Assembly: GCA_963760125.1 (NCBI GenBank)
Contig: CAVXBV010000002.1
Coordinates: forward strand, 109,244-173,243
Length of the DNA: 64,000 bases
Direction: 5' to 3'
DNA from: an uncultured Actinomycetota bacterium
Lineage (GTDB): Bacteria; Actinomycetota; Actinomycetes; Mycobacteriales; SCTD01
Part shown: positions 1 through 64,000 of the stretch, one piece after another
Layout: the number at the start of each line of letters is the position of its first letter
Numbering within the stretch: the first letter of the stretch is position 1
Position numbers and translations under genes: made by a program
The notes under the pieces: generated by a model
The model's database searches: none
What the model was told of the DNA's origin: nothing
What the model saw: the letters and a program-made list of their open reading frames with translations, nothing else

Positions 1-1059
<1,059 letters not shown>

Positions 1060-1067
1060 CCACCATG

Positions 1068-1094
1068 TTGGCACTCTCCCCCCGAGAGTGCAAA
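1068..1094 (-). promoter_or_regulatory. CIRCE-like HrcA operator 2 upstream of groEL
   Basis: TTGGCACTC-N9-GAGTGCAAA inverted repeat, 8 nt after the first copy. Confidence 0.75.
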
Positions 1095-1133
1095 CAGAGC
1101 GCCGCCGACCAACCGCACTCGGCTCCTGATCAG

Positions 1134-1616
1134 TCAGGGGAGCGTGATCGGCCCCTCGGTGCCAGGGTCGTCGCCCAGCGCAGCCCGCACCACGGCCAGG
1201 GCCGCACCGAGGCGACCGTTGGGGCCGTCCCAGTACTCCCCCGCCTCGACCGTGACCTCCAGGACCCGGACGGTGGGGTCGTTCTTGCCGTCGAAGAAGG
1301 CGGCGGCGCCCGGATTCCACAGCTCGGCGACCAGCGCCCGGTCGTCGCGCACGCGCGCGCTGCCCTGCAGCCCGACGTAGGTGTTCTTGGCCGGGTCGGA
1401 GAACGTCACGCCCGCCGGCGAGCCCTCGCCGTCCAGGTCGGCCACCCACTCCGCCTCGGTCGAGACGAGGAAGCGCAGCCGGCCGCCCTCCTCGTCGGCC
1501 AGGGTGAGCGGCCGGGACGCCCACACGTGCGTGCGGGGGTCCCGGGTGCCGACCATCGCGAAGCGAAGGCCGTCCAGGGCATGGGTCAGGGACTGGGGCT
1601 GTGGCGTCGTCGTCAT
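1134..1616 (-). CDS. Pyridoxamine 5'-phosphate oxidase family / general stress protein 26-like
   Basis: 160 aa ORF with a PNPOx-like split-barrel pattern (LRFLVSTEAEWVADL ... LQGSARVRDDRALVAELW). Confidence 0.6.
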   Translation of the reverse strand: MTTTPQPQSLTHALDGLRFAMVGTRDPRTHVWASRPLTLADEEGGRLRFLVSTEAEWVADLDGEGSPAGVTFSDPAKNTYVGLQGSARVRDDRALVAELWNPGAAAFFDGKNDPTVRVLEVTVEAGEYWDGPNGRLGAALAVVRAALGDDPGTEGPITLP

Positions 1617-1669
1617 GGACCGGGGCTACCCCCTCCCGCGTCGCGTCACGCGCCCAGCAGACTGGCCGC

Positions 1670-2878
1670 ATGGGTCTGCTGCTCGCCTTCGCCGTCGTCC
1701 TGTTCGTGGGTGCTCTGATCTCGGAGCGCGCCGACCGGACCGTGCTGTCCACGGCGGTGCTGTTCCTGCTGGCCGGCTTCGTGCTCGGGGACGGCGTGAC
1801 CGGGGTCCTGGATCTGCACCAGGACGACGACATCGTCATCGAGCTGGCCGAGCTGGCGCTGTTCAGCGTGCTGTACACCGACGGCATGCGTGTGGGCTTC
1901 GGCGACCTGCGTCGCGCCTGGCGGCTTCCCGGCCGGGCCCTGGTGCTCGGGATGCCCCTCACCTTCGGGATCACCGCCCTGCTCGCTCACGTGGTGGCCG
2001 GACTGCCGTGGACCGAGTCGCTGCTCGTCGGCGCCGTCCTCGCCCCGACCGACCCGGTGTTCGCCTCGGCGATCGTCGGCCGCGAGGAGGTCCCACGACG
2101 ACTGCGGTCCCTGCTGAACGTCGAGAGCGGGCTGAACGACGGACTCGCGCTGCCGGTCGTCCTGGTCCTGCTCTCGGTGCTGGCGAAGGAGGGCGTCTCC
2201 GGCCTGGAGCTGCTGGGCGAGCTTGCGCTGGGCGTCGCGATCGGGATCGTCGTCCCGTGGGTGGCGGCCGTCCTCATCCGGAGCCGGCACACCGCTGCCA
2301 CCGACCTCTACAAGGCTCTCGGCGGGCTCTCCATCGGCCTGATGGTGCTCGGTCTCGCCCATGCGGTGCACGGCAACCTGTTCCTCGCGGCGTTCACCGC
2401 GGGCATCACCGTGGCGACCGTCGCTCCTGAGGTGGAGCGCACGTTCGGCGAGTTCGGTGAGCTGGTCACCGAGCTGCTGAAGCTCGCCGCGATCCTGGTC
2501 TTCGGCGCTCTCATCTCCCCCAGCTTCCTGGGCGAGATCCCCTTCAGCGGCTACGTCTTCGCCCTTCTGGCCCTGATCGTGGCCCGGCCGGCGGCGATCG
2601 CCCTGGCGTTGCTGCGCAGCCACCTGCCGTGGCCGGAGCGCGCCGTCGCCGCGTGGTTCGGGCCGAAGGGGTTCGCGTCCGTGGTCTACGGGCTGCTCAT
2701 CCTCGAGGCCGGGGTCCCGCGGGCGGACCAGATGTTCCACCTGGTGGCCCTGGTCATCTTCGCTTCGATCCTGGCGCACTCCTCCACCGACGTCCCGATC
2801 GCGCACGCGTTCGCCCGGGCCGAGAAGCGAGCACCAATCCAGGCCGGCACGGTGACCGAACGCCCGGCGAGCGACTGA
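1670..2878 (+). CDS. Cation:proton antiporter (Na+/H+ exchanger family)
   Basis: Polytopic membrane ORF (MGLLLAFAVVLFVGALISERADRTVLSTAVLFLLAGFVLG...). I chose the start at the internal ATG 1670 because the upstream part of the ORF overlaps the divergent gene. Confidence 0.8.
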   Translation: MGLLLAFAVVLFVGALISERADRTVLSTAVLFLLAGFVLGDGVTGVLDLHQDDDIVIELAELALFSVLYTDGMRVGFGDLRRAWRLPGRALVLGMPLTFGITALLAHVVAGLPWTESLLVGAVLAPTDPVFASAIVGREEVPRRLRSLLNVESGLNDGLALPVVLVLLSVLAKEGVSGLELLGELALGVAIGIVVPWVAAVLIRSRHTAATDLYKALGGLSIGLMVLGLAHAVHGNLFLAAFTAGITVATVAPEVERTFGEFGELVTELLKLAAILVFGALISPSFLGEIPFSGYVFALLALIVARPAAIALALLRSHLPWPERAVAAWFGPKGFASVVYGLLILEAGVPRADQMFHLVALVIFASILAHSSTDVPIAHAFARAEKRAPIQAGTVTERPASD

Positions 2879-2929
2879 CCCCGTTCCCCCTACGCCGCCG
2901 ATCGGCTGTGTCCCCGCCGATCGGTGTGC

Positions 2930-3451
2930 TCACGGGTGGATCCGTACCCCCTTGAGCAGGTCCTCGTCGACAGGGTCGTCACCGGTCACGACGCTGAGGT
3001 CACCGGTGGTCTCCAGGACGACGGCACGGACCTGAGCCCGCGAGCGGACCCCGGACAGCCGGAGCTGCGCCCACAGCTCACCCTGGCTGATCCCGGCGGC
3101 GGCCAGGTTGAGCGACAGCACCTCACCGTCCAGGACAAGCGCGAGCGGCTCGTTGTCCACCAGCCCGCCGAGCAAGCCGCGCTGCCGGAGGCGGGCGACG
3201 ACGTACTGCAGCAGGTAGAGCAGGAGCAGCGCGAACGCGCCCGTCACCAGCGACGTGCCGCCGGTCGCCGTGGAGGCAACGGTCGAGCCGACGGCGATGG
3301 TCGCGGCGAAGTCGAAGCTCGACATCTTGGCCAGCGACCGGGGGCCGGACCACCGCGTCAGGACGATGACGACGACGTACACCCCGACGGTGCTGGTCAC
3401 GGCGACCAGCAGGTCGGACCGGGACGCCCCGAGATCGGCCAGCACGCTCAT
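2930..3451 (-). CDS. DUF421 (YetF-like) membrane protein
   Basis: MSVLADLG... with two N-terminal TM helices and a soluble C-terminal domain. AGGAGG SD lies 7 nt upstream of ATG 3451. Confidence 0.6.
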   Translation of the reverse strand: MSVLADLGASRSDLLVAVTSTVGVYVVVIVLTRWSGPRSLAKMSSFDFAATIAVGSTVASTATGGTSLVTGAFALLLLYLLQYVVARLRQRGLLGGLVDNEPLALVLDGEVLSLNLAAAGISQGELWAQLRLSGVRSRAQVRAVVLETTGDLSVVTGDDPVDEDLLKGVRIHP

Positions 3452-3499
3452 GTCGCCACCTCCTGGCAAGTCCGTGCCCCGCGCAACGACGGGGAACCG

Positions 3500-4774
3500 T
3501 CAGCCGGCGGCGCCGCTCTTCACGAAGGCGTTGTACGACGGGGCGATCGTCACGGTCGGGACCGAGGTCAGAGCCGTGGCCTCGATGGTCTTCAGCCCGT
3601 CACCGGTGTTGTAGAGCACCGTCTCCGCCTCGGGGTCGATGAGCCCCTGGGCCAGCAGCTTGCGCAGCGTCGCGACCGTCACTCCGCCTGCCGTCTCGGC
3701 GAACACGCCCTCGGTCTCGGCGAGCAACGAGATGCCCTCGATCACCTCGGCGTCGCTGACGTGGCCCATGGCGCCGCCGGTCCGACGTACGACGTCGAGG
3801 GCGTAGGGGCCGTCGGCGGGGTTGCCGATGGCGAGGCTCTTGGCGATCGTGTCGGGCTTGACGGGCTTGACCGCGTCCCAGCCGTTCTCGAAGGCCGTGG
3901 CGATCGGTGAGCACCCGGTCGCCTGCGCACCGAACACCTTGTAGGACGCCTCGTCCACCAGCCCGAGCTTGATGAGCTCACCGAACGCCTTGTCCACCTT
4001 GGTGAGCAGCGAGCCGGACGCCATCGGGATGACGACCTGCGGCGGGATGCGCCAGCCGAGCTGCTCCGCCACTTCGTAACCGAGCGTCTTGGAGCCCTCG
4101 GCGTAGTACGGGCGGACGTTGACGTTGACGAACGCCCACTCCTCGTTCTCGGCGATCTCGCTGCACAGTCGGTTCACGTCGTCGTAGTTGCCGTCGACAG
4201 CGACCAGGGTCTGGCCGTACACCGCGGTCTGGACGATCTTGCCTTGCTCGAGGTCGCTGGGGATGAACACGACGGCCTTGAGCCCGACATGGGTGGCGTG
4301 CGCAGCGACCGAGTTGGCGAGGTTGCCGGTCGAGGCGCAGGACACCGTGGTGTAGCCGAACCCGCGGGCGGCAGACAGAGCCACACTGACGACACGGTCC
4401 TTGAACGAGTGGGTCGGGTTGCCGCTGTCGTCCTTGACCCAGAGCTTGCGCATCCCCAGCGCCTTGGCCAGGTTGGGGGCCTCGCGCAGGCGGGTCATGC
4501 CGGCGCCGAGGTCCACGCGGGTCTCGGGGTCCTGGCCGGCCGGGAGCAGACCGGCGTAGCGCCAGATGGTCTGCGGACCGGCCTCGATGGACTGCCGGGT
4601 GACCAGCTTGAGCTTGTCGAGGTCGTACTCCACCTCGAGCGGCGCAAAACACTCCGCGCAGACGTGGACCGGGGTGAGCGGCACGCGGTGGCCGCACTCG
4701 CGGCAGATGAGCCCCTTCGCAGGGCTGGCGGCGAAGGCCGCTGGTAGGTCGGTGGTCGTCACAGTTCTCCTCAT
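3500..4774 (-). CDS. PLP-dependent threonine-synthase-like enzyme with an N-terminal Zn ribbon; possibly a methionine-pathway (homocysteine-forming) enzyme rather than ThrC
   Basis: CRECGH...CAECF zinc ribbon and the PLP lysine motif THSFKDRV. The length and overall pattern are ThrC-like. The start is ATG 4774 or GTG 4762, and both lie inside or next to riboswitch helix P1. Confidence 0.85.
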   Translation of the reverse strand: MRRTVTTTDLPAAFAASPAKGLICRECGHRVPLTPVHVCAECFAPLEVEYDLDKLKLVTRQSIEAGPQTIWRYAGLLPAGQDPETRVDLGAGMTRLREAPNLAKALGMRKLWVKDDSGNPTHSFKDRVVSVALSAARGFGYTTVSCASTGNLANSVAAHATHVGLKAVVFIPSDLEQGKIVQTAVYGQTLVAVDGNYDDVNRLCSEIAENEEWAFVNVNVRPYYAEGSKTLGYEVAEQLGWRIPPQVVIPMASGSLLTKVDKAFGELIKLGLVDEASYKVFGAQATGCSPIATAFENGWDAVKPVKPDTIAKSLAIGNPADGPYALDVVRRTGGAMGHVSDAEVIEGISLLAETEGVFAETAGGVTVATLRKLLAQGLIDPEAETVLYNTGDGLKTIEATALTSVPTVTIAPSYNAFVKSGAAG

Positions 4775-4873
4775 CTTCCCCGCACGAAGCGGGACGGAGT
4801 TGGCACCTGGCTCGTCGTGAGCTGGTTGCCGGGGCGTCATCGGGCCGTGTCCCTGGTGCCCCTCGGGATGAAG
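4769..4873 (-). promoter_or_regulatory. SAM-I (S-box) riboswitch, translational OFF type
   Basis: The minus-strand RNA reads CUUCAUC-CCGAG-GGGCACCAGGGACACGGCCCGAUGACGCCCC-GGCAACCAGC...GCCAGGUGCCAA-CUCCGUCCCGCUUCGUGCGGGGAA-GAUGAGG. The conserved blocks AGGGA, GGCCCGAUGA, CCCGGCAACC and GGUGCCAA.UCC are all present. The P1 3' strand covers the AUG and SD. Confidence 0.8.
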
Positions 4874-4909
4874 TCGTGCTGTTCAGTTGTGGGGACCGAC
4901 GTTACCGGA

Positions 4910-5140
4910 CTACTGCACGAGGGCCGCCGGGGCCGTGTTCTCTCTCGCCCGTCGCCAGAAGCGCAGGCGGGAGGCGTCCGCGGCCAACACCGCCTGAACA
5001 GCGCGGACGCTGTGCTGTGTCGCGTGGCACCGGCACGCGTGGCCGCACCCCACGGCGCCGGGGACAGGCCGCTGGCCGGACTCGTCGCGCAGGGAGGTGC
5101 AGGCGCAGTGCGCGCAGCGATCGACGTAGGTCACGAGCAT
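4910..5140 (-). CDS. Small Cys/His-rich protein of unknown function (76 aa)
   Basis: MLVTYVDRCAHCACTS...GCGHACRCHATQH. About 90% GC3 by hand count. GGAG lies 7 nt upstream of the ATG. Confidence 0.6.
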   Translation of the reverse strand: MLVTYVDRCAHCACTSLRDESGQRPVPGAVGCGHACRCHATQHSVRAVQAVLAADASRLRFWRRARENTAPAALVQ

Positions 5141-5318
5141 CAGGGACTCCGGTGAACGGGCAGCGGCCAGGTCCTCCAGCCGCCGTCCGTGAGGTCTCGC
5201 GTGGCGAGGTCCGTCGCGCCACCGGTCGTACTCGTCCTGTCGGTCCCCTGTCGCGCTCGCGGATCACCCTTCCGGGTAGTCACCGGCTGCGCGCACCGGG
5301 TCTGGGTAGGCTCCGCCA

Positions 5319-7487
5319 GTGCTGGAGCTCACCGCGCGGTTGCACCCGTCGGCCCTCGACCAGCGGCGCGGCATCGTCCGCCTGCACCCTGATGCGCTCG
5401 CCGCGCTGGGGCTCTCGCCATGGGACGTCGTGCTCCTGCGCGGTGCCCGCGTCACCGGTGGCCTGGTCGCGCTCGCCCCGCCCAACACCGGCCAGCACGA
5501 GCTGCTCTGCGACGAGCTGGTGCTCGGCAACCTCGGCGTCGCCACCGGAGCCCGCGTGTACGTCGAGCGCAGCGCCGATCGGGAGGCCTTGTCGGTCACG
5601 GTGAACGCTGCTCCGGAGATCGTGGCGGCCGTCTCGCCGGAGATGCTGCGCACGGCGCTGCTGGGCAAGGCCGTCACCACCGGTGACCAGGTCTCGCTGC
5701 TCCCCCAGGACCTCGCCCCGCTGCCCGAGATCGACGTCGTGGCCGCCCGGCGGTCGTTGGCCAACCTGCTCGGCCCTGGTTGGTCCTCGCTCCTGCTCCA
5801 GGTGGCAGCCGTGTCCCCCGACGGCCCCGGCGTGGTGACCATGGGGACGATCGTCGGGTTCGCCGGAAGCGTCACGACGAGCGGCAGCGCGACCCCGCTG
5901 GTCCTGCCCACCCCCGGCCCGTCGCACCCGCCGGTCGAGCTGCCCGGACTCGAGACGCAGGTTGCGGAGCTGACGGAGTGGCTCGAGCTCGGTTTCCACC
6001 GCGCAGACCTGCTGGCCCGGCTGGGCTCTGGGCCGCAGCTCGGGGTCCTGGTCACCGGGCCGGCTGGGTCCGGCAAGGCCGCCCTCGTCGAGGCGGTCAC
6101 CGCACGGATAGGGGCGCGGCTGCTGAGGGGCTGGGGCCCGACCATCGCCGGGCTGCAGGCGCAGGCAGCCGTCGATCAGCTGAAGGCCCTGCTGGCGGAC
6201 GCCCAGCGCGGACCGTGCGTGCTGCTGCTCGAGGACGTCGAGGCGATCGTGCCGCGGGAGGGCGGCGAGCCGTTGGCGTCGTACTTCCTGGGCCTGGTGC
6301 GGGAGACGACGGCGGCGGGACGGGTGGCGATCGTGTGCACGACCTCCCGTCCGGAGGCGGTCTCCGTGCAGCTGCGCAGGCCCGGGACGCTCGACCACGA
6401 GCTGGCAGTACCGCTGCCGGACCGGGCGCACCGGCTCGCGATCCTGCAGCTCGCCGTGAAGCAGGTGCCCTTGGACCCTGACGTCGTCCTCGACGACGTG
6501 GCCGGCCGTACGCCTGGCTTCGTGGCGGCGGATCTGCTGGCCCTGGTGCGCGAGGCCGGGACGCGGGCTGCGGCGCGGCAGACGTCGGAGGAGCACCCGG
6601 TGCTCGCTCATCGCGACCTCGACGCGGCGCTGGAGGTGGTCCGGCCGACGTCCTTGGGCGGTGCGCGCCTCGACGTCGCCTCGGTCTCGCTCGACGACGT
6701 CGGCAACATGACCGAGGTGAAGGCCGCGGTCACCGAGACGGTGCTGTGGCCGTTGCTGTACCCGGACACGTTCGCGCGGCTCGGGGTCGCCCCGCCGCAC
6801 GGGATCCTGCTCTACGGACCGCCGGGGTGCGGCAAGACCTTCCTCGTCAAGGCGATCGCCGGCTCCGGCCAGGCGAACGTCCTGTCGGTCAAGGGTGCCG
6901 AGGTGCTGAACAAGTGGGTCGGCGAGTCGGAGCGGGCAGTGCGTGACCTGTTCCGGCGCGCCCGTGAAGCCGCCCCGGCGGTGGTGTTCCTCGACGAGGT
7001 GGACGCGCTCGCCCCGACCCGTGGGCAGTCCACGGACGGCGGGACGACCGACCGGGTCGTGGCCTCCCTGCTCACCGAGCTCGACGGGGTGGAGGAGCTG
7101 CGCAACGTCGTCATCATCGGCGCCACCAACCGGCCCGACCTCATCGACCCGGCGCTGCTGCGGCCCGGCCGGCTCGAGCGGCTGATCTACGTCCCGCCGC
7201 CGGACGCCGAGGCACGCACAGCGATCCTCACCGCCGCGGTGAAGCGGGTGCCGCTCGGCGAGGGCGTCGACCTGGTCGACCTCGGGGTGCGGACGGAGGG
7301 GTACTCCGCGGCCGACTGCGCCGCCCTCGTGCGCGAGGCAGCGCTCACGGCGATGCGCGAGTCCAAGGAAGCAGCCGTCGTCACGGCGGCACACCTGGCC
7401 GCCGCGCTGGCGACCGTCCGCCCGTCGCTGGACCCGGCCCAGGTGGCGTCGCTCGCCGCGTTCGCCGCGTCCCGCGCCCAGGCCTGA
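5319..7487 (+). CDS. cpa: Cdc48-like AAA+ ATPase of actinobacteria (two AAA modules)
   Basis: N-domain followed by Walker A GPAGSGKAAL (D1) and GPPGCGKTFL (D2), plus [22 protein letters not shown] start. Confidence 0.9.
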   Translation: MLELTARLHPSALDQRRGIVRLHPDALAALGLSPWDVVLLRGARVTGGLVALAPPNTGQHELLCDELVLGNLGVATGARVYVERSADREALSVTVNAAPEIVAAVSPEMLRTALLGKAVTTGDQVSLLPQDLAPLPEIDVVAARRSLANLLGPGWSSLLLQVAAVSPDGPGVVTMGTIVGFAGSVTTSGSATPLVLPTPGPSHPPVELPGLETQVAELTEWLELGFHRADLLARLGSGPQLGVLVTGPAGSGKAALVEAVTARIGARLLRGWGPTIAGLQAQAAVDQLKALLADAQRGPCVLLLEDVEAIVPREGGEPLASYFLGLVRETTAAGRVAIVCTTSRPEAVSVQLRRPGTLDHELAVPLPDRAHRLAILQLAVKQVPLDPDVVLDDVAGRTPGFVAADLLALVREAGTRAAARQTSEEHPVLAHRDLDAALEVVRPTSLGGARLDVASVSLDDVGNMTEVKAAVTETVLWPLLYPDTFARLGVAPPHGILLYGPPGCGKTFLVKAIAGSGQANVLSVKGAEVLNKWVGESERAVRDLFRRAREAAPAVVFLDEVDALAPTRGQSTDGGTTDRVVASLLTELDGVEELRNVVIIGATNRPDLIDPALLRPGRLERLIYVPPPDAEARTAILTAAVKRVPLGEGVDLVDLGVRTEGYSAADCAALVREAALTAMRESKEAAVVTAAHLAAALATVRPSLDPAQVASLAAFAASRAQA

Positions 7488-7657
7488 CACGCGCCCGCTC
7501 GGCCCGGGTGGCTCGGCCGGGGTGATCATCGGAGTCGGCGACCACAGCTCAGCGCTGATTCTCGCGTACGGCGATTCCGATGATCATGAGGCGGGTGGCG
7601 GGTGGTGCGTGGGGGGCGTGGCGGGCGGTAACGGGACGGGGCGGGGCGATCTCCGCG

Positions 7658-8764
7658 TCAGGCGTAGTCGCGGGTCACGATCACGGTCATGCCGCTGGTG
7701 GGGATACCACTGAAGCGTGGGCGGACCCGCGGGATCCCGAACTGCTTGGCGAACCGCTGCGCCGACGCCTGCTGGCCCGGCGGGTAGTACACGGTGGTCT
7801 GCGGGATCGTGCCTCCGCTGTAGTTGCCGGTGGTGCGCACCGGCCAGCCGCCAGCACGGAACCGCGCGGCGGACCGGTCGGCCAAGCCACTGACCCGGCT
7901 GTTGTTGAGGACCGACACGGGGACGACGGGGGCAGCCGGCCCCGTCGTCGCGGGCGGGGCACTCGGCGAGGCGGGCGGCGCCACCGGTGGAGCGACGGGC
8001 GTCGTGGCTGGCGGGCTCGGCAGCACGGGCGTTGCGGTCGGGGGCTCGGCCGACGGCGCGGCGGTCGGCGGCCCGGACACCGCAGCCGTCGGCGGGCTGG
8101 CCACCACAGGGTTGCCCTGCGGGTCGTCGTGGGTGAACACGAGGAGCGCGCCGATGCCCAGCGCGACGCCGGCCACGGCGAGCCCCGCACCCGCCAGCGC
8201 CCGCAGGGGGCCTACCGGGGGCGGCTCGGGGACCGGGCGGTCGCGCAGGGTCCCTTCGGCAGCGGGGGGCTCCCGTGTCACCTGCGCCTCGGACTCCCGC
8301 ACGACAGGCTCCGGCACGACGGGCACCGGCACGCCGGCCGCCACGGGCACAGGAGGAACATAGGCCCGCACGGGCTCAGCGGGCGGCGGTTCCGGATCGG
8401 CGAGCGGGTCGGCGGCGAGGTCGTCAGGCAGCCAGCCACGGTCCAGCGGGGTCGCGACGTCAGGGGCGGGGACGGCAGGCGGGGGAACGACAGGAGCGGC
8501 GGGCGGGTCCGGGAGCAGCACCTGCGGCTCGACGAGTTCCGGGACGTCGTCCACGGGCACCTCGGCCGGCACTCCCTCGACGGGCAGGCCCGGCTGCTCG
8601 GTGGTCGCGGCCTCGCGTTGCGCCGACGCTTGGGCGCGCCACCACGCGTCCGACCCCGTGTCGTAGACCGGCTCGGCCTCGGGTCCGGGCAGCGCGGTGG
8701 ACGCGGGGTCAGCGGGATCGACCTCAGGGAAGTCCCAGTCGTCGCCGTCAGTCGGGCCGGTCAC
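7658..8764 (-). CDS. LytR_C (LytR cell-envelope-related C-terminal) domain protein, Pro-rich, membrane anchored
   Basis: C-terminus reads VSVLNNSRVSGLADRSAARFRAGGW...TVYYPPGQQASAQRFAKQFG...MTVIVTRDYA. There is one TM helix and long P/A-rich linkers. Confidence 0.8.
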   Translation of the reverse strand: MTGPTDGDDWDFPEVDPADPASTALPGPEAEPVYDTGSDAWWRAQASAQREAATTEQPGLPVEGVPAEVPVDDVPELVEPQVLLPDPPAAPVVPPPAVPAPDVATPLDRGWLPDDLAADPLADPEPPPAEPVRAYVPPVPVAAGVPVPVVPEPVVRESEAQVTREPPAAEGTLRDRPVPEPPPVGPLRALAGAGLAVAGVALGIGALLVFTHDDPQGNPVVASPPTAAVSGPPTAAPSAEPPTATPVLPSPPATTPVAPPVAPPASPSAPPATTGPAAPVVPVSVLNNSRVSGLADRSAARFRAGGWPVRTTGNYSGGTIPQTTVYYPPGQQASAQRFAKQFGIPRVRPRFSGIPTSGMTVIVTRDYA

Positions 8765-8797
8765 GCGCGCGTCACGAGAAGAGCTTCACGAAGAGAG

Positions 8798-9091
8798 CTA
8801 GGCGTCCATGCCGAGGCGGCGCGCCGACCGGTTGCGCTGGCGCGTGGTGCGCAGGCGCCGCAGGCGCTTCACCAGCATGGGATCAGCGACGAGCGCCTCG
8901 GGCCGGTCGATGAGGGCGTTGAGCACCTGGTAGTACCGGGTGGCGCTCAGGTCGAACAGGTCCTTGATCGCCTGCTCCTTGGCCCCGGCGTACTTCCACC
9001 ATTGGCGCTCGAAGGCCAGGACCTCCAGGTCGCGCTCGGTGAGCTCACCGCTGGCCTCGGGGACCACGGAGAGACTGGTCGCGCTGTCCAT
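8798..9091 (-). CDS. DUF3263 domain protein
   Basis: ELTERDLEVLAFERQWWKYAGAKEQAIKDLFDLSATRYYQVLNALIDRPEAL. Start is at the internal ATG 9091, with a GGAGGT SD. Confidence 0.8.
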   Translation of the reverse strand: MDSATSLSVVPEASGELTERDLEVLAFERQWWKYAGAKEQAIKDLFDLSATRYYQVLNALIDRPEALVADPMLVKRLRRLRTTRQRNRSARRLGMDA

Positions 9092-9208
9092 CGGACCTCC
9101 TGAGCGAGCGAACGACAACCGTGTAGTTCGCGCATCATCATGGCACAGCGCCCCCTCAGAACACGCCAACCGGAGGGTGAGACCACGGCGACCTGCCACC
9201 GACACCGG

Positions 9209-10453
9209 TCAGGGGTAGAGGCCGCGGGTGCGGTGCGCGTCCGCCACGCGGCCCACCCCGATGACGGAGGCCGCCGTCCGGAGGGAGAGTTTCTCGGCCT
9301 GGGCCAGGGTCGACACCTCGGCGTACGCGTTCTCCATGAGGATCTTGAGGCGGTCGTTGACCTCGTCCTCGGACCAGAAGTAGGCCTGCAGGTCCTGCAC
9401 CCACTCGAAGTACGACACCGCGACGCCGCCGGAGTTGGCCAGGATGTCCGGGACGACCACGACCCCGCGGTCCTCGAGGATCGCGTCGCCGTCGGGGGTG
9501 GTGGGCCCGTTGGCGCCCTCGATGACGAACCGGGCCTGGACCCGCGAGGCGTTGCCCTCGTGGATGACGCCCTCGAGGGCTGCCGGGACCAGTACGTCCA
9601 CGTCGAGCTCCAGCAGGTCGTTGTTGCTGATCGTGTCGGTGCCGGGGTAGCCGACCACGGTCTCCGCGCCCGACTTCAGGTGCTTGATGAGCGCCGCCGG
9701 GTCCAGGCCCTTGGCGTTGTAGATGCCGCCACCGACATCGGACACGGCGACGACGGTGCAGCCTGCGTCGTGGAGGTACTGCGCCGCGAGCCCACCGACC
9801 TTGCCGAACCCCTGGACGGCGACCGTCACGTCGCGGTGATCGACGCCGGCTTCGGCCAGCGCGGAGAAGCAGGCGTACATCACGCCGCGGGACGTCGCCC
9901 CGCCGCGGCCCTGCGAGCCGCCGATGCTCACCGGCTTGCCCGTCACGACACCAGTGACCGTGTAGCCGGCCTGCGTGGAGTAGGTGTCCATCATCCACGC
10001 CATGGTCTGCTCGTCGGTGCCGACGTCGGGCGCCGGGATGTCGCGCTCCGGTCCGATGATGGGGGTGATCTCACTCGCGTAGCGGCGGGTCACGCGTTCG
10101 AGCTCGTTGCGGCTCAGCGCCCGGGGGTCCACCGCGACGCCGCCCTTGGCTCCGCCGTACGGGATGCCGATGAGCGCGCACTTCCAGGTCATCCACATGG
10201 CGAGCGCCTTGACCTCGTCGAGGTCGGTGTGCGGGTGGAACCGCACACCGCCCTTGGCGGGGCCGCGCGAGAAGTTGTGCTGCACGCGGTAGCCCTGGAG
10301 CACCTGCAGCGTGCCGTCGTCGCGCCGCAGCGGCACCGCGACCTGTAGGGACCGCCGCGGCGTGGCCAGCATCTGGTGCAGGCCGTCGTCGAGGCCGAGG
10401 TGGGTCGCGGCGCCCTGCAGCTGGAACAGGGCGGACTCGAGGGCGGACTGCAC
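9209..10453 (-). CDS. gdh: Glu/Leu/Phe/Val-family (glutamate) dehydrogenase
   Basis: RGPAKGGVRFHP, GIPYGGAKGG and the GFGKVG Rossmann motif. GTG 10453 is preceded by GGAG. Confidence 0.9.
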   Translation of the reverse strand: MQSALESALFQLQGAATHLGLDDGLHQMLATPRRSLQVAVPLRRDDGTLQVLQGYRVQHNFSRGPAKGGVRFHPHTDLDEVKALAMWMTWKCALIGIPYGGAKGGVAVDPRALSRNELERVTRRYASEITPIIGPERDIPAPDVGTDEQTMAWMMDTYSTQAGYTVTGVVTGKPVSIGGSQGRGGATSRGVMYACFSALAEAGVDHRDVTVAVQGFGKVGGLAAQYLHDAGCTVVAVSDVGGGIYNAKGLDPAALIKHLKSGAETVVGYPGTDTISNNDLLELDVDVLVPAALEGVIHEGNASRVQARFVIEGANGPTTPDGDAILEDRGVVVVPDILANSGGVAVSYFEWVQDLQAYFWSEDEVNDRLKILMENAYAEVSTLAQAEKLSLRTAASVIGVGRVADAHRTRGLYP

Positions 10454-10691
10454 GTGAGGTCTCCTTCGCGAGCGCCGGCATCGTTGACGACGCGCCGGAG
10501 CGAAGGATGCCAGATCGCTCAGCGTCGTAGGGCCGAAGGCTGTCCGAGGCGTCGGGGCGTCGGCTGCCGCCACCGCTCTGGCCAGGTGAAGAGCCGACCC
10601 GATCGACTGCTGACAACCCCGGGTGCAGCGGCTAGGTTTCGTACAAGAACACGTTCTACCTACGATCCCCCTTCACGCACGAGGAGCTCAG

Positions 10692-11837
10692 ATGCAGACC
10701 CGCGCCGCCATCTTGTGGGAGCCGCACACCGACTGGAGCGTCGAGGACATCGAGCTCGACCCGCCCAAGAAGGGCGAGGTGCTCGTCAAGCTGGCCGCCT
10801 CGGGGCTCTGCCACTCCGACGAGCACATGGTCACCGGGGACATGGCGCTCCCGCCCGACATCGCCGAGCTCATGGGGATCTCGCAGTTCCCGCTCATCGG
10901 TGGACACGAGGGCGCCGGCGAGGTCATCGAGATCGGCGAGGGCGTGACTGAGCTCGCGGTCGGTGACCACGTCGTGTTCTCCTTCATCCCGTCCTGCGGC
11001 AGGTGCCCGTCCTGTCGCAAGGGCCAGTCGCAGCTGTGCGACCTCGGCGCGTTCCTGCTCGGCGGGCGGCAGTTCACCGACCAGACCGCCCGCCACCACA
11101 CCAAGGACGGCAAGGACCTGGGCACCATGGTGGCCCTCGGTACCTTCTCGCCGTACAGCGTCGTCTCGACCGACTCCTGCGTGAAGATCGACCCGGAGAT
11201 CCCGCTCGACAAGGCCGCGCTCGTCGGCTGCGGCGTGACCACCGGCTGGGGTTCCGCGGTCTACGCCGCCGACGTCCAGCCCGGCGAGACCGTCGTCGTC
11301 TACGGCGTCGGCGGCATCGGCAACGCGGCGGTGCAGGGAGCGGCTCTCGCCGGCGCCGGCAAGATCATCGTCGTCGAGCCCGTGGAGTGGAAGCGCGAGA
11401 AGATCATGGAGTTCGGCGCCACGCACACGGCGGCGACCCACGAGGAGGCGTTCTTCCTCGTCCAGGGCCTCACCAACGGCGCCATGGCCGACAAGGCGAT
11501 CCTGTGCATCGGCACGGCCGGGGGCGAGCACGTCGCCCAGCTGCTGCAGATGATCAAGAAGGCCGGCCGGGCCGTCGTCACCTCCGTCGCCCCCATGATG
11601 GGCGAGGACGTGAAGATGAACCTGTTCGAGTTCGCCATGCAGCGCAAGGAGCTCGTCGGCTGCATCTTCGGCAACGCCAACCCGCAGGTCGACATCCCGA
11701 TGCTGCTGGCGCTCTACAAGTCCGGCAAGCTCAAGCTCGACGAGATGGTCACCACGGAGTACACCTTGGACGACATCAACCAGGGCTACCAGGACATGCG
11801 CGACGGCAAGAACTTCCGCGGCATCATCCGCTACTAG
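10692..11837 (+). CDS. Zinc-type alcohol dehydrogenase (NDMA-dependent ADH-like)
   Basis: LVKLAASGLCHSDEHMVTGD, GGHEGAGEVIEIG and GVGGIGNAAVQGA. GAGGAG SD lies before ATG 10692. Confidence 0.85.
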   Translation: MQTRAAILWEPHTDWSVEDIELDPPKKGEVLVKLAASGLCHSDEHMVTGDMALPPDIAELMGISQFPLIGGHEGAGEVIEIGEGVTELAVGDHVVFSFIPSCGRCPSCRKGQSQLCDLGAFLLGGRQFTDQTARHHTKDGKDLGTMVALGTFSPYSVVSTDSCVKIDPEIPLDKAALVGCGVTTGWGSAVYAADVQPGETVVVYGVGGIGNAAVQGAALAGAGKIIVVEPVEWKREKIMEFGATHTAATHEEAFFLVQGLTNGAMADKAILCIGTAGGEHVAQLLQMIKKAGRAVVTSVAPMMGEDVKMNLFEFAMQRKELVGCIFGNANPQVDIPMLLALYKSGKLKLDEMVTTEYTLDDINQGYQDMRDGKNFRGIIRY

Positions 11838-11852
11838 CCCGAGCGGGTACGT

Positions 11853-11886
11853 CGGAAGGCCCGCCTCGGTCGAGGCGGGCCTTCCG
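11853..11886 (+). terminator. Stem-loop terminator after the ADH gene
   Basis: CGGAAGGCCCGCCTCG-GT-CGAGGCGGGCCTTCCG, a perfect 16-bp stem. Confidence 0.7.
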
Positions 11887-11959
11887 CGTGCTCCCTCGAG
11901 GGCGGGCGACCCGACCACGGAGCTGCTCACGCGCTGAGGTTCCGCCCAAGGGAGTTCGG

Positions 11960-12031
11960 AGCCGGCTGTCGGGATCGAACCGACGACCTACGCTTTACAA
12001 GAGCGTTGCGCTACCGCTGCGCCAAGCCGGC
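11960..12031 (-). tRNA. tRNA-Thr (anticodon UGU); CCA not encoded
   Basis: GCCGGCT-TG-GCGC-AGCGGTA-GCGC-A-ACGCT-CTTGTAA-AGCGT-AGGTC-GTCGG-TTCGATC-CCGAC-AGCCGGC-T folds as a cloverleaf. Confidence 0.93.
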
Positions 12032-12097
12032 CTGACTCGCCCAGCCTACGGCGAGCAGGGGCTACCCGTGAGTAACCACGCGCGGTAGCGTCGCCCC

Positions 12098-12550
12098 ATG
12101 ACCGACTACGAGGCCATCAAGACCCTCATGCCCGAGCTCGTGCCGTTCGTCAAGACGCTCCGGCTGGAGTACCTCGAGGTGGCCGAAGGGCGTGCGGTGC
12201 TCCGCCTGTCGGACGACGCCGCGTTCCACAACCACGTGGGAGGCCCCCACGCCGGCGCCATCTTCACCCTCGCCGAGTCGGCCAGCGGGGCGGTGGTCAT
12301 CGGGTCGTTCGAGGACCTGCTGCCGACCGTGACGCCGCTGGCGGCCACCGCCACGATCGCCTACACGAAGCTGCAGAAGGGCCCCGTGACGGCCGAGGCC
12401 ACCCTGGGCCGGCCGGCCGCAGACGTGCGCGCCGAGCTGGACGAGACCGGCAAGACCGTCCAGTTCCCGGTGGAGGTGGTCATGCGGGACGCCAGTGACC
12501 AGGAGACGTCCCGGCTCACGATCAGCTGGGCGCTTCGCCCGAACCGTTAG
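12098..12550 (+). CDS. PaaI/hotdog-fold thioesterase family protein
   Basis: 150 aa, ...NHVGGPHAGAIFTLAESASGAVV..., a typical hotdog pattern. Confidence 0.7.
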   Translation: MTDYEAIKTLMPELVPFVKTLRLEYLEVAEGRAVLRLSDDAAFHNHVGGPHAGAIFTLAESASGAVVIGSFEDLLPTVTPLAATATIAYTKLQKGPVTAEATLGRPAADVRAELDETGKTVQFPVEVVMRDASDQETSRLTISWALRPNR

Positions 12551-12582
12551 CTCCCGCCGTCCCTGCGTTCACCCGACCCGCA

Positions 12583-12628
12583 ACGACGAAGGCCCCCACC
12601 CTGGCAGGGGTGGGGGCCTTCTCGTCGT
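12583..12628. terminator. Bidirectional stem-loop between convergent genes
   Basis: ACGACGAAGGCCCCCACCC-TGGCA-GGGGTGGGGGCCTTCTCGTCGT, with a 1-nt bulge. Confidence 0.65.
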
Positions 12629-12741
12629 GCTCCGGGCTCTGGTCGCCGTGTGAGGGGCCCATCAAGACCGGTGGTGCCGTACGCCGTCTCTGCCGGCCCC
12701 GAGGGGGCCTCATCAAGGCGGTCCGTGCCGAGGATCAGTGG

Positions 12742-13452
12742 TCAGAGACCAGCCGGCCAGACGAGCGTCGTGCCGATGACGATGAGGTCCGGGTCGGACC
12801 CGATCGTCGCCCTGTTGGCCTGGTGCACCTTCTCCACGAAGGCCACGACGTTCGCGTTCGACGTCGAACGGCCGGTGTCGCTGAGAACCCGGGTCGTGAG
12901 CTCCCACAGCGTGTCCCCACGAGCCACCTTGAAGGTGTAGTCCTTCTTCGCGACGGTCCCGACCTGCTGCGGCGCCGTCACCGGTGGCTTGGCCACGGGT
13001 GCGGGGGCCGGGGGCTGCACGACAGGCTCCTGGACGGGCGCCTGGACCGGCGCCGTCGTCGGGGCCGCCGGACCTGCCACAGGTCCTGCAACAGGAGCCT
13101 TCGTCGGGGCCTTCGTCACGACCGGCGCTGCTGTGGGCTTGACCACAGGAGCGGCGGATGCGCTGGCCGTCGCGGCACCAGGTGCGGCGACGGGGCGCGT
13201 GGACGTCGGGCTGACGGTCGGCTTCGCCGCCGCGGGAGCAACCGGACCGAGGATCGGGTTGGCCGGGGCGGAGGTCGTCGTGCCGTTCGCGGTGACGTTG
13301 TTGTTCGACGTGTCGCGGCCGAACGCCGCCCAGGCCACACCGGCGACGGCGAGCACGAGCACGCCACCTCCGAGTGCGGTGAGCGCGTTGCGGCCACGGC
13401 CCGCCGGCGGAGGTGCCGCGCTGGGCGGCCTCCCGCGGGGTTGCTCTGCCAT
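12742..13452 (-). CDS. LysM peptidoglycan-binding domain protein, membrane anchored, P/A-rich linker
   Basis: C-terminal YTFKVARGDTLWELTTRVL...VHQANRATIGSDPDLIVIGTTLVWP is a LysM domain. There is an N-terminal TM helix. Confidence 0.8.
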   Translation of the reverse strand: MAEQPRGRPPSAAPPPAGRGRNALTALGGGVLVLAVAGVAWAAFGRDTSNNNVTANGTTTSAPANPILGPVAPAAAKPTVSPTSTRPVAAPGAATASASAAPVVKPTAAPVVTKAPTKAPVAGPVAGPAAPTTAPVQAPVQEPVVQPPAPAPVAKPPVTAPQQVGTVAKKDYTFKVARGDTLWELTTRVLSDTGRSTSNANVVAFVEKVHQANRATIGSDPDLIVIGTTLVWPAGL

Positions 13453-13625
13453 CGTTGACCCTTCTGGCGTGGACGTGGGACACACAGTGAACCGCACGTC
13501 GGGCCATAATCCGATGATCGCGGCCGCTTCGGGGCGTCTGTTCCCGAGCCGTGATCACGGTCACGCCGGTGACGCCCCGCGTGTAACCCCCACAGACGTG
13601 GGTAGTCGACCGGTTGTCACGAGCC

Positions 13626-13664
13626 GCCGGCGGCTTGGTCGCCCCCCCTGATCAAGCCGTCGGC
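13626..13664 (-). terminator. Candidate stem-loop downstream of the sigma gene
   Basis: 12-bp stem (GCCGACGGCTTG / CAAGCCGCCGGC, one mismatch) with a 15-nt loop, 27 nt after the stop codon. Confidence 0.4.
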
Positions 13665-13690
13665 TTCGGCGCCACCGGCCCCGGACAGGC

Positions 13691-14614
13691 CTAACCGACG
13701 TCCGCGACCTCGCGCTCGCGCAGGTGACCCTCGAGCTTGCGCTTGATCCGCTGCAGCGCGTTGTCGATCGACTTCACGTGGCGCTGGAGCCGCTCGGCGA
13801 TCTCCTGGTAGCTCTTGCCCTCGACGTACAGCCGCAGGACCTCGGTCTCGAGGTCGGACAGCACCTCGTCGAAGTGCGCCTGCAGCGCCCGGATCCGCTC
13901 CGCGGAGATGACCAGGTCGGCCGGGTCGCTGATCGCCACGGTCGGCAGGACGTCGGCCAGCACCCGCTCGCCGTCACCCCCGTCGCCGTCGCCACCGACC
14001 GGTCGGCTGAAGCTCACGTAGTTGTTGAGCGGGCCGTGCTTCTGGCGCGTCGCCGTCTTGATCGCGGTGATGATCTGGCGCGTCACGCAGAGCTCGGCGA
14101 ACGCCCGGAAGCTCGACTGCATGTCCGGGTTGAAGTCGCGGATGGCCTTGTACAGGCCGATCATGCCCTCCTGGACGATGTCCTCCCGGTCGGCTCCGAC
14201 CAGGAAGTACGAACGGGCCTTCACGCGGGCGAACGCGCGGTACTTCGTCAGCAGGTCGGCCAGTGCAGTGTCGTCCCCGCCACGAGCCGCCTGGACCAGC
14301 TCGTTGTCGGAGCGCTCGGCGTTCGTGCGCCAGCGGTCCGCCAGGCCCCCGCCCTCGTGGGAGCGGTGGAGGTCGCGGTCGAGCTCCTCGACGAGGGCCT
14401 CGGCGTCGGTGATCTCCTGCGCCAGGGAGGCGGCGAGCTCGATCTCGATCTCGCGCTCGAGGTCGGCCTGCGCCTGCGCCTCGGGGTCCAGGACCTCCGG
14501 GACGTCCACGACGGACGCCTCGGGCTCGACGGGGCTCATCACCACGGTGAGGGCAGCCCGCGAGCGGGCCCGGGCTGTCGACGTGCTGGGCATGCGGTCG
14601 CGAAGTGGTCGCAT
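13691..14614 (-). CDS. Sigma-70 family factor, Bacillus SigH-type (ShbA-like), with a ~110-aa acidic N-terminal extension
   Basis: KYRAFARVKARSYFLVGADREDIVQEGMIGLYKAIRDF...FAELCVTRQIITAIKTATRQKH...SYQEIAERLQRHVKSIDNALQRIKRKL is almost colinear with the B. subtilis SigH sequence as I recall it. Start is at ATG 14614 with AAGGGAG SD, and GC3 drops upstream of it. Confidence 0.85.
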   Translation of the reverse strand: MRPLRDRMPSTSTARARSRAALTVVMSPVEPEASVVDVPEVLDPEAQAQADLEREIEIELAASLAQEITDAEALVEELDRDLHRSHEGGGLADRWRTNAERSDNELVQAARGGDDTALADLLTKYRAFARVKARSYFLVGADREDIVQEGMIGLYKAIRDFNPDMQSSFRAFAELCVTRQIITAIKTATRQKHGPLNNYVSFSRPVGGDGDGGDGERVLADVLPTVAISDPADLVISAERIRALQAHFDEVLSDLETEVLRLYVEGKSYQEIAERLQRHVKSIDNALQRIKRKLEGHLREREVADVG

Positions 14615-14774
14615 GCGGCACGCTCCCTTCAGCCTGTCGGTTCGGTCGTCCCGAACTCCAGTGTCGCAGGTCACAACGAGCGGGACCAGGGCAGGTGACG
14701 GGTTCAGAAGGGTGACATGGATCGCCCGTTCGGCGCAGTGAGGTTGCACTTCCCCCGCGCTCGCGCCCCTCCGC

Positions 14775-15773
14775 TCAGCCCTGGCGACGCCGTCGCGCGA
14801 CCTCAGCGAGGGCCACGGCGGCCGCGATCCCGGCGTTCAGGGACTCGGTCTGACCCACCATCGGGATGCTCACGGTCAGGTCGCAGGTCTCGGCCACCAG
14901 GCGGCCCAGGCCGTCTCCCTCGGAACCGACGACGAGCACCAACGGGCTCGTCGCCACCTCCAGGTCGTCGAGCTCCACGGTGCCGCCGGCCGCCAGCCCC
15001 ACGGTAAACAGCCCGGCTTGCTTGTACGCCGTGAGCGTGCGGGACAGGTTGGTGCAGCGCGCGATGGGCAGCCGCGCGGCCGCACCGGCGCTGGTGCGCC
15101 ACGCCGACGCCGTCATCCCGGCGCTCCGGCGCTCCGGCAGCAGGACCCCCTGGGCCCCGAACGCGGCGGCCGAGCGCACCACGGCACCGAGGTTGCGGGG
15201 GTCGGTCACGCCGTCCAGCGCCACGATCAGCGGGACATCGGCCTCGAGGGCACGTGCCAGCAGGTCGTCGGGGTGCAGGTAGGTGTAGGCCGGCACCTGC
15301 AGCGCGATGCCCTGGTGCATCATCCCGCCGGTCATCTTGTCCATCTGCGCGCGGGACATCTCCAGGATGGAGATGCCCGCCTTGCCCGCCAACGACAGGC
15401 ACTCGGCCATGCGCTCGTCGTTGTCGGCGCCGAGCGCGACGTACAGCGCGGTGGCAGGGACGCGCGTCCTGAGCGCCTCGACCACGACGTTGCGCCCGAA
15501 GATCGTCTCCGGCGCGTCCGCGTCCGGCTTGACCCCCCGTGCCTTGGCCGGCGCCGTGCCGCGCGAACCCGTGGTGGGCTTGGCCGGGACGCGCTTGGCG
15601 ACGGCGGCAGCGCGGCGGGCCTTCGGGTGGCCCTTGCGCTCCTCGCCGGGCGGCGTGGGCTTCTTGCCCTCGAGCCGGCGCTTGCTCTGCCCGCCCGAGC
15701 CGGCCGCCGCGCCCTTGCGGTGCGAGCCTGGCTTGTTGCCACGACCGCCCTGTCCACCCTTGGCAACGCTCAT
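14775..15773 (-). CDS. rlmB: 23S rRNA (guanosine-2'-O)-methyltransferase RlmB (SpoU/TrmH family)
   Basis: Basic N-terminal tail followed by the SpoU fold ([21 protein letters not shown]...VGSEGDGL...[13 protein letters not shown]). Confidence 0.9.
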
Positions 15774-15780
15774 GAGCTGC

Positions 15781-17166
15781 TCACGTACCTAGTCTCCATC
15801 GGACCCCACCTGCGGTGTCCTCGAGCACGATGCCGGCTGCGGTGAGCCGGTCACGGAGTGCGTCCGCCTGCGCCCAGTCCTTGCGCTCCCGCGCCTGCGC
15901 GCGGGTCTCCACCACCAGGTCGACGAGCGCGTCGACGACGGGCGTCAGCGCGCCGCCCTCGGTGCTCGCCCAGTCGGCGGGGTCCAGTCCCAGCACGCCC
16001 AGCATCCGGCGTACGACGCTCAGGACGCCCCCGGCCGGCGCGCCCGCCGCCAGCGCGGTGTTGCCCTCGCGGACGGCGTCGTGGATGACACCGAGCGCGC
16101 GCGAGACGCCGAGGTCGTCGTCCATCGCCGCGGCGAAGGCGTCCCAGACGCCGTCGGGCTCGGGGGCCTCCGGCGAACCGGCGGCGTTGCGCACGAAGGT
16201 CTCGAGCCGGCCGTAGGCGGCCGCGGCCTCGGCGACGACGAGGTCGCTCCACTCGATGGTGCTGCGGTAGTGCGCCGCGCCGAGGGCGTAGCGCAGCACG
16301 ACCGGCGGGATCGTCTGGAGGGCGTCGGCGACGGTCACGCTGTTGCCCAGGCTCTTGCTCATCTTCTCGCCGCCCTTGGCGGTGACCAGCCCGTGGTGCA
16401 GCCAGGTCGTGGCGAAGGGGTGCCCGGCGGCGGTGCTCTGCGCGTCCTCGTTCTCGTGGTGCGGGAAGACGAGGTCCAGGCCACCGCCGTGCAGGTCGAA
16501 CGCCTCGCCGAGGTAGGTCACGGCCATCGCAGAGCACTCGATGTGCCAGCCGGGCCGGCCGGGGCCCCACGGGCTGTCCCAGCTCGGCTCGCCGGGCTTG
16601 GCGGCCTTCCAGAGCGCGAAGTCGACCGGGTCGCGCTTGAGGGAGTCGTCCGCCTCGCCCTGACGCAGGTTGTCGAGGGACTGCTTGGACAGCTCGCCGT
16701 ACGTCGGGACCCCCCGCACGTGCAGGTAGACGTCCCCGCCGCTGGCGTACGCCTTGTCGGTGGCGATCAGGTGCTCGATGAGCGCCATGATCTCGCGCAG
16801 GTGGCCGCTGACGGTCGGCTCGACCGTGGGGGGCAGCACGTGGACCGCGTCGTACGCCGCCCAGAACTGCCGCGTGATGCGCGTGGACAGCGCCCACCAG
16901 GGCTCGCCGTTCGCCGTCGCGGTGTTGATGATCTTGTCGTCGACGTCGGTGACGTTGCGGACGAAGGTGACCTCGTGGCCGGTCGCCAGCAGCCAGCGGT
17001 GCAGCACGTCCAGAGCCACCCCGCTGCGCAGGTGGCCCACGTGCGGCGCGGCCTGGACGGTCGCCCCGCAGACGTACATCCCGACGTGACCGGCGCGCAG
17101 CAGCGGCAGCGGACGGGTCTCCCTCGTCCGGGTGTCGTACAGCCGCAGGCTGCTCGTGGCGCTCAC
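15781..17166 (-). CDS. cysS: Cysteine--tRNA ligase
   Basis: [16 protein letters not shown] (HIGH) and KMSKSLGN (KMSKS). GTG 17166 gives the usual N-terminus [10 protein letters not shown]. Confidence 0.95.
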
Positions 17167-17183
17167 CCGCTCCAGCCTACGGG

Positions 17184-17672
17184 TCAGGCGGGGGCGCCCC
17201 TGCGCGCGATCAACGCGGTGGCGACGGCTGCGCGGCCCTCGCCCCGCCCGGTGAGCCCCAGCCCGTCCGTCGTCGTGGCGCTCACGCTGACGGGCGCACC
17301 GACCGCCCCGGACAGCGCGGCTTCGGCCTCGGCGCGCCGGGGACCCAGCCGGGGCGTGTTGCCGATCACCTGCACGGCGACGTTGCCGATGACCCAGCCG
17401 GCCTCGTGGAGCAGGCGCGCCACCTCGGTGAGCAGGGCCGCCCCCGAGGCACCGGACCACTCCGGTCGGTCGGTGCCGAAGACGCTCCCCAGGTCCCCGA
17501 GCCCGGCGGCCGACAGCAGCGCGTCACAGGCAGCGTGGGCGGCGACATCACCGTCGGAGTGGCCGGCGCACCCGTCCGCGTCCGGCCACTCCAAGCCGGC
17601 GACCCAGCACGGTCGGCCGGGCTCGATCGGGTGGACGTCGGTGCCCGAGCCCACGCGAGGCAGGTCAGCCAT
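17184..17672 (-). CDS. ispF: 2-C-methyl-D-erythritol 2,4-cyclodiphosphate synthase
   Basis: [10 protein letters not shown]...[10 protein letters not shown]...GLGDLG... signature. Overlaps ispD by 8 nt. Confidence 0.93.
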
Positions 17673-18342
17673 GCACGAGCACCGCCTCAGCGACGCGCAG
17701 GTCGAACGGCGTCGTGACCTTGAGCGCCTCGGCGGCTCCCGGCACCGTCTGCACCGTCACGCCCGCGGCCTCCACGAGGCCCGCGTCGTCGGTCGCGGCC
17801 GTACCGGCCCGGGCGTGCGCGCTCTCGAGCACCTCGCGGCGGAACCCCTGGGGGGTCTGGACCGCGCGCAGGTCCTGGCGCGGGACGGTCGCCACGACCT
17901 GGCCGTCGGGGTCGACGCTCTTCACGGTGTCGGCTACCGGCAGCACGGGCACGACGGCGTCCGCCCCGGCCCGGAGCCGTGCGATGACCCGCTCCACGAC
18001 CTCGACGGGGACAAAGGCCCGCGCGGCGTCGTGCACGAGGACCCAGCGCACCGTGGCCGGCAGGGCCGAGAGACCGGCCGCGACCGAGTCCTGCCGCTCC
18101 GCTCCCCCCTCGACCACGTCCACGCCGTACGGCGCCAGCAGCGCCGCGACCTCGGCAACGCTGCCCCGGGGAGCCGCGACGACGACGGGGCCCACGCCCG
18201 GGCAGGCCCGCAACCGGCGTACGGCGTGCAGGAGCAGGGGTGCGTCGGCCACCAGGCGCAGCGCCTTGGGCTCGCCCGGCCCCAACCTCGTGCCGGCGCC
18301 GGCAGCCGGGACCACGACACCGACCTCAGCCGGGTCGGTCAC
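17665..18342 (-). CDS. ispD: 2-C-methyl-D-erythritol 4-phosphate cytidylyltransferase
   Basis: [13 protein letters not shown]...[11 protein letters not shown]...DTVK. GTGA overlap with the upstream gene. Confidence 0.92.
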
Positions 18343-19595
18343 GGGCGCGGCGGTCCGGGGACCGGACCCGGGGCGGGGCTCGACGTGCGCCCCGTGGCAG
18401 GTCCGGGCGTGGGTGCTGCGGGGGCGCCCGCCGTACGCCGCCGACCGGGGCGCGCGCTGGTCCGCACACCGGCCGCGGCGAGGCGCCCGAAGACCAGCCG
18501 CCCGTTGGCGGTCGTGACGACGCTGGTCACGTGCACCGCGGCCTCGGCCCCGACGAGCTCACGGGCGTGCTCGACGACCACCATGGAGCCGTCGTCGAGG
18601 TACCCGACGGCCTGCCCAGCCTCCTTACCGGCCTTGAGCAGCGTCACGGTCACGTCCTCACCGGCCACCACCGGGGGGCGCATGGCGAGCGCGAGACCGT
18701 GCAGGTTGAGCACCTGGACACCCGCCAGGGAGGCGGCCTTGGCCAGGTTGGTGTCGAGGGTCAGCAGGGCGGCGCCGACGTCCAGGCAGATGCGGACCAG
18801 CTTGGCGTCCACCTCCACCACGCCGGGCACGTCGACGTCCAGGACCTCGAGGTCGATGCCGGGCTCGCGCTTGAGCGCCTCGAGCACCTCCAGACCGCGC
18901 CGCCCCTTGGCGCGCCGCAGGTCGTCGGAGGCGTCGGCGAAGCCCTGCAGCTCGGCCAGCACCGGGTTCGTCACCAGCACCCGGCCGTGCAGGAACCCGG
19001 CCCGGACGACCTCCAGCACGCGCGCGTCGATGGCCACGGAGGTGTCGATGACCCGCGGCAGCGCGGCCGCCGCCTGGGTCCGCGGCGCGAGGCCGGCCTG
19101 CGCACCGAACAGGGCCAGGACGCCCTCGCGCTTGTTGGAGCCGACGAGGAAGCCGACGTAGCCCAGTGCCACGCAGGCGAAGCCGAACAGGGGGAAGGCG
19201 AGGTAGCCCTGACGCAGCAGGAACACCGGCCAGGCGGTCCCGGCCGCGAGCAGCACGCCGCCCATCACGCCGAAGGCGCCGGCGACCAGCTGCTCGGCCG
19301 AGACGTCCTGCAGGCGCAGCCGGGTCTGCTCCGCACTGGTCGCGGCGGTGCGGCCCAGGACGCCCCCGAGGACGTAGCCGATGCCCGAGCCCAGCACGAG
19401 ACCAACCGCGGTGCCGTTGAGCGCACCGAGGACGTCCCGGTCGCTCTCGACACCCGCGCCGACCTGGTAGCCGACCCCGGCGAAGAACACGACGACGAAC
19501 AGCCGAAGGGCCTCGACCACGACCGGGGGCGTACGACGCCGACCGGTCACGCGGCGCGGCTGCGGCGCGGAGGTCGAGGGGGTCATGTGCTCCAC
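18339..19595 (-). CDS. PIN/TRAM domain membrane protein (B. subtilis YacL-type)
   Basis: Four N-terminal TM helices, then a PIN-like domain (VIDTSVAIDARVLEVVRAGF...) and a TRAM-like domain (VTLLKAGKEAGQAVGYLDDGSMVVV), followed by a Pro-rich tail. Confidence 0.8.
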   Translation of the reverse strand: MEHMTPSTSAPQPRRVTGRRRTPPVVVEALRLFVVVFFAGVGYQVGAGVESDRDVLGALNGTAVGLVLGSGIGYVLGGVLGRTAATSAEQTRLRLQDVSAEQLVAGAFGVMGGVLLAAGTAWPVFLLRQGYLAFPLFGFACVALGYVGFLVGSNKREGVLALFGAQAGLAPRTQAAAALPRVIDTSVAIDARVLEVVRAGFLHGRVLVTNPVLAELQGFADASDDLRRAKGRRGLEVLEALKREPGIDLEVLDVDVPGVVEVDAKLVRICLDVGAALLTLDTNLAKAASLAGVQVLNLHGLALAMRPPVVAGEDVTVTLLKAGKEAGQAVGYLDDGSMVVVEHARELVGAEAAVHVTSVVTTANGRLVFGRLAAAGVRTSARPGRRRTAGAPAAPTPGPATGRTSSPAPGPVPGPPRP

Positions 19596-19613
19596 CCTGC
19601 CACGGACGACTGG

Positions 19614-19640
19614 CTCCGCGTCACAGATCGTGACGCGGAG
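19614..19640 (-). terminator. Perfect 11-bp hairpin between carD and the PIN/TRAM gene (terminator or attenuator)
   Basis: CTCCGCGTCAC-AGATC-GTGACGCGGAG. Confidence 0.5.
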
Positions 19641-19713
19641 TCAGCAGACGACGCTCAACGCCGGGACGCGCTCGGCCCGATCACCGAGGCGAGCTGGGTC
19701 CGGCCAGCGGTGC

Positions 19714-20196
19714 TCAGGACGCGAGGACCTCGTCGAGGATGAGCTCGGCCTTGTCCTCGTTGGTGCCCTCGGCGAGCGCGAGCTCGCTGACGAGGATCTG
19801 GCGCGCCTTGGAGAGCATGCGCTTCTCCCCGGCCGACAGCCCACGCTCCTTGTCGCGACGCCAGAGGTCGCGGACGACCTCGCCGACCTTGTTGATGTCG
19901 CCGGAGGCGAGCTTCTCGAGGTTGGCCTTGTAGCGGCGTGACCAGTTGGTCGGCTCCTCGACAGCGGGAGCCCGCAGCACCTCGAAGACCTTGTCCAGGC
20001 CGTCCTGTCCGACGACGTCCCGGACGCCGACGATCTCGGCGTTGTCCGCCGGAACGCGGACGGTCAGGTCGCCCTGCGCGACATGCAGGACGAGGTAGAC
20101 CTTGTCCTCGCCCTTGATCGTGCGCGTCTCGATCGCCTCGATGAGCGCAGCTCCGTGGTGCGGGTAGACGACTGTCTCGCCAACCTTGAACGTCAC
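19714..20196 (-). CDS. carD: CarD family RNA-polymerase-binding transcription regulator
   Basis: [37 protein letters not shown]...[17 protein letters not shown]. Confidence 0.96.
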
Positions 20197-20387
20197 GTGG
20201 TGGTCCTCTCGCCGACCCCCAGACTACCACGGCAGCGGCAGGTCCTGACAGGTCCGCGACCGGTAAAGGCGCAGGTCAGAGGCCCTGTCCGTGATCCACA
20301 GCGTGCAAGCGGGCTCTTGACAGGAGGGCCTGCCCATGCCCTCGCCCCCCTGACGGACGATGCACCGGGCAGGGCAGACTCGCGCGC

Positions 20388-21044
20388 ATGACCCTGCTCC
20401 GCTGGTTGGTGCTGGCCTCTCACGCCGGGCCCACGGCCGCGATGACCAGCCTGGCCGTCGCGCTCGGCGCCGGGTCCGGTCCCGGTCGCAGCCTCGCCCT
20501 CGGAGCGGCCGTCCTGGCCGGCCAGCTCTCCGTCGGCTGGAGCAACGACTGGGTGGATGCCGGCCGCGACCGGCAGGTCGCCCGCGCCGACAAGCCGGTG
20601 GTGCAGGGCCTGCCGGTGCCCGTCCTGCGGCGTGCCGCGCTGCTCGCGCTGACCGCCTGCGTCCCGCTGAGCCTCGCGCTCGGGCTGCGCGCCGGGGCGG
20701 CGCACCTGGTCGCCGTGGCGAGCGCCTGGGCCTACAACGCGGGGCTCAAGTCCACCCCGTGGTCCCTCGCGCCGTACGTCGTGGCGTTCGCCCTGCTGCC
20801 GAGCGTGGTGACCCTCACGGGTCCGGCCGGCGCGGCGGCGCCCGCCTGGGCCACCACGGCGGGGGTGCTCCTGGGGATCGGCGTCCACGGGCTGAACGTG
20901 CTGCCCGACCTCGAGGAGGACCGCGCCACCGGCGTCCGGGGGCTGCCGCACCGCCTGGGCCGTCGTCGTACGGCCGTCCTGTCCGTGTCCTCGCTCGTGG
21001 CCGCAGCTTTCGTCGTGCTGCTGCTGGGCAGCCCCCTGACCTGA
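20388..21044 (+). CDS. UbiA-family prenyltransferase, short form (218 aa)
   Basis: Asp-rich motifs NDWVDAGRD and LPDLEEDRATG, with about 6-7 TM helices. Confidence 0.7.
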   Translation: MTLLRWLVLASHAGPTAAMTSLAVALGAGSGPGRSLALGAAVLAGQLSVGWSNDWVDAGRDRQVARADKPVVQGLPVPVLRRAALLALTACVPLSLALGLRAGAAHLVAVASAWAYNAGLKSTPWSLAPYVVAFALLPSVVTLTGPAGAAAPAWATTAGVLLGIGVHGLNVLPDLEEDRATGVRGLPHRLGRRRTAVLSVSSLVAAAFVVLLLGSPLT

Positions 21045-21075
21045 CCTGCGTCGCCGGGACAGTCACAATGGACAG

Positions 21076-21768
21076 GTGACGCGCCGCTCGACCACCCCTG
21101 CCCTCCTCAGCCTCGCGCTGCTCCTGACCGCCTGCGGCGGGGCCGGCTCCGGCGCGGCCTCCCCGTCGGCGTCCCCCTTCGGCTATCACGGGGTCGAGCC
21201 GCAGCCGACACCCACGCGCCCCGCTTTCGTCCTCACGGACACCACCGGCGCTCGCTACGACTTCACCGCCGAGACGGCGGGCCGTCCCACCTTCGTCTAC
21301 TTCGGCTACACCAACTGCCCCGACGAGTGCCCGACCGCCATGGCCGACATCGCCTCCGCGCTGCGCACTGTCGACCCCGCGCTCAAGGCCAAGACGAAGG
21401 TCGTCTTCGTCACCACCGACCCCAAGCGCGACAGCGCTCCCGTGCTCCGGCGGTGGCTGGACCAGTTCTCCGCCGAGTTCGTCGGGCTGCTCGGCACGGA
21501 CGCGGAGGTGGGGGCGGCGCAGCAGGCCGCGGGAATCCAAGCGGCGTTCCCCGAGGGCCCGGTCCCGACCCTGTCCGGAAAGCCGAACGAGCACCCGCAC
21601 AAGGAGGGCACCGCGCCGCACAAGCACCTCGGACCGCTTGGGTACTCTGTGGCCCACTCAGCCGTGATCTTCGCCTACAACGCCGACGATCGCCTTCCGG
21701 TGGTCTACCCGGGGGGCGTGACCCCGTCGGACATCGCGGCCGACCTGCCCGTCCTCGCCAACCCGTAG
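21076..21768 (+). CDS. SCO1/SenC-family thioredoxin-like copper chaperone, lipoprotein
   Basis: Lipobox LLLTACGG, FVYFGYTNCPDECP (CxxxC) and a conserved His near the C-terminus. Confidence 0.85.
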   Translation: MTRRSTTPALLSLALLLTACGGAGSGAASPSASPFGYHGVEPQPTPTRPAFVLTDTTGARYDFTAETAGRPTFVYFGYTNCPDECPTAMADIASALRTVDPALKAKTKVVFVTTDPKRDSAPVLRRWLDQFSAEFVGLLGTDAEVGAAQQAAGIQAAFPEGPVPTLSGKPNEHPHKEGTAPHKHLGPLGYSVAHSAVIFAYNADDRLPVVYPGGVTPSDIAADLPVLANP

Positions 21769-21801
21769 CCAACCCGTAGCCAACCCGTAGCCAACCCGTA
21801 G
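21758..21801 (+). repeat. Four perfect tandem copies of the 11-bp unit CCAACCCGTAG
   Basis: Read directly from the sequence. Copy 1 contains the SCO stop codon TAG, and copy 4 runs into the GGAG SD of the next gene. Confidence 0.95.
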
Positions 21802-21809
21802 GAGCCCCC

Positions 21810-22337
21810 GTGCGCAGCCCCGCTCTCGCCGCCGCTGTCCTGAGCGCTGCCGTCCTGAGCGCCGGCTGCGGCACCGGCCTCCAGGCGCAGACCTACGCGC
21901 CGCGCGACGTCGCCGAGGGCACCAACGCCACGGCCGGTTCCCTCGAGATCCGCAACCTCGGCGTGGAGCGCGGTTCCATGGGCAGCGCCGACCCGAGCGC
22001 GGCGCCGCTCCCGCTGTCGATCGTCACGGGCGTCATCGTCAACACCGGGAGCGAGGCCGACGCGCTCGTCAGCGCCACCTCGACCGCGGCCGGCTCGGTC
22101 CAGCTGCTCACGCCCGAGGGCGACCAGAACCTCGCGATCCCGGCCGGCGGGTCGACCGGCGCCGACTGGGCCCTGCGCCTGGACGCCCTCCCCGCGCCGC
22201 TCACCCCCGGGACGTTCATCACCGTGACCCTCACGTTCGCCAAGGCGCCGCGCACCACGCTGCAGGTCCCGGTCCGCGCCGGCGACAACGGCCTCGCCGA
22301 GCGCGAGGAGCTGCAGGACCCCTACGCCGAGCACTGA
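21810..22337 (+). CDS. LpqE-like lipoprotein (DUF461 / PCuAC-like fold; no obvious Cu ligands)
   Basis: Lipobox VLSAGCG, GTG start. It sits immediately before radA, as lpqE does in M. tuberculosis. I did not see the His/Met ligands of canonical PCuAC. Confidence 0.6.
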   Translation: MRSPALAAAVLSAAVLSAGCGTGLQAQTYAPRDVAEGTNATAGSLEIRNLGVERGSMGSADPSAAPLPLSIVTGVIVNTGSEADALVSATSTAAGSVQLLTPEGDQNLAIPAGGSTGADWALRLDALPAPLTPGTFITVTLTFAKAPRTTLQVPVRAGDNGLAEREELQDPYAEH

Positions 22338-22371
22338 CCCGGCGTCGGACCGGGCGGTTAGCGTCCGAGCC

Positions 22372-23766
22372 ATGACCAAGCCCGCCACCCGCCCGAGCCA
22401 CCGCTGCGCCGAGTGCGGCACCACGGTCGCCAAGTGGGTCGGCCGCTGCCCGGAGTGCCAGGCCTGGGGCTCGATCTCCGAGGTCGGGGCCGCGCGCGTC
22501 CGCCTGTCCGCCGGACCCGTCAGCACCCCCGCTCGGCCCATCACCGAGGTCAGCGCCGAGGAGTCCGCCTCGCGGCCGACCGGGGTCGCGGAGCTCGACC
22601 GGGTCCTCGGCGGTGGTCTGGTCCCGGGGTCGGTCGTCCTGCTGGCAGGCGAGCCCGGCGTCGGCAAGTCCACCCTGCTGCTCGAGGCCGCGTCTCGCGG
22701 CGCGACCGCCGAGCGACCCACGCTTTACGTCACCGGCGAGGAGTCGGCCGCGCAGGTGCGCCTGCGGGCCGGTCGCACCGGGGCGCTCAACGAGCACCTG
22801 TGGGTCGCGGCCGAGACCGACCTGTCGGCCGTGCTGGGGCACATCGACACCGTCCAGCCCGGTCTGCTCGTCGTCGACAGCGTGCAGACGATCGCCACCG
22901 CGCAGGCCGAGGGCAGCGCGGGCGGGGTGACCCAGATCCGCGCGGTGGCCGCTGCCCTCATCGGGCTGGCCAAGGAGCGCGGGCTCGCGACCGTGCTCGT
23001 CGGGCACGTCACCAAGGAGGGCAGCATCGCCGGACCCCGGCTGCTCGAGCACCTGGTCGACGTGGTCCTGCACTTCGAGGGCGACCGCAACTCCACCTTG
23101 CGCATGGTGCGGGCCGTCAAGAACCGGTACGGCGCCGCGGACGAGGTCGGGTGCTTCCAGATGACGGAGACGGGCATCGAGGGACTGACCGACCCGTCCG
23201 GGCTGTTCCTCTCCCGTGCCGAGCGCGCCGTCCCCGGGACCTGCGTCACCGTCACCGTCGAGGGCCGTCGTCCCCTGCTCGCCGAGGTCCAGGCCCTGGT
23301 CACCGCGGCTTCGCGCGAGAACAGCCCGCGACGGGCGGTGTCCGGCCTCGACCCCGGTCGGGTCTCGATGGTGCTCGCGGTCACGGAGAAGCGCACCGGG
23401 ACCAAGGAGCTCGCGTCGCACGACGTGCACACCGCCACGGTCGGCGGGGTGCGCATCAACGATCCCGGCGCCGACCTCGCGCTGCTGCTGGCCCTGCGGA
23501 GCGCCGTCCGCGACGAGCCGGTCCCGACCGGGCTGGTCGCGATCGGCGAGGTGGGCCTGTCGGGCGAGGTCCGCCCGGTGGCGGGTGTGGCCCGCCGGCT
23601 GGCCGAGGCCGCCAGGTTGGGGTTCACCGCGGCGATCGTCCCGGTCGGGAGCGGCGTCGCCCCCGACGGGATGAAGGTGCTCGAGGTCATCGACGTCGAC
23701 AGCGCCCTGCGCGCCGTGTCGGCCCTCGGCGGCCGCACCCGCCTGCGTTCGGTCCCGCGGCCCTAG
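22372..23766 (+). CDS. radA: DNA repair protein RadA/Sms
   Basis: CAECGTTVAKWVGRCPECQAWG Zn finger, GEPGVGKSTLLL, KNRYG, and a Lon-like C-terminal domain. Confidence 0.96.
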   Translation: MTKPATRPSHRCAECGTTVAKWVGRCPECQAWGSISEVGAARVRLSAGPVSTPARPITEVSAEESASRPTGVAELDRVLGGGLVPGSVVLLAGEPGVGKSTLLLEAASRGATAERPTLYVTGEESAAQVRLRAGRTGALNEHLWVAAETDLSAVLGHIDTVQPGLLVVDSVQTIATAQAEGSAGGVTQIRAVAAALIGLAKERGLATVLVGHVTKEGSIAGPRLLEHLVDVVLHFEGDRNSTLRMVRAVKNRYGAADEVGCFQMTETGIEGLTDPSGLFLSRAERAVPGTCVTVTVEGRRPLLAEVQALVTAASRENSPRRAVSGLDPGRVSMVLAVTEKRTGTKELASHDVHTATVGGVRINDPGADLALLLALRSAVRDEPVPTGLVAIGEVGLSGEVRPVAGVARRLAEAARLGFTAAIVPVGSGVAPDGMKVLEVIDVDSALRAVSALGGRTRLRSVPRP

Positions 23767-23795
23767 ACTCCGCCTCACACCCGGGAGGAGCACGC

Positions 23796-24875
23796 GTGGC
23801 GAACACTGACGACCTGCTGCGCACGACGCTGTTCCAGGTGGCCCCCGGGACCGCCCTGCGCGACGGCCTCGAACGCATCCTGCGCGGCAACACCGGCGCC
23901 CTGATCGTGCTCGGCTTCGACAAGCTCGTCGCGTCGGTCTGCACCGGCGGCTTCGACCTCGACGTCGACTTCTCCGCGACGCGGCTGCGCGAGCTGTCCA
24001 AGATGGACGGCGCGCTGGTGATGACCGGCGACCTGTCCAAGATCATCAAGGCCGGCGTGCAGCTCGTCCCGGACTCCTCGATCGAGACGGCGGAGACCGG
24101 CACCCGGCACCGCACGGCCGAGCGGGTGGCCAAGCAGACCGGCTGCCCCGTCATCAGCGTGAGCCAGTCCATGCGGATCATCGCGCTGTACGTCGACGGC
24201 CGCCGCTACGTCCTGGACGACAGCGCCGCGATCCTGTCCCGCGCGAACCAGGCACTGGCCACGCTCGAGCGGTACAAGCTGCGCCTCGACGAGGTCGCCG
24301 GAACGCTGTCGGCGCTGGAGATCGAGGACCTCGTCACCGTCCGCGACGCGATGGCTGTCTCGCAGCGGCTGGAGATGGTGCGCCGGATCGCCACCGAGAT
24401 CGAGGGGTACGTCGTCGAGCTCGGCACCGACGGGCGCCTGCTGTCGCTGCAGCTCGACGAGCTGATGGCCGGCGTGGAGGGCGAGCGCGAGCTCATCGTC
24501 CGCGACTACCTCGTCAGCGGCTCGGGCCGCAAGACCCGCACGGTCGCGGACGCGGTCACCGACCTCGACCTGCTCCCCGGCAACGAGCTGCTCGACCTGG
24601 CCTCCATCGCCCGGGCGGTCGGCTACGCCGCGGGTGCGGATGCGCTCGACGCCGCCGTGTCGCCTCGCGGCTTCCGGCTGCTGGCCAAGGTGCCGCGGCT
24701 GCCCAACCCGATCATCGAGCGGCTCATCGAGCACTTCGGGGGGCTGCAGAAGCTGCTGGCCGCCGGTATCGACGACCTGCAGATGGTCGAGGGCGTCGGC
24801 GAGGCTCGGGCCCGGTCGGTCCGCGAGGGCCTGTCCCGCTTGGCCGAGTCGAGCATCCTCGAGCGCTACGTCTAG
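23796..24875 (+). CDS. disA: DNA integrity scanning protein DisA (diadenylate cyclase)
   Basis: GTALRDGLERILRGNTGALIVLG...DGALVM...TGTRHRTAERVAKQTG (DAC domain) plus a C-terminal HhH. GTG 23796 follows GGGAGGAG. This is the tail of the 22413..24875 ORF frame. Confidence 0.93.
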   Translation: MANTDDLLRTTLFQVAPGTALRDGLERILRGNTGALIVLGFDKLVASVCTGGFDLDVDFSATRLRELSKMDGALVMTGDLSKIIKAGVQLVPDSSIETAETGTRHRTAERVAKQTGCPVISVSQSMRIIALYVDGRRYVLDDSAAILSRANQALATLERYKLRLDEVAGTLSALEIEDLVTVRDAMAVSQRLEMVRRIATEIEGYVVELGTDGRLLSLQLDELMAGVEGERELIVRDYLVSGSGRKTRTVADAVTDLDLLPGNELLDLASIARAVGYAAGADALDAAVSPRGFRLLAKVPRLPNPIIERLIEHFGGLQKLLAAGIDDLQMVEGVGEARARSVREGLSRLAESSILERYV

Positions 24876-24895
24876 CAGCGTCCCCCGCGGGCGGC

Positions 24896-25066
24896 TCAGC
24901 GCGCGCGCTTGGCCCGTCGCCGCTTGGCGACGGTGAACAGCACCGAGGCGACGAGCAGCAGCGCCGCCACCGCGAACAGCGCCACGACCGCCTTCACGAT
25001 CGCGACCACGACGAGGAGCACGGCCAGGACGAACAGCAGGTCGCTGGTCCGCGCCAACCGCTTCAT
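24896..25066 (-). CDS. 56-aa two-TM membrane peptide, last gene of the Che-like operon
   Basis: MKRLARTSDLLFVLAVLLVVVAIVKAVVALFAVAALLLVASVLFTVAKRRRAKRAR. It is below the ORF-track size cutoff. Its ATG overlaps the cheW stop codon (ATGA). Confidence 0.55.
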   Translation of the reverse strand: MKRLARTSDLLFVLAVLLVVVAIVKAVVALFAVAALLLVASVLFTVAKRRRAKRAR

Positions 25067-25479
25067 GCCTGCACCGCGGAGACCCGGGCACTGGCCACCA
25101 TGGCCGCCAGGTCCACGAGGAAGACCGATCCGGCGGTTCCGCGCAGCACCTCCACGACGTACGACGGAAGCTCGTCGGCCGAGCCCCCGGCGGCGCTGAG
25201 CTCCCCCTCGTCCACCACCGATCGCACCTTGTCGACGGCGACCCCGATGAAGGTGTCGCCGCTCTCCATGACCATCACGTCCCCGCGGTCACCGACCGCG
25301 CCCGAGCGCAGGTCCAGCACCGGGAGCGCCGTGCCGCGCAGGTCGAGCACCCCGGCGAGCGGCGGCGTCATGCCGGGCAGGTCGTCCAGGTTCTCCAGAC
25401 GCACGACCTCACGGATCGACGACAGGGGCGTGGCGTACTCCCTGGCCCCCAGGGCGAACGTCACCAGGCTTGCGCTCAT
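25063..25479 (-). CDS. cheW: CheW-like coupling protein
   Basis: LVTFALGAREYATPLSSIREVVRL...LAGVLDLRGTALPVLDLR...FIGVAVDKVRSVV. ATGA overlap with cheR. Confidence 0.85.
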   Translation of the reverse strand: MSASLVTFALGAREYATPLSSIREVVRLENLDDLPGMTPPLAGVLDLRGTALPVLDLRSGAVGDRGDVMVMESGDTFIGVAVDKVRSVVDEGELSAAGGSADELPSYVVEVLRGTAGSVFLVDLAAMVASARVSAVQA

Positions 25480-26876
25480 CGGACCTCCTGCTCGGGCGCC
25501 CGCGCCAGCGAGCGGCACAGCTGCACCAGCTCCCGCACGCTACGCCCTCCGAGCTCCTCGGCGGTCGCATCACCAGGCTGCAGCCCCAGGGTGTCCGCAG
25601 CAGCGGCGTACGCCGCGGACGACGGCCGGCCCAGTCGGGCGAGCACACCGGCGAGCAGGAACTGCGCGAAGCCCCTGGTCGGCTCGAGGTAGACCGCCTT
25701 GCGCAGGTCGACCAGTGCGTCCTCGTCGCGCCCGGCCGAGACCAGCGCCAGCGCCCGCAGGTAGTAGGCGTCGGCCCGCCCCGGATCGATCGCGGTCGCG
25801 TCGCCGGCGGCCTGGGCCGCCTGCTCGTAGAGCCCTGCCGCGAGGGACGCTCGCGCCTTGACCAGCAGGTGGTCGGGACTGGTCACCCGCCCCTCGTCCG
25901 TGCGCCCCTCGCCCCGACGCGCCTCGTCCCGACGGGGCTGGACCCGCCGTTCCGGCGCCGGCGGCGGAGGTCCCTCGTCCTCGGTACGGCGGTCGGGCAG
26001 AATCGTGCGGCGCTCAGGGGCCTGGTCCGGGGCGGGGTCGAGACGGCGGTAGACGAACGTGGCGCTGTCGCCGGTGCCCAGCGACACCAGGCGGAAGTCC
26101 TCGCTGATCTGCCAGAGCGTCTCGGCGTGACCGAGGAACAGGTAGCCCCCGTCGCGCAGGCTGTGGTGCAGCCGCATCATCAGCGCCCGGGTCGTCTCGC
26201 GGGCGAAGTAGATCGTGACGTTGCGGCACAGGACGAGGTCGATGCGCTCGCTGGGCGGGAACGGGACCGCCTCGGTGACCAGGTTGTGGTGCCGGAACTC
26301 CACCAGGTCCCGTACCTCCTGCCGCACCTCCACGCCGCCCTCCGGGGTGGGCACGAAGAAGCGGCCGAGCTGCTCCGGCGTCGCGAGCGCCACCGCGCGG
26401 GCGCCGTACCTGCCGACCTTGGCCGCCGCCAGCGCGCGGGTGGAGACGTCGGTGGCGAGCACCTTGACGTCCCAGCCGTCGGTGCTCGGCAGCAGCTCGC
26501 GCAGCGCCATCGCCAGGCCGTAGGGCTCTTCGCCCGTGGAGCACCCGGCGCTCCAGATGCGCAGCCGCTTGCCGTTGGCCTCCGCGTGCCGGAGCAGCTC
26601 CGGCAGCACGTGCGTGCGCAGCACCCGGGTCTGCGGGGGGTTGCGGAAGAAGTGGGTCTCCTGGATGGTGACCTCGTTGAGCAGGGCCTGGCGCTCCCCG
26701 ACGTCGGAGAGCAGACCGAGGTAGGTCGCGACGTCCGGTGCCCCGGTCGCACGCAGCCGCTCTCCCACTGAGTACGACATCGACTGCAGCCGGCTGTCGT
26801 CGAACACCAGCCCGGCGGCCTGCGACAGCAGCGAGCGCAGCGCCTCGAACTCCGGCCGCGCGAGCTGCAGGCTCAT
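25476..26876 (-). CDS. cheR: CheR-type protein-glutamate O-methyltransferase with C-terminal TPR domain
   Basis: ETHFFRNP, RIWSAGCSTGEEPYGLAMAL, DLVLCRNVTIYF, then a charged linker and TPR repeats (ADAYYLRALALVSAGRDEDALVDLRKAVYLEP). Confidence 0.9.
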   Translation of the reverse strand: MSLQLARPEFEALRSLLSQAAGLVFDDSRLQSMSYSVGERLRATGAPDVATYLGLLSDVGERQALLNEVTIQETHFFRNPPQTRVLRTHVLPELLRHAEANGKRLRIWSAGCSTGEEPYGLAMALRELLPSTDGWDVKVLATDVSTRALAAAKVGRYGARAVALATPEQLGRFFVPTPEGGVEVRQEVRDLVEFRHHNLVTEAVPFPPSERIDLVLCRNVTIYFARETTRALMMRLHHSLRDGGYLFLGHAETLWQISEDFRLVSLGTGDSATFVYRRLDPAPDQAPERRTILPDRRTEDEGPPPPAPERRVQPRRDEARRGEGRTDEGRVTSPDHLLVKARASLAAGLYEQAAQAAGDATAIDPGRADAYYLRALALVSAGRDEDALVDLRKAVYLEPTRGFAQFLLAGVLARLGRPSSAAYAAAADTLGLQPGDATAEELGGRSVRELVQLCRSLARAPEQEVR

Positions 26877-28015
26877 GTCCGACCGACCAGCGCCAGCAGG
26901 GCCCCCGCGATCTGCGTGATCGGCAGCTGCTGCCCCACGGCGCCCGTCACCCAGGCGACCTGCGGCATGCCGTAGACCGTGCTCGTGAGCTCGTCCTGGC
27001 CAAGGGTCGCCGCGCCGCGGTCCCGCATCGCCTTGAGGCCGGCGGCACCGTCGCGTCCCATGCCGGTCAGGAGCACACCGACGGCGTCCGGCCCGAGGGC
27101 GCTCGCGATGCTGGAGAAGCACTGGTCGATGCCCGGCACGTGGAACTGACCGGCCTCCGGCGGGACGCAGACGGTCCGCAGCCGGGCGTCCTGGACGAGC
27201 AGGTTCTGACCGCTCGGCGCGATCGTCACGGTGCCGGGCTCGAGCCGTCTCCCGGACGCCCCGACGACGACCGGCAGGGGCACCAGGTCGTTGAGCCAGC
27301 TGGCCAGGCCGGGGATGAAGCCCTCGGCCATGTGCTGGACGACGAGCACGGCCTGGGTGAGGTCGGCGGGCAGTCCCCCCAACACGGTCTGCAGGGCCTG
27401 AGGTCCCCCTGTCGAGGCGCCGATCGCCAGCAGCTTCACCCCTGGGTGCACCGGGTCCTGGACCGACGGAGGGCCGGCCGGCTGGGGCACCGCCGCGGAG
27501 TCCTGGTCCACCACGGGGGACGGAGCCACGGCTCGGTCGGTGTCGTGCACCCGGCCCCGCGGGTGGGTGATGACTCGGACCCGGGCGGCGACCCGGATGC
27601 GGCGTCGCAGCTGGTCGGCGTAGTCGTCGAGCGTCCCCACGTGGTCGGGGCTCGGCTTGGCCATGACGTCGACGGCGCCGGCAGCGAGAGCCTCGAGGGC
27701 GTTGTCGCTCTCCGTGCCGGTCACGTGGGCGCTGAAGACGACGATCGGTCTCGGGCTGCCGGCCATGATCCGCTCGATCGCCTCGAGCCCCCCCATGACC
27801 GGGAGGTCGAGGTCCATCAGCACGACGGTCGGCTGGAGGCGTCGGACGAGGGCCACGCCCTCCTTGCCGTTGCGCGCTTCGCCCACCACGGTCATCGAAG
27901 GGTCGGAGTCGATGACACCGCGCAGGAACCGGCGCTGCACGGGAGAGTCGTCCACGACGACCACCGAGGTCGGGGGGACGGGGACCACGGTCTCCAGCGA
28001 GACGGACTGCGTCAT
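26873..28015 (-). CDS. cheB: CheB-type response regulator / protein-glutamate methylesterase
   Basis: REC domain (VVVVDDSP...VVLMDLDLPVMGG) plus esterase triad context (IGASTGGPQAL, VVQHMAEGF, LLTGMGRDGAAGL). Confidence 0.92.
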   Translation of the reverse strand: MTQSVSLETVVPVPPTSVVVVDDSPVQRRFLRGVIDSDPSMTVVGEARNGKEGVALVRRLQPTVVLMDLDLPVMGGLEAIERIMAGSPRPIVVFSAHVTGTESDNALEALAAGAVDVMAKPSPDHVGTLDDYADQLRRRIRVAARVRVITHPRGRVHDTDRAVAPSPVVDQDSAAVPQPAGPPSVQDPVHPGVKLLAIGASTGGPQALQTVLGGLPADLTQAVLVVQHMAEGFIPGLASWLNDLVPLPVVVGASGRRLEPGTVTIAPSGQNLLVQDARLRTVCVPPEAGQFHVPGIDQCFSSIASALGPDAVGVLLTGMGRDGAAGLKAMRDRGAATLGQDELTSTVYGMPQVAWVTGAVGQQLPITQIAGALLALVGRT

Positions 28016-28302
28016 GCGGGGTGGTCCAGCAGTGCGTGCAAGAGGTCGACCAGCGGGGCGAGGGTCGCGGGTCGGAGGTCGGCCTCGGCGGCGCGCGCCG
28101 ACCGGCAGATCTCGACCTCCCCGACCACCCAGGCGCTGCTGGCGAGCGTGTGCACGTCCCGTCGGACGTCCTCGAACGCGCCCCCGTCGACGAGCCGGGG
28201 CAGCCGGGTGCGGACCTCCCCGAGGAAGGCCTCACGCAGGTCGCGGGCGAGGTCGGTGTCGGTGAGGCTGGGGCGCTGCACCTGCACCCCCACGACCCTC
28301 AC
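28012..28302 (-). CDS. Stand-alone Hpt-like (histidine phosphotransfer) domain protein, 96 aa
   Basis: LREAFLGEVRTRLPRLVDGGAFEDVRRDVHTLASSAWVVGEVEI resembles the Hpt helix pair with the H-x-L-(K)-(G)-S-A site. ATGA overlap with cheB. The exact GTG start is uncertain. Confidence 0.55.
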   Translation of the reverse strand: MRVVGVQVQRPSLTDTDLARDLREAFLGEVRTRLPRLVDGGAFEDVRRDVHTLASSAWVVGEVEICRSARAAEADLRPATLAPLVDLLHALLDHPA

Positions 28303-28372
28303 GGCCCAGAACTGCTCCAGGCGCCTGGTGTGGTGTCGTCCCGAACCTGCCCGTGCTTGAGCGACGGACCGG

Positions 28373-28990
28373 TCAGGAACGCAACCGGAAGACCGCTCCG
28401 TCCACCTTCAGCGTCCCGACCCGGCCGGCCACCCGGTAGGTCCCTGCCTTCGCGGTCTCCTTGGCTCCCTCGCAGCCCGGCCGGGACCGCACCCCCGGCC
28501 AGGTCTTGACGACGGCCTGGGTCGCTCCGGGGGCCAGTGTCGTGAGCGCCTTGGCTGTCGAGGGGTTGCAGTCGTCGCTGGCCCAGATCCGGTCGCTGCC
28601 GCTGGTCACGAGCAGCTCGACCACACCCGCCCCCAGGTCGCGCCGGCACGCGGTCGCCGAGGTGTTCTTGACGACCATGGTGATCTTCGGGGTGGCGCCG
28701 AGGGCGTAGGTCTCGCTGTCGGTGGTGGTCGTCAGCGACAGCGCGCCGTCCGGGCACAGGGCCGCGGTCGCCGGCGGGGCCGGGGCGGCCGAGGGGGAGG
28801 GCGCCGACGCGGCGGACGGGGACACCGAGGGCGTGGCAGCGGGGGTCGGGGTGCCGGAGGTCGGAGTCGGCGATCCGCCGCCGGTGCACGACCGGGCCAC
28901 CAGCAGGAGCACGAGCACCCCCACCAGCAGGGCGGCCCGACGCCACCAGTACGTCTGGGCCGGCAACGGGCCCACCGGGTGCATGACCAT
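28373..28990 (-). CDS. Membrane-anchored secreted beta-rich protein with 4 Cys (position and look of M. tuberculosis Rv3587c-type protein)
   Basis: N-terminal TM helix, S/P/T/A linker, then C...C / C...C pairs (LCPDGALSL...NTSATACRRDLG...SDDCNP...RPGCEG). Confidence 0.55.
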   Translation of the reverse strand: MVMHPVGPLPAQTYWWRRAALLVGVLVLLLVARSCTGGGSPTPTSGTPTPAATPSVSPSAASAPSPSAAPAPPATAALCPDGALSLTTTTDSETYALGATPKITMVVKNTSATACRRDLGAGVVELLVTSGSDRIWASDDCNPSTAKALTTLAPGATQAVVKTWPGVRSRPGCEGAKETAKAGTYRVAGRVGTLKVDGAVFRLRS

Positions 28991-29042
28991 CCCTTCGACC
29001 CTAGACCCCCCGCCCGCACGCGGGTGGCAGGATCACCGAGCC

Positions 29043-29966
29043 ATGTCACCACGCGCGTCCCCCCGAGAGCCGTCCCGAGAGCCGTCCCCAGGCCCGTCTC
29101 CAGAGCCCACCTGGCTGCCGACCCTGGTCGGCTGGTACGCCCAGCACGCCCGGGACCTGCCGTGGCGCTCGGCCAGGACGACGCCGTATCAGGTGCTGGT
29201 CTCCGAGGTGATGCTCCAGCAGACGCCCGTGGCGCGCGTCGTCCCGGCGTACCTCGCCTGGCTCGAGCGCTGGCCGACCGCGGCCGCGCTGGCGCAGGCG
29301 CCCTCGGGGGAGGCGGTGCGCCAGTGGGGACGGCTGGGCTACCCGCGGCGCGCGCTGCGGCTGCACGCCGCGTGCACCGACGTCCTCACGCGGTACGGCG
29401 GGGAGCTCCCCGTCACGGTCGCGGAGCTGCTCACCCTGCCGGGCGTCGGCGACTACACCGCGCGGGCCGTGGCGGCCTTCGCCCTGGGGCAGCGGGTGCC
29501 CGTGGTCGACACCAACGTGCGCCGGGTCGTCGCCCGGCTGGTCGAAGGGGCCGCCGACGCGCCGGTCACCCGGCGCGACCTCGCCCTCGTGGAAGCACTG
29601 CTTCCGCCGGCCCCCCGGGACGCCGCGACGGCTTCGATCGCCCTCATGGAGCTCGGAGCGTTGGTCTGCACGGCCAGGTCACCGCGGTGCTCGAGCTGTC
29701 CGGTCCTCGACGCGTGTGCGTGGCAGCGCGCGGGCGCGCCGGCGCTCGACGCCCCCGTCCGGCGACCCCAGGGCTACGCCGGCACCGATCGCCAGGTCCG
29801 CGGCCGGCTGCTCGGGGTGCTGCGGGACAGCACGGACCCGGTGCCGGCTGACGTCCTGGCGCAGGTGGGCGGTGATCCGGTGCAGCGGGCGCGGGCGCTC
29901 GACGGCCTGGTGGCCGACGGCCTGGTGGATCCGCGGCCGGACGGGACCTACGCGCTGCCGGGGTGA
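29043..29966 (+). CDS. mutY: A/G-specific adenine DNA glycosylase MutY
   Basis: LPWRSARTTPYQVLVSEVMLQQT, the HhH-GPD motif LPGVGDYTARAV and the 4Fe-4S loop CTARSPRCSSCPVLDAC. Confidence 0.92.
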   Translation: MSPRASPREPSREPSPGPSPEPTWLPTLVGWYAQHARDLPWRSARTTPYQVLVSEVMLQQTPVARVVPAYLAWLERWPTAAALAQAPSGEAVRQWGRLGYPRRALRLHAACTDVLTRYGGELPVTVAELLTLPGVGDYTARAVAAFALGQRVPVVDTNVRRVVARLVEGAADAPVTRRDLALVEALLPPAPRDAATASIALMELGALVCTARSPRCSSCPVLDACAWQRAGAPALDAPVRRPQGYAGTDRQVRGRLLGVLRDSTDPVPADVLAQVGGDPVQRARALDGLVADGLVDPRPDGTYALPG

Positions 29967-30319
29967 GCGAGCATCGTGCGGATCGTCGCGACCAGGTCGA
30001 CCAGGTGGTCCTTGCGGAGGTAGCCGTCGATCGACGGCTCGCGGACGGCCGACTCGGCCAGGTCCAACGCGGTGCACAGCAGGACGACGACGGAGGGGGC
30101 GGCCGCCTTCATCGTGGGAGCCGCCTGCAGCCCGGTCATCGCGCCCTCGAGCTGGTTGTCCAGCAGCACCAGGTCGGGCTGCTCGGCGCGCACCAGGGCA
30201 ATCCCGTCTTCGGCGCTGACGGCGCTCCCGACCAGCTCGAGGTCGGGCTCGGTGGACAGCAAGATCTCCACGACGGCGCGGATCATCGCGTCGTCCTCCA
30301 CCAGCACCACACGGGTCAC
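29948..30319 (-). CDS. Stand-alone receiver (CheY-like) response regulator, 123 aa
   Basis: VVLVEDD...DLVLLDNQL...VVLLCTA...GYLRKD (the DD / D / T / K set). GTG overlaps the kinase stop codon (GTGA). The 3' end overlaps the mutY 3' end by 19 nt. Confidence 0.85.
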   Translation of the reverse strand: MTRVVLVEDDAMIRAVVEILLSTEPDLELVGSAVSAEDGIALVRAEQPDLVLLDNQLEGAMTGLQAAPTMKAAAPSVVVLLCTALDLAESAVREPSIDGYLRKDHLVDLVATIRTMLAHPGSA

Positions 30320-31887
30320 TCGGGCACCGTAGCCGGGAACGTCACCCAGAAGGTCGCGCCCTCGCCGACCCGTGAGCTCACGCCCAGCGTGCCGCCGTGG
30401 GCCACCACGAGTCGCTTCACGATCGACAGGCCGAGGCCGAACCCGGGGACCTGCCGAGCCCGTGAGCTGTCGGTGCGGGTCCACCGCTCGAACAACGCCG
30501 CCTGCTCGGCCTCGGCGATGCCCGGTCCCTCGTCCCGCACGTCGAGGCGCACCTGGCCACCCTCGGCGCGCACGCTCACCACCACGGGGCGATCCGGCGC
30601 CCCGTGCTTGACGGCGTTGCCCACCAGGTTGTCCAGGACCTCGCGCACCATCTCCGGGTCCCCCGCGAGCACCTGCGGACTGCCCGCCTCGCGCACGATG
30701 TCCACGGCGTCCTTGCCGGCCACCGCCTCGACGTCGCGTCGGACGGCCTCCAGCAAGCCGTCGATCTCCACCACCTGCCAGCGGGGCAGCACACCGGCCA
30801 GCGCGTGGCGCTCGTCGACCAGCAGGCGCTCCGCGAACGACTCGATGCGCGCGAAGGAGTGCGTGATCCCTTCCAGCGCCGCGCGGATCTGCTCGGGCGT
30901 CAGCTGGTCGAGCTTGCCGTGCAGGAGCTGGGCGTAGCCCTTGCCCGCGCCCAGCGGCGTCCTGATGTCGTGACGGGCCGTGTCGACAATCTCTTGCCGG
31001 AGCAGCTCCTCCTCGCGGGCGCGCTCTGCCTGCTGCGCCCAGCGGACCGCCGCCCCGACGTGCGCCGCGAGGTCGACCAGCAGCTGCTCGTCGACCTCGT
31101 CGAACGCCCGCTCGCCCGGGCTGTTCGCCACGGCCAGCTCACCGAGGACCTGCGTACCCCCCAGGATCGGCACGGCGAGCAGCGGCCCGATCGGCGGGTG
31201 GACCCCCGGCAGTCCGACACCTGCCGGGTGGCCCCGGATGTCGTCGAGGCGCGCCGGGACCCGCGACGTGACCGGCACGGCCAGCAGACCGACCATGCGG
31301 GGGTTGCGCTGCGGAAAAAGGTGTCGCGGGGCGTCGTACACGAAGTGGCTGATCTCGGTCGGCGACCCGGGCCGCAGCAGGACGAGGGCGCTGTACGCCG
31401 CACCGGTGAGCTGCTTGGCCTCGGTCGCGAGCACCTGGAGGACGGAGGCGACGGACGGGGGCTCGCCGAGCAGCGACCGGCCGAGCTCGGCGATGCGCCG
31501 CAGGCCCTCGGCGTGGCGGACGGCCGTCGTGACGTCGCGCAGGATGATCGCCTGCAGCGGACCGATGTCGCGGCGCAGCACATCGACGACCCCCAGCGGT
31601 CGGAGGTCGAGCCGGGTCATCCCCTCGGTGGGCAGGGCCAGCAGCGCGTCGAGGTCGACGATCTCGCCGACCGCCGCGCCCTCGACGCCGAACATCAGAT
31701 TCGCCGCGGGGTTGGTGACCAGCACCTGCCCGTCAGCAAGAACGACGACCGCGTCCGGGGTGGCCTCGAACAGCTCCCCGATCGCCCCCGCCATGATCGG
31801 GCTCGGCGCCTCCGGTGCCGCGGGGGTCGGGGCTACCGGAGGGGACGTGCTGTCGTCCCCGGGAGCCATGGAGGGGACGCTACCCAC
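30316..31887 (-). CDS. Cytoplasmic PAS-GAF sensor histidine kinase (HisKA + HATPase_c)
   Basis: PAS (ATPDAVVVLADGQVLVTNPAANLMFG), GAF (...GELAVANSPGERAFDEVDEQLL), H-box ARHDIRTPL, N/G boxes NLVGNAVKH and GFGLGLSIV. No TM helices. Start is GTG 31887 or ATG 31869. Confidence 0.88.
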   Translation of the reverse strand: MGSVPSMAPGDDSTSPPVAPTPAAPEAPSPIMAGAIGELFEATPDAVVVLADGQVLVTNPAANLMFGVEGAAVGEIVDLDALLALPTEGMTRLDLRPLGVVDVLRRDIGPLQAIILRDVTTAVRHAEGLRRIAELGRSLLGEPPSVASVLQVLATEAKQLTGAAYSALVLLRPGSPTEISHFVYDAPRHLFPQRNPRMVGLLAVPVTSRVPARLDDIRGHPAGVGLPGVHPPIGPLLAVPILGGTQVLGELAVANSPGERAFDEVDEQLLVDLAAHVGAAVRWAQQAERAREEELLRQEIVDTARHDIRTPLGAGKGYAQLLHGKLDQLTPEQIRAALEGITHSFARIESFAERLLVDERHALAGVLPRWQVVEIDGLLEAVRRDVEAVAGKDAVDIVREAGSPQVLAGDPEMVREVLDNLVGNAVKHGAPDRPVVVSVRAEGGQVRLDVRDEGPGIAEAEQAALFERWTRTDSSRARQVPGFGLGLSIVKRLVVAHGGTLGVSSRVGEGATFWVTFPATVPE

Positions 31888-31910
31888 ATCCGTGGCTCCC
31901 GAGGCGCGGA

Positions 31911-34457
31911 TCAGCTGGTGGGTTCGGCGTCGGCAGGTCCGTCGGCCGTCCCGGCCATGTCGACCGGCGGCACGTCCGGCACCGTCTCGGGCTTGGGCTC
32001 ACCGCGGAAGGTGAACCGCTGCTCGTCGGCGCCTTCCCCACCCGGCGTCCCCTCGACGTCGACCACGACGATCTGGCCGGCCTTGAGGGTGCCGAACAGG
32101 ATCTGCTCCGACAGGTTGTCCTCGATGTCGCGCTGGATGGTGCGGCGCAGGGGACGGGCACCGAGCACGGGGTCGTAGCCCTTCTTGGCGAGCAGCAGCT
32201 TCGCCGGGGTGGTGACCTCCAGGCCCATGTCCTTGATCTTCAGCTGCCCGTCGACGCGGTTCAGCATGAGATCGACGATCGTGATGATCTCGTCCTCGGA
32301 CAGCTGGTGGAACACCACGATGTCGTCGATGCGGTTGAGGAACTCGGGCCGGAAGTGCTGCTTGAGCTCCTCCTGCACCTTGGTCTTCATCCGCTCGTAG
32401 GCGCCGATCTTGTCGTTGTCCTTCTGGAACCCGAGGTTGAAGCCCTTGCCGATGTCGCGGGTACCGAGGTTGGACGTCATGATCAGGACGGTGTTCTTGA
32501 AGTCCACGATGCGGCCCTGGGAGTCGGTCAGGCGACCGTCCTCCAGGATCTGCAGGAGCGTGTTGAACACGTCGGGGTGCGCCTTCTCGACCTCGTCGAA
32601 CAGCACCACGGAGAAGGGCTTGCGCCGCACCTTCTCGGTGAGCTGGCCGCCCTCGTCGTACCCGACGTAGCCGGGAGGCGAGCCGACCAGGCGGCTGACC
32701 GTGTGCTTCTCCATGAACTCGCTCATGTCGAGCGTGATGAGACTGTCCTCGTCGCCGAACAGGAACTCCGCGAGCGTCTTGGCGAGCTCGGTCTTCCCGA
32801 CACCGGACGGGCCCGCGAAGATGAAAGAACCACCCGGGCGCTTGGGGTCCTTGAGCCCGGCGCGGGTACGGCGGATGGCCTGGCTGACGGCCTTGATCGC
32901 CTGCTCCTGGCCGATGACGCGCTTGTGGAGCTCGTCCTCCATGCGCAGCAGACGGGCAGTCTCCTCCTCGGTCAGCTTGAACACCGGGATGCCGGTCCAG
33001 ATGGCGAGGACCTCGGCGATCTGCTCGTCGTCGACCTCGGCGACGACGTCCATGTCGCCGGCCTTCCACTCCTTCTCGCGGGTGGCCTTCTCCGCCAGCA
33101 GGGTCTTCTCCTTGTCGCGGAGCGACGCGGCCTTCTCGAAGTCCTGCGCGTCGATCGCGGACTCCTTGTCCCGGCGGACGCCGGCGATGCGCTCGTCGAA
33201 CTCACGCAGGTCCGGCGGCGCGGTCATCCGACGGATGCGCATGCGTGCGCCCGCCTCATCGATGAGGTCGATCGCCTTGTCCGGCAGGAACCGGTCGCTG
33301 ATGTAGCGGTCGGCGAGCGTCGCCGCGGCGACGAGGGCCGCGTCCGTGATGGAGATGCGGTGGTGCGCCTCGTAGCGGTCGCGCAGGCCCTTGAGGATCT
33401 CGATCGTGTGGGCCAGCGTGGGCTCACCGACCTGGATCGGCTGGAAGCGCCGCTCCAGCGCCGCGTCCTTCTCGAGGTGCTTGCGGTACTCGTCCAGGGT
33501 CGTCGCCCCGATGGTCTGCAGCTCGCCGCGGGCCAGCATCGGCTTGAGGATGCTGGCGGCGTCGATCGCGCCTTCGGCGGCGCCCGCGCCGACGAGGGTG
33601 TGCAGCTCGTCGATGAACAAGATGATGTCGCCGCGGGTGCGGATCTCCTTGAGGACCTTCTTCAACCGCTCCTCGAAGTCACCGCGGTAGCGGCTACCGG
33701 CCACGAGCGCGCCCAGGTCGAGGGTGTAGAGCTGCTTGTCCTTGAGGGTCTCGGGGACCTCGCCCTTGACGATGGCCTGCGCGAGCCCCTCGACGACGGC
33801 GGTCTTGCCGACGCCGGGCTCACCGATGAGGACCGGGTTGTTCTTGGTACGGCGGGACAGCACCTGCATGACCCGCTCGACTTCCTTCTCGCGCCCGATG
33901 ACCGGGTCGAGCTTGGACTCGCGCGCGGCCTGCGTGAGGTTGCGGCCGAACTGGTCGAGCACCAGGGAGGTGGAGGGCGTGCCCTCGGCCGGGCCGCCTG
34001 CGGCGGCCGGCTCCTTGCCCTGGTAGCCGGACAGCAGCTGGATGACCTGCTGGCGCACCCGGTTGAGGTCGGCGCCGAGCTTGACGAGCACCTGCGCGGC
34101 GACGCCCTCGCCCTCGCGGATCAGGCCGAGCAGGATGTGCTCGGTCCCGATGTAGTTGTGGCCGAGCTGCAGCGCCTCGCGCAGGCTCAGCTCGAGGACC
34201 TTCTTCGCACGGGGCGTGAAGGGGATGTGACCGGAGGGTGCCTGCTGGCCCTGTCCGATGATCTCCTCGACCTGCGAGCGGACGCCTTCCAAGGAGATGC
34301 CGAGGGACTCGAGGGCCTTGGCGGCGACGCCCTCGCCCTCGTGGATGAGGCCGAGCAGGATGTGCTCGGTCCCGATGTAGTTGTGGTTGAGCATCCTGGC
34401 CTCTTCTTGCGCCAGGACGACCACCCTGCGGGCCCGGTCGGTGAACCTCTCGAACAT
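31911..34457 (-). CDS. clpC: ATP-dependent Clp protease ATP-binding subunit ClpC1
   Basis: [37 protein letters not shown]..., two AAA modules ([18 protein letters not shown]). GAGGAG SD lies before ATG 34457. Confidence 0.97.
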
Positions 34458-34482
34458 GTCCAACTCCTCACGGGGCGGGCCG

Positions 34483-34504
34483 CACCGAACCCAGTGGTTC
34501 GGTG
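34483..34504 (-). other. Perfect 9-bp hairpin in the clpC 5' leader
   Basis: CACCGAACC-ACTG-GGTTCGGTG on the minus strand, about 25 nt upstream of the clpC start. Confidence 0.4.
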
Positions 34505-34634
34505 ACTCCACCCTGACACTAACGCCGTACGACGGATCGGGAAGCCCGACCACGAAGATCGGCCGTCACCGGGGACAACAGGCGTTCGCGCGCAAGCCTT
34601 CCTGCGGTTCGTTCTGCTGGTGGCGAACAGCACG

Positions 34635-34664
34635 ACGGCCCGTCCCGGGTGCGGGACGGGCCGT
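34635..34664 (-). terminator. Stem-loop terminator after lsr2
   Basis: CGGCCCGTCCC-GGGTGC-GGGACGGGCCG, about 65 nt after the lsr2 stop codon. Confidence 0.65.
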
Positions 34665-34726
34665 GCGGTCAGGTGCTTCGCGGGTCGCGTTCCCCGTCAA
34701 GGAGCGGGGTCCGTCAGTCAGCGGCG

Positions 34727-35074
34727 TCAGTGGGCGGCGTCGTACGCCTCGGTGACCGCGGCGGACAACCGGCCGCGCTCGCTCACCTGGTGGCCGTTCG
34801 CGCGGGCCCACTCGCGGATCTCGGTGACCCGCTCGTTACCGCCCTTGGCCGCCTTCGCGCGAGGCTTGCGGCTCGCTGCCGCCGCCGGCGCGCGCCCGGC
34901 CCGCCGGGCCGCCCCGACGTACGGCGCGAAGCCGTCACGCAGCTGCGCCCCGTGCTCGGCGCAGACGTCGATCTCGTACGTCGAGCCGTCGAGCGAGAAC
35001 GCGATGGTCTCCTCGCCCTCCACCTCGTCGTCGTGCAGGTCGCACACGAGCAGGACTTGCACCTTTTGCGCCAT
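34727..35074 (-). CDS. lsr2: Lsr2 nucleoid-associated protein (H-NS-like xenogeneic silencer)
   Basis: MAQKVQVLLVCDLHDDEVEGEETIAFSLDGSTYEIDVCAEH...IREWARANGHQVSERGRL. Confidence 0.95.
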   Translation of the reverse strand: MAQKVQVLLVCDLHDDEVEGEETIAFSLDGSTYEIDVCAEHGAQLRDGFAPYVGAARRAGRAPAAAASRKPRAKAAKGGNERVTEIREWARANGHQVSERGRLSAAVTEAYDAAH

Positions 35075-35164
35075 GACAGAAACTCCCGGAATAGGCCGTC
35101 AGCATTTTCGGGCGGGTCCGGAAAGTAAACCTGAAATGCCGCGAAAATTCAAAGTTCGGCGCGC
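35075..35164 (-). promoter_or_regulatory. AT-rich lsr2 upstream region (likely promoter, possible Lsr2 autoregulation site)
   Basis: About 50% GC by eye in a genome above 70% GC (…GAATTTTCGCGGCATTTCAGGTTTACTTTCC…). GGGAG SD lies 9 nt before the ATG. Confidence 0.45.
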
Positions 35165-37477
35165 TCAAGAATGCGCGGAAGTCCGCACTTCCTGCTTTTC
35201 CCACCGCCGGGTGAGCTCCTCAGGGGGGAGCGCCGCGGCGTACAGGAAGCCCTGCCCGAGGCGGCAGCCCAGCTCGCGCAGCCGGGCAGCCTGGGCCGGC
35301 AGCTCGATGCCCTCGGCGACGACGTCGAGGTCGAGCGCCTCCGCCAGGGTCATGACCGCCGCGGCCAGGGCCCCCTGCCGTGCCCCGAGGTGGAGGTCCT
35401 GCACGAAGCACCGGTCGATCTTGACGATGTCGACCGGGATCTTCTGCAGGTAGCCCAGGGCGGAGTAGCCCGTGCCGAAGTCGTCGAGGGCGATCCGGAC
35501 CCCGAGCTCGCGGAGGGCGGCCAGGCGCGGGCCGATGCTCACCACGTCCCCCATGAGGACCGTCTCGGTGATCTCGAGGACGAGGCACGAGGGATCGAGG
35601 CCGGTGTCACGCAGGGCCTCCCGGACGACGTCGACCAGGTCTCCGTCGGCCAGCTGCACGGCGGAGAGGTTGACCGAGAGGGTGAGCCGGCCGGTGAGGT
35701 TCCACGTGGCGGCGTGCGCGCAGGCCGTGCGCAGCACCTGCCGACCCAGGTGACCGACGAGCCCGCTCTCCTCAGCCAGCGGGACGAACACGCCGGGCGA
35801 GACCGCCACACCGTCCTTGGTCCACCGGGCCAGGGCCTCCACGCCGGTCAGCCGACCGGTCCCGAGGTCCACGATCGGCTGGAACCACGGCCGGATGTCA
35901 CCGGCGAGCAGCGCCTGGCGCAGGTCGGCCTCCAGCGCGACCCGGGCGAGCAGCTCGTCGCGCATCGAGGGCACGAACACGCAGAGCTGGTCCTTGCCGG
36001 CGTCCTTGGCGGCGTACATCGCGACGTCGGCGTTGCGCAGCAGCGCCTCGGGGGTGTCGCCCGGGGCGGAGAGCACCAGTCCGACGCTGCCGGTGAGCGC
36101 GAGGGTGCGGGCCCCCAGATCGACCGGGACCGTGAGGGTCTGCAGGATCTGGTGACCGAGCTGCCAGGCGTCGCGCTCGGTCACCGGTCCCGGGAGGAGG
36201 AAGGCGAACTCGTCGCCCCCCAGGCGGGCCGGGAGGACGCCGGCCGGGAGGCCGTGGGACAGCCGGTGGCCGAGGACTTCCAGCAGGCGGTCTCCGGCGT
36301 CGTGACCGAGGCTGTCGTTGACCTGCTTGAAGCCGTCGAGGTCCAGCAGCGCCACGACGACCGGGCCCGCCAGGAGCTCGCTGGCCATGCGGTCGAACAA
36401 CCGGGCGCGGTTGGGCAGGCCGGTCAGCGAGTCCGTCCACGCCTGCGCCTGCAGCCGCTCCGTCGTCCGCGAGAGCTCCCGGGTGCGCTCGGCGACCGTG
36501 ACCTCCAGCCCGCGGGACAGCCGGCTGTTCTCGGCGAGCGCGAGTCCTTGACGCAGCAGCACCGACGCGAAGATCACGAAGCCGAGCCCACGGCTGACGT
36601 CGTCGGTCCCCTTCTCGCGGAGCGCGTCGTTGATCGCCAGCGCCGCCAGCAGGACCAGCGGCACGAACGGGAGGGCGGCACGCCAACCGGTCGGCGGCCG
36701 CTCGGGGACGTCGACCCGGGCCGCACCCCGGTCGAGGTGGGCACCGAGCGCCAGGAAGACGAACCCCACACCCCAGGCAGCATCGATCGGGTTGCCCGGC
36801 TGCCAGCTGCCGCTCTGGGCCAGCAGCCCGTAGACAGTGTGGCCGACCGCACCGGACGCCAGGCACGCCGCGACCCACGCGAGCGGGCGGTCGGTGGCGC
36901 TCCGGGCGCGCAGCCCCACGAGCACCAGCAGGGTCAGCACGACGACGTCGAGGGCCGGGTACGCCAGGCCGAGGAGCTGAGCCAGGCCGGGGGCACCCGC
37001 GGCGGCGTACGCGTCGCCGAGGGCGAGCCGCCAGGAGACCGCGAGCAGGGAGGCGCCGACGAGGATGCCGTCGGCGACGAGGCGCAGGAGCCCGAACGCG
37101 GGCCGGGGAGCGCTGGGGTGCATGAGCAGGGCGGCGAGCAGGAACGGGACGCAGGCGACGTACCCGACGTCCGGGAGGCCGGGGAACGGGACGGCGGTCC
37201 CGACGACGAGCTCGTACCAGCACCAGGCGACCTGGCCGAGGGCCCACGTGCCGGCGAAGGCAGCGAACAGCGCCCAGCTGCTCCGCGCCCGGCCCTGGCA
37301 GCGGCGCGCGGCCCCCAGACACAGGCCCGAGGCCACGAGCGGGGCGATCAGGTTGCCGAGGTCATCGACCCAGATCGCCGTACGGCTCCCGGTGTGGAAG
37401 GTGACGACCACGAGGTAGGTCACGGACCAGAGGAGGGCAGCGAGCAGCACGCGACGGCGACCCGGGACACGCTGCAT
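35165..37477 (-). CDS. Membrane-bound GGDEF-EAL protein (diguanylate cyclase/phosphodiesterase) with a ~330-aa polytopic N-terminal domain
   Basis: About 10 TM helices, then RLGGDEFAFLL and the EAL core (LVLEITETVL, ALDDFGTGYSALGYL, VKIDRCFV). Start is at the internal ATG 37477, downstream of the lysS stop codon. Confidence 0.88.
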   Translation of the reverse strand: MQRVPGRRRVLLAALLWSVTYLVVVTFHTGSRTAIWVDDLGNLIAPLVASGLCLGAARRCQGRARSSWALFAAFAGTWALGQVAWCWYELVVGTAVPFPGLPDVGYVACVPFLLAALLMHPSAPRPAFGLLRLVADGILVGASLLAVSWRLALGDAYAAAGAPGLAQLLGLAYPALDVVVLTLLVLVGLRARSATDRPLAWVAACLASGAVGHTVYGLLAQSGSWQPGNPIDAAWGVGFVFLALGAHLDRGAARVDVPERPPTGWRAALPFVPLVLLAALAINDALREKGTDDVSRGLGFVIFASVLLRQGLALAENSRLSRGLEVTVAERTRELSRTTERLQAQAWTDSLTGLPNRARLFDRMASELLAGPVVVALLDLDGFKQVNDSLGHDAGDRLLEVLGHRLSHGLPAGVLPARLGGDEFAFLLPGPVTERDAWQLGHQILQTLTVPVDLGARTLALTGSVGLVLSAPGDTPEALLRNADVAMYAAKDAGKDQLCVFVPSMRDELLARVALEADLRQALLAGDIRPWFQPIVDLGTGRLTGVEALARWTKDGVAVSPGVFVPLAEESGLVGHLGRQVLRTACAHAATWNLTGRLTLSVNLSAVQLADGDLVDVVREALRDTGLDPSCLVLEITETVLMGDVVSIGPRLAALRELGVRIALDDFGTGYSALGYLQKIPVDIVKIDRCFVQDLHLGARQGALAAAVMTLAEALDLDVVAEGIELPAQAARLRELGCRLGQGFLYAAALPPEELTRRWEKQEVRTSAHS

Positions 37478-37514
37478 GCCTTCCCATCGGCAGGTCGTGG
37501 TCGTTCGTGAAGCC

Positions 37515-39029
37515 TCAGCCGGGGCGTAGGAGGGGGAACAGCACGACCTCACGGGCGGGCAGCCCTGTGAGCAGCATGACGAGGCGGTCCAGGCCCATGC
37601 CCTGTCCGCCCATGGGGGGAGCGCCGTGCTCCAGAGCGCGCAGGAAGTCCTCGTCGAGCTGCATCGCCTCGGGATCGCCGGCCGCCGCCTTGAGCGACTG
37701 CGCGGTGAGCCGACGCCGCTGCTCGACCGGGTCGACGAGCTCGGAGTAGCCCGTCGCCAGCTCGACACCGCCGATGACGAGGTCCCACGCCTCGGCCAAC
37801 CGCGGGTCGTCGCGGTGGCCACGAGCCAGCGGACGGGCGTCGACGGGGTAGTCCTTGACGAAGGTGGGCTGGATCAGCGTGTGCTCGACCAGCTTCTCGA
37901 ACAGCTCGAGGGCGATCTCCCCCGCCGACCAGCCAGGCTGCAACGCGACGTCGTGCGCGTCCGCGAGGGTGGTGAGGGTCCCCGCGTCGGTACCGGCGTC
38001 GACCGTCGTGCCGGTGGCCTCGCTGACGAGCTCGAAGAGCGTCGCGGTCCGCCACGGCTGCTCGAGGTCGACCTGACCCTCGCACACGACGGTCCGTCCG
38101 ACGACGCGCGCGCAGGCCAGGATCATCTCGCGCGTCAGGTCCGCGACGGTGTCGTAGTCGCCGTACGCCTCGTAGAACTCGAGCATCGTGAACTCGGGCA
38201 GATGGGTGGCGTCCATGCCCTCGTTGCGGAAGTTCTTGCCGATCTCGAAGACCCGGTCGAGTCCGCCGACGACCGCACGCTTGAGGTAGAGCTCGAGGGC
38301 GATGCGCAGCGTCATGTCGAGGTCGAGCGCGTTGAGGTGGGTGCGGAACGGCCGGGCCGCGGCGCCGCCGTGCATCATCTGCAGCGTGGGCGTCTCGATC
38401 TCGATGTAGTCGCCGTCCTGCAGCACCTGCCGGACCGTCGCGATGATGCGCGACCGGTCGCGGAACAGCTGCCGGCTGTCGGCGTTCACGGCGAGGTCGA
38501 CGTAGCGCTGCCTCACGCGCGCCTCAGGGTCGACGAGGCCCTTGTGCTTGTCGGGCAGCGGACGCAACGCCTTGCTGGTGAGCAGCCAGTCGGTCGCGAG
38601 GACGCTGAGCTCGCCGCGCTTGCTGGTGATGACCTCGCCGGTGATGCCGACGTGGTCGCCGAGGTCGACGTCGGACTTCCAGGCCGCGAGCCGCTCCTCC
38701 CCGACGCCGGCGAGGCTGATCATCACCTGCAGGGTGGCCTCACCCTCGGTGAGGGTGGCGAAGCAGAGCTTGCCGCCGGTCCGGCTGAGCAGGACCCGCC
38801 CGGTGATGCCGACCGTCTCACCGGTCTGGGTGTCCTCGGGAAGCCCCTGGTGCGTGGCGCGCACGTCCGCAAGGCTCGTGGTCCGGGGGTAGCCGAGGGC
38901 GTACGGCGGGGTGCCCGCCGCGACCAGCCGGTCGTACTTCTCGCGCCGGATCCGCACCTGCTCCGGCAGTTCGGCCTCGAAGGCCTGCTGGGGGCTGGTG
39001 TCCGCGCTCTGGTCGGGGGTCTGGCTCAC
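37515..39029 (-). CDS. lysS: Lysine--tRNA ligase (class II)
   Basis: OB-fold N-domain and class II motifs (FRNEGMDATHLPEFTMLE, ...GGQGMGLDRLVMLL). Confidence 0.95.
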   Translation of the reverse strand: MSQTPDQSADTSPQQAFEAELPEQVRIRREKYDRLVAAGTPPYALGYPRTTSLADVRATHQGLPEDTQTGETVGITGRVLLSRTGGKLCFATLTEGEATLQVMISLAGVGEERLAAWKSDVDLGDHVGITGEVITSKRGELSVLATDWLLTSKALRPLPDKHKGLVDPEARVRQRYVDLAVNADSRQLFRDRSRIIATVRQVLQDGDYIEIETPTLQMMHGGAAARPFRTHLNALDLDMTLRIALELYLKRAVVGGLDRVFEIGKNFRNEGMDATHLPEFTMLEFYEAYGDYDTVADLTREMILACARVVGRTVVCEGQVDLEQPWRTATLFELVSEATGTTVDAGTDAGTLTTLADAHDVALQPGWSAGEIALELFEKLVEHTLIQPTFVKDYPVDARPLARGHRDDPRLAEAWDLVIGGVELATGYSELVDPVEQRRRLTAQSLKAAAGDPEAMQLDEDFLRALEHGAPPMGGQGMGLDRLVMLLTGLPAREVVLFPLLRPG

Positions 39030-39121
39030 CCCCCGACCCTATCGGCGCCCCGCCCCCGGCCCCGCTGCGTCATCACGCGCGAGCGCGGCGTCCCCTGAGT
39101 CCTGAGGACGCGCGATGAGGG

Positions 39122-39883
39122 TCAGGTGTTCTTCTCGTAGACCAGCCGCAGGCCGATCAGGGTGAGGTCCGGCTCGTGGTGGTCGAAGCTCTCGCACAGG
39201 TCGAACATCAGGTGGGACAGCCCGCCGGTCGCGATGACGATCGGCGCTTTCGGCCCACCCATCTCCCGCGCGATGCGCGCCACCATCCCGTCGACCTGCG
39301 ACGCGAAGCCGTACACCAGCCCGCTCTGCAGCGCCTCGACGGTCGACTTGCCGATGACCGAGCGGGGCTCGACCAGCTCGACCTTGAACAGCCGCGCGGC
39401 CCGGGCCGCGAGCGCGTCGACGGAGATCTCGACGCCGGGGGCCAGCGCCCCCCCGAGGAACTCCCCCTTGGCCGACACCACGTCGAAGTTGGTCGACGTC
39501 CCGAAGTCCACGACGATCGCCGGCCCGCCGTACAGCGTGTGGGCGGCCAGGGTGTTCACGACGCGGTCGGGCCCGACCTCCTTGGGGTTGTCGTAGAGCA
39601 GCGGGACGCCGGTCTTGATGCCCGGGCCCACGACGACGGTCCGGGCGTCGGCGTAGTAGCGGTCGAACATCTGCCGCAGCTGGTCGAGCACCTGCGGGAC
39701 GGTCGAGCAGACGGCGACGCCGTCGGGCTCCGGGTGGCGCGAGAGCAGGCCGTGGAACAGCAGCGCCAATTCGTCGGCCGTGACGCGGGCGTCCGTCCGC
39801 AGCCGGTACGACGAGAACAGGTGCTCGCCGTCGAACAGGCCCAGCACGATGTTGGTGTTCCCGACGTCGACGGTGAGCAGCAC
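39122..39883 (-). CDS. coaX: Type III pantothenate kinase
   Basis: LLTVDVGNTNIVLGLF...VVDFGTSTNFDVV...IATGG. Confidence 0.93.
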   Translation of the reverse strand: MLLTVDVGNTNIVLGLFDGEHLFSSYRLRTDARVTADELALLFHGLLSRHPEPDGVAVCSTVPQVLDQLRQMFDRYYADARTVVVGPGIKTGVPLLYDNPKEVGPDRVVNTLAAHTLYGGPAIVVDFGTSTNFDVVSAKGEFLGGALAPGVEISVDALAARAARLFKVELVEPRSVIGKSTVEALQSGLVYGFASQVDGMVARIAREMGGPKAPIVIATGGLSHLMFDLCESFDHHEPDLTLIGLRLVYEKNT

Positions 39884-39884
39884 C

Positions 39885-40775
39885 TCAACCCACCGGGCGC
39901 AGGTCGAGCCCGAGGTCCAGGACCGGCGCGGAGTGGGTCAGCGCACCCACCGACAGGAAGTCCACACCGGTCTCCGCCACTGCCCGGGCCCGCTCGAGGG
40001 TCAACCCCCCGGAGGCCTCGGTGCGGACGCCGCGCGGCCGGCAGATCGCCACGGCGGCACGCAGCGCCTCGAGGTCCATGTTGTCGAGCAGCACGAGGTC
40101 GGCACCGGCCTCGACGACCGCCGCGACCTGCTCGACCGTGTCGCACTCCACCTCGACGTCGAGGTCGGGCCACATGAGGCGCACCGCCTCGAAGGCCTGC
40201 GTCACCCCACCGGCAGCGACGACGTGGTTGTCCTTCACCAGGGCGGCGTCGGACAACGACCTCCGGTGGTTGACGCCCCCGCCGACGACCACGGCTGCCT
40301 TCTCGAGCGCGCGCAGCCCTGGCGTGGTCTTGCGGGTGTCGCGGATGCGGGCGCCCGTCCCCTCGACGGCCTCGACCCAGCGGGCCGTCGTCGACGCGAC
40401 CCCGGACAGGTGGCAGAGCAGGTTCAGCGCCGAGCGCTCGGCGGTGAGCAGCGTCCGGACCAGACCCGTCACCTGCAGCACGGTCGTCCCCGCCGCGGCC
40501 GGCCCGTCCGCCCCGACCAGGTCCCACACCACGTCGTCGTCGGCGACCGCGTCGACGCAGGCCATCGCCACAGCGATCCCCGCGACCACGCCGGCCACCC
40601 GGGGGACGAACGCCGCCGTACCCTCCTGGTCGAACGGCACGGTCGCGACGCTCGTCACGTCGACGCCACCGGCAAGGTCCTCCTCGACGGTGGCCCGCGC
40701 GAGGTCCTCGACGGCGACGGGGTCGAGGCCGGCGAGCGAGAGCGCCGCCAGGGTGGGTTCGGACAGCACGGTCAT
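39885..40775 (-). CDS. nadC: Nicotinate-nucleotide diphosphorylase (carboxylating)
   Basis: LLTAERSALNLLCHLSGVAS...IRDTRKTTPGLRALEK.AVVVGGGVNHR...VKDNH...LLDNM. ATGA overlap with nadB. Confidence 0.92.
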   Translation of the reverse strand: MTVLSEPTLAALSLAGLDPVAVEDLARATVEEDLAGGVDVTSVATVPFDQEGTAAFVPRVAGVVAGIAVAMACVDAVADDDVVWDLVGADGPAAAGTTVLQVTGLVRTLLTAERSALNLLCHLSGVASTTARWVEAVEGTGARIRDTRKTTPGLRALEKAAVVVGGGVNHRRSLSDAALVKDNHVVAAGGVTQAFEAVRLMWPDLDVEVECDTVEQVAAVVEAGADLVLLDNMDLEALRAAVAICRPRGVRTEASGGLTLERARAVAETGVDFLSVGALTHSAPVLDLGLDLRPVG

Positions 40776-42391
40776 TCCTCCAGGGCAGTGAGCGAGGTGC
40801 GGTAGGTCGTGCCGGCGAGCGTCGTGACCAGGTGGCCACGCCACGCCTCGGACGGTTCGGGGAAGTCCTCTCGCCAGTGCGCGCCGCGGGTCTCCTCGCG
40901 ACGGGTCGCGGCGGCCACGAGCGCGGAGGCGAGAGCGTGCAGGCCCGTGGACTCCCACGCCGCCGGCGACGGCGACGTGGACGCACACGACTCCAGGGCC
41001 ATCAGCGATGTCGCCGTCGCCGCAAGGGAGTCCGCGGACCGGAGCACTCCGGCTCCTTGGGTCATGGCTGCGGCGACCTCGGCCCGCGTGCTGGGGTCGA
41101 GCAGCACCCGGTCCTCAGCTTGCGCGACCGGCAGCCCCGGCGAGGCGAGCCCGCGCGCGAGGTCCGCACCGATGCGGCCGGCGAACACCAGCCCCTCGAG
41201 CAGGGAGTTGGACGCCAGCCGGTTCGCGCCGTGCACGCCGGTGCAGGCGACCTCACCACAGGCGTAGAGACCCGGCACGCTGGTGCGCCCATCGAGGTCG
41301 GTGATGACGCCGCCGCTGGCGTAGTGGGCGGCTGGAGCGACAGGGATGAGGTCGGTCACCGGGTCGACGCCATCCTCCCGGCACCGGGCCACGATCGTCG
41401 GGAAACGCGCGGCCAGCCCAGGAACGCCTCGCGCGTCGAGGAACACGTGGTCGGTCCCGAGCTGCTGCATCCGCCGGTGGATGGCCTTCGCCACGACGTC
41501 GCGGGGCGCGAGATCAGCCAGCTCGTGGTCGGCCTTGGTGATGACCCGTCGCCCCTCGGTGTCCACGAGGAACGCGCCCTCTCCCCGGACGGCCTCGCTG
41601 ATCAAGGGCTGCTGGCCGGTCGACCCCACGCCCAGCCACATGACGGTCGGGTGGAACTGCACGAACTCCAGGTCCGTCACCTCCGCGCCGGCCCGGAGGG
41701 CGAGGGCGACCCCGTCGCCGGTCGAGACGCTCGGGTTGGTGGTGCTGCTGAACACCTGGCCCATACCGCCGGTGGCGAGGACGACAGCACGCGCGTGCAC
41801 CGCACCGACACCGTCCTGCGTGCCCTCACCGAGGACGTGGAGCGTCACGCCCGCCGTCCTCCCCGTGGCGTCCTGGAGCAGGTCGAGGACGAGGGCGTGC
41901 TCGATGAGCCGGATCCGCGGGTGGGCGTGAACCGCCGCCACCAGGGCTCGGGAGACCTCGGCGCCCGTCGCGTCGCCGCCCGCGTGCACGATGCGGTCCC
42001 GGTGATGGCCGCCCTCGCGGGTGAGGAGCAACGCGCCGCTGGGGTCGAGGTCGAACGCGGCGCCGAGCGCGATGAGCTCGCGCAGCCGGGCCGGTCCCTC
42101 CTCGCACAGGACGTGCACGGCAGCCAGGTCGCACAGGCCGGCGCCGGCCGTCAACGTGTCCTCTTCGTGCTCGAGAGGAGAGTCGTCCGCGCCCAGCGCC
42201 GCCGCGACACCGCCTTGGGCCCAGCGGGTCGAGCCGTCGTCGACCCGCACCTTCGTGACCACGAGGACGTCGTACGTCAGTGCGGCGTGGAGGGCCGTCA
42301 TCAGACCGGCGACGCCGGAGCCGACCACGACGACGTCGGCAGTGGTGACCCAACCCGGGTCGGGGGCAAGCAGCCGCGACGCGCGCGTCAC
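40772..42391 (-). CDS. nadB: L-aspartate oxidase
   Basis: [14 protein letters not shown] motif, TRWAQGG, HYASGGV and [14 protein letters not shown] overlap with panD. Confidence 0.93.
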
Positions 42392-42864
42392 CAGACCAGG
42401 GTGGGATCGTCGTCGTACGAACCCGTGTGCGGCACCTCGCGCGGGTCCGCGGGGTAGCGCAGGTCGCCGCGCTGAAGACCGGACTGCGGCAGCGCCTCGG
42501 CAGGGTCGTGGCCCGTGCCGATGACCTTGTTGTCGGCGTCGACGAAGACGACGCGGGGCTGGCGGGTGCGGGCCTCCTCGTCGTCCATCTGCCCGTAGGC
42601 GATGAGGATGACCAGGTCGCCAGGGTGGATGAGCCGCGCGGCCGCCCCGTTGATGCCGATGACACCGGACCCCCGGGGACCGCTGATGACGTAGGTCTCC
42701 AGGCGGGCACCGTTGGTGACATCGACGATCGCCACCTTCTCCCCGGCGTAGAGGTCCGCCGCATCGAGCAGGTCCTGGTCGACGGTGACCGAGCCGACGT
42801 AGTGCAGGTCGGCCTGGGTCACGGTCGCGCGATGGATCTTGCTCGTGAGCATGGTGCGCAGCAT
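42388..42864 (-). CDS. panD: Aspartate 1-decarboxylase (pyruvoyl), with a C-terminal tail
   Basis: [29 protein letters not shown] (the G-S self-cleavage site). 1-nt overlap with panC. Confidence 0.95.
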
Positions 42865-43655
42865 CAGCGGGAGTCTTCCTGGAGGGGGAGGTTGTCGATC
42901 AGCCGGGTCGTACCCACCGTCGCAGCAACCACCATCAGGTCGCCGTCGGGTGTCACCTCGAAGGTCGTGGAGTCCACGATCTCGAGGTAGTCGAGGTCGG
43001 CCGGCTGCCCGAGGAACAGGGCCCGGCCCTTCGCCAGGTCGCGGGTCGTCAGCGCCTGGCTGAGCAGCAGCGCGGTCGTGCGCTGCTCCGGGGTGAGGTA
43101 GCGGTTGCGGCTCGACAGCGCGAGCCCGTCGGGCTCGCGGACCGTCGGCACCGCGACGACCTGCACGGGGACGTCGAGGTCCGCGACCATCCGCCGGATG
43201 GCGCTGAGCTGCTGGGCGTCCTTCTGCCCGAACAGCGCGACGTCCGGCTGCGTGAGGTGCAGCAGCTTGAGCACGACGGTGAGCACGCCGTCGAAGTGGC
43301 CCGGGCGGGACGCGCCCTCGAAGCCCTCGCCGAGGCTGCCGGCACTGACCCGGACCACCGGGTCGCGCGGGTAGACGACCTCCGGGGTCGGCGTGAACAC
43401 CACGTCGGCGAGGCCGTCGAGGAGTGCGAGGTCCTGCTCGAGGGTGCGCGGGTAGCGATCGAGGTCCTCGCCCGCGCCGAACTGCAGCGGGTTCACGAAG
43501 ATCGTCACGACGACGTGGTCCGCGAGCTCTCGCGCCTCGCGCACCAGGGTCACGTGGCCCTCGTGCAGCGCGCCCATGGTCATGACGACGGCGACGCGAC
43601 CGGTCAGGTCCTTGCGCACCGTGACCAGGTCCGCACGACTGCTGACGACCCTCAT
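42864..43655 (-). CDS. panC: Pantoate--beta-alanine ligase
   Basis: [30 protein letters not shown] and [10 protein letters not shown]. Confidence 0.95.
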
Positions 43656-44518
43656 GCAAGGACCCCCAACAGCTCGTCCGCCTGAGCAGCGCGCAGGCGC
43701 CCGCTGGCGAGCGCGCGGTCGGCGGTGAGGCGGGCGAGGGCGAGGTAGGCCGGGCGCACGTCGTCTGGCAGGACCGCGAGGTGCGCCGCCACGGTGCCCG
43801 CGTCGCCGCGACTGACCGGACCGGTGAGCGCGGCGTCGCCCGCCCGGAGCGCGCCGTCGAGGGCCGCCGTCAGGAGCGGGGCGAGGACGGCGCCCGGGTC
43901 CTCGGCACCGGCAGCCCGCAGCAGGTCGGCAGCACTGCTGACCACGGTGACGAGGTGGTTCGCGCCGTGGGCCAGCGCCGCGTGCCACAGCGGCCGCAGC
44001 GCGTCGTCGACCCAGACCGGCTCGCCGCCCATCTCGAGCACCAGCGCCTCCGCGATGGGCCGCAGCACGTCAGGAGCCGTGATGCCGAAGCAGGCGCCGT
44101 GCAGCCGGTCGAGGTCGGTGCTCGTGCCGCTGAACGGCAAGGCGGGGTGCAGGGCCAGCAGCAGGGCACGGGCCGGCTCGAGCACCTGCAGGCCGTGGCG
44201 GCCGCTGACGTGCGCCACCAGCTGGCCGGGGGTGAAGGTGTCGAGGTCCGCCAGCCCGGTGACCAGCCCGGGCAGGACGTCGTCGGGGACCGCGAGCAGC
44301 ACGAGCCCTGCAGCGCGGACCACGTCGTCCGGGGTGCGGACGGGCACCCCCGGCAGCATCGCGGCCGCGCGGGCCTGGCTCGCCTCGCTGACGGCGCTCA
44401 CCGCCACCACCTCGTGACCCGCCCGCTGGAGCGCAGCCCCCAGCACCGAGCCCACGCGGCCGCAGCCGACCACGCCGACGCGCAGGCGGGCAGCGTCGGG
44501 ACGCGCGGTCGCGTTCAT
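43652..44518 (-). CDS. Rossmann-like plus DUF2520 domain protein (Rv3603c-type, pan-cluster associated)
   Basis: [17 protein letters not shown]...LLAVPDD...HVSG. ATGA overlap with panC. The start was chosen at ATG 44518. Confidence 0.7.
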
Positions 44519-44635
44519 CAGGGGGGTCGTTCCAGTCCTCGAAGGGGGTACCGGACGTGTGCTGGCCAAGCGTAACGCTGCTGCCGCACGGGGCAAGCGG
44601 TTGTGGCTGAGGTCACCCGCACGTTCAGCGGCCGG

Positions 44636-45097
44636 TCAACCGATCAGGTCGTACCCGCCCTGGGTGGGGTCGGCCCGTCCTCCCTGCCCGTCAGCAGGCA
44701 GGATCGTCTGCGTGCACCGACTGCTCGCCAGCAGGCGCTCCTCGGCGTCGAACAGCTCGGCGCTGCAGAAGGCCAGGCGACTGGTCCGCTTGACCACCAC
44801 GCCGCGTGCCGTCAGCGGCCCGGGTCGGGTGGCCCGGTAGAACTCGACCCGCAGGTCCGCGGTGAGGAACACCTCCCCGGGCTTCAGGGTCGACCAGCAG
44901 GCCGCCCCCATTGCCGAGTCGAGCAGCGTGGTCACCATGCCGCCGTGGATGACCTGACCGGACGCCGTGGGGAAGCCGTACTCCCTGGTGGCCGTGCAGG
45001 TCAGCACCGACCGGCCGCCGCCCCGTTCCACGATCTGCATGCCGAGCGTCGCTCCGATGTGGACCCCGTCGTACTCCGTCTCCGTCACGAGGGGCAT
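44636..45097 (-). CDS. PaaI/hotdog-fold thioesterase family protein
   Basis: ...GQVIHGGMVTTLLDSAMGAA...LTADLRVEFYRA..., 153 aa. Confidence 0.7.
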   Translation of the reverse strand: MPLVTETEYDGVHIGATLGMQIVERGGGRSVLTCTATREYGFPTASGQVIHGGMVTTLLDSAMGAACWSTLKPGEVFLTADLRVEFYRATRPGPLTARGVVVKRTSRLAFCSAELFDAEERLLASSRCTQTILPADGQGGRADPTQGGYDLIG

Positions 45098-45995
45098 GCT
45101 CGCACCCGTGGCTGGTCGGGCGTGGGGGGAGGCGTGGCAGGACGCGCTCTACGGCTCCTCGGGCTTCTTCCGGCGGGAGGACCCGGCCGATCACTTCCGC
45201 ACCAACGCGGCCGTGCCGCTGTTCGCCGAGGCGGTCCGGGCGCTGGCCGAGCGGGTGGACGAGGCGCTCGGCTTCCCGGACCCGTTCGACGTGGTCGATG
45301 TCGGTGCGGGACGGGGCGGACTGCTGCGCGCCCTGGGCGAGGTGCCGGCCCGCTGGCGTCTCACCGGGGTCGACGTGGCCGACGCTGACGTGCCGTTCAC
45401 CTGGCGGCACCAGATCCCCGCAGTGACAGGCCTTCTGCTGGCCAACGAGTGGCTCGACGCGATCCCGCTGGACGTGCTGGAGGACGGCCGGCTGGTCTTG
45501 GTGGACCAGGAGGGCACCGAGTCCCTCGGTGCTCGGTCGACGTCCGGGTGGGCCGCGACGTGGTGGCCGGCGGGCGGTCGCGTCGAGGTCGGAGCGCCCC
45601 GGGACCTCGCTTGGGCCGCTGCCGTCGCGCGTCTGCGGCAGGGGGCTGCCGTGGCGATCGACTACGACCACGACCTGTCGGCCCGCAGGCCGACGCTCAC
45701 GGGCTACCTCCACGGCCGGCAGGTCCCCCCGGTGCCGGACGGGTCGTGCGACCTCACCGCGCACGTCGCCCTCGACTCCTGCAGGGCGGCCGGCGGCGGC
45801 GTGGTGATCCGGCAACGAGCGGCCCTGGCAGCACTCGGGATCAGCGCGCGCCTCCCCTCGCCCAGCGATCCGTCGTACGCCGTGGCGCTGGAGCGGGCGT
45901 CGCAGGCGCGCGAGCTGCTGGACCCCGACGCCCTGGGGGGCTTCGGCTGGCTGGTCCACGGCGTCGGCGTGGACCTTGGTTGGATGACCGGATGA
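45096..45995 (+). CDS. MidA / NDUFAF7-family (DUF185) SAM-dependent methyltransferase
   Basis: ALYGSSGFF...HFRT..., [15 protein letters not shown] and [17 protein letters not shown] are family hallmarks. Start is ATG 45096 or GTG 45108. Confidence 0.75.
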
Positions 45996-47068
45996 GGACG
46001 GTGATCGCCGGCATCGGCGCCGCGGCGCTCCCGCGCTCCGACCTCATGCTCGAGCTCGGCCCGCACCACCCGTCCACCCACGGCTCGCTGCGCCTGCGGC
46101 TCGACCTGGACGGCGACGTCGTGGTGGCCGCGGAGCCGCTCATCGGTGCCCTGCACCGGGGGGCGGAGAAGCTCTTCGAGGCGCGCGACTACCGCCAGGT
46201 GCTCGTGCTCGCCAACCGGCACGACTGGCTCGCGGCGTTCAACAACGAGGTCGGCGTCGCGCTGGCCGTCGAGCACCTGCTGGGCATGGAGGTCCCGGCG
46301 CGCGCGACGTGGCTGCGCACCACCTTGTGCGAGCTGAACCGGGTGCTGTCCCACCTGATGTTCCTCGGCCACCTGGACGTCGAGTTCGTCCGGCTGCGGG
46401 AGCGGCTGCAGCACGTGATGGAGTCAGCCACGGGCGGTCGCCTCCACTACGTCGCCACGCGCATCGGCGGGCTGCTCGAGGACGTGCCCGAGGGGTGGGT
46501 CGGCGACGTCGCCTCCGCGGTGGCGGCGGTGCGTGCGGGCCTGCCCTCGCCGGACCTCTCGCCCTGCACCGGGCTGGGGGTGCTGTCCCGCGACGACGCG
46601 CTGGCGTACGGCGTGAGCGGGCCGGTGGGTCGCGGCTCCGGCCTGGACCTGGACCTGCGGCGTGACGACCCCTACCTGTCCTACGCGGCGCTGGACGTTG
46701 CCGTGGTGACGCGCACCGACGGCGATGCCGCGGCGCGGTTCGCGTGCCTGCTCGAGCAGGTGCACGTCTCGCTCGACCTGGTGCTTGCCTGCGTGGACGC
46801 GCTGCCGTCCGGGCCGGTCAACGTCAAGCTGCCCAAGAACCTCCGGGCGCCCGAGGGCTCGACGTACGCGTGGACGGAGAACCCGTCCGGAATCGCCGGC
46901 TACCTGCTGGTCTCCCGTGGGGCAGTGACGCCGTGGCGCCTGGCGATGCGGACCGCGTCGTTCAACAACGTGTCAGCGCTGCCGGCCGTCCTCCCAGGGA
47001 CGCGCCTGCAGGACGTCGCGACGGTGCTGGCGTCGTTCTTCTTCGTGGTCGGCGACATCGACCGCTAG
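45992..47068 (+). CDS. Orphan NuoD / NDUFS2-like protein (complex I 49-kDa subunit family), shortened (358 aa)
   Basis: [29 protein letters not shown], ...[15 protein letters not shown]..., and C-terminal [13 protein letters not shown] overlap with the methyltransferase stop codon. No other nuo genes are nearby. Confidence 0.8.
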
Positions 47069-47082
47069 CCGTCGCGCGTGGC

Positions 47083-47349
47083 TCAGGAGGACAGGTACTG
47101 CACGAACCGGGCCCGCAGCAGGGGCTCGTCGTCGCCGAGGTCCTTGCCCATGAGCTCCCGCACGATCTCGACCGCGTCGGTGATGGACCCGGTGAGCCCG
47201 CCGCCGGACCCGTCCTCGGCCGCGAAGGACGCGGTGGCCCGCAGGTGCTTCACGAGGTCCCAGAAGAAGCCGACGTCGTGCGCGTCCCGCGCTTTGTCGA
47301 ACGCCCGCTGGCGCAGGTCCTCGGTGGTCAGCGCGTCGAAGTCCGTCAT
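47083..47349 (-). CDS. Small acidic hypothetical protein (88 aa)
   Basis: High-GC3 ORF with an ATGA overlap with the upstream DUF3180 gene. I did not recognise a family. Confidence 0.5.
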   Translation of the reverse strand: MTDFDALTTEDLRQRAFDKARDAHDVGFFWDLVKHLRATASFAAEDGSGGGLTGSITDAVEIVRELMGKDLGDDEPLLRARFVQYLSS

Positions 47350-47792
47350 GCCTCGAACCTAGCGTCCGGGGTGCGGCAGGCCCTCTCGAGCAGCAGCGCC
47401 GCGACCACCAGGAGCAGGCAGGTGCCGGCCGAGGCCCCAGCGACGACCGCGTCGTGCGAGGCCGAGCGCAGTCGGCCGCGCTCGCCGAGCACCCAGAGCA
47501 GATAGCCGCCGTAGAAGCCGACGAGCAGCGCGCCCCCGGCCGACGAGGCCTTGGCCAGCACCGCGGCACGGGCCACCTGCAGCGGGTGCATCGGCCGACC
47601 AGGGGACCGCCCGCGCACCTTGCGCCACACCACCCGGGCAAGCACGCCCTCGAAGCCGGCCATCAGCAAGGCGGTGATCGCGGCGTACGTCGGGAGCTGG
47701 AGGTCCTGGTACGCGGCGTCCGCGAGCAGCCAGCCCAGCACCGCGGTGACCGCCGCGAGGCCGAGCAGGGTGGTCCAGCGGGTCGGCGTCAC
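47346..47792 (-). CDS. DUF3180 membrane protein (fol-cluster associated, Rv3605c-type)
   Basis: Four TM helices (WTTLLGLAAVTAVLGWLLA...). GTGA overlap with the folK stop codon. Confidence 0.65.
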   Translation of the reverse strand: MTPTRWTTLLGLAAVTAVLGWLLADAAYQDLQLPTYAAITALLMAGFEGVLARVVWRKVRGRSPGRPMHPLQVARAAVLAKASSAGGALLVGFYGGYLLWVLGERGRLRSASHDAVVAGASAGTCLLLVVAALLLERACRTPDARFEA

Positions 47793-48241
47793 AGGTCCAG
47801 GACCGCCGACACCAGACGCACGGACGAGCGGTCCACCGTGAGGTCCGCGACGCGGCCGAACCCCGGGAGCACGGCGTCGGGATCGACGTCCAGCCACGGC
47901 ACCAGCACGAACGCGCGCTCGTGCGCGTGCGGGTGCGGCAGGACGAGAGCGGGATCCGACCCGTCGGCCCAGACCACGTCGACGTCCAGGGTTCGGGGTC
48001 CCCACCGGACGTCGCGCTCCCGCCCCGCAGCCGTCTCGGCGAGGACGGCCCGGCGCCAAGCCTCGGCGGCGTCGTAGGAGCACAGCGCGATGAGGTTGAG
48101 GAAGTCGTCCTGCTCCACACCACCCCAGGGCGCGGTCTCGTACACCGGCGACACGGCCACCGGGGACAGGACCTCGAGGGCGGCGCGGAGCACCGACAGC
48201 CGGTCCCCGACGTTGGACCCGAGGGACAGGACGGCGGTCAC
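47789..48241 (-). CDS. folK: 2-amino-4-hydroxy-6-hydroxymethyldihydropteridine diphosphokinase
   Basis: AVLSLGSNVGDR...YETAPWGG..QDDFLN...RWGPRTLDVD...HPHAHERAFVLVPW. Confidence 0.93.
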   Translation of the reverse strand: MTAVLSLGSNVGDRLSVLRAALEVLSPVAVSPVYETAPWGGVEQDDFLNLIALCSYDAAEAWRRAVLAETAAGRERDVRWGPRTLDVDVVWADGSDPALVLPHPHAHERAFVLVPWLDVDPDAVLPGFGRVADLTVDRSSVRLVSAVLDL

Positions 48242-48594
48242 GGACGGACCACCGTGACGGCTACGTCGGTGAAGACCAGCGGGATGGGTGCGGACGGCTT
48301 GTGCACCGTCACCTCCGCGCAGAGGACCCGGGCGTCGAGCAGGCAGACGTCGGCCAACCGCGAGGCCAGCGTCTCGATCAGGTCGACCGCCTCGCCCTCG
48401 ACCACCGCGGCCAAGCGCGCCGCCAGGTCCCCGTAGTCCACGGTGTCGACCAGGTCGTCCGACGCGGCGGCGGCGCGTGCGTCCACGTGCAGCACGGCAT
48501 CGATGACGAAGTCCTGACCGTCCCGGCGCTCCTCCGGCAGCACTCCGTGATGCCCCCGGACGCGCAGGCCCGTCAACGCGATCCGGTCGGTCAT
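48238..48594 (-). CDS. folB: Dihydroneopterin aldolase
   Basis: DRIALTGLRVRGHHGVLPEERRDGQDFVIDAVL...TVDYGDL...VTVHKP. Confidence 0.92.
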   Translation of the reverse strand: MTDRIALTGLRVRGHHGVLPEERRDGQDFVIDAVLHVDARAAAASDDLVDTVDYGDLAARLAAVVEGEAVDLIETLASRLADVCLLDARVLCAEVTVHKPSAPIPLVFTDVAVTVVRP

Positions 48595-48986
48595 GAGCGC
48601 AGCACCGGCGAGCCGTGGTGCACCTGCAGCCGCCACCCGGACGCCCGGCGCACGAAGACGTTGGTCGCCACGACCGCGGCGTTCTCCCCGACGTCGGGCG
48701 AGGTGAGGACGTTCTCGGTGCACGTCACGACAGCGGTCTGCCCCGTCACCGCCACCTGAACATCGGTCAGGAAGAACTGGATGTAGTCGGTCCCCGCCAT
48801 CACCGCCGACCAGGAGCGCAGGACGCTGGCCCGACCTCGCAGCATCGGCCACCCGGGGTGGACGCAGACGAGCGCGTCCGGCTCCTCGTCGTCCCAGACC
48901 GACTCCATCAGGTCGACGTCCCCGGTCTCGAAGGCCCGGTAGAGCGCAGTGTTGGCCGCCTCCACCGCCGCGGCGAGGTCAGGCAC
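48591..48986 (-). CDS. NTF2-like (SnoaL / DUF4440-type) protein inserted between folP and folB
   Basis: AANTALYRAFETGDVDLMESVWDD...VCVHPGWPMLRGRASVLRSW...VFVRRASGWRLQVHHGS. The GTG start overlaps folP by 8 nt, and there is an ATGA overlap with folB. Confidence 0.65.
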   Translation of the reverse strand: MPDLAAAVEAANTALYRAFETGDVDLMESVWDDEEPDALVCVHPGWPMLRGRASVLRSWSAVMAGTDYIQFFLTDVQVAVTGQTAVVTCTENVLTSPDVGENAAVVATNVFVRRASGWRLQVHHGSPVLRS

Positions 48987-49764
48987 CGAGACGCTCCACG
49001 ACCCGCAGCGCGTCGGCCGTCGACGCCACGTCGTGCACCCGCACCCCCCAGCAGCCCTGCTGCGCTGCGACCACCGACAGTGCCGTGGTCGCCGCGTCGC
49101 GGCCGATCGGCTCGCGGCCGTCGAGCAGCGCGCCCAAAAAGGCCTTGCGCGACGTTCCGAGCAGCACCGGCCCGAGGGCTTGGAGTCGCGGGAGAGCCTG
49201 CAGCAGCGCCCAGTTGTGCTCGGCCGTCTTGGCGAAGCCGATCCCGGGGTCCACCACGACCTCGGCGATCCCCGCCGCGGCGCAGGCGTCCACCCTCGCC
49301 GCCAGCTCAGCGCAGACGTCAGCGACGACGTCGGCGTACACCGCCCTGGACTGCATGTCTGCGCTGTGGCCCCGCCAGTGCATCGCGACGAACGGCACCG
49401 CCGCCGCGGCCACCGCAGGAAGCATCGCAGGATCCGCGAGGCCCCCGCTGACGTCGTTGACGAGGACCGCGCCGGCGGCGACCGCGCTGTCCGCGACCGA
49501 CGCGCGCATGGTGTCCACCGAGCAGCGAACACCCTGCTCGGTCAGGGCCCGGATCACGGGGACGACGCGGCCGGCCTCGACCTCGGCGGTGACCCGTTGG
49601 GCTCCCGGCCGAGTCGACTCGCCGCCAACGTCGACCAGGTCAGCCCCCAGCGACTTCAGCCGCAGGCCGTACGCGATCGCCGTGTCGACGGTGTCGTGGT
49701 CCCCACCGTCGCTGAAGGAGTCAGGGGTGACGTTGAGAACCCCCATCACCAGGGTCGAACCCAT
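48979..49764 (-). CDS. folP: Dihydropteroate synthase
   Basis: VMGVLNVTPDSFSDGG...DVGGESTRPGA...VNDVSGG...DPGIGFAK...LLGTSRK. Confidence 0.95.
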   Translation of the reverse strand: MGSTLVMGVLNVTPDSFSDGGDHDTVDTAIAYGLRLKSLGADLVDVGGESTRPGAQRVTAEVEAGRVVPVIRALTEQGVRCSVDTMRASVADSAVAAGAVLVNDVSGGLADPAMLPAVAAAAVPFVAMHWRGHSADMQSRAVYADVVADVCAELAARVDACAAAGIAEVVVDPGIGFAKTAEHNWALLQALPRLQALGPVLLGTSRKAFLGALLDGREPIGRDAATTALSVVAAQQGCWGVRVHDVASTADALRVVERLGA

Positions 49765-49778
49765 GGCGAGCTACGTCG

Positions 49779-51884
<2,106 letters not shown>

Positions 51885-52036
51885 CGATGCGGGGCCGGAC
51901 GCCCCGTCCCTCCTGCCGACAAAGTGGTGGTCCACGACGGTACACCGGGGAACGGGCCGTCACAGGAGCCAACGGTCACCCGACGACCAGGGTTCCGCCA
52001 CCCGGAGCGGGCCACGTCACACGGTCTTGCCGCGGC

Positions 52037-52582
52037 TCAGCCCGCGTAGACCTCGGGGCGCAGCCGGCCCACGAACGGCAGGTCGCGGTAGCGCTCGGCG
52101 TAGTCCAGGCCGTACCCCACGACGAACTCGTCCGGGATGTCGAAGCCGACGTACCGGACGGGGACGTCGACCTTCGCGGCCTCGGGCTTGCGAAGCAGCG
52201 CGCACACCTCGACGCTGGCCGGTCCGCGGGAGCGCATGTTGCGCAGCAGCCAGTTGAGGGTGAGCCCGCTGTCGATGATGTCCTCGACCAGCAGCACGTG
52301 CCGGTCGGCGATCTCGCGGTCGAGGTCCTTGAGGATCCGCACGACTCCGCTGGAGCTCGTGGAGGAGCCGTAGGAGGACACGGCCATGAACTCCAGGGAC
52401 ACCGGGGTCTCGAGCGCACGCGCGAGATCGGCCATGACCATCACGGCGCCCTTGAGGACCCCGACGAGCATGAGCTCCTTGCCGGCGTAGTCCTCGTCGA
52501 TGGCCTTGGCCATCTCGGCGATCTTGTCCTGGATCTCCTGCTCGGAGATGAGGACCTGCTCGATCTCGCCCGGGACCGTCAC
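52037..52582 (-). CDS. hpt: Hypoxanthine phosphoribosyltransferase
   Basis: [15 protein letters not shown]... and [14 protein letters not shown] (PRPP motif). GTGA overlap with the tilS stop codon. Confidence 0.93.
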
Positions 52583-53478
52583 GTCTCGAAGGCTAGCCGC
52601 CCCCCGATGCGGCGCACCTGCCCTCCCCCCGGGAGCGCCACCGGACCTTGCCCTCGCCAGGCCTCGACCAGCGCGCGGAGCGCGTCGACGTGCGCGCTGG
52701 TCACGGCGCCACCGCACTCCTGCTCGGCCCAGAGCTTGAGGGACCGCGAGCGGAGCGCCGGCGCCAGGGCGGAGAGGACGTCCACGTCAGCGCACGGCGA
52801 GGCCAGCGCGTCGAGCGCGTCGGCGTCCTCCCGCAGCAGCCGGGCGCTGCGGCTCAGCCCGTCGGTGACCTGCAGCCCGTCGAGCAGGCGGCGGACAGCG
52901 ACCCGCAGGAAGGACGGGTCCTCGTTGTGCGGGTCCGCCCAGGGGACGAGCGAGGCGTCCGCGCACGCCTGCACCGTGGTGGAACGCGGGACGTCGAGCA
53001 GCGGTCGGCGGTAGGCCCCGCGGACCGGCGGCATCCCGGACACCGCCCGGGTCCCCGAGCCGCGGACCAGGCCCAGCAGGACCTGCTCGGCCTGGTCGTC
53101 GCGGGTGTGTCCGAGCAGGACCACGCCGCGGTATTCAGCGACCCAGGCGTCGAGGGCGCCGTACCTCAGCCCACGGGCCAGCGCCTCGAGGTTGCCGCCG
53201 GCCGGCCCGGGGACCGGCTCGGCCGTCAGGACGGTGGCGGTCAGGCCGAGACCGGTGCACTGCTGCGCGGCGCGCGTGGCCACCGCTGCCGACCCCGCCT
53301 GCAGTCCGTGGTCGACGACGAGCGCCTCGGACCCGGGACGCTCGAAGGCGAGCGCCGCCGCGAGGGCGAGGGAGTCGGCGCCGCCGCTGACCGCGGCCGC
53401 GACCGGGCCCTGCCACCCCTCCAGGCAGCGGCGTACGGCGAGCCGGATCGCCGCGGTCGCGGGCGGCGGGCCGGGCAC
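52579..53478 (-). CDS. tilS: tRNA(Ile)-lysidine synthetase
   Basis: [14 protein letters not shown] (SGGxDS PP-loop) and [15 protein letters not shown]. The start, GTG 53478, is tentative. Confidence 0.85.
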
Positions 53479-53498
53479 GTCGACGTCAGCCGCTCGGG

Positions 53499-54530
53499 TC
53501 AGGCCGTCGCTGCGGTGCCGCACACCCGGTCGACCCACTCCTGCGGGGCGTGGATCTCGGCGCGGGTCGGCAGCGTCGCGGGCGACTCCCACACGCCGTT
53601 GAACCGCTCCATGCCGACCGCGTCGACGGCGTGCCGGACGAACGCGGAGCCCTCGGCGTACTGCTTGGCCTTCAGGTCGAGGCCGAGCAGCCGGCGCATC
53701 AGCCGCTCCAGGGGGTTGCCGTGGTCACGGCGGCGCTCCTCGAAGCGGTCGCGGATCGTCGCGACGGTCGGGACGACCGACGGGCCGACGGCGTCCATGA
53801 CGTGCTCGGCGTGGCCCTCCAACAGCGACATGAACGCCGTGACCCGGTCCATCACCTCACGCTGCTCGGGGGTCTGCAGCAGCTCGACCAGCGAACCGCC
53901 TCGCGGGCCGGCGGCGACCTGCTTGAGCCGGCCCAGCAGGGCGGCCGGGTCGTCGAGCTTCGAGGCGGTCAGCAGCGCGGAGATCTCCGACCGCACGTGG
54001 TCGTGCAGCCAGGGGACCGCGGTGAACTGCGTGCGGTGGGTGACCTCGTGGATCGCGACCCACAGCCGGAAGTCGTGCGGGTCGACGTCGAGCCGCCGCT
54101 CCGTCTCCACGATGTTGGGAGCCACCAGCAGCAGCCGGCCGGCCCTGCCCGCAGGCTGGAACGCTTCGTACTGACCCAGGACCTTGCCCGACAGCCAGCC
54201 GAGGATCGTGCCCATCTGGACCGCGCTGACCTTGGCGGTGACCGCGGCGGAGACGCGGTTCTGCTTGGCCAGCAGCGTCTCCTGCAACGGCGCGAGGATC
54301 ACGTCGAACCCCTCGGCGTTCGCGCGCGCCCACCCCGGCCGGTCGACCACGGTGGCCGGACCCACGACCCCGTGCAGGCCGGTGACGTCACGGACGTGCT
54401 GCTCGGCCTCGTCGGTGAGGTCCCGCAGCATGATCACGACGTCGGCGGCCTCGCTGAGCGACAGCGACGGCCCGGCTGGCGCGAGGCGCCCTGCGACCGA
54501 GGCGGCCAGGTCGGTGTCCACGACTCCCAT
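53499..54530 (-). CDS. Zinc-dependent metalloprotease (DUF2342 family)
   Basis: HEVTHRTQF (HExxH). Position between dacB and tilS is conserved in actinobacteria. Confidence 0.75.
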   Translation of the reverse strand: MGVVDTDLAASVAGRLAPAGPSLSLSEAADVVIMLRDLTDEAEQHVRDVTGLHGVVGPATVVDRPGWARANAEGFDVILAPLQETLLAKQNRVSAAVTAKVSAVQMGTILGWLSGKVLGQYEAFQPAGRAGRLLLVAPNIVETERRLDVDPHDFRLWVAIHEVTHRTQFTAVPWLHDHVRSEISALLTASKLDDPAALLGRLKQVAAGPRGGSLVELLQTPEQREVMDRVTAFMSLLEGHAEHVMDAVGPSVVPTVATIRDRFEERRRDHGNPLERLMRRLLGLDLKAKQYAEGSAFVRHAVDAVGMERFNGVWESPATLPTRAEIHAPQEWVDRVCGTAATA

Positions 54531-54554
54531 GCCGCCACCGTACGTCCCGACCCG

Positions 54555-55898
54555 TCAGGGGCAACCGCACCCGGCGAGGGTCGCGGCGATCCGGTCCAGC
54601 GCTGCCTGGGCGGCGAGGGTACCCGTGACGGGGAAGCCGTTGGCCGTGAGGGCGAACGCGAGGACGGCGCCGCTGTCGGTGGTCGCGAGCCCGGCGAGGG
54701 CGCTGACGCCGTTGAGGGTGCCGGTCTTCGCCCGTACCTCGCCGGCCGCCGACGACGTGGGCGCCGTCCGGTACCTCTTGGCCAGCGTCCCGTCGAAACC
54801 GGCCACCGGCAGGCCGGACAGGACGGCGCCGAAGCGGTCGTCGGTGCCCGTGACGGCGAGCACCCGGGCGAGGACCGCGGGCTGGATGGCGTTGAGCGGT
54901 GACAGCCCGCTGGCGTCCCGCAGCGCCAGGCCGGCGGCCGCGACCCCTGCTCGACGCAGGACCGGAGCGACGGCCGCCTCGAGCCCGGCGGACTCACCCG
55001 CAAACGTGGCAGGCAGGTCTGCCGCGAGCGCGACGTGCCGACCGAGGGCCTCGGCGAGGTCGTTGTCGCTGCGGGTCAGCATCGACTCGACCAACCGGGC
55101 GATCGGGGGCGAGCTCACCCGGGCCAGCTCCTCCGCCCCGGCAGGGGCGGTCCCCCGGACGACGGTGCGCACCTTCAGCAGCGCAGCGAGCTGGCGCCCG
55201 GCCTCCAGGGCCGGGTCCGCCGCCCTGGGCTGGCTCTTGCCGGTGCCCCTGCGTCCGGCGTCGACGGACAGCGCCGACACCGGAGCGACGTCGCCCGCGG
55301 TGACGTAGCCCGGCTTCCACCCCGGGCCAAGGCGCGGGCCGGGGAACAGGCTGTCGTCCACCACCACCCTGGTGACGGTGCGTCCCCGCACGGCAGCGGC
55401 GAGGGTGGCCAGTCGTGCGCCGGGCAGCGCGTCGTCGACGGGGTGTGCCCCCTCGAGGGTCGGGTCGCCGGCCCCGACGAGGACCAGGTCACCTCCGGCC
55501 CCGGCGAGCAGGCGCGTGTCGAGCGTCGCGGCCGGGTCCAGCACGGACAGCGCCGCCACGGCCGTGACGATCTTCGCCGTGGAGGCCGGGGTCGCGGCCC
55601 GTCCGGCCTCGATCTCGAGCAGCGGGGCGCCGGTGGAGGCGTCGATCACCGAGAGGCCGAGGCGGCCGAGCGCCGGGTCGCGCAGTGCAGGGGCCAGCGC
55701 CCGGCGCAAGCCGGTGGCGCTGGGCGGCGTCCCGGGTCCTCGCGCCACCAGCAAGGGGGTGCGCACCGGGTCGGGAGTGGGGCTCGCGGTCGGGGCGGCC
55801 ACCGGAGCAGCTCCGGTCGGCTCGAGCACGACGTACGTCGCTCCGCCGCCGGCCACGAGGACCGCGGAGGCGCCGAGCGCCAACAGGGCCCTGCGCAC
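54555..55898 (-). CDS. dacB: D-alanyl-D-alanine carboxypeptidase/endopeptidase (PBP4 / DacB family)
   Basis: ATPASTAKIVTAVAAL (SxxK), MLTRSDN (SxN) and AKTGTL (KTG). Start is at GTG 55898 after AAGAGGAG, which gives the signal peptide RRALLALGASAVLVAGG. Confidence 0.88.
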   Translation of the reverse strand: MRRALLALGASAVLVAGGGATYVVLEPTGAAPVAAPTASPTPDPVRTPLLVARGPGTPPSATGLRRALAPALRDPALGRLGLSVIDASTGAPLLEIEAGRAATPASTAKIVTAVAALSVLDPAATLDTRLLAGAGGDLVLVGAGDPTLEGAHPVDDALPGARLATLAAAVRGRTVTRVVVDDSLFPGPRLGPGWKPGYVTAGDVAPVSALSVDAGRRGTGKSQPRAADPALEAGRQLAALLKVRTVVRGTAPAGAEELARVSSPPIARLVESMLTRSDNDLAEALGRHVALAADLPATFAGESAGLEAAVAPVLRRAGVAAAGLALRDASGLSPLNAIQPAVLARVLAVTGTDDRFGAVLSGLPVAGFDGTLAKRYRTAPTSSAAGEVRAKTGTLNGVSALAGLATTDSGAVLAFALTANGFPVTGTLAAQAALDRIAATLAGCGCP

Positions 55899-56010
55899 CA
55901 GCGATCTCCTCTTCCGGACGTGGCGGGGACCACAGTCGTGGACAGGCGTGGCCGCGTCCGCCGTACGGGACACTAGGTGAAACCCCGAATCGCTAGAGGA
56001 GCCACCTGCC

Positions 56011-56532
56011 GTGGAGTTCGACGTCACCATCGAGATCCCGAAGGGTCAGCGCAACAAGTACGAGGTCGATCACACCAGTGGCCGGATCCGCCTCGACCGG
56101 ATGCTGTTCACCAGCACGCGCTACCCGTCGGACTACGGCTTCGTCGAGGACACGCTCGGTGGCGACGGCGACCCGCTCGACGCGCTGGTGCTGCTCGACG
56201 AGCCGACCTTTCCCGGCTGCCTCATCCGCTGTCGCACCATCGGCATGTTCCGGATGAGCGACGAGGCCGGTCCGGACGAGAAGCTGCTCTGCGTCCCCGT
56301 CGCCGACCCCCGCCAGTCGCACCTGCAGGACATCTTCCACGTGCCGGAGTTCGACCGGCTCGAGATCCAGCACTTCTTCGAGGTGTACAAGGACCTCGAG
56401 CCCGGCAAGTCCGTCGAGGGCGCCAACTGGGTCGGTCGCAAGGAGGCAGAGCTCGAGGTCGTCGCCTCGCAGCAGCGGTTCATCGCCAACCCGCACGCCA
56501 TCGACCACTCGGGCGACCCCGACCACAAGTAG
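56011..56532 (+). CDS. ppa: Inorganic diphosphatase (family I)
   Basis: [14 protein letters not shown]...[24 protein letters not shown]. Confidence 0.95.
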
Positions 56533-56550
56533 GGGTCATCCCTGGGTGGC

Positions 56551-57021
56551 TCAGACCACCTTCGCGCCGTACATCGTCCCGAGCGGCTCCGCGAGCAGCT
56601 CGAGCCGCTCACCGTCCGGACCGCGGAAGTACAGCGACGTCCCGCTCTCCTCGACGGCCTCCACGCCGGCGTCGCGCAGGCGCGCCCGCGCGCCCTCCCA
56701 GTGCTCCCGGGTGATGCTGATGGCCAGGTGGTGCAGCCCGCCGAGCACCTCGGCGTACTCCCCGAGATCAAGGCCCGGCAGGTCGAAGTAGGCGAGCGCG
56801 TTTCCATTGCCGGTGTCGAAGAAGAAGTGCGTCGAGCCTTCGTAGTCGCGGTTCTCCTGCACCTCGGTCAGCGGAAAACCGACGACGTCCTGGAAGAACC
56901 GGACCGTCCGCTCGGCGTCGCTGCTCAGGAGCGCGACGTGGTGGATGCCCCGCGCGACCGACGGTGGGTGGTCCGGGTGCAGGTGCTGATCGGCGAGGGC
57001 CTTGCGCTGCGCGGCGTCCAT
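56551..57021 (-). CDS. VOC (glyoxalase / bleomycin-resistance / dioxygenase) family protein
   Basis: GIHHVALLSSDAERTVRFFQDVVGFPL...GLHHLAISI..., a paired beta-alpha-beta-beta-beta module pattern. Confidence 0.75.
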   Translation of the reverse strand: MDAAQRKALADQHLHPDHPPSVARGIHHVALLSSDAERTVRFFQDVVGFPLTEVQENRDYEGSTHFFFDTGNGNALAYFDLPGLDLGEYAEVLGGLHHLAISITREHWEGARARLRDAGVEAVEESGTSLYFRGPDGERLELLAEPLGTMYGAKVV

Positions 57022-57050
57022 GCCCTCGACCGTAACGCCCCGACCGTGAC

Positions 57051-57083
57051 GAAGGCCCCGCCCTTGTGCAGGACGGGGCCTTC
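57051..57083 (-). terminator. Stem-loop terminator after the small membrane-protein gene
   Basis: GAAGGCCCCG-13 nt-CGGGGCCTTC. Confidence 0.6.
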
Positions 57084-57105
57084 GACCGTTTCAGGCCGTA
57101 CGGCG

Positions 57106-57438
57106 CTACGCAGCGCGCAGGGCCGGAGCGAGCTCGATCGGCGCGTCACCGGCGCGGTGGCTGATCGCCAGCACCAGCGAGCGGACGAACTCACCACCGC
57201 CGACGAGCGCGAGCCCGGTCATGACCGGCTGCATCCACGACTCGCGGAAGCCCTGGCCGTAGGCCGAGAAGACCGAGTAGTCGAGGGCCCAGGCGAAGCC
57301 GATGGCCAGGGCCACGCTGATCGTGCGGGTGAGCGCCTTGGGCGCCTTGACGGGGAGCACCTCGTCGATGACCTGCATGACGACGGTGAGTCCGAGGGCG
57401 AGGCCGAGGAAGACGACGAAAGCGTGCATGTGAACCAT
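57106..57438 (-). CDS. Small membrane protein (about 3 TM helices), divergent from the ECF sigma gene
   Basis: MVHMHAFVVFLGLALGLTVVMQVI... Start is ATG 57438 or 57429. Confidence 0.55.
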   Translation of the reverse strand: MVHMHAFVVFLGLALGLTVVMQVIDEVLPVKAPKALTRTISVALAIGFAWALDYSVFSAYGQGFRESWMQPVMTGLALVGGGEFVRSLVLAISHRAGDAPIELAPALRAA

Positions 57439-57550
57439 CCCTTTCCGAGGATGCTGTGGTGCGGTCGGCGGGGGCGATCTGCTCCCGCTCAGTCCTTTGG
57501 ACCCGCGTGTTCCTGCGTGGTTACAGGGCTTTTCATGACAGGTTCGTGAC

Positions 57551-58108
57551 ATGCACGTCGACCCGGTTCTCGTCCGCGCCGTGCAGCGCGGCGAGACGGG
57601 GGCGATGGACGAGCTGATCCGCGGGACCTATGCCGACGTCTACGCGCTCTGCCGCCGGCTCCTCGGCGACCCGGCCGATGCCGCGGACGCGACGCAGGAG
57701 GTGTTCGTCCGGGTGGTCCGCTCGGTGCTCGGGTTCCGGGGCGAGGCGGCGTTCGGCACCTGGCTGCACCGCATCACGGTCAACGTGTGCATGACGACCC
57801 TGCGGCGGCGAGGCGACCTCCGGGCCCGGGGGCAGAGCGCCGGGACGGTCGACGCGGTCTTCGACGACCTCGTGTCCGGTGAGCGGTCGACCGAGGACCG
57901 GGTCGCGGACGCCGACCTGACCCGACGCACCGCGCGCGCCCTGGCCGAGCTCAGCGAGGAGTTCCGCGAGGTGGTGGTGCTGCGTGACGTGCAGGGGCTG
58001 TCCACCAAGGAGACCGCCGAGCTGCTGGCCATCTCCGAGGGTGCCGTGAAGGTACGCCTGCACCGAGCGCACACCCGACTGCGGGAGATCGTGGGGATGA
58101 GAGGGTGA
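57551..58108 (+). CDS. ECF-type RNA polymerase sigma-70 family factor
   Basis: Region 2 (DATQEVFVRVVRSVLGFRGEAAFGTWLHRITVNVC) and region 4 (VVVLRDVQGLSTKETAELLAISEGAVKVRLHRA). Confidence 0.9.
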   Translation: MHVDPVLVRAVQRGETGAMDELIRGTYADVYALCRRLLGDPADAADATQEVFVRVVRSVLGFRGEAAFGTWLHRITVNVCMTTLRRRGDLRARGQSAGTVDAVFDDLVSGERSTEDRVADADLTRRTARALAELSEEFREVVVLRDVQGLSTKETAELLAISEGAVKVRLHRAHTRLREIVGMRG

Positions 58109-58112
58109 GCAG

Positions 58113-58496
58113 GTGAGCGAGAAGGTCTGCGCCGAGGTGCGCACCAACCTCCCGGCGTACGTCGACCGGTCCCTGGACCCCCTACGCCGGCGGCTGCTGG
58201 CGCTGCACCTGAGGCGGTGCTCGACCTGCCAGGCGGAGTTCAGCGCCCAGCGCGACCTCGCCGCGAGCCTTGCGTCCCTCGCTGGGCGAGGCGAGACGCC
58301 ACCGGAGGGGTTGCTCGAGCAGCTGCTGGAGCAGTCAGGATCCCCTCGCGGAGCCACCCCGCTGCGTGGCGCCGTGAGCGGGGCCCGACCGATCCTGTCG
58401 GTGGCTCTGCTCGCTGCCGGCGCAGCGTCGGCGGCCGGGGCCGGCTACGCCTCGTGGCTGTCCGCCAAGCACCTGCGCCGCCGCCTGCGTCGCTGA
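58113..58496 (+). CDS. Zinc-finger (zf-HC2 type) anti-sigma factor with a C-terminal TM helix
   Basis: C-x22-H-x3-C-x2-C (CAEVRTNL...LALHLRRCSTCQAEF). It starts 4 nt after the sigma stop codon. Confidence 0.8.
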   Translation: MSEKVCAEVRTNLPAYVDRSLDPLRRRLLALHLRRCSTCQAEFSAQRDLAASLASLAGRGETPPEGLLEQLLEQSGSPRGATPLRGAVSGARPILSVALLAAGAASAAGAGYASWLSAKHLRRRLRR

Positions 58497-58522
58497 CCCT
58501 CCGCCGGGTAAGGGCCCCCTCG

Positions 58523-59650
58523 ATGACCACCACGGAGCAGACCCCGGGCCGCGCTGACGTGCTGCGCGCCACGGTGACGCCTCTGGCCTCGATCTTCGGT
58601 TCGGGGTTCCTCATCCTCGTGCCGATCCTGGCCCGGTCGCTGGGCCGCTGGTCCGCCCTCGGCATGGCCGCCGTGTGCGCCCTGGCCTGGTGCCTCGGGA
58701 ACGCCGTGCGTCACAACGTGCGGACGGTGGAGGGGCAGGACCTCGGTGTTGCCGTCCGGCGGTTGGAGCGGGCGTCGGACCTGACGATCGTCGTGGCCTA
58801 CGTCATCTCGGTTGCGCTCTACCTGCGGATCCTGGCGCAGTTCGTCGTGGGCTACGCCGGGGGGTCGCTCGGTGCGCAGAAGGTGCTGGCCGTCGCGGTG
58901 GTCGCCGTCATCACCGCGGTGGGCCTGGTACGCGGGCTGCACGGGCTGGAGGTGCTCGAGCGGTTAGCCCTGGCAGTGGTCATCGTCATCGTGCTCGTGC
59001 TGCTCGTGACGTTTGCGGTGCGCGACCTCTCGTTGTTGGTCGGTGACGGGGTGACGCTGACGCGGGCGCACGACGGCGTGGGCGGGGCGCTGCTGGTGCT
59101 GGGCGGCATCGTCATCACCGTGCAGGGCTTCGAGACGATCCGCTACCAGCCCGACGTCGATGCGGATGTCCGGGTGGCGGCGAGCCGGCTGGCGCAGCTC
59201 GTGGCGACCGGGGTGTACATCGCGCTGGTGGGACTGGCGACACCGCTGATGTCGATCGCCGAGCAGGACGGCAACGCCGGGCAGCTGCTCACCTTCGTGC
59301 AGTCGGTGGCGCCGTGGCTCGCGCTGCCGCTGGTCGTGACCGCCGCGCTGAGCCAGTTCAGCGCTGCGACGGCGGACACCGAGGCAGGCAAGGGCAACCT
59401 GCAGGTCCTGCCCGTCAAGGCGCTGCACGGCAAGGCCGGGTACGTCGTCATCGGTCTCGCCGCGGCAGGGCTGGCGTCGTCGCTGAGTACGAGCGTCATC
59501 GTCGTGGTCGCCAGTCGGGCGTTCGCCGCCTACTACGCGCTCCAGTGCGCAGTGGCCACGGTTCCTTCGCAGGGGTGGCGACGAGCCGGGTTCATCGCGC
59601 TGGGGCTGGTGATGGTCGCCGTGACGGTGCTCGCCAAACCGGCCGGCTGA
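58523..59650 (+). CDS. Polytopic membrane protein (about 10-11 TM helices), unknown family (permease-like)
   Basis: 375 aa hydrophobic ORF, third gene of the sigma / anti-sigma unit. Confidence 0.6.
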   Translation: MTTTEQTPGRADVLRATVTPLASIFGSGFLILVPILARSLGRWSALGMAAVCALAWCLGNAVRHNVRTVEGQDLGVAVRRLERASDLTIVVAYVISVALYLRILAQFVVGYAGGSLGAQKVLAVAVVAVITAVGLVRGLHGLEVLERLALAVVIVIVLVLLVTFAVRDLSLLVGDGVTLTRAHDGVGGALLVLGGIVITVQGFETIRYQPDVDADVRVAASRLAQLVATGVYIALVGLATPLMSIAEQDGNAGQLLTFVQSVAPWLALPLVVTAALSQFSAATADTEAGKGNLQVLPVKALHGKAGYVVIGLAAAGLASSLSTSVIVVVASRAFAAYYALQCAVATVPSQGWRRAGFIALGLVMVAVTVLAKPAG

Positions 59651-59693
59651 CGGCCTCGACCGGGGGAATCCTCCGCCGAACCGCGGTCGGCCC

Positions 59694-60635
59694 TCAGACC
59701 CGGTGCTGCGCCAGAAGGGCGGCCTCCTCGCTCTCGGAGGGACCGGTCACCAACGGCGGCAGCCCGCGCCGAACGTCCCAGGCGCGGGTGTCCGCCACGG
59801 TTTGGGCGAGCGGGGTCTGCGGCATCCCCACTGCCCGCGCGGCCGCCGCGCTGATCCTGAAGAGCGCGTCCCACGACGCGTCCGGCAGGCAGAACGGGAA
59901 CTCCGCCGCCTCCTCGTCGACGGGGACCACCTGGGCCTCCCCGCACGCCCGGACGAGCTCGGCGAGCGTGAGAGGCGCCGCAGGACCGACGGCGTTGTAC
60001 GCACCGGGCCTGTCCTGCTCGACCAGGAGCACCACCAGTCGGGCCAGGTCCCGGACGTCGATCACCTGCACCGGTCGGTCGACGGGCGTAGGGACAGCCA
60101 CGTGGGACCGGCTCGCCCGACGGATCCAGTAGCTCAGCTGGTCGCTGTAGTCCTCCGGGCCGACGACCCAGCCAGGCCGCACGATCGTCGCGCGCTCGCC
60201 GTACAGCCTCGTCAACTCCTGCTCGCAAGCCACCTTCAAGGGGCCGTACGACTCGTCCTCGTCTCCCCCCGGCTCCCGAACGCCGGGGAGCAGCGGGGAC
60301 ACCTCCGTGAGCACCTCACCGGCCGCCAGCCGGTCGTAGACCATGCCGGTGGAGATGAGCAGGTAGCGGCCCGGGTGCTCCCCGAGTGCGTCGGCCGCCT
60401 GCGTGACGTGTCGCGGCTGGTAGGCGGTGACGTCGATGGCGGCGTCGAAGCGCTGGCCGCGCAGGCTGTCGTAGTCAGCCGTGTCACGATCACCGACCAG
60501 CCGCTCGACTCCAGCGAACAGGTCCGTGCCGGTACGCCCCCGGTTGAACAGGACCGGGGTGTGGCCGCGGTCCAGCAGATCGTCGACGATCCACCGGCCG
60601 ACGAACGACGTGCCCCCGAGCACCAGGACCCTCAT
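59694..60635 (-). CDS. NAD-dependent epimerase/dehydratase family (extended SDR) protein
   Basis: MRVLVLGGTSFVGRWIVDDLLDRGH (GxxGxxG). Confidence 0.8.
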   Translation of the reverse strand: MRVLVLGGTSFVGRWIVDDLLDRGHTPVLFNRGRTGTDLFAGVERLVGDRDTADYDSLRGQRFDAAIDVTAYQPRHVTQAADALGEHPGRYLLISTGMVYDRLAAGEVLTEVSPLLPGVREPGGDEDESYGPLKVACEQELTRLYGERATIVRPGWVVGPEDYSDQLSYWIRRASRSHVAVPTPVDRPVQVIDVRDLARLVVLLVEQDRPGAYNAVGPAAPLTLAELVRACGEAQVVPVDEEAAEFPFCLPDASWDALFRISAAAARAVGMPQTPLAQTVADTRAWDVRRGLPPLVTGPSESEEAALLAQHRV

Positions 60636-60682
60636 GCTCGAACCGTAGGCCCTGACAGGCCTGCAACGATGACGTCGGCTGA

Positions 60683-60883
60683 GGCCAGACGTCGCCCGGT
60701 CCTGCGGGTACGTCGATCCTGCACCTCGACTTCCTCGTCGACGACTTGGTCGCCGCGGAGCAGCGCGTGCTCAGCGCCGGTGCCACGCGGTTCACGTTCC
60801 AGCCCAATGCGGAGCACTGCCTGGTCTTCGCCGACCCCGCCGGCCACCCCTTCTGCCTGACCACCGTGGACGAGCTCGGATGA
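60683..60883 (+). pseudogene. Remnant of a VOC / glyoxalase-like-domain gene (C-terminal half only, no usable start codon)
   Basis: This frame reads ...ILHLDFLVDDLVAAEQRVLSAGATRFTFQPNAEHCLVFADPAGHPFCLTTVDELG*. There is an in-frame TGA at 60680-60682 and no ATG or GTG after it. The N-terminal module is missing. Confidence 0.45.
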
Positions 60884-60964
60884 ACGAGCCTGAGCCGTCG
60901 GCGGTGCCAGGCCTGGACCTCGGAGACTGGCAGGGGCGCCGCCCGGTCCCCTGACGCGCATGAC

Positions 60965-62551
60965 CTAGTCGGCGGACGCGACGAGCGGCTCGAGCACCAC
61001 GTCGGGCAGGTCGCGCTGGGTCCGGCCCAGGCGCCAGGTGTCGGCGAACAGCGCGAGCCACTCCCCGTCGGTGTCGCGGAGCAGGCACTCGACACCGCTC
61101 TGCTGGTCGAGCGCGACGACGTGCTCGCGGGTGGTGCGCCGGGCCAAGGAGTAGGGCAGCCGGTCGAGGGTCACCTCTGCGCCCATCTCGCCCTTCATCC
61201 GATGGGTCGCGACCTCGAACTGCATGGGACCGACGGCCGCCAGCACCGGCGCCTGGTCGCCACGCCGGTCGGAGCGAAGGACCTGCACGACGCCCTCCTG
61301 CTCGAGCTGCTCGATGCCTCGACGGAACTGCTTGTAGCGGCCGCTGTCGAGCGCGCGGCACACCGCGAAGTGCTCGGGAGCGAAGGACGGGATCGGCGGG
61401 AAGGCGACGTGCTCGTCGGTGTAGAGCGAGTCGCCGACCCGCAGGGCACTGGCGTTGACCAGACCGACCACGTCGCCGGGGTAGGCCGTGTCGACGGTCT
61501 GCCGGTCCTGACCGAAGACTTGCTGGGCGTACTTGGTGGCGAACGGCTTCTTGGTCGCGGCGTGGATCACCACCGACCCTCGCTCGAAGACGCCCGAGCA
61601 GACCCGGATGTAGGCGAGGCGGTCGCGATGGGCGCTGTCCATGCCGGCCTGGATCTTGAAGACGAAGCCGCTGAACGGCGCGCCCACGTCCCGGTGACGG
61701 CCGTCCTCGTCCTCGCGCGCGCCGGGGGCCGGGGCCAGCTCGAGGAGCGCGTCGAGCAGCTGGCCCACCCCGAAGTTGAGGACGGCCGAGCCGAACAGCA
61801 CGGGCGTGGCGCGGTGGTCGAGGTAGGCCTCGACGTCGAGGTCGCCGTCGTCGGCGCCCATCAGCTCGGACTCCTCGACCGCTGTGGTCCAGGCGTCCCC
61901 GTGGGCGGCGAACGCCTCCTCCGGGGACATCACGGTGTTGGTGGCGAGGGTCGCTCCTCCCGCCGTACGCGTGAACTGCACGAACTGGCCGGTACGGCGG
62001 TCGAGCACCCCGCGGAAGTCACCGGCGATGCCGACGGGCCAGGTCAGCGGCGTCGGCTTGAGCCCGGTCTTCGCGAAGACCTCGTCCATCAGCTGCAGCG
62101 GGTCGTGGCCCGGCCGGTCCCACTTGTTGATGACGGTGAGGACCGGGATGCGGCGGTGTCGGCACACCTCGAACAGCTTGAGGGTCTGCGGCTCCATCCC
62201 CTTGGCCGCGTCGACCAGCATCACCGCGCTGTCGACGGCCGCCAGCACGCGGTAGGTGTCCTCGGAGAAGTCGGCGTGCCCAGGGGTGTCGACCAGATTG
62301 ACGACCGCGTCGCCGTAGGCGAACTGCAGCGCCGCGCTGGAGATCGAGATGCCACGCGCCTTCTCGATGTCCATCCAGTCGCTGACGGTGGACTTCCGCC
62401 CGGCCTTGCCGTGGATGTGGCCCGCCTGGGTGATCACCCGGGCGTGCAGCGCGAGCGCCTCGGTGAGGGTCGACTTCCCGGCGTCGGGGTGGCTGATGAC
62501 CGCGAAGGTGCGACGACGGGCAGCCTCCGCGACGGCGGCGGTGGCAGACAC
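60965..62551 (-). CDS. prfC: Peptide chain release factor 3
   Basis: RRRTFAVISHPDAGKSTLTE, VNLVDTPGHADF and INKWDR. GTG 62551 follows AAGGAG; the ORF extends to 62575. Confidence 0.92.
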   Translation of the reverse strand: MSATAAVAEAARRRTFAVISHPDAGKSTLTEALALHARVITQAGHIHGKAGRKSTVSDWMDIEKARGISISSAALQFAYGDAVVNLVDTPGHADFSEDTYRVLAAVDSAVMLVDAAKGMEPQTLKLFEVCRHRRIPVLTVINKWDRPGHDPLQLMDEVFAKTGLKPTPLTWPVGIAGDFRGVLDRRTGQFVQFTRTAGGATLATNTVMSPEEAFAAHGDAWTTAVEESELMGADDGDLDVEAYLDHRATPVLFGSAVLNFGVGQLLDALLELAPAPGAREDEDGRHRDVGAPFSGFVFKIQAGMDSAHRDRLAYIRVCSGVFERGSVVIHAATKKPFATKYAQQVFGQDRQTVDTAYPGDVVGLVNASALRVGDSLYTDEHVAFPPIPSFAPEHFAVCRALDSGRYKQFRRGIEQLEQEGVVQVLRSDRRGDQAPVLAAVGPMQFEVATHRMKGEMGAEVTLDRLPYSLARRTTREHVVALDQQSGVECLLRDTDGEWLALFADTWRLGRTQRDLPDVVLEPLVASAD

Positions 62552-62735
62552 GTGGCTCCTTGCGTCGGGGACCACAGCCTACCGACTGGACGCGCTTCCC
62601 CTCCTCGCCTGCGTCCTCCCCTCCCGCACGCGTGGCGCTGGCCACACCCCTTTGTGCGCTAGTGATCTTGAGGAGGGGGATATCTCCCTCAGAGACGGCG
62701 GGTCGCCGTCGGACCACAGCCGAGAGGTGAACACC

Positions 62736-62978
62736 ATGCGCATCCCCCACGTCAGCCCCAAGAACGCCGCCGGTTTCGCCCACAAGGTCGTCGGCCTGGG
62801 CAAGGAGCTCACCGGCGAGATCGTCGGCAAGCGCTCACTGGTCGAGGCCGGAGAGGCCCAGCAGGACAAGGGCACCGAGCAGCTGAAGGCGCTGCGCGCC
62901 GAGCTGAAGGCGGACGGCCACGAGGCCAGCGCCAAGGCGCACGAGTCGCGCGAGCTCGCGGCGCAGTCCGCCAAGTAG
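62736..62978 (+). CDS. CsbD-family stress protein
   Basis: ...KVVGLGKELTGEIVGKRSLVEAGEAQQDKGTEQLK... Start is ATG 62736 after GAGAGG. Confidence 0.7.
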   Translation: MRIPHVSPKNAAGFAHKVVGLGKELTGEIVGKRSLVEAGEAQQDKGTEQLKALRAELKADGHEASAKAHESRELAAQSAK

Positions 62979-63018
62979 CCCCACCCCGCACTCACCCCCA
63001 CACCACGAGGAGACCGCC

Positions 63019-63222
63019 ATGGGCGCGTTCGAAGAGATCAAGGGCAAGGCCAAGGAAGCCGTCGGCGACATCACCGGCAACGAGGCCCTCGAGCAGGAGG
63101 GCAAGGCGCAAAGTGACAAGGGCGCCGACGAGCGTCAGGCCACGGAGGCTCGCGCCGAGGCGAAGGCCCACGAGAAGGCCGCCGAGGCCGCGGACAAGCG
63201 CCAGCAGCTGGCCGAGAGCTAG
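63019..63222 (+). CDS. CsbD-family stress protein
   Basis: MGAFEEIKGKAKEAVGDITGNEALEQEGKAQSDKG, the canonical CsbD motif. Confidence 0.85.
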   Translation: MGAFEEIKGKAKEAVGDITGNEALEQEGKAQSDKGADERQATEARAEAKAHEKAAEAADKRQQLAES

Positions 63223-63227
63223 CAAAG

Positions 63228-63272
63228 ACGACGAAGCCCCCGTGATCCGCGTGGACCCGGGGGCTTCGTCGT
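63228..63272 (+). terminator. Stem-loop terminator after the csbD pair
   Basis: ACGACGAAGCCCCCG-15 nt-CGGGGGCTTCGTCGT. Confidence 0.7.
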
Positions 63273-63301
63273 GCCTGGCGGACGTGCGTCGAGCTCCTGC
63301 G

Positions 63302-63377
63302 TGGAGCCGCCTGTCAGAATCGAACTGACGACCTATTCATTACGAGTGAATCGCTCTACCAACTGAGCTAAGGCGGC
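63302..63377 (-). tRNA. tRNA-Thr (anticodon CGU), CCA encoded
   Basis: GCCGCCT-TA-GCTC-AGTTGGTA-GAGC-G-ATTCA-CTCGTAA-TGAAT-AGGTC-GTCAG-TTCGATT-CTGAC-AGGCGGC-T-CCA. Confidence 0.93.
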
Positions 63378-63434
63378 GGTGTACGGCGCAAGTCTAGGGC
63401 ACTCACCACCCTGTTCCGCAGAGCGTCGAGCCGG

Positions 63435-64000
63435 TCAGCCGGAGCGCAGGGTGAGGGCCATCGACTCGACGGCCAGCAGCGGCGCCACGTTGCCGTCGAT
63501 CGCCGTGCGGCACGCGAGGACCGCGTCGAGGCGACGCACGGTCGACTCGGGGCTGGTGCGGGACGCGATCGTGGCGGCCTGCTCGGCGAGGTCGGCGTGG
63601 ACCGGGGCGACCCCGGACCCGAGCTGGACCGCCAGCACGTCGCGGTAGAAGGCCGCAAGGTCGAGCAGCGCGCGATCGAGGGCGTCGCGCTGGGTGCGCG
63701 TCCCGCGCGACTTCTGCTGCTTCTCCAGCTCCTTGAGCGCACCGGCTCCGCCCTTGGGGGCGGCCCCGGCGTACCCCTTGCCGGTGGCGCCGCCGCCCAG
63801 CGCCGTGGTCAGCGCCTCGCGCTCGGGCTCGTCGCGCAGCGTCGACAGCTTCGTGGCCTCGTCCTTGGCCGCGTCGACGAGGTCCTTCGCGGCGCCCAGG
63901 GCCTGCCCGATCGTGGTGAGCGAGCGGGTCATGGCCAGGACGTCCCGGCGCTCTGCGCGCGCCAGCTCATCGGTGGCCAGCCGACGGGCGCGCCCGATGT
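63435..64000 (-). CDS. holB: DNA polymerase III subunit delta' (C-terminal part; the gene runs off the right edge)
   Basis: The reading frame stays open to position 64000 (...IGRARRLATDELARAERRDVLAMTRSLTTI...). The C-terminal region and the adjacent tRNA-Thr match the actinobacterial holB locus as I recall it. Confidence 0.7.
   Translation of the reverse strand, partial: IGRARRLATDELARAERRDVLAMTRSLTTIGQALGAAKDLVDAAKDEATKLSTLRDEPEREALTTALGGGATGKGYAGAAPKGGAGALKELEKQQKSRGTRTQRDALDRALLDLAAFYRDVLAVQLGSGVAPVHADLAEQAATIASRTSPESTVRRLDAVLACRTAIDGNVAPLLAVESMALTLRSG

Follow-up and report, generated by a model that had tools for sequence, protein, structure and literature searches.

The stretch of DNA analysed here (64,000 nucleotides, referred to below as the window) very probably carries a SAM-I riboswitch which, as judged from its sequence, would act as a translational OFF switch on an actinobacterial orthologue of metM. 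The locus is a further example of the system described in 2024, and it is unusual only in that metO does not adjoin the enzyme gene. Its features, all but the last on the minus strand, are the following.

4768..4874 (-): SAM-I riboswitch aptamer, a four-way junction of P1 to P4 in compact form with a minimal P3 (RF00162 match)
4867..4873 (-): P1 5' strand, CUUCAUC (cmscan alignment)
4769..4775 (-): P1 3' strand, GAUGAGG, which holds an AUG (4774-4772) not used for initiation, together with the first four bases of the Shine-Dalgarno sequence (cmscan alignment and sequence)
4767..4772 (-): Shine-Dalgarno sequence (SD) GAGGAG, 4 bases before the GTG, with 4 of its 6 bases within P1 (sequence)
4760..4762 (-): predicted GTG start codon of the MetM-like gene (alignment of homologue N-termini)
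3500..4762 (-): gene for a MetM-like PLP enzyme of the ThrC family, 420 amino acids plus stop (Pfam PALP, TIGR00260, identity and groEL synteny)
4625..4711 (-): N-terminal four-cysteine, zinc-ribbon-like module, residues 18-46 (C20, C23, C35, C38)
4394..4408 (-): PLP-binding motif SFKDR, residues 119-123, with the Schiff-base lysine K121 (translation)
4875..5318 (no strand): divergent intergenic region between the riboswitch and a Cdc48-like AAA ATPase gene (5319-7487, plus strand)

A SAM-I aptamer precedes the enzyme gene

The original prediction had placed a SAM-I core in the leader between 4873 and 4769, and had named a sub-threshold score with the RF00162 covariance model among the results that would refute it. 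A cmscan search of Rfam 15 matched RF00162 (SAM-I) to positions 4874-4768 of the minus strand with 71.4 bits, above the gathering threshold of 44.4 (E = 1e-14), and the alignment is full-length, running untruncated over model positions 1-108; the core thus lies where it had been said to lie. With a covariance model built in this analysis (R1) the window aptamer scores 102 bits, and P1-P4 are recovered in the minimum free energy (MFE) fold of the leader. Helix P1 pairs CUUCAUC (4873-4867) with GAUGAGG (4775-4769) and includes one U-G pair, exactly as claimed. Calculated folding energies lend the switching itself no support: a nearest-neighbour model makes P1 stable with no ligand bound (ddG about 6.9 kcal/mol), and the leader folds no better than its shuffles (z = -0.42), although this z-score is uninformative for an RNA so rich in GC and was left out of the evidence. 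The MFE fold also contains a 4-bp extension of P1, in which ACAG (4882-4879) pairs with CUGU (4764-4761, part of the GUG); a helix of this size is expected by chance, and we do not claim it.

The aptamer is widespread upstream of the same gene in related bacteria. Our sample comprised 80 actinobacterial loci from at least 25 genera or families, and in 77 of them our own covariance model placed a SAM-I aptamer immediately before the orthologous gene; of 11 representative loci, 9 scored above gathering with Rfam's RF00162 model. When 78 orthologous leaders were aligned, 99.8% of cells were paired and 9 pairs showed compensatory double changes, values that were reached in none of 500 shuffles, and slid controls were 39-50% paired. 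The P1 core CUCAUC/GAUGAG is almost invariant among the 78 sequences. Most related loci have an SD-like GAGGAG or AAGGAG that abuts or overlaps P1, and in most of them the start codon lies 13-26 nt past the G of GAUGAG. The window aptamer differs from those of most relatives, which carry a P3 insert of 20-100 nt, in having no such insert, and the compact form is also found in its nearest relatives (L081-L084). In many relatives, though not in the window, the P3 insert contains a conserved CGAGGCC that is complementary to the stretch GGCCUCG between the SD and the start codon, which suggests an expression platform more elaborate than the P1/SD overlap. We raise, as a tentative idea only, that this pairing may constitute an undescribed second lock on the ribosome binding site of SAM-I switches.

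The expression platform

The GTG at 4762 stands only 6 nt past the end of the aptamer, and for the four leading SD bases the predicted probability of being unpaired is 0.00-0.12. A promoter and terminator scan of positions 3300-5400 found no terminator-like hairpin anywhere in that interval, nor any sigma-70-like site. With part of the SD inside the 3' strand of P1 and no terminator behind it, the design appears to be translational, in agreement with the original prediction. When SAM is plentiful it would bind the four-way junction and lock P1, the locked helix would bury the SD while the compact aptamer crowds the start codon, and the 30S subunit would then fail to load, so that no enzyme would be made; when SAM is scarce, P1 would breathe and translation would go ahead.

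Which codon starts the gene had been put differently: the AUG at 4774 had been taken as the start, and the GUG at 4762, in frame with it and preceded by GAGGAG, as an alternative. All three elements are present, and it is the role of the AUG that does not hold up. Only 22 of 71 loci have it in frame, roughly the third that chance alone would give; it lacks a preceding SD, and the peptide read from the GTG, VTTTDLPAAFA, aligns with homologue N-termini such as MTTLDLPAAFA... and MTSLAPAAFA... By these sequence comparisons the AUG is merely conserved P1 sequence and GTG 4762 is the true start. An open reading frame at 3500-4840 was rejected as a gene model; its ATG falls inside the aptamer. The promoter of the MetM-like gene presumably lies in the divergent region at 4875-5318, which has no similarity to any of the fetched loci; the corresponding spacer measures about 150-175 nt in two of the nearest relatives (L081 and L083).

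The enzyme and its relation to Streptomyces MetM

The window protein matches Pfam PALP (2.7e-67). It has both of the motifs that had been pointed out, SFKDR at residues 119-123 and an N-terminal CxxC...CxxC, spaced C20-x2-C23...C35-x2-C38 when numbered from GTG 4762; the four ribbon cysteines, S119, K121, D122 and R123 do not vary among 15 diverse relatives or among 81 actinobacterial sequences, the alignment of which has 122 invariant columns. An AF2 model of the protein has the ThrC fold (pTM 0.81), with TM-scores of 0.75-0.80, normalised to target, against bacterial ThrC structures, and its SFKDR aligns with that of Aquifex ThrC (2ZSJ). Sequence and fold searches of the PDB returned no solved MetM, only ThrCs, that of M. 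tuberculosis included, at 31-35% identity. The matches to these solved ThrCs begin at query residue 62-68, and they do not have the ribbon module, for which the model gives beta strands at 15-20 and 41-46 (pLDDT about 86). Against Pfam the module has a weak NinF-type match. Among NCBIfam models, those for cysteate synthase and for several 'threonine synthase' families with a Zn-ribbon can be aligned to this region as well, so the zinc ribbon is not a mark of MetM alone. The protein scores 280.8 bits with TIGR00260, the thrC equivalog (cut-off 167.1), and 292.5 with PRK08197, just under the cut-off of 303. A Streptomyces protein encoded at the metM position (L058) likewise passes TIGR00260, and the thrC model therefore does not separate MetM from ThrC.

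MetM, a homologue of ThrC, forms homocysteine out of O-phosphohomoserine and the thiocarboxylate of MetO, and in Streptomyces albulus a SAM riboswitch lies upstream of metM (Hasebe et al. 2024, AEM 90:e01247-24, as relayed in PMC12172450). This is the Streptomyces report to which the original prediction had referred, and it is also cited in the GapMind 2026 preprint and in a third preprint. All eight Streptomyces loci in our sample have the order SAM-I aptamer, ThrC-like gene and 91-aa ThiS-family gene ending in AVAGG, which is the layout reported for metM/metO of S. albulus. The window protein is 61-62% identical to the eight Streptomyces proteins at this position (62% over 413 aa for L058); its closest protein match is 91% identical, and the closest genome locus 86%. 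The tree of the orthologues follows taxonomy and has no separate paralogue clade. In addition, 55 of the 80 loci, among them all eight from Streptomyces, have groEL downstream on the same strand, as does the window. By sequence and position, the window enzyme is the positionally equivalent orthologue of the Streptomyces metM-position proteins, the comparison having been made through Streptomyces other than S. albulus.

We infer, by analogy with MetM, that the window enzyme is an O-phosphohomoserine-dependent homocysteine synthase. It would take O-phosphohomoserine and eliminate phosphate to form a PLP-bound vinylglycine-type intermediate, as in ThrC, and sulfur from a ThiS/MoaD-type protein thiocarboxylate would then be added at C-gamma to give homocysteine; a separate canonical thrC is assumed elsewhere in the genome. 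Homocysteine is a precursor of methionine and SAM, so that feedback by SAM is logical. If it governed a real ThrC, an OFF switch would make threonine synthesis fall at high SAM, whereas on an enzyme of the methionine branch it would be ordinary feedback, which argues for a methionine role. The methionine-pathway assignment made earlier is thus supported by the published pairing of MetM with a SAM riboswitch, the 62% identity, the layout and the position of groEL.

Gene neighbourhood and the missing metO

In the window the enzyme gene is followed by a YetF/DUF421 membrane-protein gene; the other neighbours are Na+/H+ exchanger, groEL and AAA ATPase genes, and the gene lies outside any hom-thrC-thrB context. 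No gene for a carrier, Mec or MoeZ and no other met gene was found within the 64 kb. A tblastn search of the same 64 kb with three MetO sequences (E <= 0.01) gave no ThiS/MoaD-like gene, which agrees with the earlier remark that no carrier gene is adjacent. There is no metO near the enzyme gene in the closest relatives of the window either. Across the sample metO is adjacent in 40 of 80 loci and absent from the other 40 (within 6-10 kb), and the metO-less state follows lineage and takes in the clade of the window. The missing adjacent carrier is therefore not peculiar to the window and is the same in half of the sampled actinobacterial loci. Genes beside the metO-less orthologues have no sulfur functions (GNAT, ECF sigma factor, groEL). 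At 80% conservation no residues separated metO-linked from metO-less enzymes among 81 sequences; metO adjacency is a trait of gene context and not of the enzyme.

Streptomyces MetO and mycobacterial CysO are 61% identical. Among the best 120 matches of a MetO-profile search, mostly from Streptomyces and Nocardioides, no genus of the metO-less lineages is named, and the best 120 matches to M. tuberculosis CysO are dominated by Mycobacterium. Mec and MoeZ are further steps of the MetM pathway (GapMind 2026 preprint). The sulfur donor is, we infer, most likely a carrier of the MetO/CysO type that is encoded elsewhere and would be charged by MoeZ and released by Mec.

Alternative readings

The enzyme might instead be a MetM-type homocysteine synthase of a lineage that has no dedicated MetO at all, and might borrow CysO or take free sulfide. 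The absence of a ThiS-like gene from the window, from half of the sampled loci and from the closest relatives speaks for this, as do the downstream genes unrelated to sulfur in metO-less loci, and the similarity of MetO to CysO makes a shared carrier structurally plausible; that the metO-less genera do not appear among the best 120 MetO-profile matches is a weak argument in the same direction, as that list is saturated by Streptomyces and Nocardioides. However, carrier genes are often unlinked, and the genes for Mec and MoeZ are missing from the 64 kb as well, while MetO-less and MetO-linked enzymes, all with the Cys4 ribbon, show no consistent residue difference, which points to the same type of partner. 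We regard the use of CysO or free sulfide in place of a MetO as unlikely for the window. An effect that is mainly transcriptional, with Rho-dependent termination or mRNA decay following the translation block instead of SD occlusion alone, strikes us as improbable. The predicted fold of the leader contains no alternative anti-sequestor helix, which is in its favour, and so is the more elaborate platform suggested by the P3 insert of many relatives; yet the leader has no intrinsic terminator, a start codon 6 nt from the aptamer leaves no room for a separate platform, and involvement of Rho would follow from SD occlusion anyway.

Plant threonine synthase, which we take PDB 2C2B among the fold-search matches to be, is activated by SAM, so an OFF switch that lowers threonine at high SAM would work in the opposite sense if the window gene encoded a genuine or bifunctional threonine synthase, with SAM tuning the split of O-phosphohomoserine between threonine and methionine. 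The TIGR00260 hit, the near miss with PRK08197 and the ThrC fold of the predicted model are all compatible with such an enzyme, and a cyanobacterial homologue that is 51.6% identical to MetM and has an adjacent metO-like gene acts as threonine synthase and deaminase in vitro, according to PMC12172450. But TIGR00260 does not discriminate, given that it accepts the Streptomyces protein as well, and MetM is often misannotated as ThrC, according to the GapMind authors (GapMind 2026 preprint). With no hom-thrC-thrB context and with SAM-I upstream in nearly all sampled loci, a role in threonine synthesis seems very improbable to us, and we retain the reading of a SAM-controlled, MetM-type homocysteine synthase.

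Comparison with known systems

The window resembles the metM-metO locus of S. albulus, as far as that is relayed in PMC12172450, in the SAM-I aptamer directly upstream, in the ThrC-fold PLP enzyme with a Cys4 ribbon (62% identical to the Streptomyces orthologues) and in the position of groEL. It differs from Streptomyces metM-metO in having neither metO nor a cold-shock gene after the enzyme gene, where YetF/DUF421 stands instead, in its compact aptamer without the P3 insert of most relatives, and in its organism, which is of a Frankiales/Mycobacteriales-like lineage. In M. tuberculosis, CysO, CysM and Mec form a thiocarboxylate route to cysteine. The proposed reaction is like that route in its fold-type II PLP enzyme, in the transfer of sulfur from a ThiS/MoaD-type thiocarboxylate onto an O-phospho amino acid, and in a carrier related to CysO; it is unlike it in that CysM belongs to the CysM/CysK family and the product is cysteine, and the genes of that cluster are absent from the window. 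Canonical ThrC (M. tuberculosis Rv1295, PDB 2D1F; Aquifex 2ZSJ) has the fold, the SFKDR lysine motif, the O-phosphohomoserine substrate and TIGR00260 in common with the window enzyme, and is set apart by the low identity given above and, in the solved structures, by the lack of the N-terminal ribbon region of about 65 residues; the window gene, moreover, is preceded by SAM-I and is not part of a hom-thrC-thrB operon.

In the Wolinella-type HcyS/HcyD/HcyF/MetY system of Krishnamoorthy and Begley, the sulfur of homocysteine reportedly comes from the thiocarboxylate of a ThiS-like protein. The enzyme there is said to be of the MetY type (fold-type I) and to use O-acyl-homoserine, whereas that of the window is ThrC-like and would use O-phosphohomoserine. 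Other translational SAM-I (S-box) riboswitches have the same aptamer family and a P1 3' strand that doubles as part of the ribosome binding site. The classic S-box leaders of Bacillota work through terminator/antiterminator platforms, in contrast to the window leader, which has no terminator.

Implications for methionine synthesis in Actinomycetota

Current understanding is not overturned by these findings. The NCBI thrC equivalog accepts the window protein as well as one from the metM position of Streptomyces, so genes of this kind will probably carry the name 'threonine synthase', and pathway reconstructions that follow this name would overlook the route to methionine in many Actinomycetota. 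The combination of an upstream SAM-I aptamer (77 of 80 MetM-type loci), a Cys4 ribbon and proximity to groEL is a candidate discriminator, derived from MetM-type loci alone. That half of the loci have no adjacent carrier raises the question of how sulfur reaches methionine in the Micromonosporaceae, the Geodermatophilaceae, the Pseudonocardiales and the lineage of the window. It is possible, although we would not lean towards it, that a SAM-controlled MetM does without a dedicated, co-transcribed MetO in roughly half of the actinobacterial loci sampled, and in whole lineages, that of the window among them, and receives its sulfur from CysO or from free sulfide. If this were true, one thiocarboxylate carrier would supply the sulfur for cysteine as well as for methionine, with SAM controlling only the enzyme.

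A SAM-I aptamer overlaps the ribosome binding site of the metM-like gene

Rfam models matched the window at the following positions:

4768-4874, minus strand, SAM-I aptamer (RF00162, full model, untruncated)
11960-12031, minus strand, tRNA gene (Rfam, 68.9 bits)
63305-63377, minus strand, tRNA gene (Rfam, 72.3 bits)

The original prediction of a SAM-I riboswitch before the metM-like gene (3500-4762, minus strand) was borne out by RF00162, which scores the leader at 71.4 bits against a gathering threshold of 44.4 (E = 1e-14). In the RF00162 alignment helix P1 pairs CUUCAUC (4873-4867) with GAUGAGG (4775-4769), one of the pairs being U-G, so that the predicted coordinates and pairing were right to within one base, and the conserved core is found in P2, P3, P4 and the joining regions. 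An unconstrained minimum free energy fold of the leader recovers the four-helix architecture; its folding energy does not stand out from those of shuffled sequences (z = -0.42) and was therefore left out of the evidence. No terminator-like hairpin was found across 3300-5400, as had been claimed for the DNA that follows the aptamer.

The candidate in-frame starts 3' of the aptamer, AUG 4774 and GUG 4762, had both been put forward, and the second is the one that stands. The N-termini of close homologues (MTTLDLPAAFA, MTSLAPAAFA) align with VTTTDLPAAFA read from GTG 4762. Of 71 related leaders, only 22 have the AUG of GAUGAG in frame, about the one third that chance would give, and the usual real start lies 13-26 nt 3' of the G of GAUGAG, after GAGGAG or AAGGAG. 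The closest relatives (89-91% protein identity) use a TTG 17 nt downstream, with the P1 AUG out of frame. We therefore reject AUG 4774 and assign the start to GTG 4762, with GAGGAG (4772-4767) as the predicted Shine-Dalgarno sequence (SD). The 3' strand of P1 holds four of the six SD bases, an overlap that had been correctly noted. With just 6 nt between the end of the aptamer and the start codon, there is no space for an additional expression platform. This layout reads as a translational OFF switch: once stabilised by SAM, P1 would occlude the SD.

The enzyme

The gene encodes a 420-residue PLP enzyme of fold-type II (Pfam PALP, 2.7e-67). The protein carries the two signatures first read from the sequence, the ThrC lysine motif SFKDR (residues 119-123) and an N-terminal CxxC...CxxC module (C20-x2-C23...C35-x2-C38) whose four cysteines are unvarying in distant relatives and in 81 actinobacterial sequences. 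The NCBIfam thrC equivalog TIGR00260 scores above its cut-off both for this protein (3503-4762, minus strand; 280.8 bits) and for the protein at the metM position of a Streptomyces locus (L058:5950-7230; 275.5 bits), so automated naming of MetM-type enzymes as "threonine synthase" is likely; with PRK08197 the window protein scores slightly under that model's own cut-off. Threonine synthases of solved structure, that of M. tuberculosis among them, have matches that begin only at residue 62-68, and Foldseek alignments with bacterial solved ThrC entries show 30-35% identity. An AlphaFold2 model has the ThrC fold (pLDDT 76.7, pTM 0.81), with two beta strands predicted in the ribbon region. PDB sequence and fold searches returned no solved MetM structure.

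Distribution of the riboswitch and its variants

Taking one genome per species, we surveyed 80 loci encoding relatives 61-86% identical to the window protein, all from Actinomycetota and eight from Streptomyces. A covariance model built on 33 leaders places the aptamer directly upstream in 77 of the 80, as in the window; of 11 representative loci, 9 reach the gathering threshold with Rfam's own RF00162, and covariation across related leaders gives strong support. The loci without a match are L004, where the gene lies at a contig edge, and the MAG loci L014 and L076. The SAM-I/metM pairing is thus nearly universal in the Actinomycetota sampled. Over 413 residues the window protein and the L058 protein share 62% identity. 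Downstream, and on the gene's own strand, groEL is found in 55 of the 80 loci, all eight from Streptomyces among them, and in the window. Because this neighbour is common to the window and Streptomyces, gene order identifies the window gene as a positional orthologue of metM.

L014 (5603-5874) and L076 are the only evaluable loci without SAM-I 5' of the metM-like gene; both have metO, and L014 has two tRNA genes at the would-be riboswitch position. About 30 of 78 SAM-I leaders (for example L058:5788-5960, L020:5824-5985, L012:1491-1650, L053:4555-4735 and L026:5847-6020) contain an enlarged P3 insert, absent from the window, that carries (G)CGAGGC(C/U); its complement GGCCUCG(C) lies between SD and start codon and would give 7-10 bp. 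Seemingly compensatory changes occur in L005 (CGAGGCU/AGCCUCG) and in L026 and L036 (ACGAGGC/GCCUCGU). In minimum free energy folds the pairing partner of the motif is either the P3 extension itself or the linker, and the complementarity is better than with shuffled linkers (p < 0.05) in only 16 of 78 loci. Such pairing could be a second ribosome binding site lock or a strand-exchange element. L060:5763-5980 (Acidimicrobiia) and L062:1737-1920 have SAM-I followed after P1 by other sequence (GAUGAGUUGCCGAAGAGCGG...), with the first in-frame start 72-77 nt downstream, which suggests an expression platform unlike the SD-in-P1 design.

Surroundings of the gene

The spacer between the window riboswitch and a divergent AAA ATPase gene (4875-5318) is ~445 nt, against ~150-175 nt in the closest relatives L081 and L083, and the extra DNA matches none of the loci compared. 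The spacer contains, a short way 5' of the riboswitch, a putative 76-codon Cys-rich ORF that shares its strand (MLVTYVDRCAHCACTS...GCGHACRCH...; 4910-5140, minus strand) and whose frame has a GC3 of ~0.81 over 4875-5318; this ORF has no Pfam match and no blastn similarity to the loci compared. A YetF/DUF421 membrane-protein gene (2930-3451, minus strand), a neighbour not conserved in relatives, begins 48 nt past the metM-like stop with its own GGAGG SD. No terminator was found in that gap, so the two genes may be co-transcribed. CheW-like and CheB-like (response-regulator methylesterase) genes (25066-28231, minus strand) lie amid housekeeping genes of the high-GC window.

Adjacency of metO and the sulfur donor

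A 91-residue ThiS-family protein ending AVAGG, at times plus one residue, is encoded immediately 3' in 40 of the 80 loci, including all eight from Streptomyces, and is MetO; the DNA examined around each of the other 40 contained no metO-like gene. A neighbour-joining tree of the proteins tracks taxonomy. Adjacency is lineage-specific, being found in Streptomyces, Streptosporangiales, most Propionibacteriales loci, Nanopelagicales and Acidimicrobiia, and no adjacent metO occurs in Micromonosporaceae, Geodermatophilaceae, Jatrophihabitans, Pseudonocardiales, Sporichthyaceae, Nakamurella or the window's clade, where the nearest relatives have the order AAA ATPase, metM, groEL. The metO-less arrangement is therefore common and lineage-following. 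The alignment has 122 invariant columns and no column that separates metO-linked from metO-less enzymes. In L063, L066, L069, L076 and L080, MetO runs one residue past the terminal GG (GGC, GGS, GGR), so thiocarboxylation would first require C-terminal trimming, which would fit the involvement of a Mec-type protease.

The absence of an adjacent carrier gene, already remarked on, extends to the whole 64 kb, which contains no ThiS-like gene and no Mec-, MoeZ-, CysM-like or other methionine gene. Its genes are a housekeeping run (groEL, gdh, cysS, ispD, carD, radA, clpC and lysS, with coaX, nadC/B, panC, folP, ftsH, hpt, tilS, ppa and prfC). The flanking genes checked beside metO-less orthologues in other genomes included no sulfur-related gene, and in two database searches for carriers in metO-less lineages the matches listed were filled by other taxa. 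Streptomyces MetO and mycobacterial CysO share 61% identity, so the carrier could plausibly be encoded elsewhere or be one that also serves the cysteine pathway.

Function of the regulated enzyme

If the switch turned off a true ThrC, the cell would be starved of threonine at high SAM, the opposite of plant threonine synthase, which SAM activates. This regulatory logic favours the methionine role originally argued, as do metM orthology and the MetM/MetO report already mentioned, which is Hasebe et al. 2024 (AEM 90:e01247-24), as described by citing papers. In those accounts MetM is a novel homocysteine synthase of Streptomyces, and S. albulus metM has a SAM riboswitch upstream and a sulfur-carrier gene, metO (PMC12172450). 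The GapMind 2026 preprint lists MetO carrier, Mec hydrolase, MoeZ sulfur ligase and MetM as the steps, describes MetM as MetO-thiocarboxylate-dependent with O-phosphohomoserine as substrate, and names threonine synthase as its frequent misannotation; another preprint gives the same account.

A cyanobacterial homologue, 51.6% identical, is described in PMC12172450 as having ThrC and deaminase activity in vitro, and would fit a genuine or bifunctional ThrC; given the threonine starvation that this would bring when SAM is high, we consider it very improbable here. A MetM variant that is carrier-independent or borrows CysO would suit a window with no ThiS-like gene and the MetO/CysO resemblance; it is a less likely possibility, and would alter only the last step of the homocysteine reading. 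That the effect is mainly transcriptional or Rho-mediated seems unlikely, and would itself follow from SD occlusion.

We thus favour, with good confidence, a methionine switch in which SAM binding would lock P1, hide the SD and shut off translation of an enzyme that would make homocysteine from O-phosphohomoserine, taking the sulfur from a ThiS-type protein thiocarboxylate. Although it differs from the S. albulus system in its actinobacterial lineage, its lack of an adjacent carrier gene and its compact aptamer, the window element is a member of the system published in 2024.

Follow-up and report, generated by a model that had tools for sequence, protein, structure and literature searches.

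A CheB-CheR(TPR)-CheW operon between mutY and disA in an uncultured actinobacterium: a probable sub-cluster of a split, non-motility chemosensory pathway

The Wsp system of Pseudomonas aeruginosa is a non-motility chemosensory system encoded in one contiguous cluster (MCP, CheW, CheR, CheW, CheA-REC, CheB, REC-GGDEF), with two CheW proteins and a CheR that carries a TPR-like extension. FrzF of Myxococcus xanthus is a studied example of the CheR-TPR proteins, while multi-step phosphorelays that employ an Hpt include Spo0F-Spo0B-Spo0A, ShkA-ShpA-TacA and the HptB pathways. CheR-TPR fusions occur predominantly in clusters of the alternative cellular function (ACF, i.e. non-motility) class, and the family is associated with ACF-type pathways (PMC3447774). 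In Rhodobacter sphaeroides CheA3/CheA4, the P1 domain and the kinase core lie on separate polypeptides (PMC6829392). For Acidothermus cellulolyticus 11B, the catalogued ACF set holds a CheB (WP_011719060), a CheR (WP_011719061) and a CheW (WP_011719062) with consecutive accessions in the order B-R-W (PMC10746217 Table S3), with the ACF CheA (WP_011720708) and a second CheW (WP_011720706) far off, some ~1,650 genes away (PMC10746217). The same species also has a separate contiguous F5 cluster, CheA-CheW...CheB-CheR-CheX (PMC10746217 Table S3).

The window considered here, the whole 64-kb stretch of DNA that was analysed, carries on its minus strand (24896-28302) five genes in the order Hpt-CheB-CheR(TPR)-CheW-small membrane protein, and every junction between them is a 4-nt ATGA overlap, four in all, as read from the sequence:

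28012..28302, minus strand: stand-alone Hpt, 96 aa, GTG start; histidine phosphotransfer protein of P1-like type (Pfam Hpt)
26873..28015, minus strand: CheB, REC plus protein-glutamate methylesterase, 380 aa (Pfam, NCBIfam)
25476..26876, minus strand: CheR methyltransferase with C-terminal TPR, 466 aa (Pfam, orthologue profile)
25063..25479, minus strand: CheW coupling protein, 138 aa (Pfam CheW)
24896..25066, minus strand: small membrane protein of 56 aa with two hydrophobic helices, basic ends and an SD motif

The original prediction had described such a chain of five minus-strand genes, and all of its coordinates and ATGA junctions hold. Its domain calls (Hpt, CheB, CheR-TPR, CheW) are likewise borne out by Pfam matches above cut-off, or by an orthologue profile in the case of the TPR, and each of the motifs it quoted (VVLMDLD, GASTGG, VVQHM, GMGRDG, RIWSAGCSTGEEPYG) was located in the sequence. 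All five genes are kept in related genomes and dN/dS is well below 1 for four of them; the five ORFs are therefore genuine genes and not chance, and the operon is real and under selection. For cheB, cheR and cheW, dN/dS is 0.05-0.25 in most close-relative pairs, with cheW at 0.05-0.09 in four of five close pairs and at 0.37 in the fifth.

The CheB belongs to its family with an intact REC Asp and Ser/His/Asp triad, matching Response_reg (70 bits) and CheB_methylest (183 bits) in Pfam and NF001965 in NCBIfam (322 bits against a cut-off of 293). Among 71 orthologues, its acceptor Asp (MDLDLP) is conserved to at least 95%, as are GASTGGP, VVQHMA and LTGMGRDGA, and its relatives in the PDB are CheB structures (E = 1e-50). 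A CheR is defined by an all-alpha N-domain and a SAM-dependent methyltransferase domain, and the window protein qualifies through its CheR_N (30 bits) and CheR (188 bits) matches in Pfam, its similarity to CheR structures in the PDB (E = 3e-42) and the conservation of TIQETHFFRN, WSAGCSTGEE and CRNVTIYF among orthologues. TPR matches to its C-terminus fall under the cut-offs in a single-sequence Pfam search. A profile of 27 orthologous CheR C-termini matches TPR proteins in the PDB (E = 1e-17 to 1e-50), including OGT, consensus-TPR and MamA chains (E = 1e-9 to 1e-50, over ~85 residues), which places the protein in the CheR-TPR fusion family. The CheW has the single CheW-like domain (Pfam, 69 bits against a cut-off of 23.5) and the conserved LRG...P(V/I)xDL core that mark its family; the motif LPGxxxPxxGxxxLRGxxLPVxDLR is conserved in 73 orthologues, and CheW structures are matched in the PDB (E = 2e-5).

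An Hpt is recognised by a bundle of four helices and a phospho-acceptor His that is exposed to solvent in an HxLKG-type motif. The stand-alone protein at the head of the operon falls in this family by its Pfam match (30.5 bits against a cut-off of 24.6), its AF2 model is a four-helix bundle (pLDDT 90.6), and all 44 orthologues share His51, which lies in the motif AHTL(A/G)SSA. Foldseek with this model returns Hpt proteins as structural neighbours at non-significant E-values (at least 0.2), the top match, also non-significant, being CheA3-P1 of R. sphaeroides. A profile search recovers ~85 stand-alone orthologue clusters first and then the Hpt domains of multi-Hpt CheA-REC kinases. Judged by sequence similarity, the window Hpt has a P1-like affinity, with P1-type Hpt domains of multi-Hpt hybrid CheAs as its nearest non-orthologous relatives. 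The hpt stop overlaps the cheB start (ATGA), and dN/dS for hpt is 0.19-0.36 in close pairs.

The small membrane protein matches no Pfam family. Its SD motif is conserved, and its start codon lies in the ATGA that also holds the stop codon of cheW; ~18 related loci have a homologous ORF (56-72 aa) that overlaps cheW by the same 4 nt, and where it is missing, cheW abuts disA. The membrane peptide of the original prediction is real, but it is restricted to these ~18 fetched loci, mostly those of the closest relatives. Because this protein is so restricted and the Hpt is absent from several sublineages of the clade, the conserved core is CheB-CheR-CheW only, to which particular lineages have added the other two genes.

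The module has been found at the same place in every related genome fetched. The order mutY-rv3587-(hpt)-cheB-cheR-cheW-disA-radA recurs in 80 of 80 species-level MAGs from Frankiales, Mycobacteriales and Acidothermaceae, with CheR identities of 44-80%. The original prediction had proposed looking for the module next to disA in other Actinobacteria; in this survey the module is an old and stable element of the clade's mutY/disA locus, not a peculiarity of one genome. The surroundings are core housekeeping genes, as had also been claimed: radA and disA lie on one side, and the other side has the Rv3587c-like gene, mutY, a histidine kinase alongside a REC protein, clpC1 and lsr2. Such retention bears on the idea that the operon is a decaying, functionless remnant of a lost chemotaxis system. 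Repeated losses of flagellar and chemotaxis systems have been reported in actinobacteria (PMC10746217), and both the Hpt and the micro-protein have a patchy distribution in the clade. However, ~70 orthologues have kept all catalytic and phospho-acceptor residues, dN/dS lies far under 1, neither the reading frames nor the translational coupling are broken, and 80 species retain the module at one locus; we strongly disfavour this explanation, giving it very little credence.

A census of the window, in which all GC3-supported ORFs were scanned with Pfam, found neither MCPsignal nor H-kinase_dim/CheA, and no CheW domain besides that of the operon, in agreement with the earlier reading that neither CheA nor MCP is encoded there. 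Of the canonical chemosensory core (MCP, CheW, CheA and CheY), the receptor and the kinase are missing from the window. The same holds for much of the clade. No CheA (P3-P5) lies within 10 kb in the 80 related loci, and Frankiales-type loci have no CheA, MCP or second CheW within 10 kb of the module. A nearby PF00015 MCP is confined to four Acidothermaceae loci, where it lies ~3-4 kb beyond radA; the window has no MCP in either syntenic slot used by Acidothermaceae (beyond radA; next to holB). In one Acidothermaceae MAG, an MCP is encoded on contig JAICYF010000052 (P0170) and the module on contig JAICYF010000053 (L069).

With neither the 64 kb nor any of the Frankiales-type flanks encoding a CheA or MCP, the module might instead be independent of CheA and take its phosphoryl groups from a two-component pair on the mutY side:

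30316..31887, minus strand: PAS-GAF-HisKA-HATPase histidine kinase (Pfam), a candidate upstream phosphodonor
29948..30319, minus strand: CheY-like single-domain receiver of 123 aa (Pfam Response_reg, 52 bits), a candidate relay step

Here the kinase, the CheY-like receiver, the Hpt and the CheB receiver would form a four-step His-Asp-His-Asp relay, and CheR-TPR and CheB would set the methylation of a substrate not necessarily in a classical CheA array. The pair lies two genes (~1.6 kb) upstream of hpt and shares the strand of the module. The sequence places the GTG start of the receiver in a GTGA that also contains the stop codon of the kinase, and shows the DD...D...T...K set of the receiver to be intact; the Hpt, for its part, is translationally coupled to CheB. 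Upstream of mutY, 13 of 21 Hpt-positive loci carry the kinase, against 2 of 17 Hpt-negative ones, an association confounded by phylogeny, and the receiver accompanies it in nine of those 13 Hpt-positive loci. Yet the kinase is lacking from eight Hpt-positive loci for which 2.5 kb or more is available upstream, and in four others it occurs without the receiver. The kinase begins 24 nt after clpC1, with mutY and rv3587 between it and the module, and its proximity may be no more than synteny. Among the relatives of the Hpt, P1-type domains of CheA are the nearest, and a canonical CheW under strong selection argues for an array of receptor and CheA-type kinase. The B-R-W core is equally conserved where the Hpt is missing, and is therefore independent of a kinase-REC-Hpt relay. 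On balance a CheA-independent relay is doubtful, and we know of no case in which CheB is the terminal receiver of a multi-step Hpt phosphorelay.

The lack of CheA and MCP near the module would also suit a MAC2-like arrangement, in which CheB and CheR serve a methyl-accepting coiled-coil receptor-kinase encoded elsewhere and neither CheA nor a classical MCP is needed. MAC2 denotes MAC proteins associated with a separate CheB and CheR, and a rare class of CheW co-occurs with MAC systems, none of which is characterised (bioRxiv 10.1101/2022.05.07.491037). Against this, the window encodes no MAC-type protein, the nearby PAS-GAF-HisKA-HATPase kinase has no MCP-like coiled coil, and the Acidothermus counterpart of the module is catalogued as ACF with a CheA. 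We regard a MAC2-like role as quite improbable.

That counterpart offers the closest comparison. Acidothermaceae loci, including that of an Acidothermus sp. MAG, have the B-R-W triple at the same mutY-side locus as in the window, with no CheA within 10 kb. The ACF set of A. cellulolyticus shares the order B-R-W with the window, and the Acidothermus CheR, like the window's, ends in a TPR (NCBI names one orthologue 'tetratricopeptide repeat protein'). The Table S3 triple is presumed to be the mutY/disA locus because its genes have this order and consecutive accessions and because the F5 cluster is eliminated, not through a sequence match, and the ACF class of the window's CheB and CheR is presumed through these presumptive orthologues, listed as ACF in PMC10746217 Table S3. 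There are differences too: amino-acid identity to the window is only 44-54%, and Acidothermaceae are without the Hpt, the Rv3587c-like neighbour and the small membrane protein, so that, lacking the Hpt, their wiring may differ exactly where it matters. The A. cellulolyticus set is known from that catalogue.

Could the operon be the adaptation half of flagellar (F5-type) chemotaxis, lying away from its cheA and mcp genes as a split motility system? Flagellated Actinomycetia mostly have F5 systems, A. cellulolyticus possesses flagellar genes, a chemotaxis gene set and MCPs, and MCPs co-occur with the module in Acidothermaceae. The F5 system of A. cellulolyticus, however, has its own contiguous CheA, CheW, CheB, CheR and CheX, the B-R-W triple being classed as ACF; the CheR bears the TPR domain typical of ACF pathways; and no flagellar, cheY, cheX or cheZ genes occur in the window or in the 80 flanks examined. 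A motility role is improbable on this evidence. The original prediction was to fail if a CheA of the same class were encoded elsewhere; there is such a CheA in the relative A. cellulolyticus, but it belongs to an ACF pathway and not to motility.

The operon is best explained, with a probability of about 0.55, as the adaptation-and-coupling sub-cluster of an ACF-class pathway kept by the clade. The earlier leaning towards a non-motility pathway is thereby upheld, given that a CheR-TPR is typical of ACF (PMC3447774) and that the Acidothermus counterpart is catalogued as such (PMC10746217). Its picture of a module without receptor or kinase that acts on an unknown substrate is not supported: the cluster is a long-standing feature of all 80 loci, a relative has a distant ACF CheA and a second CheW, and an MCP lies on another contig of a module-bearing MAG. 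The system is most likely split rather than a self-contained orphan, its receptor and kinase being encoded in another part of the genome, although for the window's own genome these partners are assumed from Acidothermaceae at the 44-54% identity given above. The operon lacks one hallmark of ACF clusters, namely an output through a multidomain response regulator, or else a hybrid CheA: its sole receiver is that of CheB, and the only other receiver nearby is the 123-aa single-domain REC.

In this split ACF pathway, an ancestor of the Frankiales/Acidothermales clade would have placed the sub-cluster between mutY/rv3587 and disA. CheR-TPR would methylate glutamates of one or more MCP-type receptors and CheB would remove the methyl groups, while CheW would aid assembly of the receptor-kinase array; the receptor or receptors, the CheA-type kinase and the second CheW would be encoded elsewhere, as in A. 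cellulolyticus. In the window's sublineage, the P1-like Hpt, co-translated with CheB, would pass a phosphoryl group to the CheB receiver, either as the detached P1 of a distant kinase (compare the split CheA3/CheA4 of R. sphaeroides) or as the end of a relay. The micro-protein with its two membrane helices, whose gene is coupled to cheW, may tether the complex or modulate it. The analysis establishes gene structure, domains, intact active sites, purifying selection, synteny across the clade and the P1-like affinity of the Hpt; that partners exist elsewhere in this genome, what donates phosphoryl groups to the Hpt, what the pathway controls and what the micro-protein does are inferred.

The window shares features with each of the other described systems. 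The multi-step Hpt phosphorelays resemble it in their components, a kinase, a single-domain receiver, an Hpt and a receiver-containing effector, all within 4 kb in the window, but the kinase/REC linkage is missing from some Hpt-bearing loci. The CheR-TPR family (Munoz-Martinez et al. 2012, PMC3447774) has the same architecture as the window protein, a CheR catalytic domain followed by a short TPR of ~2-3 repeats; its clusters usually encode a multidomain response regulator, whereas the window operon has none. Wsp is likewise a non-motility chemosensory system with a CheB and an extended CheR, and complete Wsp-like clusters are found in other high-GC MAGs (L085, L086), the L086 CheB being ~40% and the L085 CheR ~36% identical to the window proteins. 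Unlike Wsp, which unites receptor, hybrid CheA-REC kinase and REC-GGDEF output in its cluster, the window has CheB, CheR and CheW plus an Hpt, with Wsp's receptor, kinase and output absent nearby and the Hpt a separate 96-aa protein, although Hpt domains of Wsp-type hybrid CheA-REC kinases are the nearest relatives of that protein. CheA3 differs from the window Hpt in also carrying P5 and a phosphatase region and in sitting inside a che cluster, and the window Hpt has no kinase core assigned to it; CheA3/CheA4 nonetheless provide the precedent for a P1/Hpt domain that is set apart from its kinase core and phosphorylates chemotaxis receivers.

The operon at 24896-28302 consists of five minus-strand ORFs joined at all four junctions by 4-nt ATGA overlaps (28012-28015, 26873-26876, 25476-25479 and 25063-25066), the same chain that the original prediction had described. 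Its GC content is that of its surroundings, in an actinobacterial window of ~72–73% GC. A scan of 24700-28600 for sigma-70 promoters and intrinsic terminators, which is uninformative at 73% GC in an actinobacterium, found none. In order, the five products are:

Minus strand: Hpt; Pfam Hpt, 30.5 bits against a cut-off of 24.6
Minus strand: CheB; Pfam Response_reg, 70 bits, and CheB_methylest, 183 bits; NCBIfam CheB name above cut-off
Minus strand: CheR; Pfam CheR_N, 30 bits, and CheR, 188 bits
Minus strand: CheW; Pfam CheW, 69 bits
Minus strand: micro-protein; 56 aa, two hydrophobic stretches and basic ends; no family in the Pfam scan

The Pfam calls for the hpt, cheB, cheR and cheW products all exceed curated cut-offs, which upholds the domain assignments of the original prediction, and every motif it quoted can be read in the sequence. 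In PDB sequence searches, the nearest relatives of solved structure were a CheB, a CheR and a CheW, respectively. Look-ups of the exact CheR, CheB and CheW sequences gave no recorded match. The C-terminal TPR domain proposed for CheR lies below Pfam thresholds on the single sequence; a profile of 27 orthologous CheR C-termini searched against the PDB matched TPR proteins over ~85 residues at E = 1e-17 to 1e-50, and the CheR-TPR fusion is therefore real, as had been claimed. By all tests run, the proteins are bona fide CheB, CheR-TPR, CheW and Hpt, and the module is predicted to work like the adaptation and coupling part of a chemosensory pathway of the alternative cellular function (ACF) class.

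A CheR scan of one genome per species found 115 relatives, of which the best 80, at 44–80% identity, all come from metagenome-assembled genomes (MAGs) labelled Frankiales, Mycobacteriales, Frankiaceae or Acidothermaceae. When the window proteins were compared with these 80 loci by tblastn, the order mutY(-), rv3587(+), (hpt), cheB, cheR, cheW(+), disA(-), radA(-) was found essentially wherever the contig extends. This common arrangement across related loci argues that the module is an old, vertically inherited fixture of the clade, not a peculiarity of one genome. Among ~70 orthologues, the acceptor Asp of CheB and its GASTGGP, VVQHMA and LTGMGRDGA motifs are at least 95% conserved, as are TIQETHFFRN, WSAGCSTGEE and CRNVTIYF in CheR and the core of CheW, and the Hpt histidine is invariant (n = 44 sequences). 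Nei-Gojobori dN/dS values for close pairs are 0.05–0.25 in most comparisons of cheB, cheR and cheW (cheW reaching 0.37 in one) and 0.19–0.36 for hpt. Judged from these sequences the module genes are functional, and the idea that the operon is a decaying remnant is contradicted by both the conservation and the dN/dS values.

The genes cheB-cheR-cheW form the conserved core, with variation at either end. The gene for the micro-protein occurs in ~18 loci, mostly the closest relatives, each time overlapping cheW by the same 4 nt and with a conserved layout (basic-SD-helix-turn-helix-RRR). In loci that do not carry it, cheW runs up to the disA stop or even into it. The stop codons of these convergent genes overlap by 4–10 nt in eleven related loci (L019, L027-L029, L031, L048, L049, L053, L054, L058 and L075), so the two transcripts must overlap at their ends. 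At the other end, Acidothermaceae and several further sublineages have no hpt, and just 120–280 bp precede cheB in them. Insertions between cheW and disA were considered as hiding places for receptors or kinases and rejected: the ten largest inserted ORFs (scanned in loci L037, L041, L059, L061, L069, L070, L074 and L076) are unrelated genes, including GH92, a Na/H exchanger, DUF4331, an aminotransferase, a subtilase and LMF1.

The original prediction also held that the 64 kb contains no CheA and no MCP. All ORFs of the window, called by third-position GC, were scanned against Pfam, and the claim is correct: the scan found no MCPsignal domain, neither an H-kinase_dim nor any kinase of the CheA type, and no CheW besides that of the operon. 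Locally, neither a complete ACF system nor a canonical chemosensory core is present. In tblastn searches of the window with Tsr of E. coli and the CheA proteins of E. coli and T. maritima, the sole match was the HATPase domain of a PAS-GAF kinase; the MCP query had a positive control, detecting MCPs in four Acidothermaceae loci, and the CheA query had none. The rest of the window is core housekeeping (groEL, thrC, gdh, cysS, ispD, carD, radA, disA, mutY, clpC1, lsr2, lysS, coaX, nadCB, panDC, folKBP, ftsH, tilS, dacB, ppa and prfC). Four further features were observed in the window:

4768-4874, minus strand: SAM riboswitch (Rfam RF00162, 71 bits), immediately upstream of thrC, a threonine-synthase-like gene (PLP-dependent) at ~3500-4760
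7915-8798: ~880 bp without any GC3-supported ORF or any Rfam match at the gathering threshold
35165-37873, minus strand: large GGDEF and EAL membrane protein between lsr2 and lysS, a c-di-GMP enzyme in a conserved region that also holds the c-di-AMP synthase DisA
45629-47068, plus strand: lone NuoD-like ORF (Complex1_49kDa) among folate and pantothenate genes, with no other nuo genes nearby

Searches with the Hpt profile against 5.8 billion proteins returned stand-alone proteins only, of 88–137 aa, from metagenomes and from Frankiales and Mycobacteriales MAGs. A HMMER search of 1.84 billion representatives gave ~85 stand-alone clusters followed by long proteins in which Hpt stretches recur three to eight times and which Pfam resolves as multi-Hpt hybrid CheAs of the ChpA/WspE type (two to five Hpt domains, H-kinase_dim, HATPase_c, CheW and REC). 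AF2 models the protein with confidence as a four-helix bundle (pLDDT 90.6), and its Foldseek neighbours are Hpt proteins headed by R. sphaeroides CheA3-P1, all at a non-significant E >= 0.2 at which CheA-P1 and other Hpt types are indistinguishable. Because the nearest relatives beyond the stand-alone clusters are Hpt domains of hybrid CheAs, the Hpt is predicted to be a chemosensory P1-type unit and not a generic relay Hpt.

The high-GC hybrid CheA family reached via the Hpt, represented by P0326, sits in complete Wsp-like clusters that themselves encode a CheB and a CheR, and is therefore not the missing partner of the module. CheB and CheR of these clusters are 40% and 36% identical to those of the window, respectively. 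Two such complete clusters, on MAG contigs of 75–76% GC (L085:7592-16141 and L086:7744-14234), comprise a dCache-HAMP MCP, CheW, an Hpt-HATPase-CheW-REC kinase, CheB and CheR-TPR; L085 additionally encodes another CheW and a REC-GGDEF protein, and its cheB and cheR look fragmented.

A local source of phosphoryl groups could be sought in two genes upstream of the operon:

30316-31887, minus strand: PAS-GAF-HisKA-HATPase kinase, beginning 24 nt after the clpC1 stop
29948-30319, minus strand: 123-aa CheY-like REC, its GTG start overlapping the kinase stop (GTGA)

The REC is the sole receiver in the window besides that of CheB. A His-Asp-His-Asp relay from this kinase through the CheY-like REC and the Hpt to the CheB receiver would fit the position of the pair, ~1.6 kb (two genes) upstream of hpt and on the same strand as the module, and the intact acceptor set of the REC. 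Among loci with at least 2.5 kb upstream of mutY, 13 of 21 with hpt carry the kinase (9 of the 13 also the receiver), against 2 of 17 without hpt. This suggestive association is, however, confounded by phylogeny, and the kinase is missing from eight Hpt-positive loci. We regard such a relay as unlikely. A bolder form, in which Hpt-bearing Frankiales have lost CheA dependence altogether and the relay passes through a P1-derived stand-alone Hpt to CheB, seems unlikely as well. If it were true, ordinary two-component input would set a CheR-TPR/CheB methylation switch; CheW, and perhaps the micro-protein, would hold its substrate, which might be a receptor of non-canonical type or some other coiled-coil protein.

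The kinase and receptor may instead be encoded elsewhere in the genome. Actinomycetia mostly have flagellar (F5) systems, and a few have systems of the ACF class (PMC10746217). Acidothermus cellulolyticus 11B has two sets, a contiguous F5 set and an ACF set comprising CheB WP_011719060, CheR WP_011719061, CheW WP_011719062, CheA WP_011720708 and CheW WP_011720706 (PMC10746217, Table S3). Accessions in this genome go up by one per gene in the flagellar table of the same file, therefore WP_011719060-62 are adjacent genes in the order CheB-CheR-CheW, and the accession spacing puts the ACF CheA ~1,650 genes away. Acidothermaceae MAGs, including Acidothermus sp., have exactly this triple at the mutY locus and neither CheA nor CheX in its vicinity; since the F5 set is separate and contiguous, the triple is, by elimination, presumably the catalogued ACF one. 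That a separate F5 set exists in Acidothermus, together with the TPR on CheR, makes a flagellar F5 role of the module unlikely.

Four Acidothermaceae loci also have an MCP ~3–4 kb beyond radA, and a second MCP of the same family adjoins holB. One of these MCPs (P0170) lies on JAICYF010000052 and the module (locus L069) on JAICYF010000053, and this Acidothermaceae MAG, JAICYF01, is the only one in which an MCP or CheA from the searches could be assigned to the same MAG as a module on a different contig; there was no such case among the Frankiales-type MAGs. This actinobacterial MCP family (L062:17691-19169 and P0121-P0190, contexts L081-L084, L087 and L088) combines a single N-terminal membrane helix with a short signalling domain and has, in addition, ~150–190 aa of strand-rich sequence at the C-terminus. 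Its genes always occur singly beside housekeeping genes (holB/topA or radA) and outside che clusters. An H-NOX (HNOB) protein is encoded ~3 kb from an orphan MCP in the actinobacterial MAG JBKJZO01 (L082:6502-7092).

CheR-TPR fusions are found predominantly in ACF clusters (PMC3447774). Together with the A. cellulolyticus set and the Acidothermaceae MCPs, this makes a split ACF system, in which the module would be the methylation and coupling half, the best reading for the clade. Its transfer to the lineage of the window is not simple: the Acidothermaceae module is only 44–54% identical and has no Hpt, and the two syntenic MCP slots of the window hold CsbD-like ORFs (next to holB) and copper-chaperone genes (beyond radA) and no MCP. 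Service of CheB and CheR to a receptor-kinase fusion encoded elsewhere, as in a MAC2-type system, seems improbable and has no positive support.

ACF-type chemosensory pathways are common and mostly uncharacterised. Here, a CheR-TPR/CheB/CheW module is stably kept under selection by a large clade of soil and freshwater actinobacteria, most of them uncultured, and is fixed in a DNA-repair and housekeeping neighbourhood. If its partners lie elsewhere, it would be a clean natural case of a split chemosensory system and a caution against the label "orphan" when only 64 kb are in view. Should they be absent, CheB and CheR would be seen to act outside a CheA array, of which we know of no demonstration so far. 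Experiments could start from Acidothermus cellulolyticus, which can be cultivated. No description of this locus turned up in literature searches. Compared with described systems, the locus is new in that a CheB-CheR-CheW sub-cluster stably occupies the interval between mutY/rv3587 and disA across an actinobacterial clade, and in that its CheR-TPR comes from a group reported to have almost no such fusions. New, too, is the addition in one sublineage of a P1-like Hpt that is detached and coupled to CheB in translation, and of a micro-protein with two helices that is coupled to CheW.

Follow-up and report, generated by a model that had tools for sequence, protein, structure and literature searches.

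The window, by which we mean the whole 64-kb stretch of DNA that was analyzed from an uncultured Actinomycetota bacterium, carries on its plus strand two overlapping genes. By sequence and predicted structure, one encodes a short MidA/NDUFAF7-family methyltransferase, and the other encodes an orphan paralog of the complex I subunit NuoD/NDUFS2, here called NuoD2. The features of the pair and of its flanks are as follows.

44636-45097, minus strand: hotdog-fold thioesterase, divergent (TIGR00369, E = 3.6e-18); context only, outside the system
45096-45995, plus strand: MidA/NDUFAF7-family SAM-dependent methyltransferase, short form, 299 aa (PF02636, COG1565)
45291-45320, plus strand: SAM-binding motif; D68, G70, A71, G72, and G74 invariant in 41 homologs; aligns to IEIGPGRG of 1zkd
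45429-45467, plus strand: MidA family motif; G112, L113, L114, A116, N117, E118, L120, D121, and P124 invariant; aligns to ILANEYFDVLP of 1zkd
45750-45767, plus strand: MidA family motif DLTAHV; D219, T221, A222, H223, and V224 invariant
45992-45995, plus strand: ATGA stop/start overlap of the methyltransferase and NuoD2 genes (translational coupling), read in the sequence
45992-47068, plus strand: NuoD2, orphan NuoD/NDUFS2-fold paralog, 358 aa, with Arg/Trp/GD signature (PF00346)
46079-46081, plus strand: His30, equivalent by alignment of the quinone-ligand His in the beta1-beta2 loop (bovine H59, Thermus H38)
46154-46171, plus strand: HRGAEK loop, with R56 (46157-46159) equivalent by alignment to the dimethylated Arg85 of NDUFS2
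46220-46228, plus strand: H77-D78-W79, where Trp79 replaces by alignment the quinone-ligand Tyr (bovine Y108, Thermus Y87)
46445-46447, plus strand: His152, which in the alignment matches the His of mitochondrial RMH (r-l-h versus r-m-h of Drosophila NDUFS2)
47051-47065, plus strand: C-terminal GDIDR (GE.DR in canonical NuoD), where [NiFe] hydrogenases have their C-terminal Cys ligands
47083-47349, minus strand: conserved 88-aa acidic protein, convergent with NuoD2; context only

A sequence-only reading of this DNA had described a MidA/DUF185 gene whose TGA overlaps the ATG of a 358-aa NuoD-like gene, and the two ORFs, the overlap (TGA at 45993-45995, ATG at 45992-45994), and the motifs that it quoted, VGDIDR included, are all present. 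Upstream, the start codons of the thioesterase and methyltransferase genes overlap, and the thioesterase occupies the equal position at loci L001-L004, L014, and L030. The 88-aa acidic protein downstream had no Pfam or NCBIfam match, and tblastn found it at many loci with 40 to 82% identity, always between NuoD2 and DUF3180-folK. Each protein of the pair has thousands of homologs, with many source genomes apparently common to both match lists, and comparison with the closest relative indicated purifying selection on both genes (dN/dS, 0.14 to 0.20).

The methyltransferase matched PF02636 (Methyltransf_28) with 45.6 bits (E = 7.8e-12; curated cutoff, 23.3 bits), the match covering residues 96 to 232 alone. 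A profile built from its 41 homologs matched 1zkd (E = 1.3e-9), 4f3n (E = 2.4e-9), and 5ztz, the Dictyostelium MidA (E = 7.5e-5). Judged against these homologs and against 1zkd and 4f3n, the protein has all three sequence hallmarks of the family, namely, SAM-binding GxGxG, ANE(F/W)xDAxP, and D(L/I)TAHV, the last aligning to DLTAHVDFD of 1zkd and DITAHVEF of 4f3n. The AF2 model (pLDDT, 92.3) has the seven-beta-strand methyltransferase core with the MidA-specific extensions, and its best six Foldseek matches in the PDB were all COG1565/MidA proteins (4g67, 4f3n, 5ztz/5zu0, and 1zkd; E = 1e-17 to 1e-14), the seventh match being at E = 1e-4. The query-normalized TM scores were 0.72 to 0.77, and those normalized to the targets were just 0.58 to 0.62. 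The length is below the usual 390 to 430 aa or so of MidA, since the 299-aa protein is about 90 to 130 aa shorter than the solved homologs (387 aa in 1zkd, 432 aa in 4f3n, and 414 aa in 5ztz). The profiles and the predicted structure confirm 45096-45995 as encoding a short but genuine MidA/NDUFAF7-family methyltransferase.

NuoD2 matched PF00346 (Complex1_49kDa) at E = 2.4e-51, so that both families named in the sequence-only reading, PF02636 and PF00346, were recovered, and the profile and fold searches keep the second protein in the NuoD family. The AF2 model of NuoD2 (pLDDT, 86.8; pTM, 0.90) superposed on complex I 49-kDa/NuoD/NdhH chains with query-normalized TM scores of 0.81 to 0.85, and the Foldseek alignments gave 28 to 33% identity to solved canonical NuoDs. 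It nonetheless fell below the curated cutoff of every NCBIfam NuoD equivalog model (NF004739, 291.9 versus 360; TIGR01962, 282.1 versus 459; NF008974, 280.7 versus 522) and of the FpoD model (220 versus 600). In a neighbor-joining tree, NuoD2 belongs to a large and monophyletic clade of actinobacterial paralogs, with long branches inside the clade. Its conservation is comparable to that of the neighboring panC and folP at equal evolutionary distances. Matches to [NiFe] hydrogenase large subunits were marginal (E = 0.0065 in Pfam; 23.8 bits to 1e3d). Assignment to that family was rejected, with PF00374 scoring 15.9 bits against a cutoff of 25.8 and no Cys found in HRGAEK or VVGDIDR; NuoD2 shares the fold of group 4 and other hydrogenase large subunits but has no Cys at the four metal-ligand positions. 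We take HRGAEK to correspond to the N-terminal RxCGxC of these hydrogenases and GDIDR to their C-terminal DPCxxC.

The protein had also been called shortened, and at 358 aa it is indeed some 50 aa below the 409 aa of Thermus Nqo4, but most of this difference is not special to it, because the 26-aa SMESLIHHFKL segment that it lacks is an insertion restricted to long canonical NuoDs and is also missing from short NuoDs and from the NuoDs of 11-subunit operons. Against the 366-aa NuoD (NF008974) and 372-aa FpoD models, NuoD2 aligns over the full length without a break; it has the short architecture also seen in the short canonical NuoDs sampled, while scoring far under the cutoffs of both models. 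The losses that are particular to the orphan clade are those of the N terminus, of the loop after HLxFLG (the Q-cavity loop, LxxGAxxPxF, which is deleted or shortened), and of the NxIxxxRT segment.

Residues were counted in 76 representatives of the orphan clade, 75 of which cover the Arg site, and in 36 canonical NuoDs. R56 of HRGAEK aligns with the Arg of GLLHRGTEK in solved NuoD/NDUFS2 chains, and the HRGxEK Arg is present in 75 of the 75 representatives covering the site, in keeping with the proposal of the sequence-only reading that the NDUFAF7 target is retained. H55, R56, and E59 are invariant in a 50-sequence alignment and occur in 73, 75, and 76 of the 76 representatives, respectively. 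Residues 53 to 59, which form the Arg loop, are the sole segment of the model with a pLDDT below 50, a value that would fit a loop ordered only by a partner. Thr occupies the Arg site in the canonical NuoD of Mycobacterium smegmatis, the only actinobacterium whose complex I structure has been solved, and likewise in that of Thermus. It had likewise been noted that the quinone-binding Tyr of DRLDY/RMDY reads NRHDW, and W79 does align to this Tyr; the position is Trp in all 76 clade members versus Tyr in all 36 canonical NuoDs, and His77 is found in 74/76 clade members. His30 is kept in the NuoD2 of the window and in 47 clade representatives (lost in 29/76), compared with 36/36 canonical NuoDs. 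The NuoD2 protein therefore has the HRGxEK loop of a NuoD but not the quinone-ligand combination of Tyr and His, the Tyr being Trp and the His being variable in the clade. His152 is invariant (76/76); the His of RMH with which it aligns is presumably the redox-Bohr His beside cluster N2 (Yarrowia H226). At the C terminus, GD is found in every clade member (76/76), while the position of Asp355 is Glu in 30/36 canonical NuoDs. The invariant elements are those that face cluster N2, that is, the His-Arg-x-x-Glu core of HRGxEK, His152, and the C-terminal GD.D[RK].

Across 80 species genomes, MidA lay within 10 kb of NuoD2 in 72 and directly upstream of it in 36, 21 of the latter with a stop/start overlap; a 4-bp ATGA/GTGA overlap was found in 19/80. 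Linkage extended over Frankiales-like metagenome-assembled genomes, Streptomyces, Kitasatospora, Micromonosporaceae, and Intrasporangiaceae, and the same pair occurs in a marine lineage, so the adjacency that had been seen in the one sequence is kept across several actinobacterial orders. The pair sits within a very stable housekeeping block (panC-DUF2520 ... DUF3180-folK-folB-folP-ftsH), and because of this the linkage is in part inherited synteny. In Streptosporangiales the two genes are 2.8 to 7.3 kb apart with opposite-strand genes (P450, bPH_2) between them, in four Streptomyces loci MidA is on the other strand, and in Propionibacteriales and two other lineages NuoD2 is in place with no MidA within 8 to 10 kb. 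A six-frame scan for NuoB, NuoH, and NuoI motifs and a Pfam search of 20 large ORFs found no further nuo gene in the 64-kb window, which bears out the earlier remark that none is adjacent, and none stands beside NuoD2 in 88 orphan-clade loci either.

MidA is also linked to NuoD in a second arrangement. Actinobacterial nuoABCDHIJKLMN operons whose NuoD carries the Arg/Trp/GD signature had a PF02636 gene directly downstream at every locus whose sequence extended far enough (16/16), and a MidA gene likewise follows the operon at L131, a high-GC locus. No MidA gene followed the operons with a Tyr-type NuoD (0/15), a contrast that reflects few related lineages and not 31 independent events. The signature of NuoD2 is common to P0295, L115, L123, L124, L128, and L131. 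The NuoD of the L131 operon is 44% identical to NuoD2 of the window (E = 1e-98), closer than any solved canonical NuoD, and the two MidA proteins are 33% identical. These operonic NuoDs are the closest nonorphan relatives of NuoD2, with which they share the HRG Arg, the Trp in place of Tyr, the GD.DR C terminus, and the short architecture without SMESLIHHFKL. They nevertheless form a separate clade in the neighbor-joining tree and retain the Q-cavity loop, the NxIxxxRT segment, and a longer N terminus. No Tyr-type representative sampled has lost the His ligand, and the Q-cavity loop is present in each of the eight canonical sequences compared. The operonic NuoD is encoded between nuoC and nuoH in an operon for an entire membrane complex, with MidA behind nuoN, whereas NuoD2 is an orphan with MidA in front of it; a PF02636 gene is linked to both. 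An independent operon arrangement with MidA behind a signature-bearing NuoD strengthens the idea of an enzyme-substrate pair.

In mitochondria, NDUFAF7 dimethylates Arg85 of NDUFS2 (PMC3829151), and the same Arg modification is found in Paracoccus Nqo4 (PMC3750175). This Arg is 3.7 Å from cluster N2 and is required for the cluster, and in Thermus an arginine of NuoB fills the position (PMC8042128). The function of bacterial MidA has been described as inferred only in silico, and a Wolbachia MidA expressed in Escherichia coli was reported to methylate DNA (PMC12455994). The pair of the window is like NDUFAF7/NDUFS2 and the Paracoccus system in the family, fold, SAM motif, and family motifs of the methyltransferase and in the context of the target, the HRGxEK Arg of a NuoD-fold protein, which in complex I stands beside N2. 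It differs in that its genes are physically linked, and often translationally coupled in the clade, and in that the presumed substrate is an orphan paralog with Trp for the quinone Tyr rather than the canonical subunit. Its host is an actinobacterium, neither a proteobacterium nor a mitochondrion. To our knowledge, methylation data on bacterial MidA are limited to the Paracoccus observation.

The pair had been thought uncharacterized, but parts of it have appeared in print. Streptomyces has been described as having a nuo2 operon that lacks nuoC and nuoD, together with a separate nuoD2 (PMC8388888, PMC9239103); the function of nuo2 was called unclear, with the speculation that its products may join those of the canonical operon in a hybrid machinery (PMC9239103). 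An NDUFAF7 gene behind the actinobacterial 11-subunit nuo operon, which is heliorhodopsin linked in "Candidatus Actinomarina," was noted in a preprint (10.1101/2021.02.01.429150), where it was read as an accessory gene and the NuoD residues were not analyzed. One NuoD2 clade member is a "subunit D-related protein" in its NCBI record. The partial nuo2 operon comprises nuoA2, B2, H2, I2, K2, L2, M2, and N2, and, like NuoD2 of the window, nuoD2 is a NuoD-family gene apart from all other nuo genes. Clade members occupy the same panC...folP block in Streptomyces (L008, L035, L048, and others), and we infer that the nuoD2 of the literature is this orphan clade. The Streptomyces papers merely list nuoD2 as an extra copy and mention neither its MidA neighbor, nor the Trp/Arg signature, nor nuoD2 as a missing D subunit.

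The reading that we prefer, to which we give slightly less than an even chance, is that MidA and NuoD2 are an enzyme and its substrate and that NuoD2 is a detached, partly degenerate D subunit of a complex I-like enzyme without an NADH module. NuoD2, a protein of the 49-kDa type, would descend from the D subunit of actinomycetotal 11-subunit enzymes without that module. Because Arg56 is present in 75/75 representatives while the solved mycobacterial canonical NuoD has Thr, NuoD2 is the obvious NuoD-type target in these organisms, and we infer that the MidA-like enzyme acts on newly made NuoD2, methylating Arg56 within its flexible HRGAEK loop. The product, by analogy with NDUFAF7, would be symmetric dimethyl-arginine. 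Methylated NuoD2 would then dock onto a NuoB-type Fe-S subunit from another locus of the genome, for which the nuo2 operon, without nuoC and nuoD, is the candidate source in Streptomyces, and methyl-Arg and His152 would come to adjoin the terminal Fe-S cluster. The substrate pocket is probably not a normal quinone site, since the Tyr has become Trp, the deleted loop is the one that ordinarily bears the Asp pairing with the ligand His, and a third of the family no longer has this His. That nuo2 is reported to lack nuoC as well, and not just nuoD, counts against this partner, and the orphan-specific loop deletions could mean that NuoD2 no longer fits a membrane complex. The sequence-only reading had proposed much the same pairing. 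The conserved adjacency, the Arg, and the second operon arrangement support this part of it, and neither of the outcomes that it had named as refuting on sequence grounds was seen, while no result backs its further suggestion that the pair is ancestral to the mitochondrial step.

NuoD2 might instead be a stand-alone, repurposed NuoD-fold protein, serving NuoB-type Fe-S subunits as chaperone or assembly factor, or having a regulatory role, and with no place as a stoichiometric subunit in a membrane complex; MidA may still methylate it. The absence of any neighboring nuo gene from all 88 loci and the window, the variable His and constant Trp, the three deletions in segments that operonic Trp-type NuoDs retain, the long branches, and the persistence of NuoD2 without adjacent MidA in Propionibacteriales are all in its favor. 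We nonetheless hold it to be unlikely, since the invariant N2-facing residues are hard to explain without a NuoB-like partner, a free copy of a NuoD, which binds no cofactor, has no obvious chemistry, and conservation is on a par with that of the enzymes panC and folP. Under certain conditions NuoD2 might take the place of canonical NuoD in the 14-subunit complex I, with quinone reduction changed or off. This would accord with the speculated hybrid machinery (PMC9239103) and with a fold that superposes fully on canonical NuoD. Such an isoform is very unlikely given the low identity to solved canonical NuoDs and the missing N terminus and interface-region loops; moreover, if an actinobacterial NuoB Arg fills the site as in Thermus (PMC8042128), an Arg-bearing D subunit might clash with it.

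Two further explanations concern the neighborhood. The adjacency may be inherited synteny only, the methyltransferase having another substrate and NuoD2 being unmethylated: the entire panC-to-ftsH block is syntenic across Actinomycetota, in roughly half the genomes the operon is no longer intact, several lineages keep NuoD2 without a neighboring MidA, and the Wolbachia enzyme reportedly methylated DNA in E. coli (PMC12455994). This is decidedly unlikely, as MidA also stands right after nuoN in signature-NuoD operons, a wholly different neighborhood; stop/start overlaps recur in many genera; in 32 genomes, the insertion of other genes has left the pair on one strand and no more than 7.3 kb apart; and the sole demonstrated substrate of the family is this very NuoD/NDUFS2 Arg (PMC3829151). 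A role with the folate/pterin genes (folE-folP-folB-folK-DUF3180), the most constant neighbors of NuoD2, seems far-fetched. In most of the contexts examined, also where MidA is missing, NuoD2 lies beside a small ORF after which DUF3180-folK-folB-folP come, but NuoD2 is convergent with the fol genes and so is not cotranscribed with them, the block also holds unrelated housekeeping genes (panC, lysS, clpC, and ftsH), and no known chemistry joins a cofactor-less NuoD fold to pterin synthesis.

Returning to the enzyme-substrate reading, the gene pair points to an uncharacterized bacterial version of the mitochondrial assembly step. A role for NDUFAF7/MidA has been demonstrated only in mitochondria, and the MidA-NuoD2 pair, together with MidA at the end of signature-NuoD operons, is the clearest genomic-context evidence found here for a bacterial MidA acting on a NuoD-type protein, in a phylum outside the Proteobacteria. 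NuoD2 is a candidate to supply the D subunit that nuo2 of Streptomyces lacks, and its clade is a natural experiment on the quinone site, with the Tyr always Trp, the His dispensable, and the N2-facing residues fixed. A wider proposition, possible but rather doubtful, is that D subunits of actinomycetotal complex I-like enzymes without an NADH module undergo MidA-dependent Arg methylation as an old, nonproteobacterial trait, NuoD2 being either a D subunit encoded in trans that completes the enigmatic nuo2-type complexes, which lack a nuoD themselves, or a factor that depends on methyl-arginine and handles NuoB-type Fe-S subunits. With the genetics and proteomics of Streptomyces, these readings can be tested directly. 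If either proves true of NuoD2, the NDUFAF7 step would for the first time have a bacterial system open to genetics, and the proposal that this protein arginine methylation arose in proteobacteria would come into question.

The window (G+C content, ~72%) carries a standard actinobacterial housekeeping block, within which the MidA-like gene and NuoD2, the orphan NuoD/NDUFS2 paralog, are the two plus-strand genes between a thioesterase gene and an 88-aa ORF.

Gene order in the window
cysS, radA, and an HhH-GPD glycosylase gene, then clpC and lysS (by Pfam)
coaX, after the clpC-lysS group (by Pfam)
nadC-nadB-panD-panC, after coaX (by ORF translations)
DUF2520-type Rossmann gene, after panC (named by homology to the fetched locus L001)
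44636-45097, minus strand, hotdog thioesterase, divergent from the MidA-like gene
45096-45995, plus strand, MidA
45992-47068, plus strand, NuoD2
Downstream of NuoD2, minus strand, 88-aa ORF, DUF3180, folK, folB, folP, ftsH
tilS, beyond ftsH (by Pfam)

The sequence-only reading had described the two genes as translationally coupled, and their overlap was read directly from the sequence: the MidA-like gene ends in ...GWMTG-TGA, with the TGA at 45993-45995 and the NuoD2 ATG at 45992-45994. The protein motifs quoted for both genes were all found in the ORF translations, and the statement that no other nuo gene is nearby held for the whole 64 kb, as judged by scanning all six frames for NuoB, NuoH, and NuoI motifs and by Pfam searches of 20 large ORFs. 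The start codons of the thioesterase gene (minus strand) and the MidA-like gene (plus strand, 45096) overlap in a CATG palindrome at 45095-45098, so that there is no intergenic promoter space between them; the arrangement in locus L002 is identical. The 88-aa acidic protein (47083-47349, minus strand) matched no Pfam or NCBIfam family, and many Actinomycetota have a homolog of it (40 to 82% identity) between NuoD2 and DUF3180-folK. Its position is taken by an ORF of 93 to 98 aa in L085 and L089 and by an unrelated-looking ORF of 186 to 210 aa in the Propionibacteriales loci L082 and L087. Elsewhere in the window, ORFs of 418 aa (18339-19595, minus strand) and 477 aa (58217-59650, plus strand) had coding-like GC3 and no Pfam match at E values up to 1e-5, and genes for a CheB-type methylesterase response regulator (26873-28015), a GAF histidine kinase (30316-31887), and a GGDEF-EAL protein (35165-37822), all on the minus strand, were scattered through the otherwise housekeeping clpC-lysS region.

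Assignment of the upstream gene to the MidA/NDUFAF7 family was borne out by Pfam (PF02636, Methyltransf_28; 45.6 bits versus a cutoff of 23.3). The window MidA as a single sequence gave no phmmer match in the PDB at E values up to 0.1; a profile of 41 homologs matched 1zkd (DUF185; E = 1.3e-9), 4f3n (COG1565; E = 2.4e-9), and 5ztz (E = 7.5e-5), the last being the Dictyostelium "protein arginine methyltransferase NDUFAF7 homolog." The six best PDB matches found by Foldseek for the AlphaFold2 model (pLDDT, 92.3; pTM, 0.90) were exclusively MidA family members (E = 1e-17 to 1e-14; TMq, 0.72 to 0.77), and the seventh match had an E value of 1e-4. The SAM motif VDVGAGRG, [12 protein letters not shown], and DLTAHV were invariant in the family alignment, and all three aligned with the corresponding motifs of 1zkd and 4f3n. 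At 299 aa, versus 387 to 432 aa in the solved homologs, the window MidA is a genuine, if short, family member.

NuoD2 likewise belongs to the NuoD family by both sequence and fold, as had been proposed: it matched PF00346 (Complex1_49kDa; E = 2.4e-51), gave full-length alignments to the solved chains of NuoD, NDUFS2, and NdhH (best E = 1.5e-57), and yielded a model (pLDDT, 86.8; pTM, 0.90) that superposed on 49-kDa/NuoD subunits with TMq values of 0.81 to 0.85 (Foldseek). It scored under every curated NuoD equivalog cutoff (e.g., 292 bits versus 360). A [NiFe] hydrogenase identity was rejected because the Cys ligands are missing and scores were marginal. A NuoC-NuoD2 fusion was also considered for the longer clade members P0280, P0343, P0251, P0300, and P0317; Pfam returned PF00346 alone, and their extensions are therefore probably miscalled starts.

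When 1.84 billion representative proteins were scanned in full with HMMER and the matches were aligned and built into neighbor-joining (NJ) trees, the NuoD2 relatives formed a large monophyletic paralog clade outside nuo operons (the orphan clade). R56 of the window motif ALHRGAEK aligned with the dimethylated Arg of GLLHRGTEK, and the quinone-ligand Tyr of DRLDY aligned with W79 of NRHDW, both as the sequence-only reading had stated, while the quinone-ligand His aligned with H30. Arg56, Trp79, and His152 were invariant within the orphan clade. The column of D129, the Asp partner of the His ligand, falls within a deleted loop where the alignment is unreliable, and for this position only the loop deletion is given.

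Residues at key positions in 76 orphan-clade representatives and 36 canonical NuoDs
Methyl-Arg site (R56): orphan, Arg in 75/75 covering the site; canonical, Arg in 30, Thr in 6
Quinone-ligand Tyr (W79): orphan, Trp in 76/76; canonical, Tyr in 36/36
Residue before Asp-Trp (H77): orphan, His in 74/76; canonical, mostly Leu or Met
C-terminal Gly-Asp (G354-D355): orphan, GD in 76/76; canonical, Glu at 355 in 30/36
RMH-motif His (H152): orphan, His in 76/76; canonical, mostly not His
Quinone-ligand His (H30): orphan, His in 47/76; canonical, His in 36/36

The description of NuoD2 as shortened was only partly upheld. Relative to NuoD of Thermus and mitochondria, the largest gap in NuoD2 reflects an insertion of the long canonical type, a 26-aa SMESLIHHFKL segment that, among the NuoDs compared, occurs solely in the long canonical ones and is absent from the short canonical and operonic Trp-type proteins. 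The NCBIfam profiles of short NuoD (366 aa) and FpoD (372 aa) align with the window protein from one end to the other. Three losses are nonetheless specific to the orphan clade, namely, the N-terminal extension, the loop after HLxFLG (canonical LDxGAxTPxF), which carries the Asp partner of the ligand His, and the NxIxxxRT segment.

The closest public relative is L002, an uncultured Actinomycetota MAG (88% identity for NuoD2), followed by Frankiales MAGs (71 to 77%). Named members of the clade come from Actinomycetota only and include Frankiales and Mycobacteriales MAGs, Streptomyces, Kitasatospora, Actinomadura and other Streptosporangiales, Micromonosporaceae, Intrasporangiaceae, and Propionibacteriaceae; one NCBI record is titled "NADH-quinone oxidoreductase subunit D-related protein." Both MidA and NuoD2 are under purifying selection (dN/dS, 0.14 to 0.20 versus L002), and over longer distances NuoD2 is about as conserved as panC and folP. 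The possibility of a pseudogene was rejected because NuoD2 is intact in ~90 loci and dN/dS is below 1.

The linkage of the two genes was found to recur in other genomes. Scanning one genome per species yielded at least 598 confirmed relatives, and among the best 80 a MidA gene was detected in 72 loci by tblastn and a MidA HMM; of the 8 negative loci, 5 had <2.5 kb of upstream sequence.

Position of MidA relative to NuoD2 in the best 80 of at least 598 loci
Directly upstream, stop/start overlap: 21 loci
Directly upstream, gap of 3 to 163 bp: 15 loci
Upstream on the same strand, 0.6 to 7.3 kb distant: 32 loci
Opposite strand: 4 loci
Not found: 8 loci

The overlap was a 4-bp ATGA or GTGA in 19 of the 21 overlapping pairs. 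Separated pairs came mainly from Streptosporangiales, with cytochrome P450, bPH_2 membrane protein, and class V aminotransferase genes among those inserted; for example, opposite-strand genes for a P450 and a 774-aa bPH_2 membrane protein lie in the interval in L012 (6239-9784), and the interval in L062 (7139-9917) holds a P450 gene together with one for a class V aminotransferase. Where MidA was on the opposite strand, it was convergent just downstream of NuoD2 in two loci and divergent ~4.5 kb upstream in two. The pair also occurs on a 917-kb contig, in a relative with 66% identity, and on TARA marine scaffolds of 54% G+C. The 90%-identity cluster of the marine NuoD2 P0259 includes MidA proteins of 286 to 288 aa that are unrelated to NuoD2; since MidA (7122-7988) and NuoD2 (8001-9086) are separate genes in L085, the mixed cluster looks like a clustering artifact rather than a sign of fusion. 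The small ORF and DUF3180-folK-folB-folP are steadier neighbors of NuoD2 than MidA is. MidA was absent from the Propionibacteriales loci L082, L083, and L087, in which the upstream gene is lsr2 or an overlapping LacI-family gene, and likewise from L089, of one further lineage. The LacI-family regulator gene of L087 (7000-8004) overlaps the NuoD2 start by 4 bp at the usual place of MidA.

Linkage of MidA to a NuoD also occurs in a second, unrelated gene arrangement. Outside the orphan clade, the closest relative is P0295 (HRGYEK, NRIDW, GDVDR), encoded in a heliorhodopsin-linked nuoA-B-C-D-H-I-J-K-L operon; in "Ca. Actinomarina" an operon of this type is reported to be followed by NDUFAF7 (preprint 10.1101/2021.02.01.429150). 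We fetched 80 metagenomic loci with a P0295-type protein. In L099, a PF02636 gene (E = 9.2e-26) begins 6 bp after nuoN and is followed by an M48 peptidase gene; this gene order is shared by the high-GC L131 (PF02636, E = 5.9e-24).

Features of L099
5765-20470, region with the 11-subunit nuo operon, MidA, and the M48 peptidase gene; heliorhodopsin upstream of the operon
18581-19606, MidA, behind nuoN
19631-20470, M48 (HtpX-like) peptidase

Heliorhodopsin also lies upstream of the 11-subunit operon in L090 (3795-4598), and the L099 layout fits the description in the preprint (10.1101/2021.02.01.429150). With the MidA HMM, MidA was found right after nuoN in 16/16 Trp-type NuoD loci whose downstream sequence reached at least 9.4 kb and in 0/15 Tyr-type NuoD loci with flanks of comparable length, a contrast that does not represent 31 independent events, since the loci stem from few related lineages. 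The L131 NuoD and the window NuoD2 share 44% identity (E = 1e-98), with two gaps only, both at orphan-specific deletions, and the corresponding MidA proteins share 33%. In an NJ tree without support values, the operonic Trp-type NuoDs formed their own clade, intermediate between the orphan and canonical ones. In a 10.5-kb contig without membrane nuo genes, L091, genes at 3956-10341 encode NuoB, a NuoC-NuoD fusion with Trp for the quinone Tyr, an FrhB/ferredoxin-domain protein, and a FAD_binding_4/CCG-domain protein; this cluster may represent a soluble redox complex resembling the Q module.

Complex I assembly requires NDUFAF7, the enzyme responsible for symmetric dimethylation of NDUFS2 at Arg85 (PMC3829151). 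Nqo4 of Paracoccus denitrificans carries the same modification, and Thermus has Thr at this position (PMC3750175). The Arg lies 3.7 Å from cluster N2, which is lost when the Arg is mutated; in Thermus an Nqo6 Arg occupies the space, and the E. coli Arg is unmethylated (PMC8042128). The one solved actinobacterial complex I, from M. smegmatis (8e9g chain D; GYLHTGIEKN...TRMDYLSP), carries Thr at the methyl-Arg position and has retained the Tyr, so the canonical NuoD of this structure lacks the Arg. In Streptomyces, nuoA-N coexists with a nuo2 operon lacking nuoC to nuoG and with a separate nuoD2 (PMC8388888), and the function of nuo2 has been termed unclear (PMC9239103). Our literature searches found no paper connecting nuoD2 with MidA and nothing on SCO3391 or SCO3392.

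We favor, with moderate confidence, the prediction that MidA and NuoD2 are an enzyme-substrate pair in which MidA would methylate Arg56. Residues 53 to 59, which include Arg56, form the only low-confidence loop of the NuoD2 monomer model, which suggests that the site should be accessible before assembly. NuoD2 would then dock on a NuoB-type Fe-S subunit, bringing the methyl-Arg and His152 beside the cluster, and its partner may be a membrane complex of the 11-subunit type that lacks the NADH module and whose remaining genes lie elsewhere; in Streptomyces, Nuo2 is a candidate. Because of the Trp substitution, the Q-cavity loop deletion, and the dispensable His, the pocket would no longer perform standard quinone reduction and protonation. 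Taken as a whole, this model of methylation, docking, partner complex, and altered pocket is plausible but tentative.

A stand-alone NuoD2, acting outside any complex as a soluble assembly or regulatory protein, is rather unlikely; it would suit the orphan-specific deletions, the long branches, and the persistence of the gene where MidA is not adjacent, but without a NuoB-like partner the invariance of residues facing cluster N2 is hard to accommodate. Synteny could also account for the linkage, given a very stable gene block and operons that are broken, yet it leaves MidA behind nuoN of Trp-type NuoD operons unexplained, and we regard it as distinctly unlikely. NuoD2 as an alternative isoform of canonical complex I is possible, poorly supported, and quite improbable, and a folate-related role is hardly credible, since NuoD2 is convergent with those genes and no chemistry links them.

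The predicted MidA-NuoD2 pair is of a known kind, in which a MidA-type enzyme methylates an arginine of a NuoD-type subunit, and the orphan Trp-type NuoD paralog genetically coupled to a short MidA is a new, uncharacterized variant of it. This coupled variant spans a whole phylum outside the Proteobacteria.
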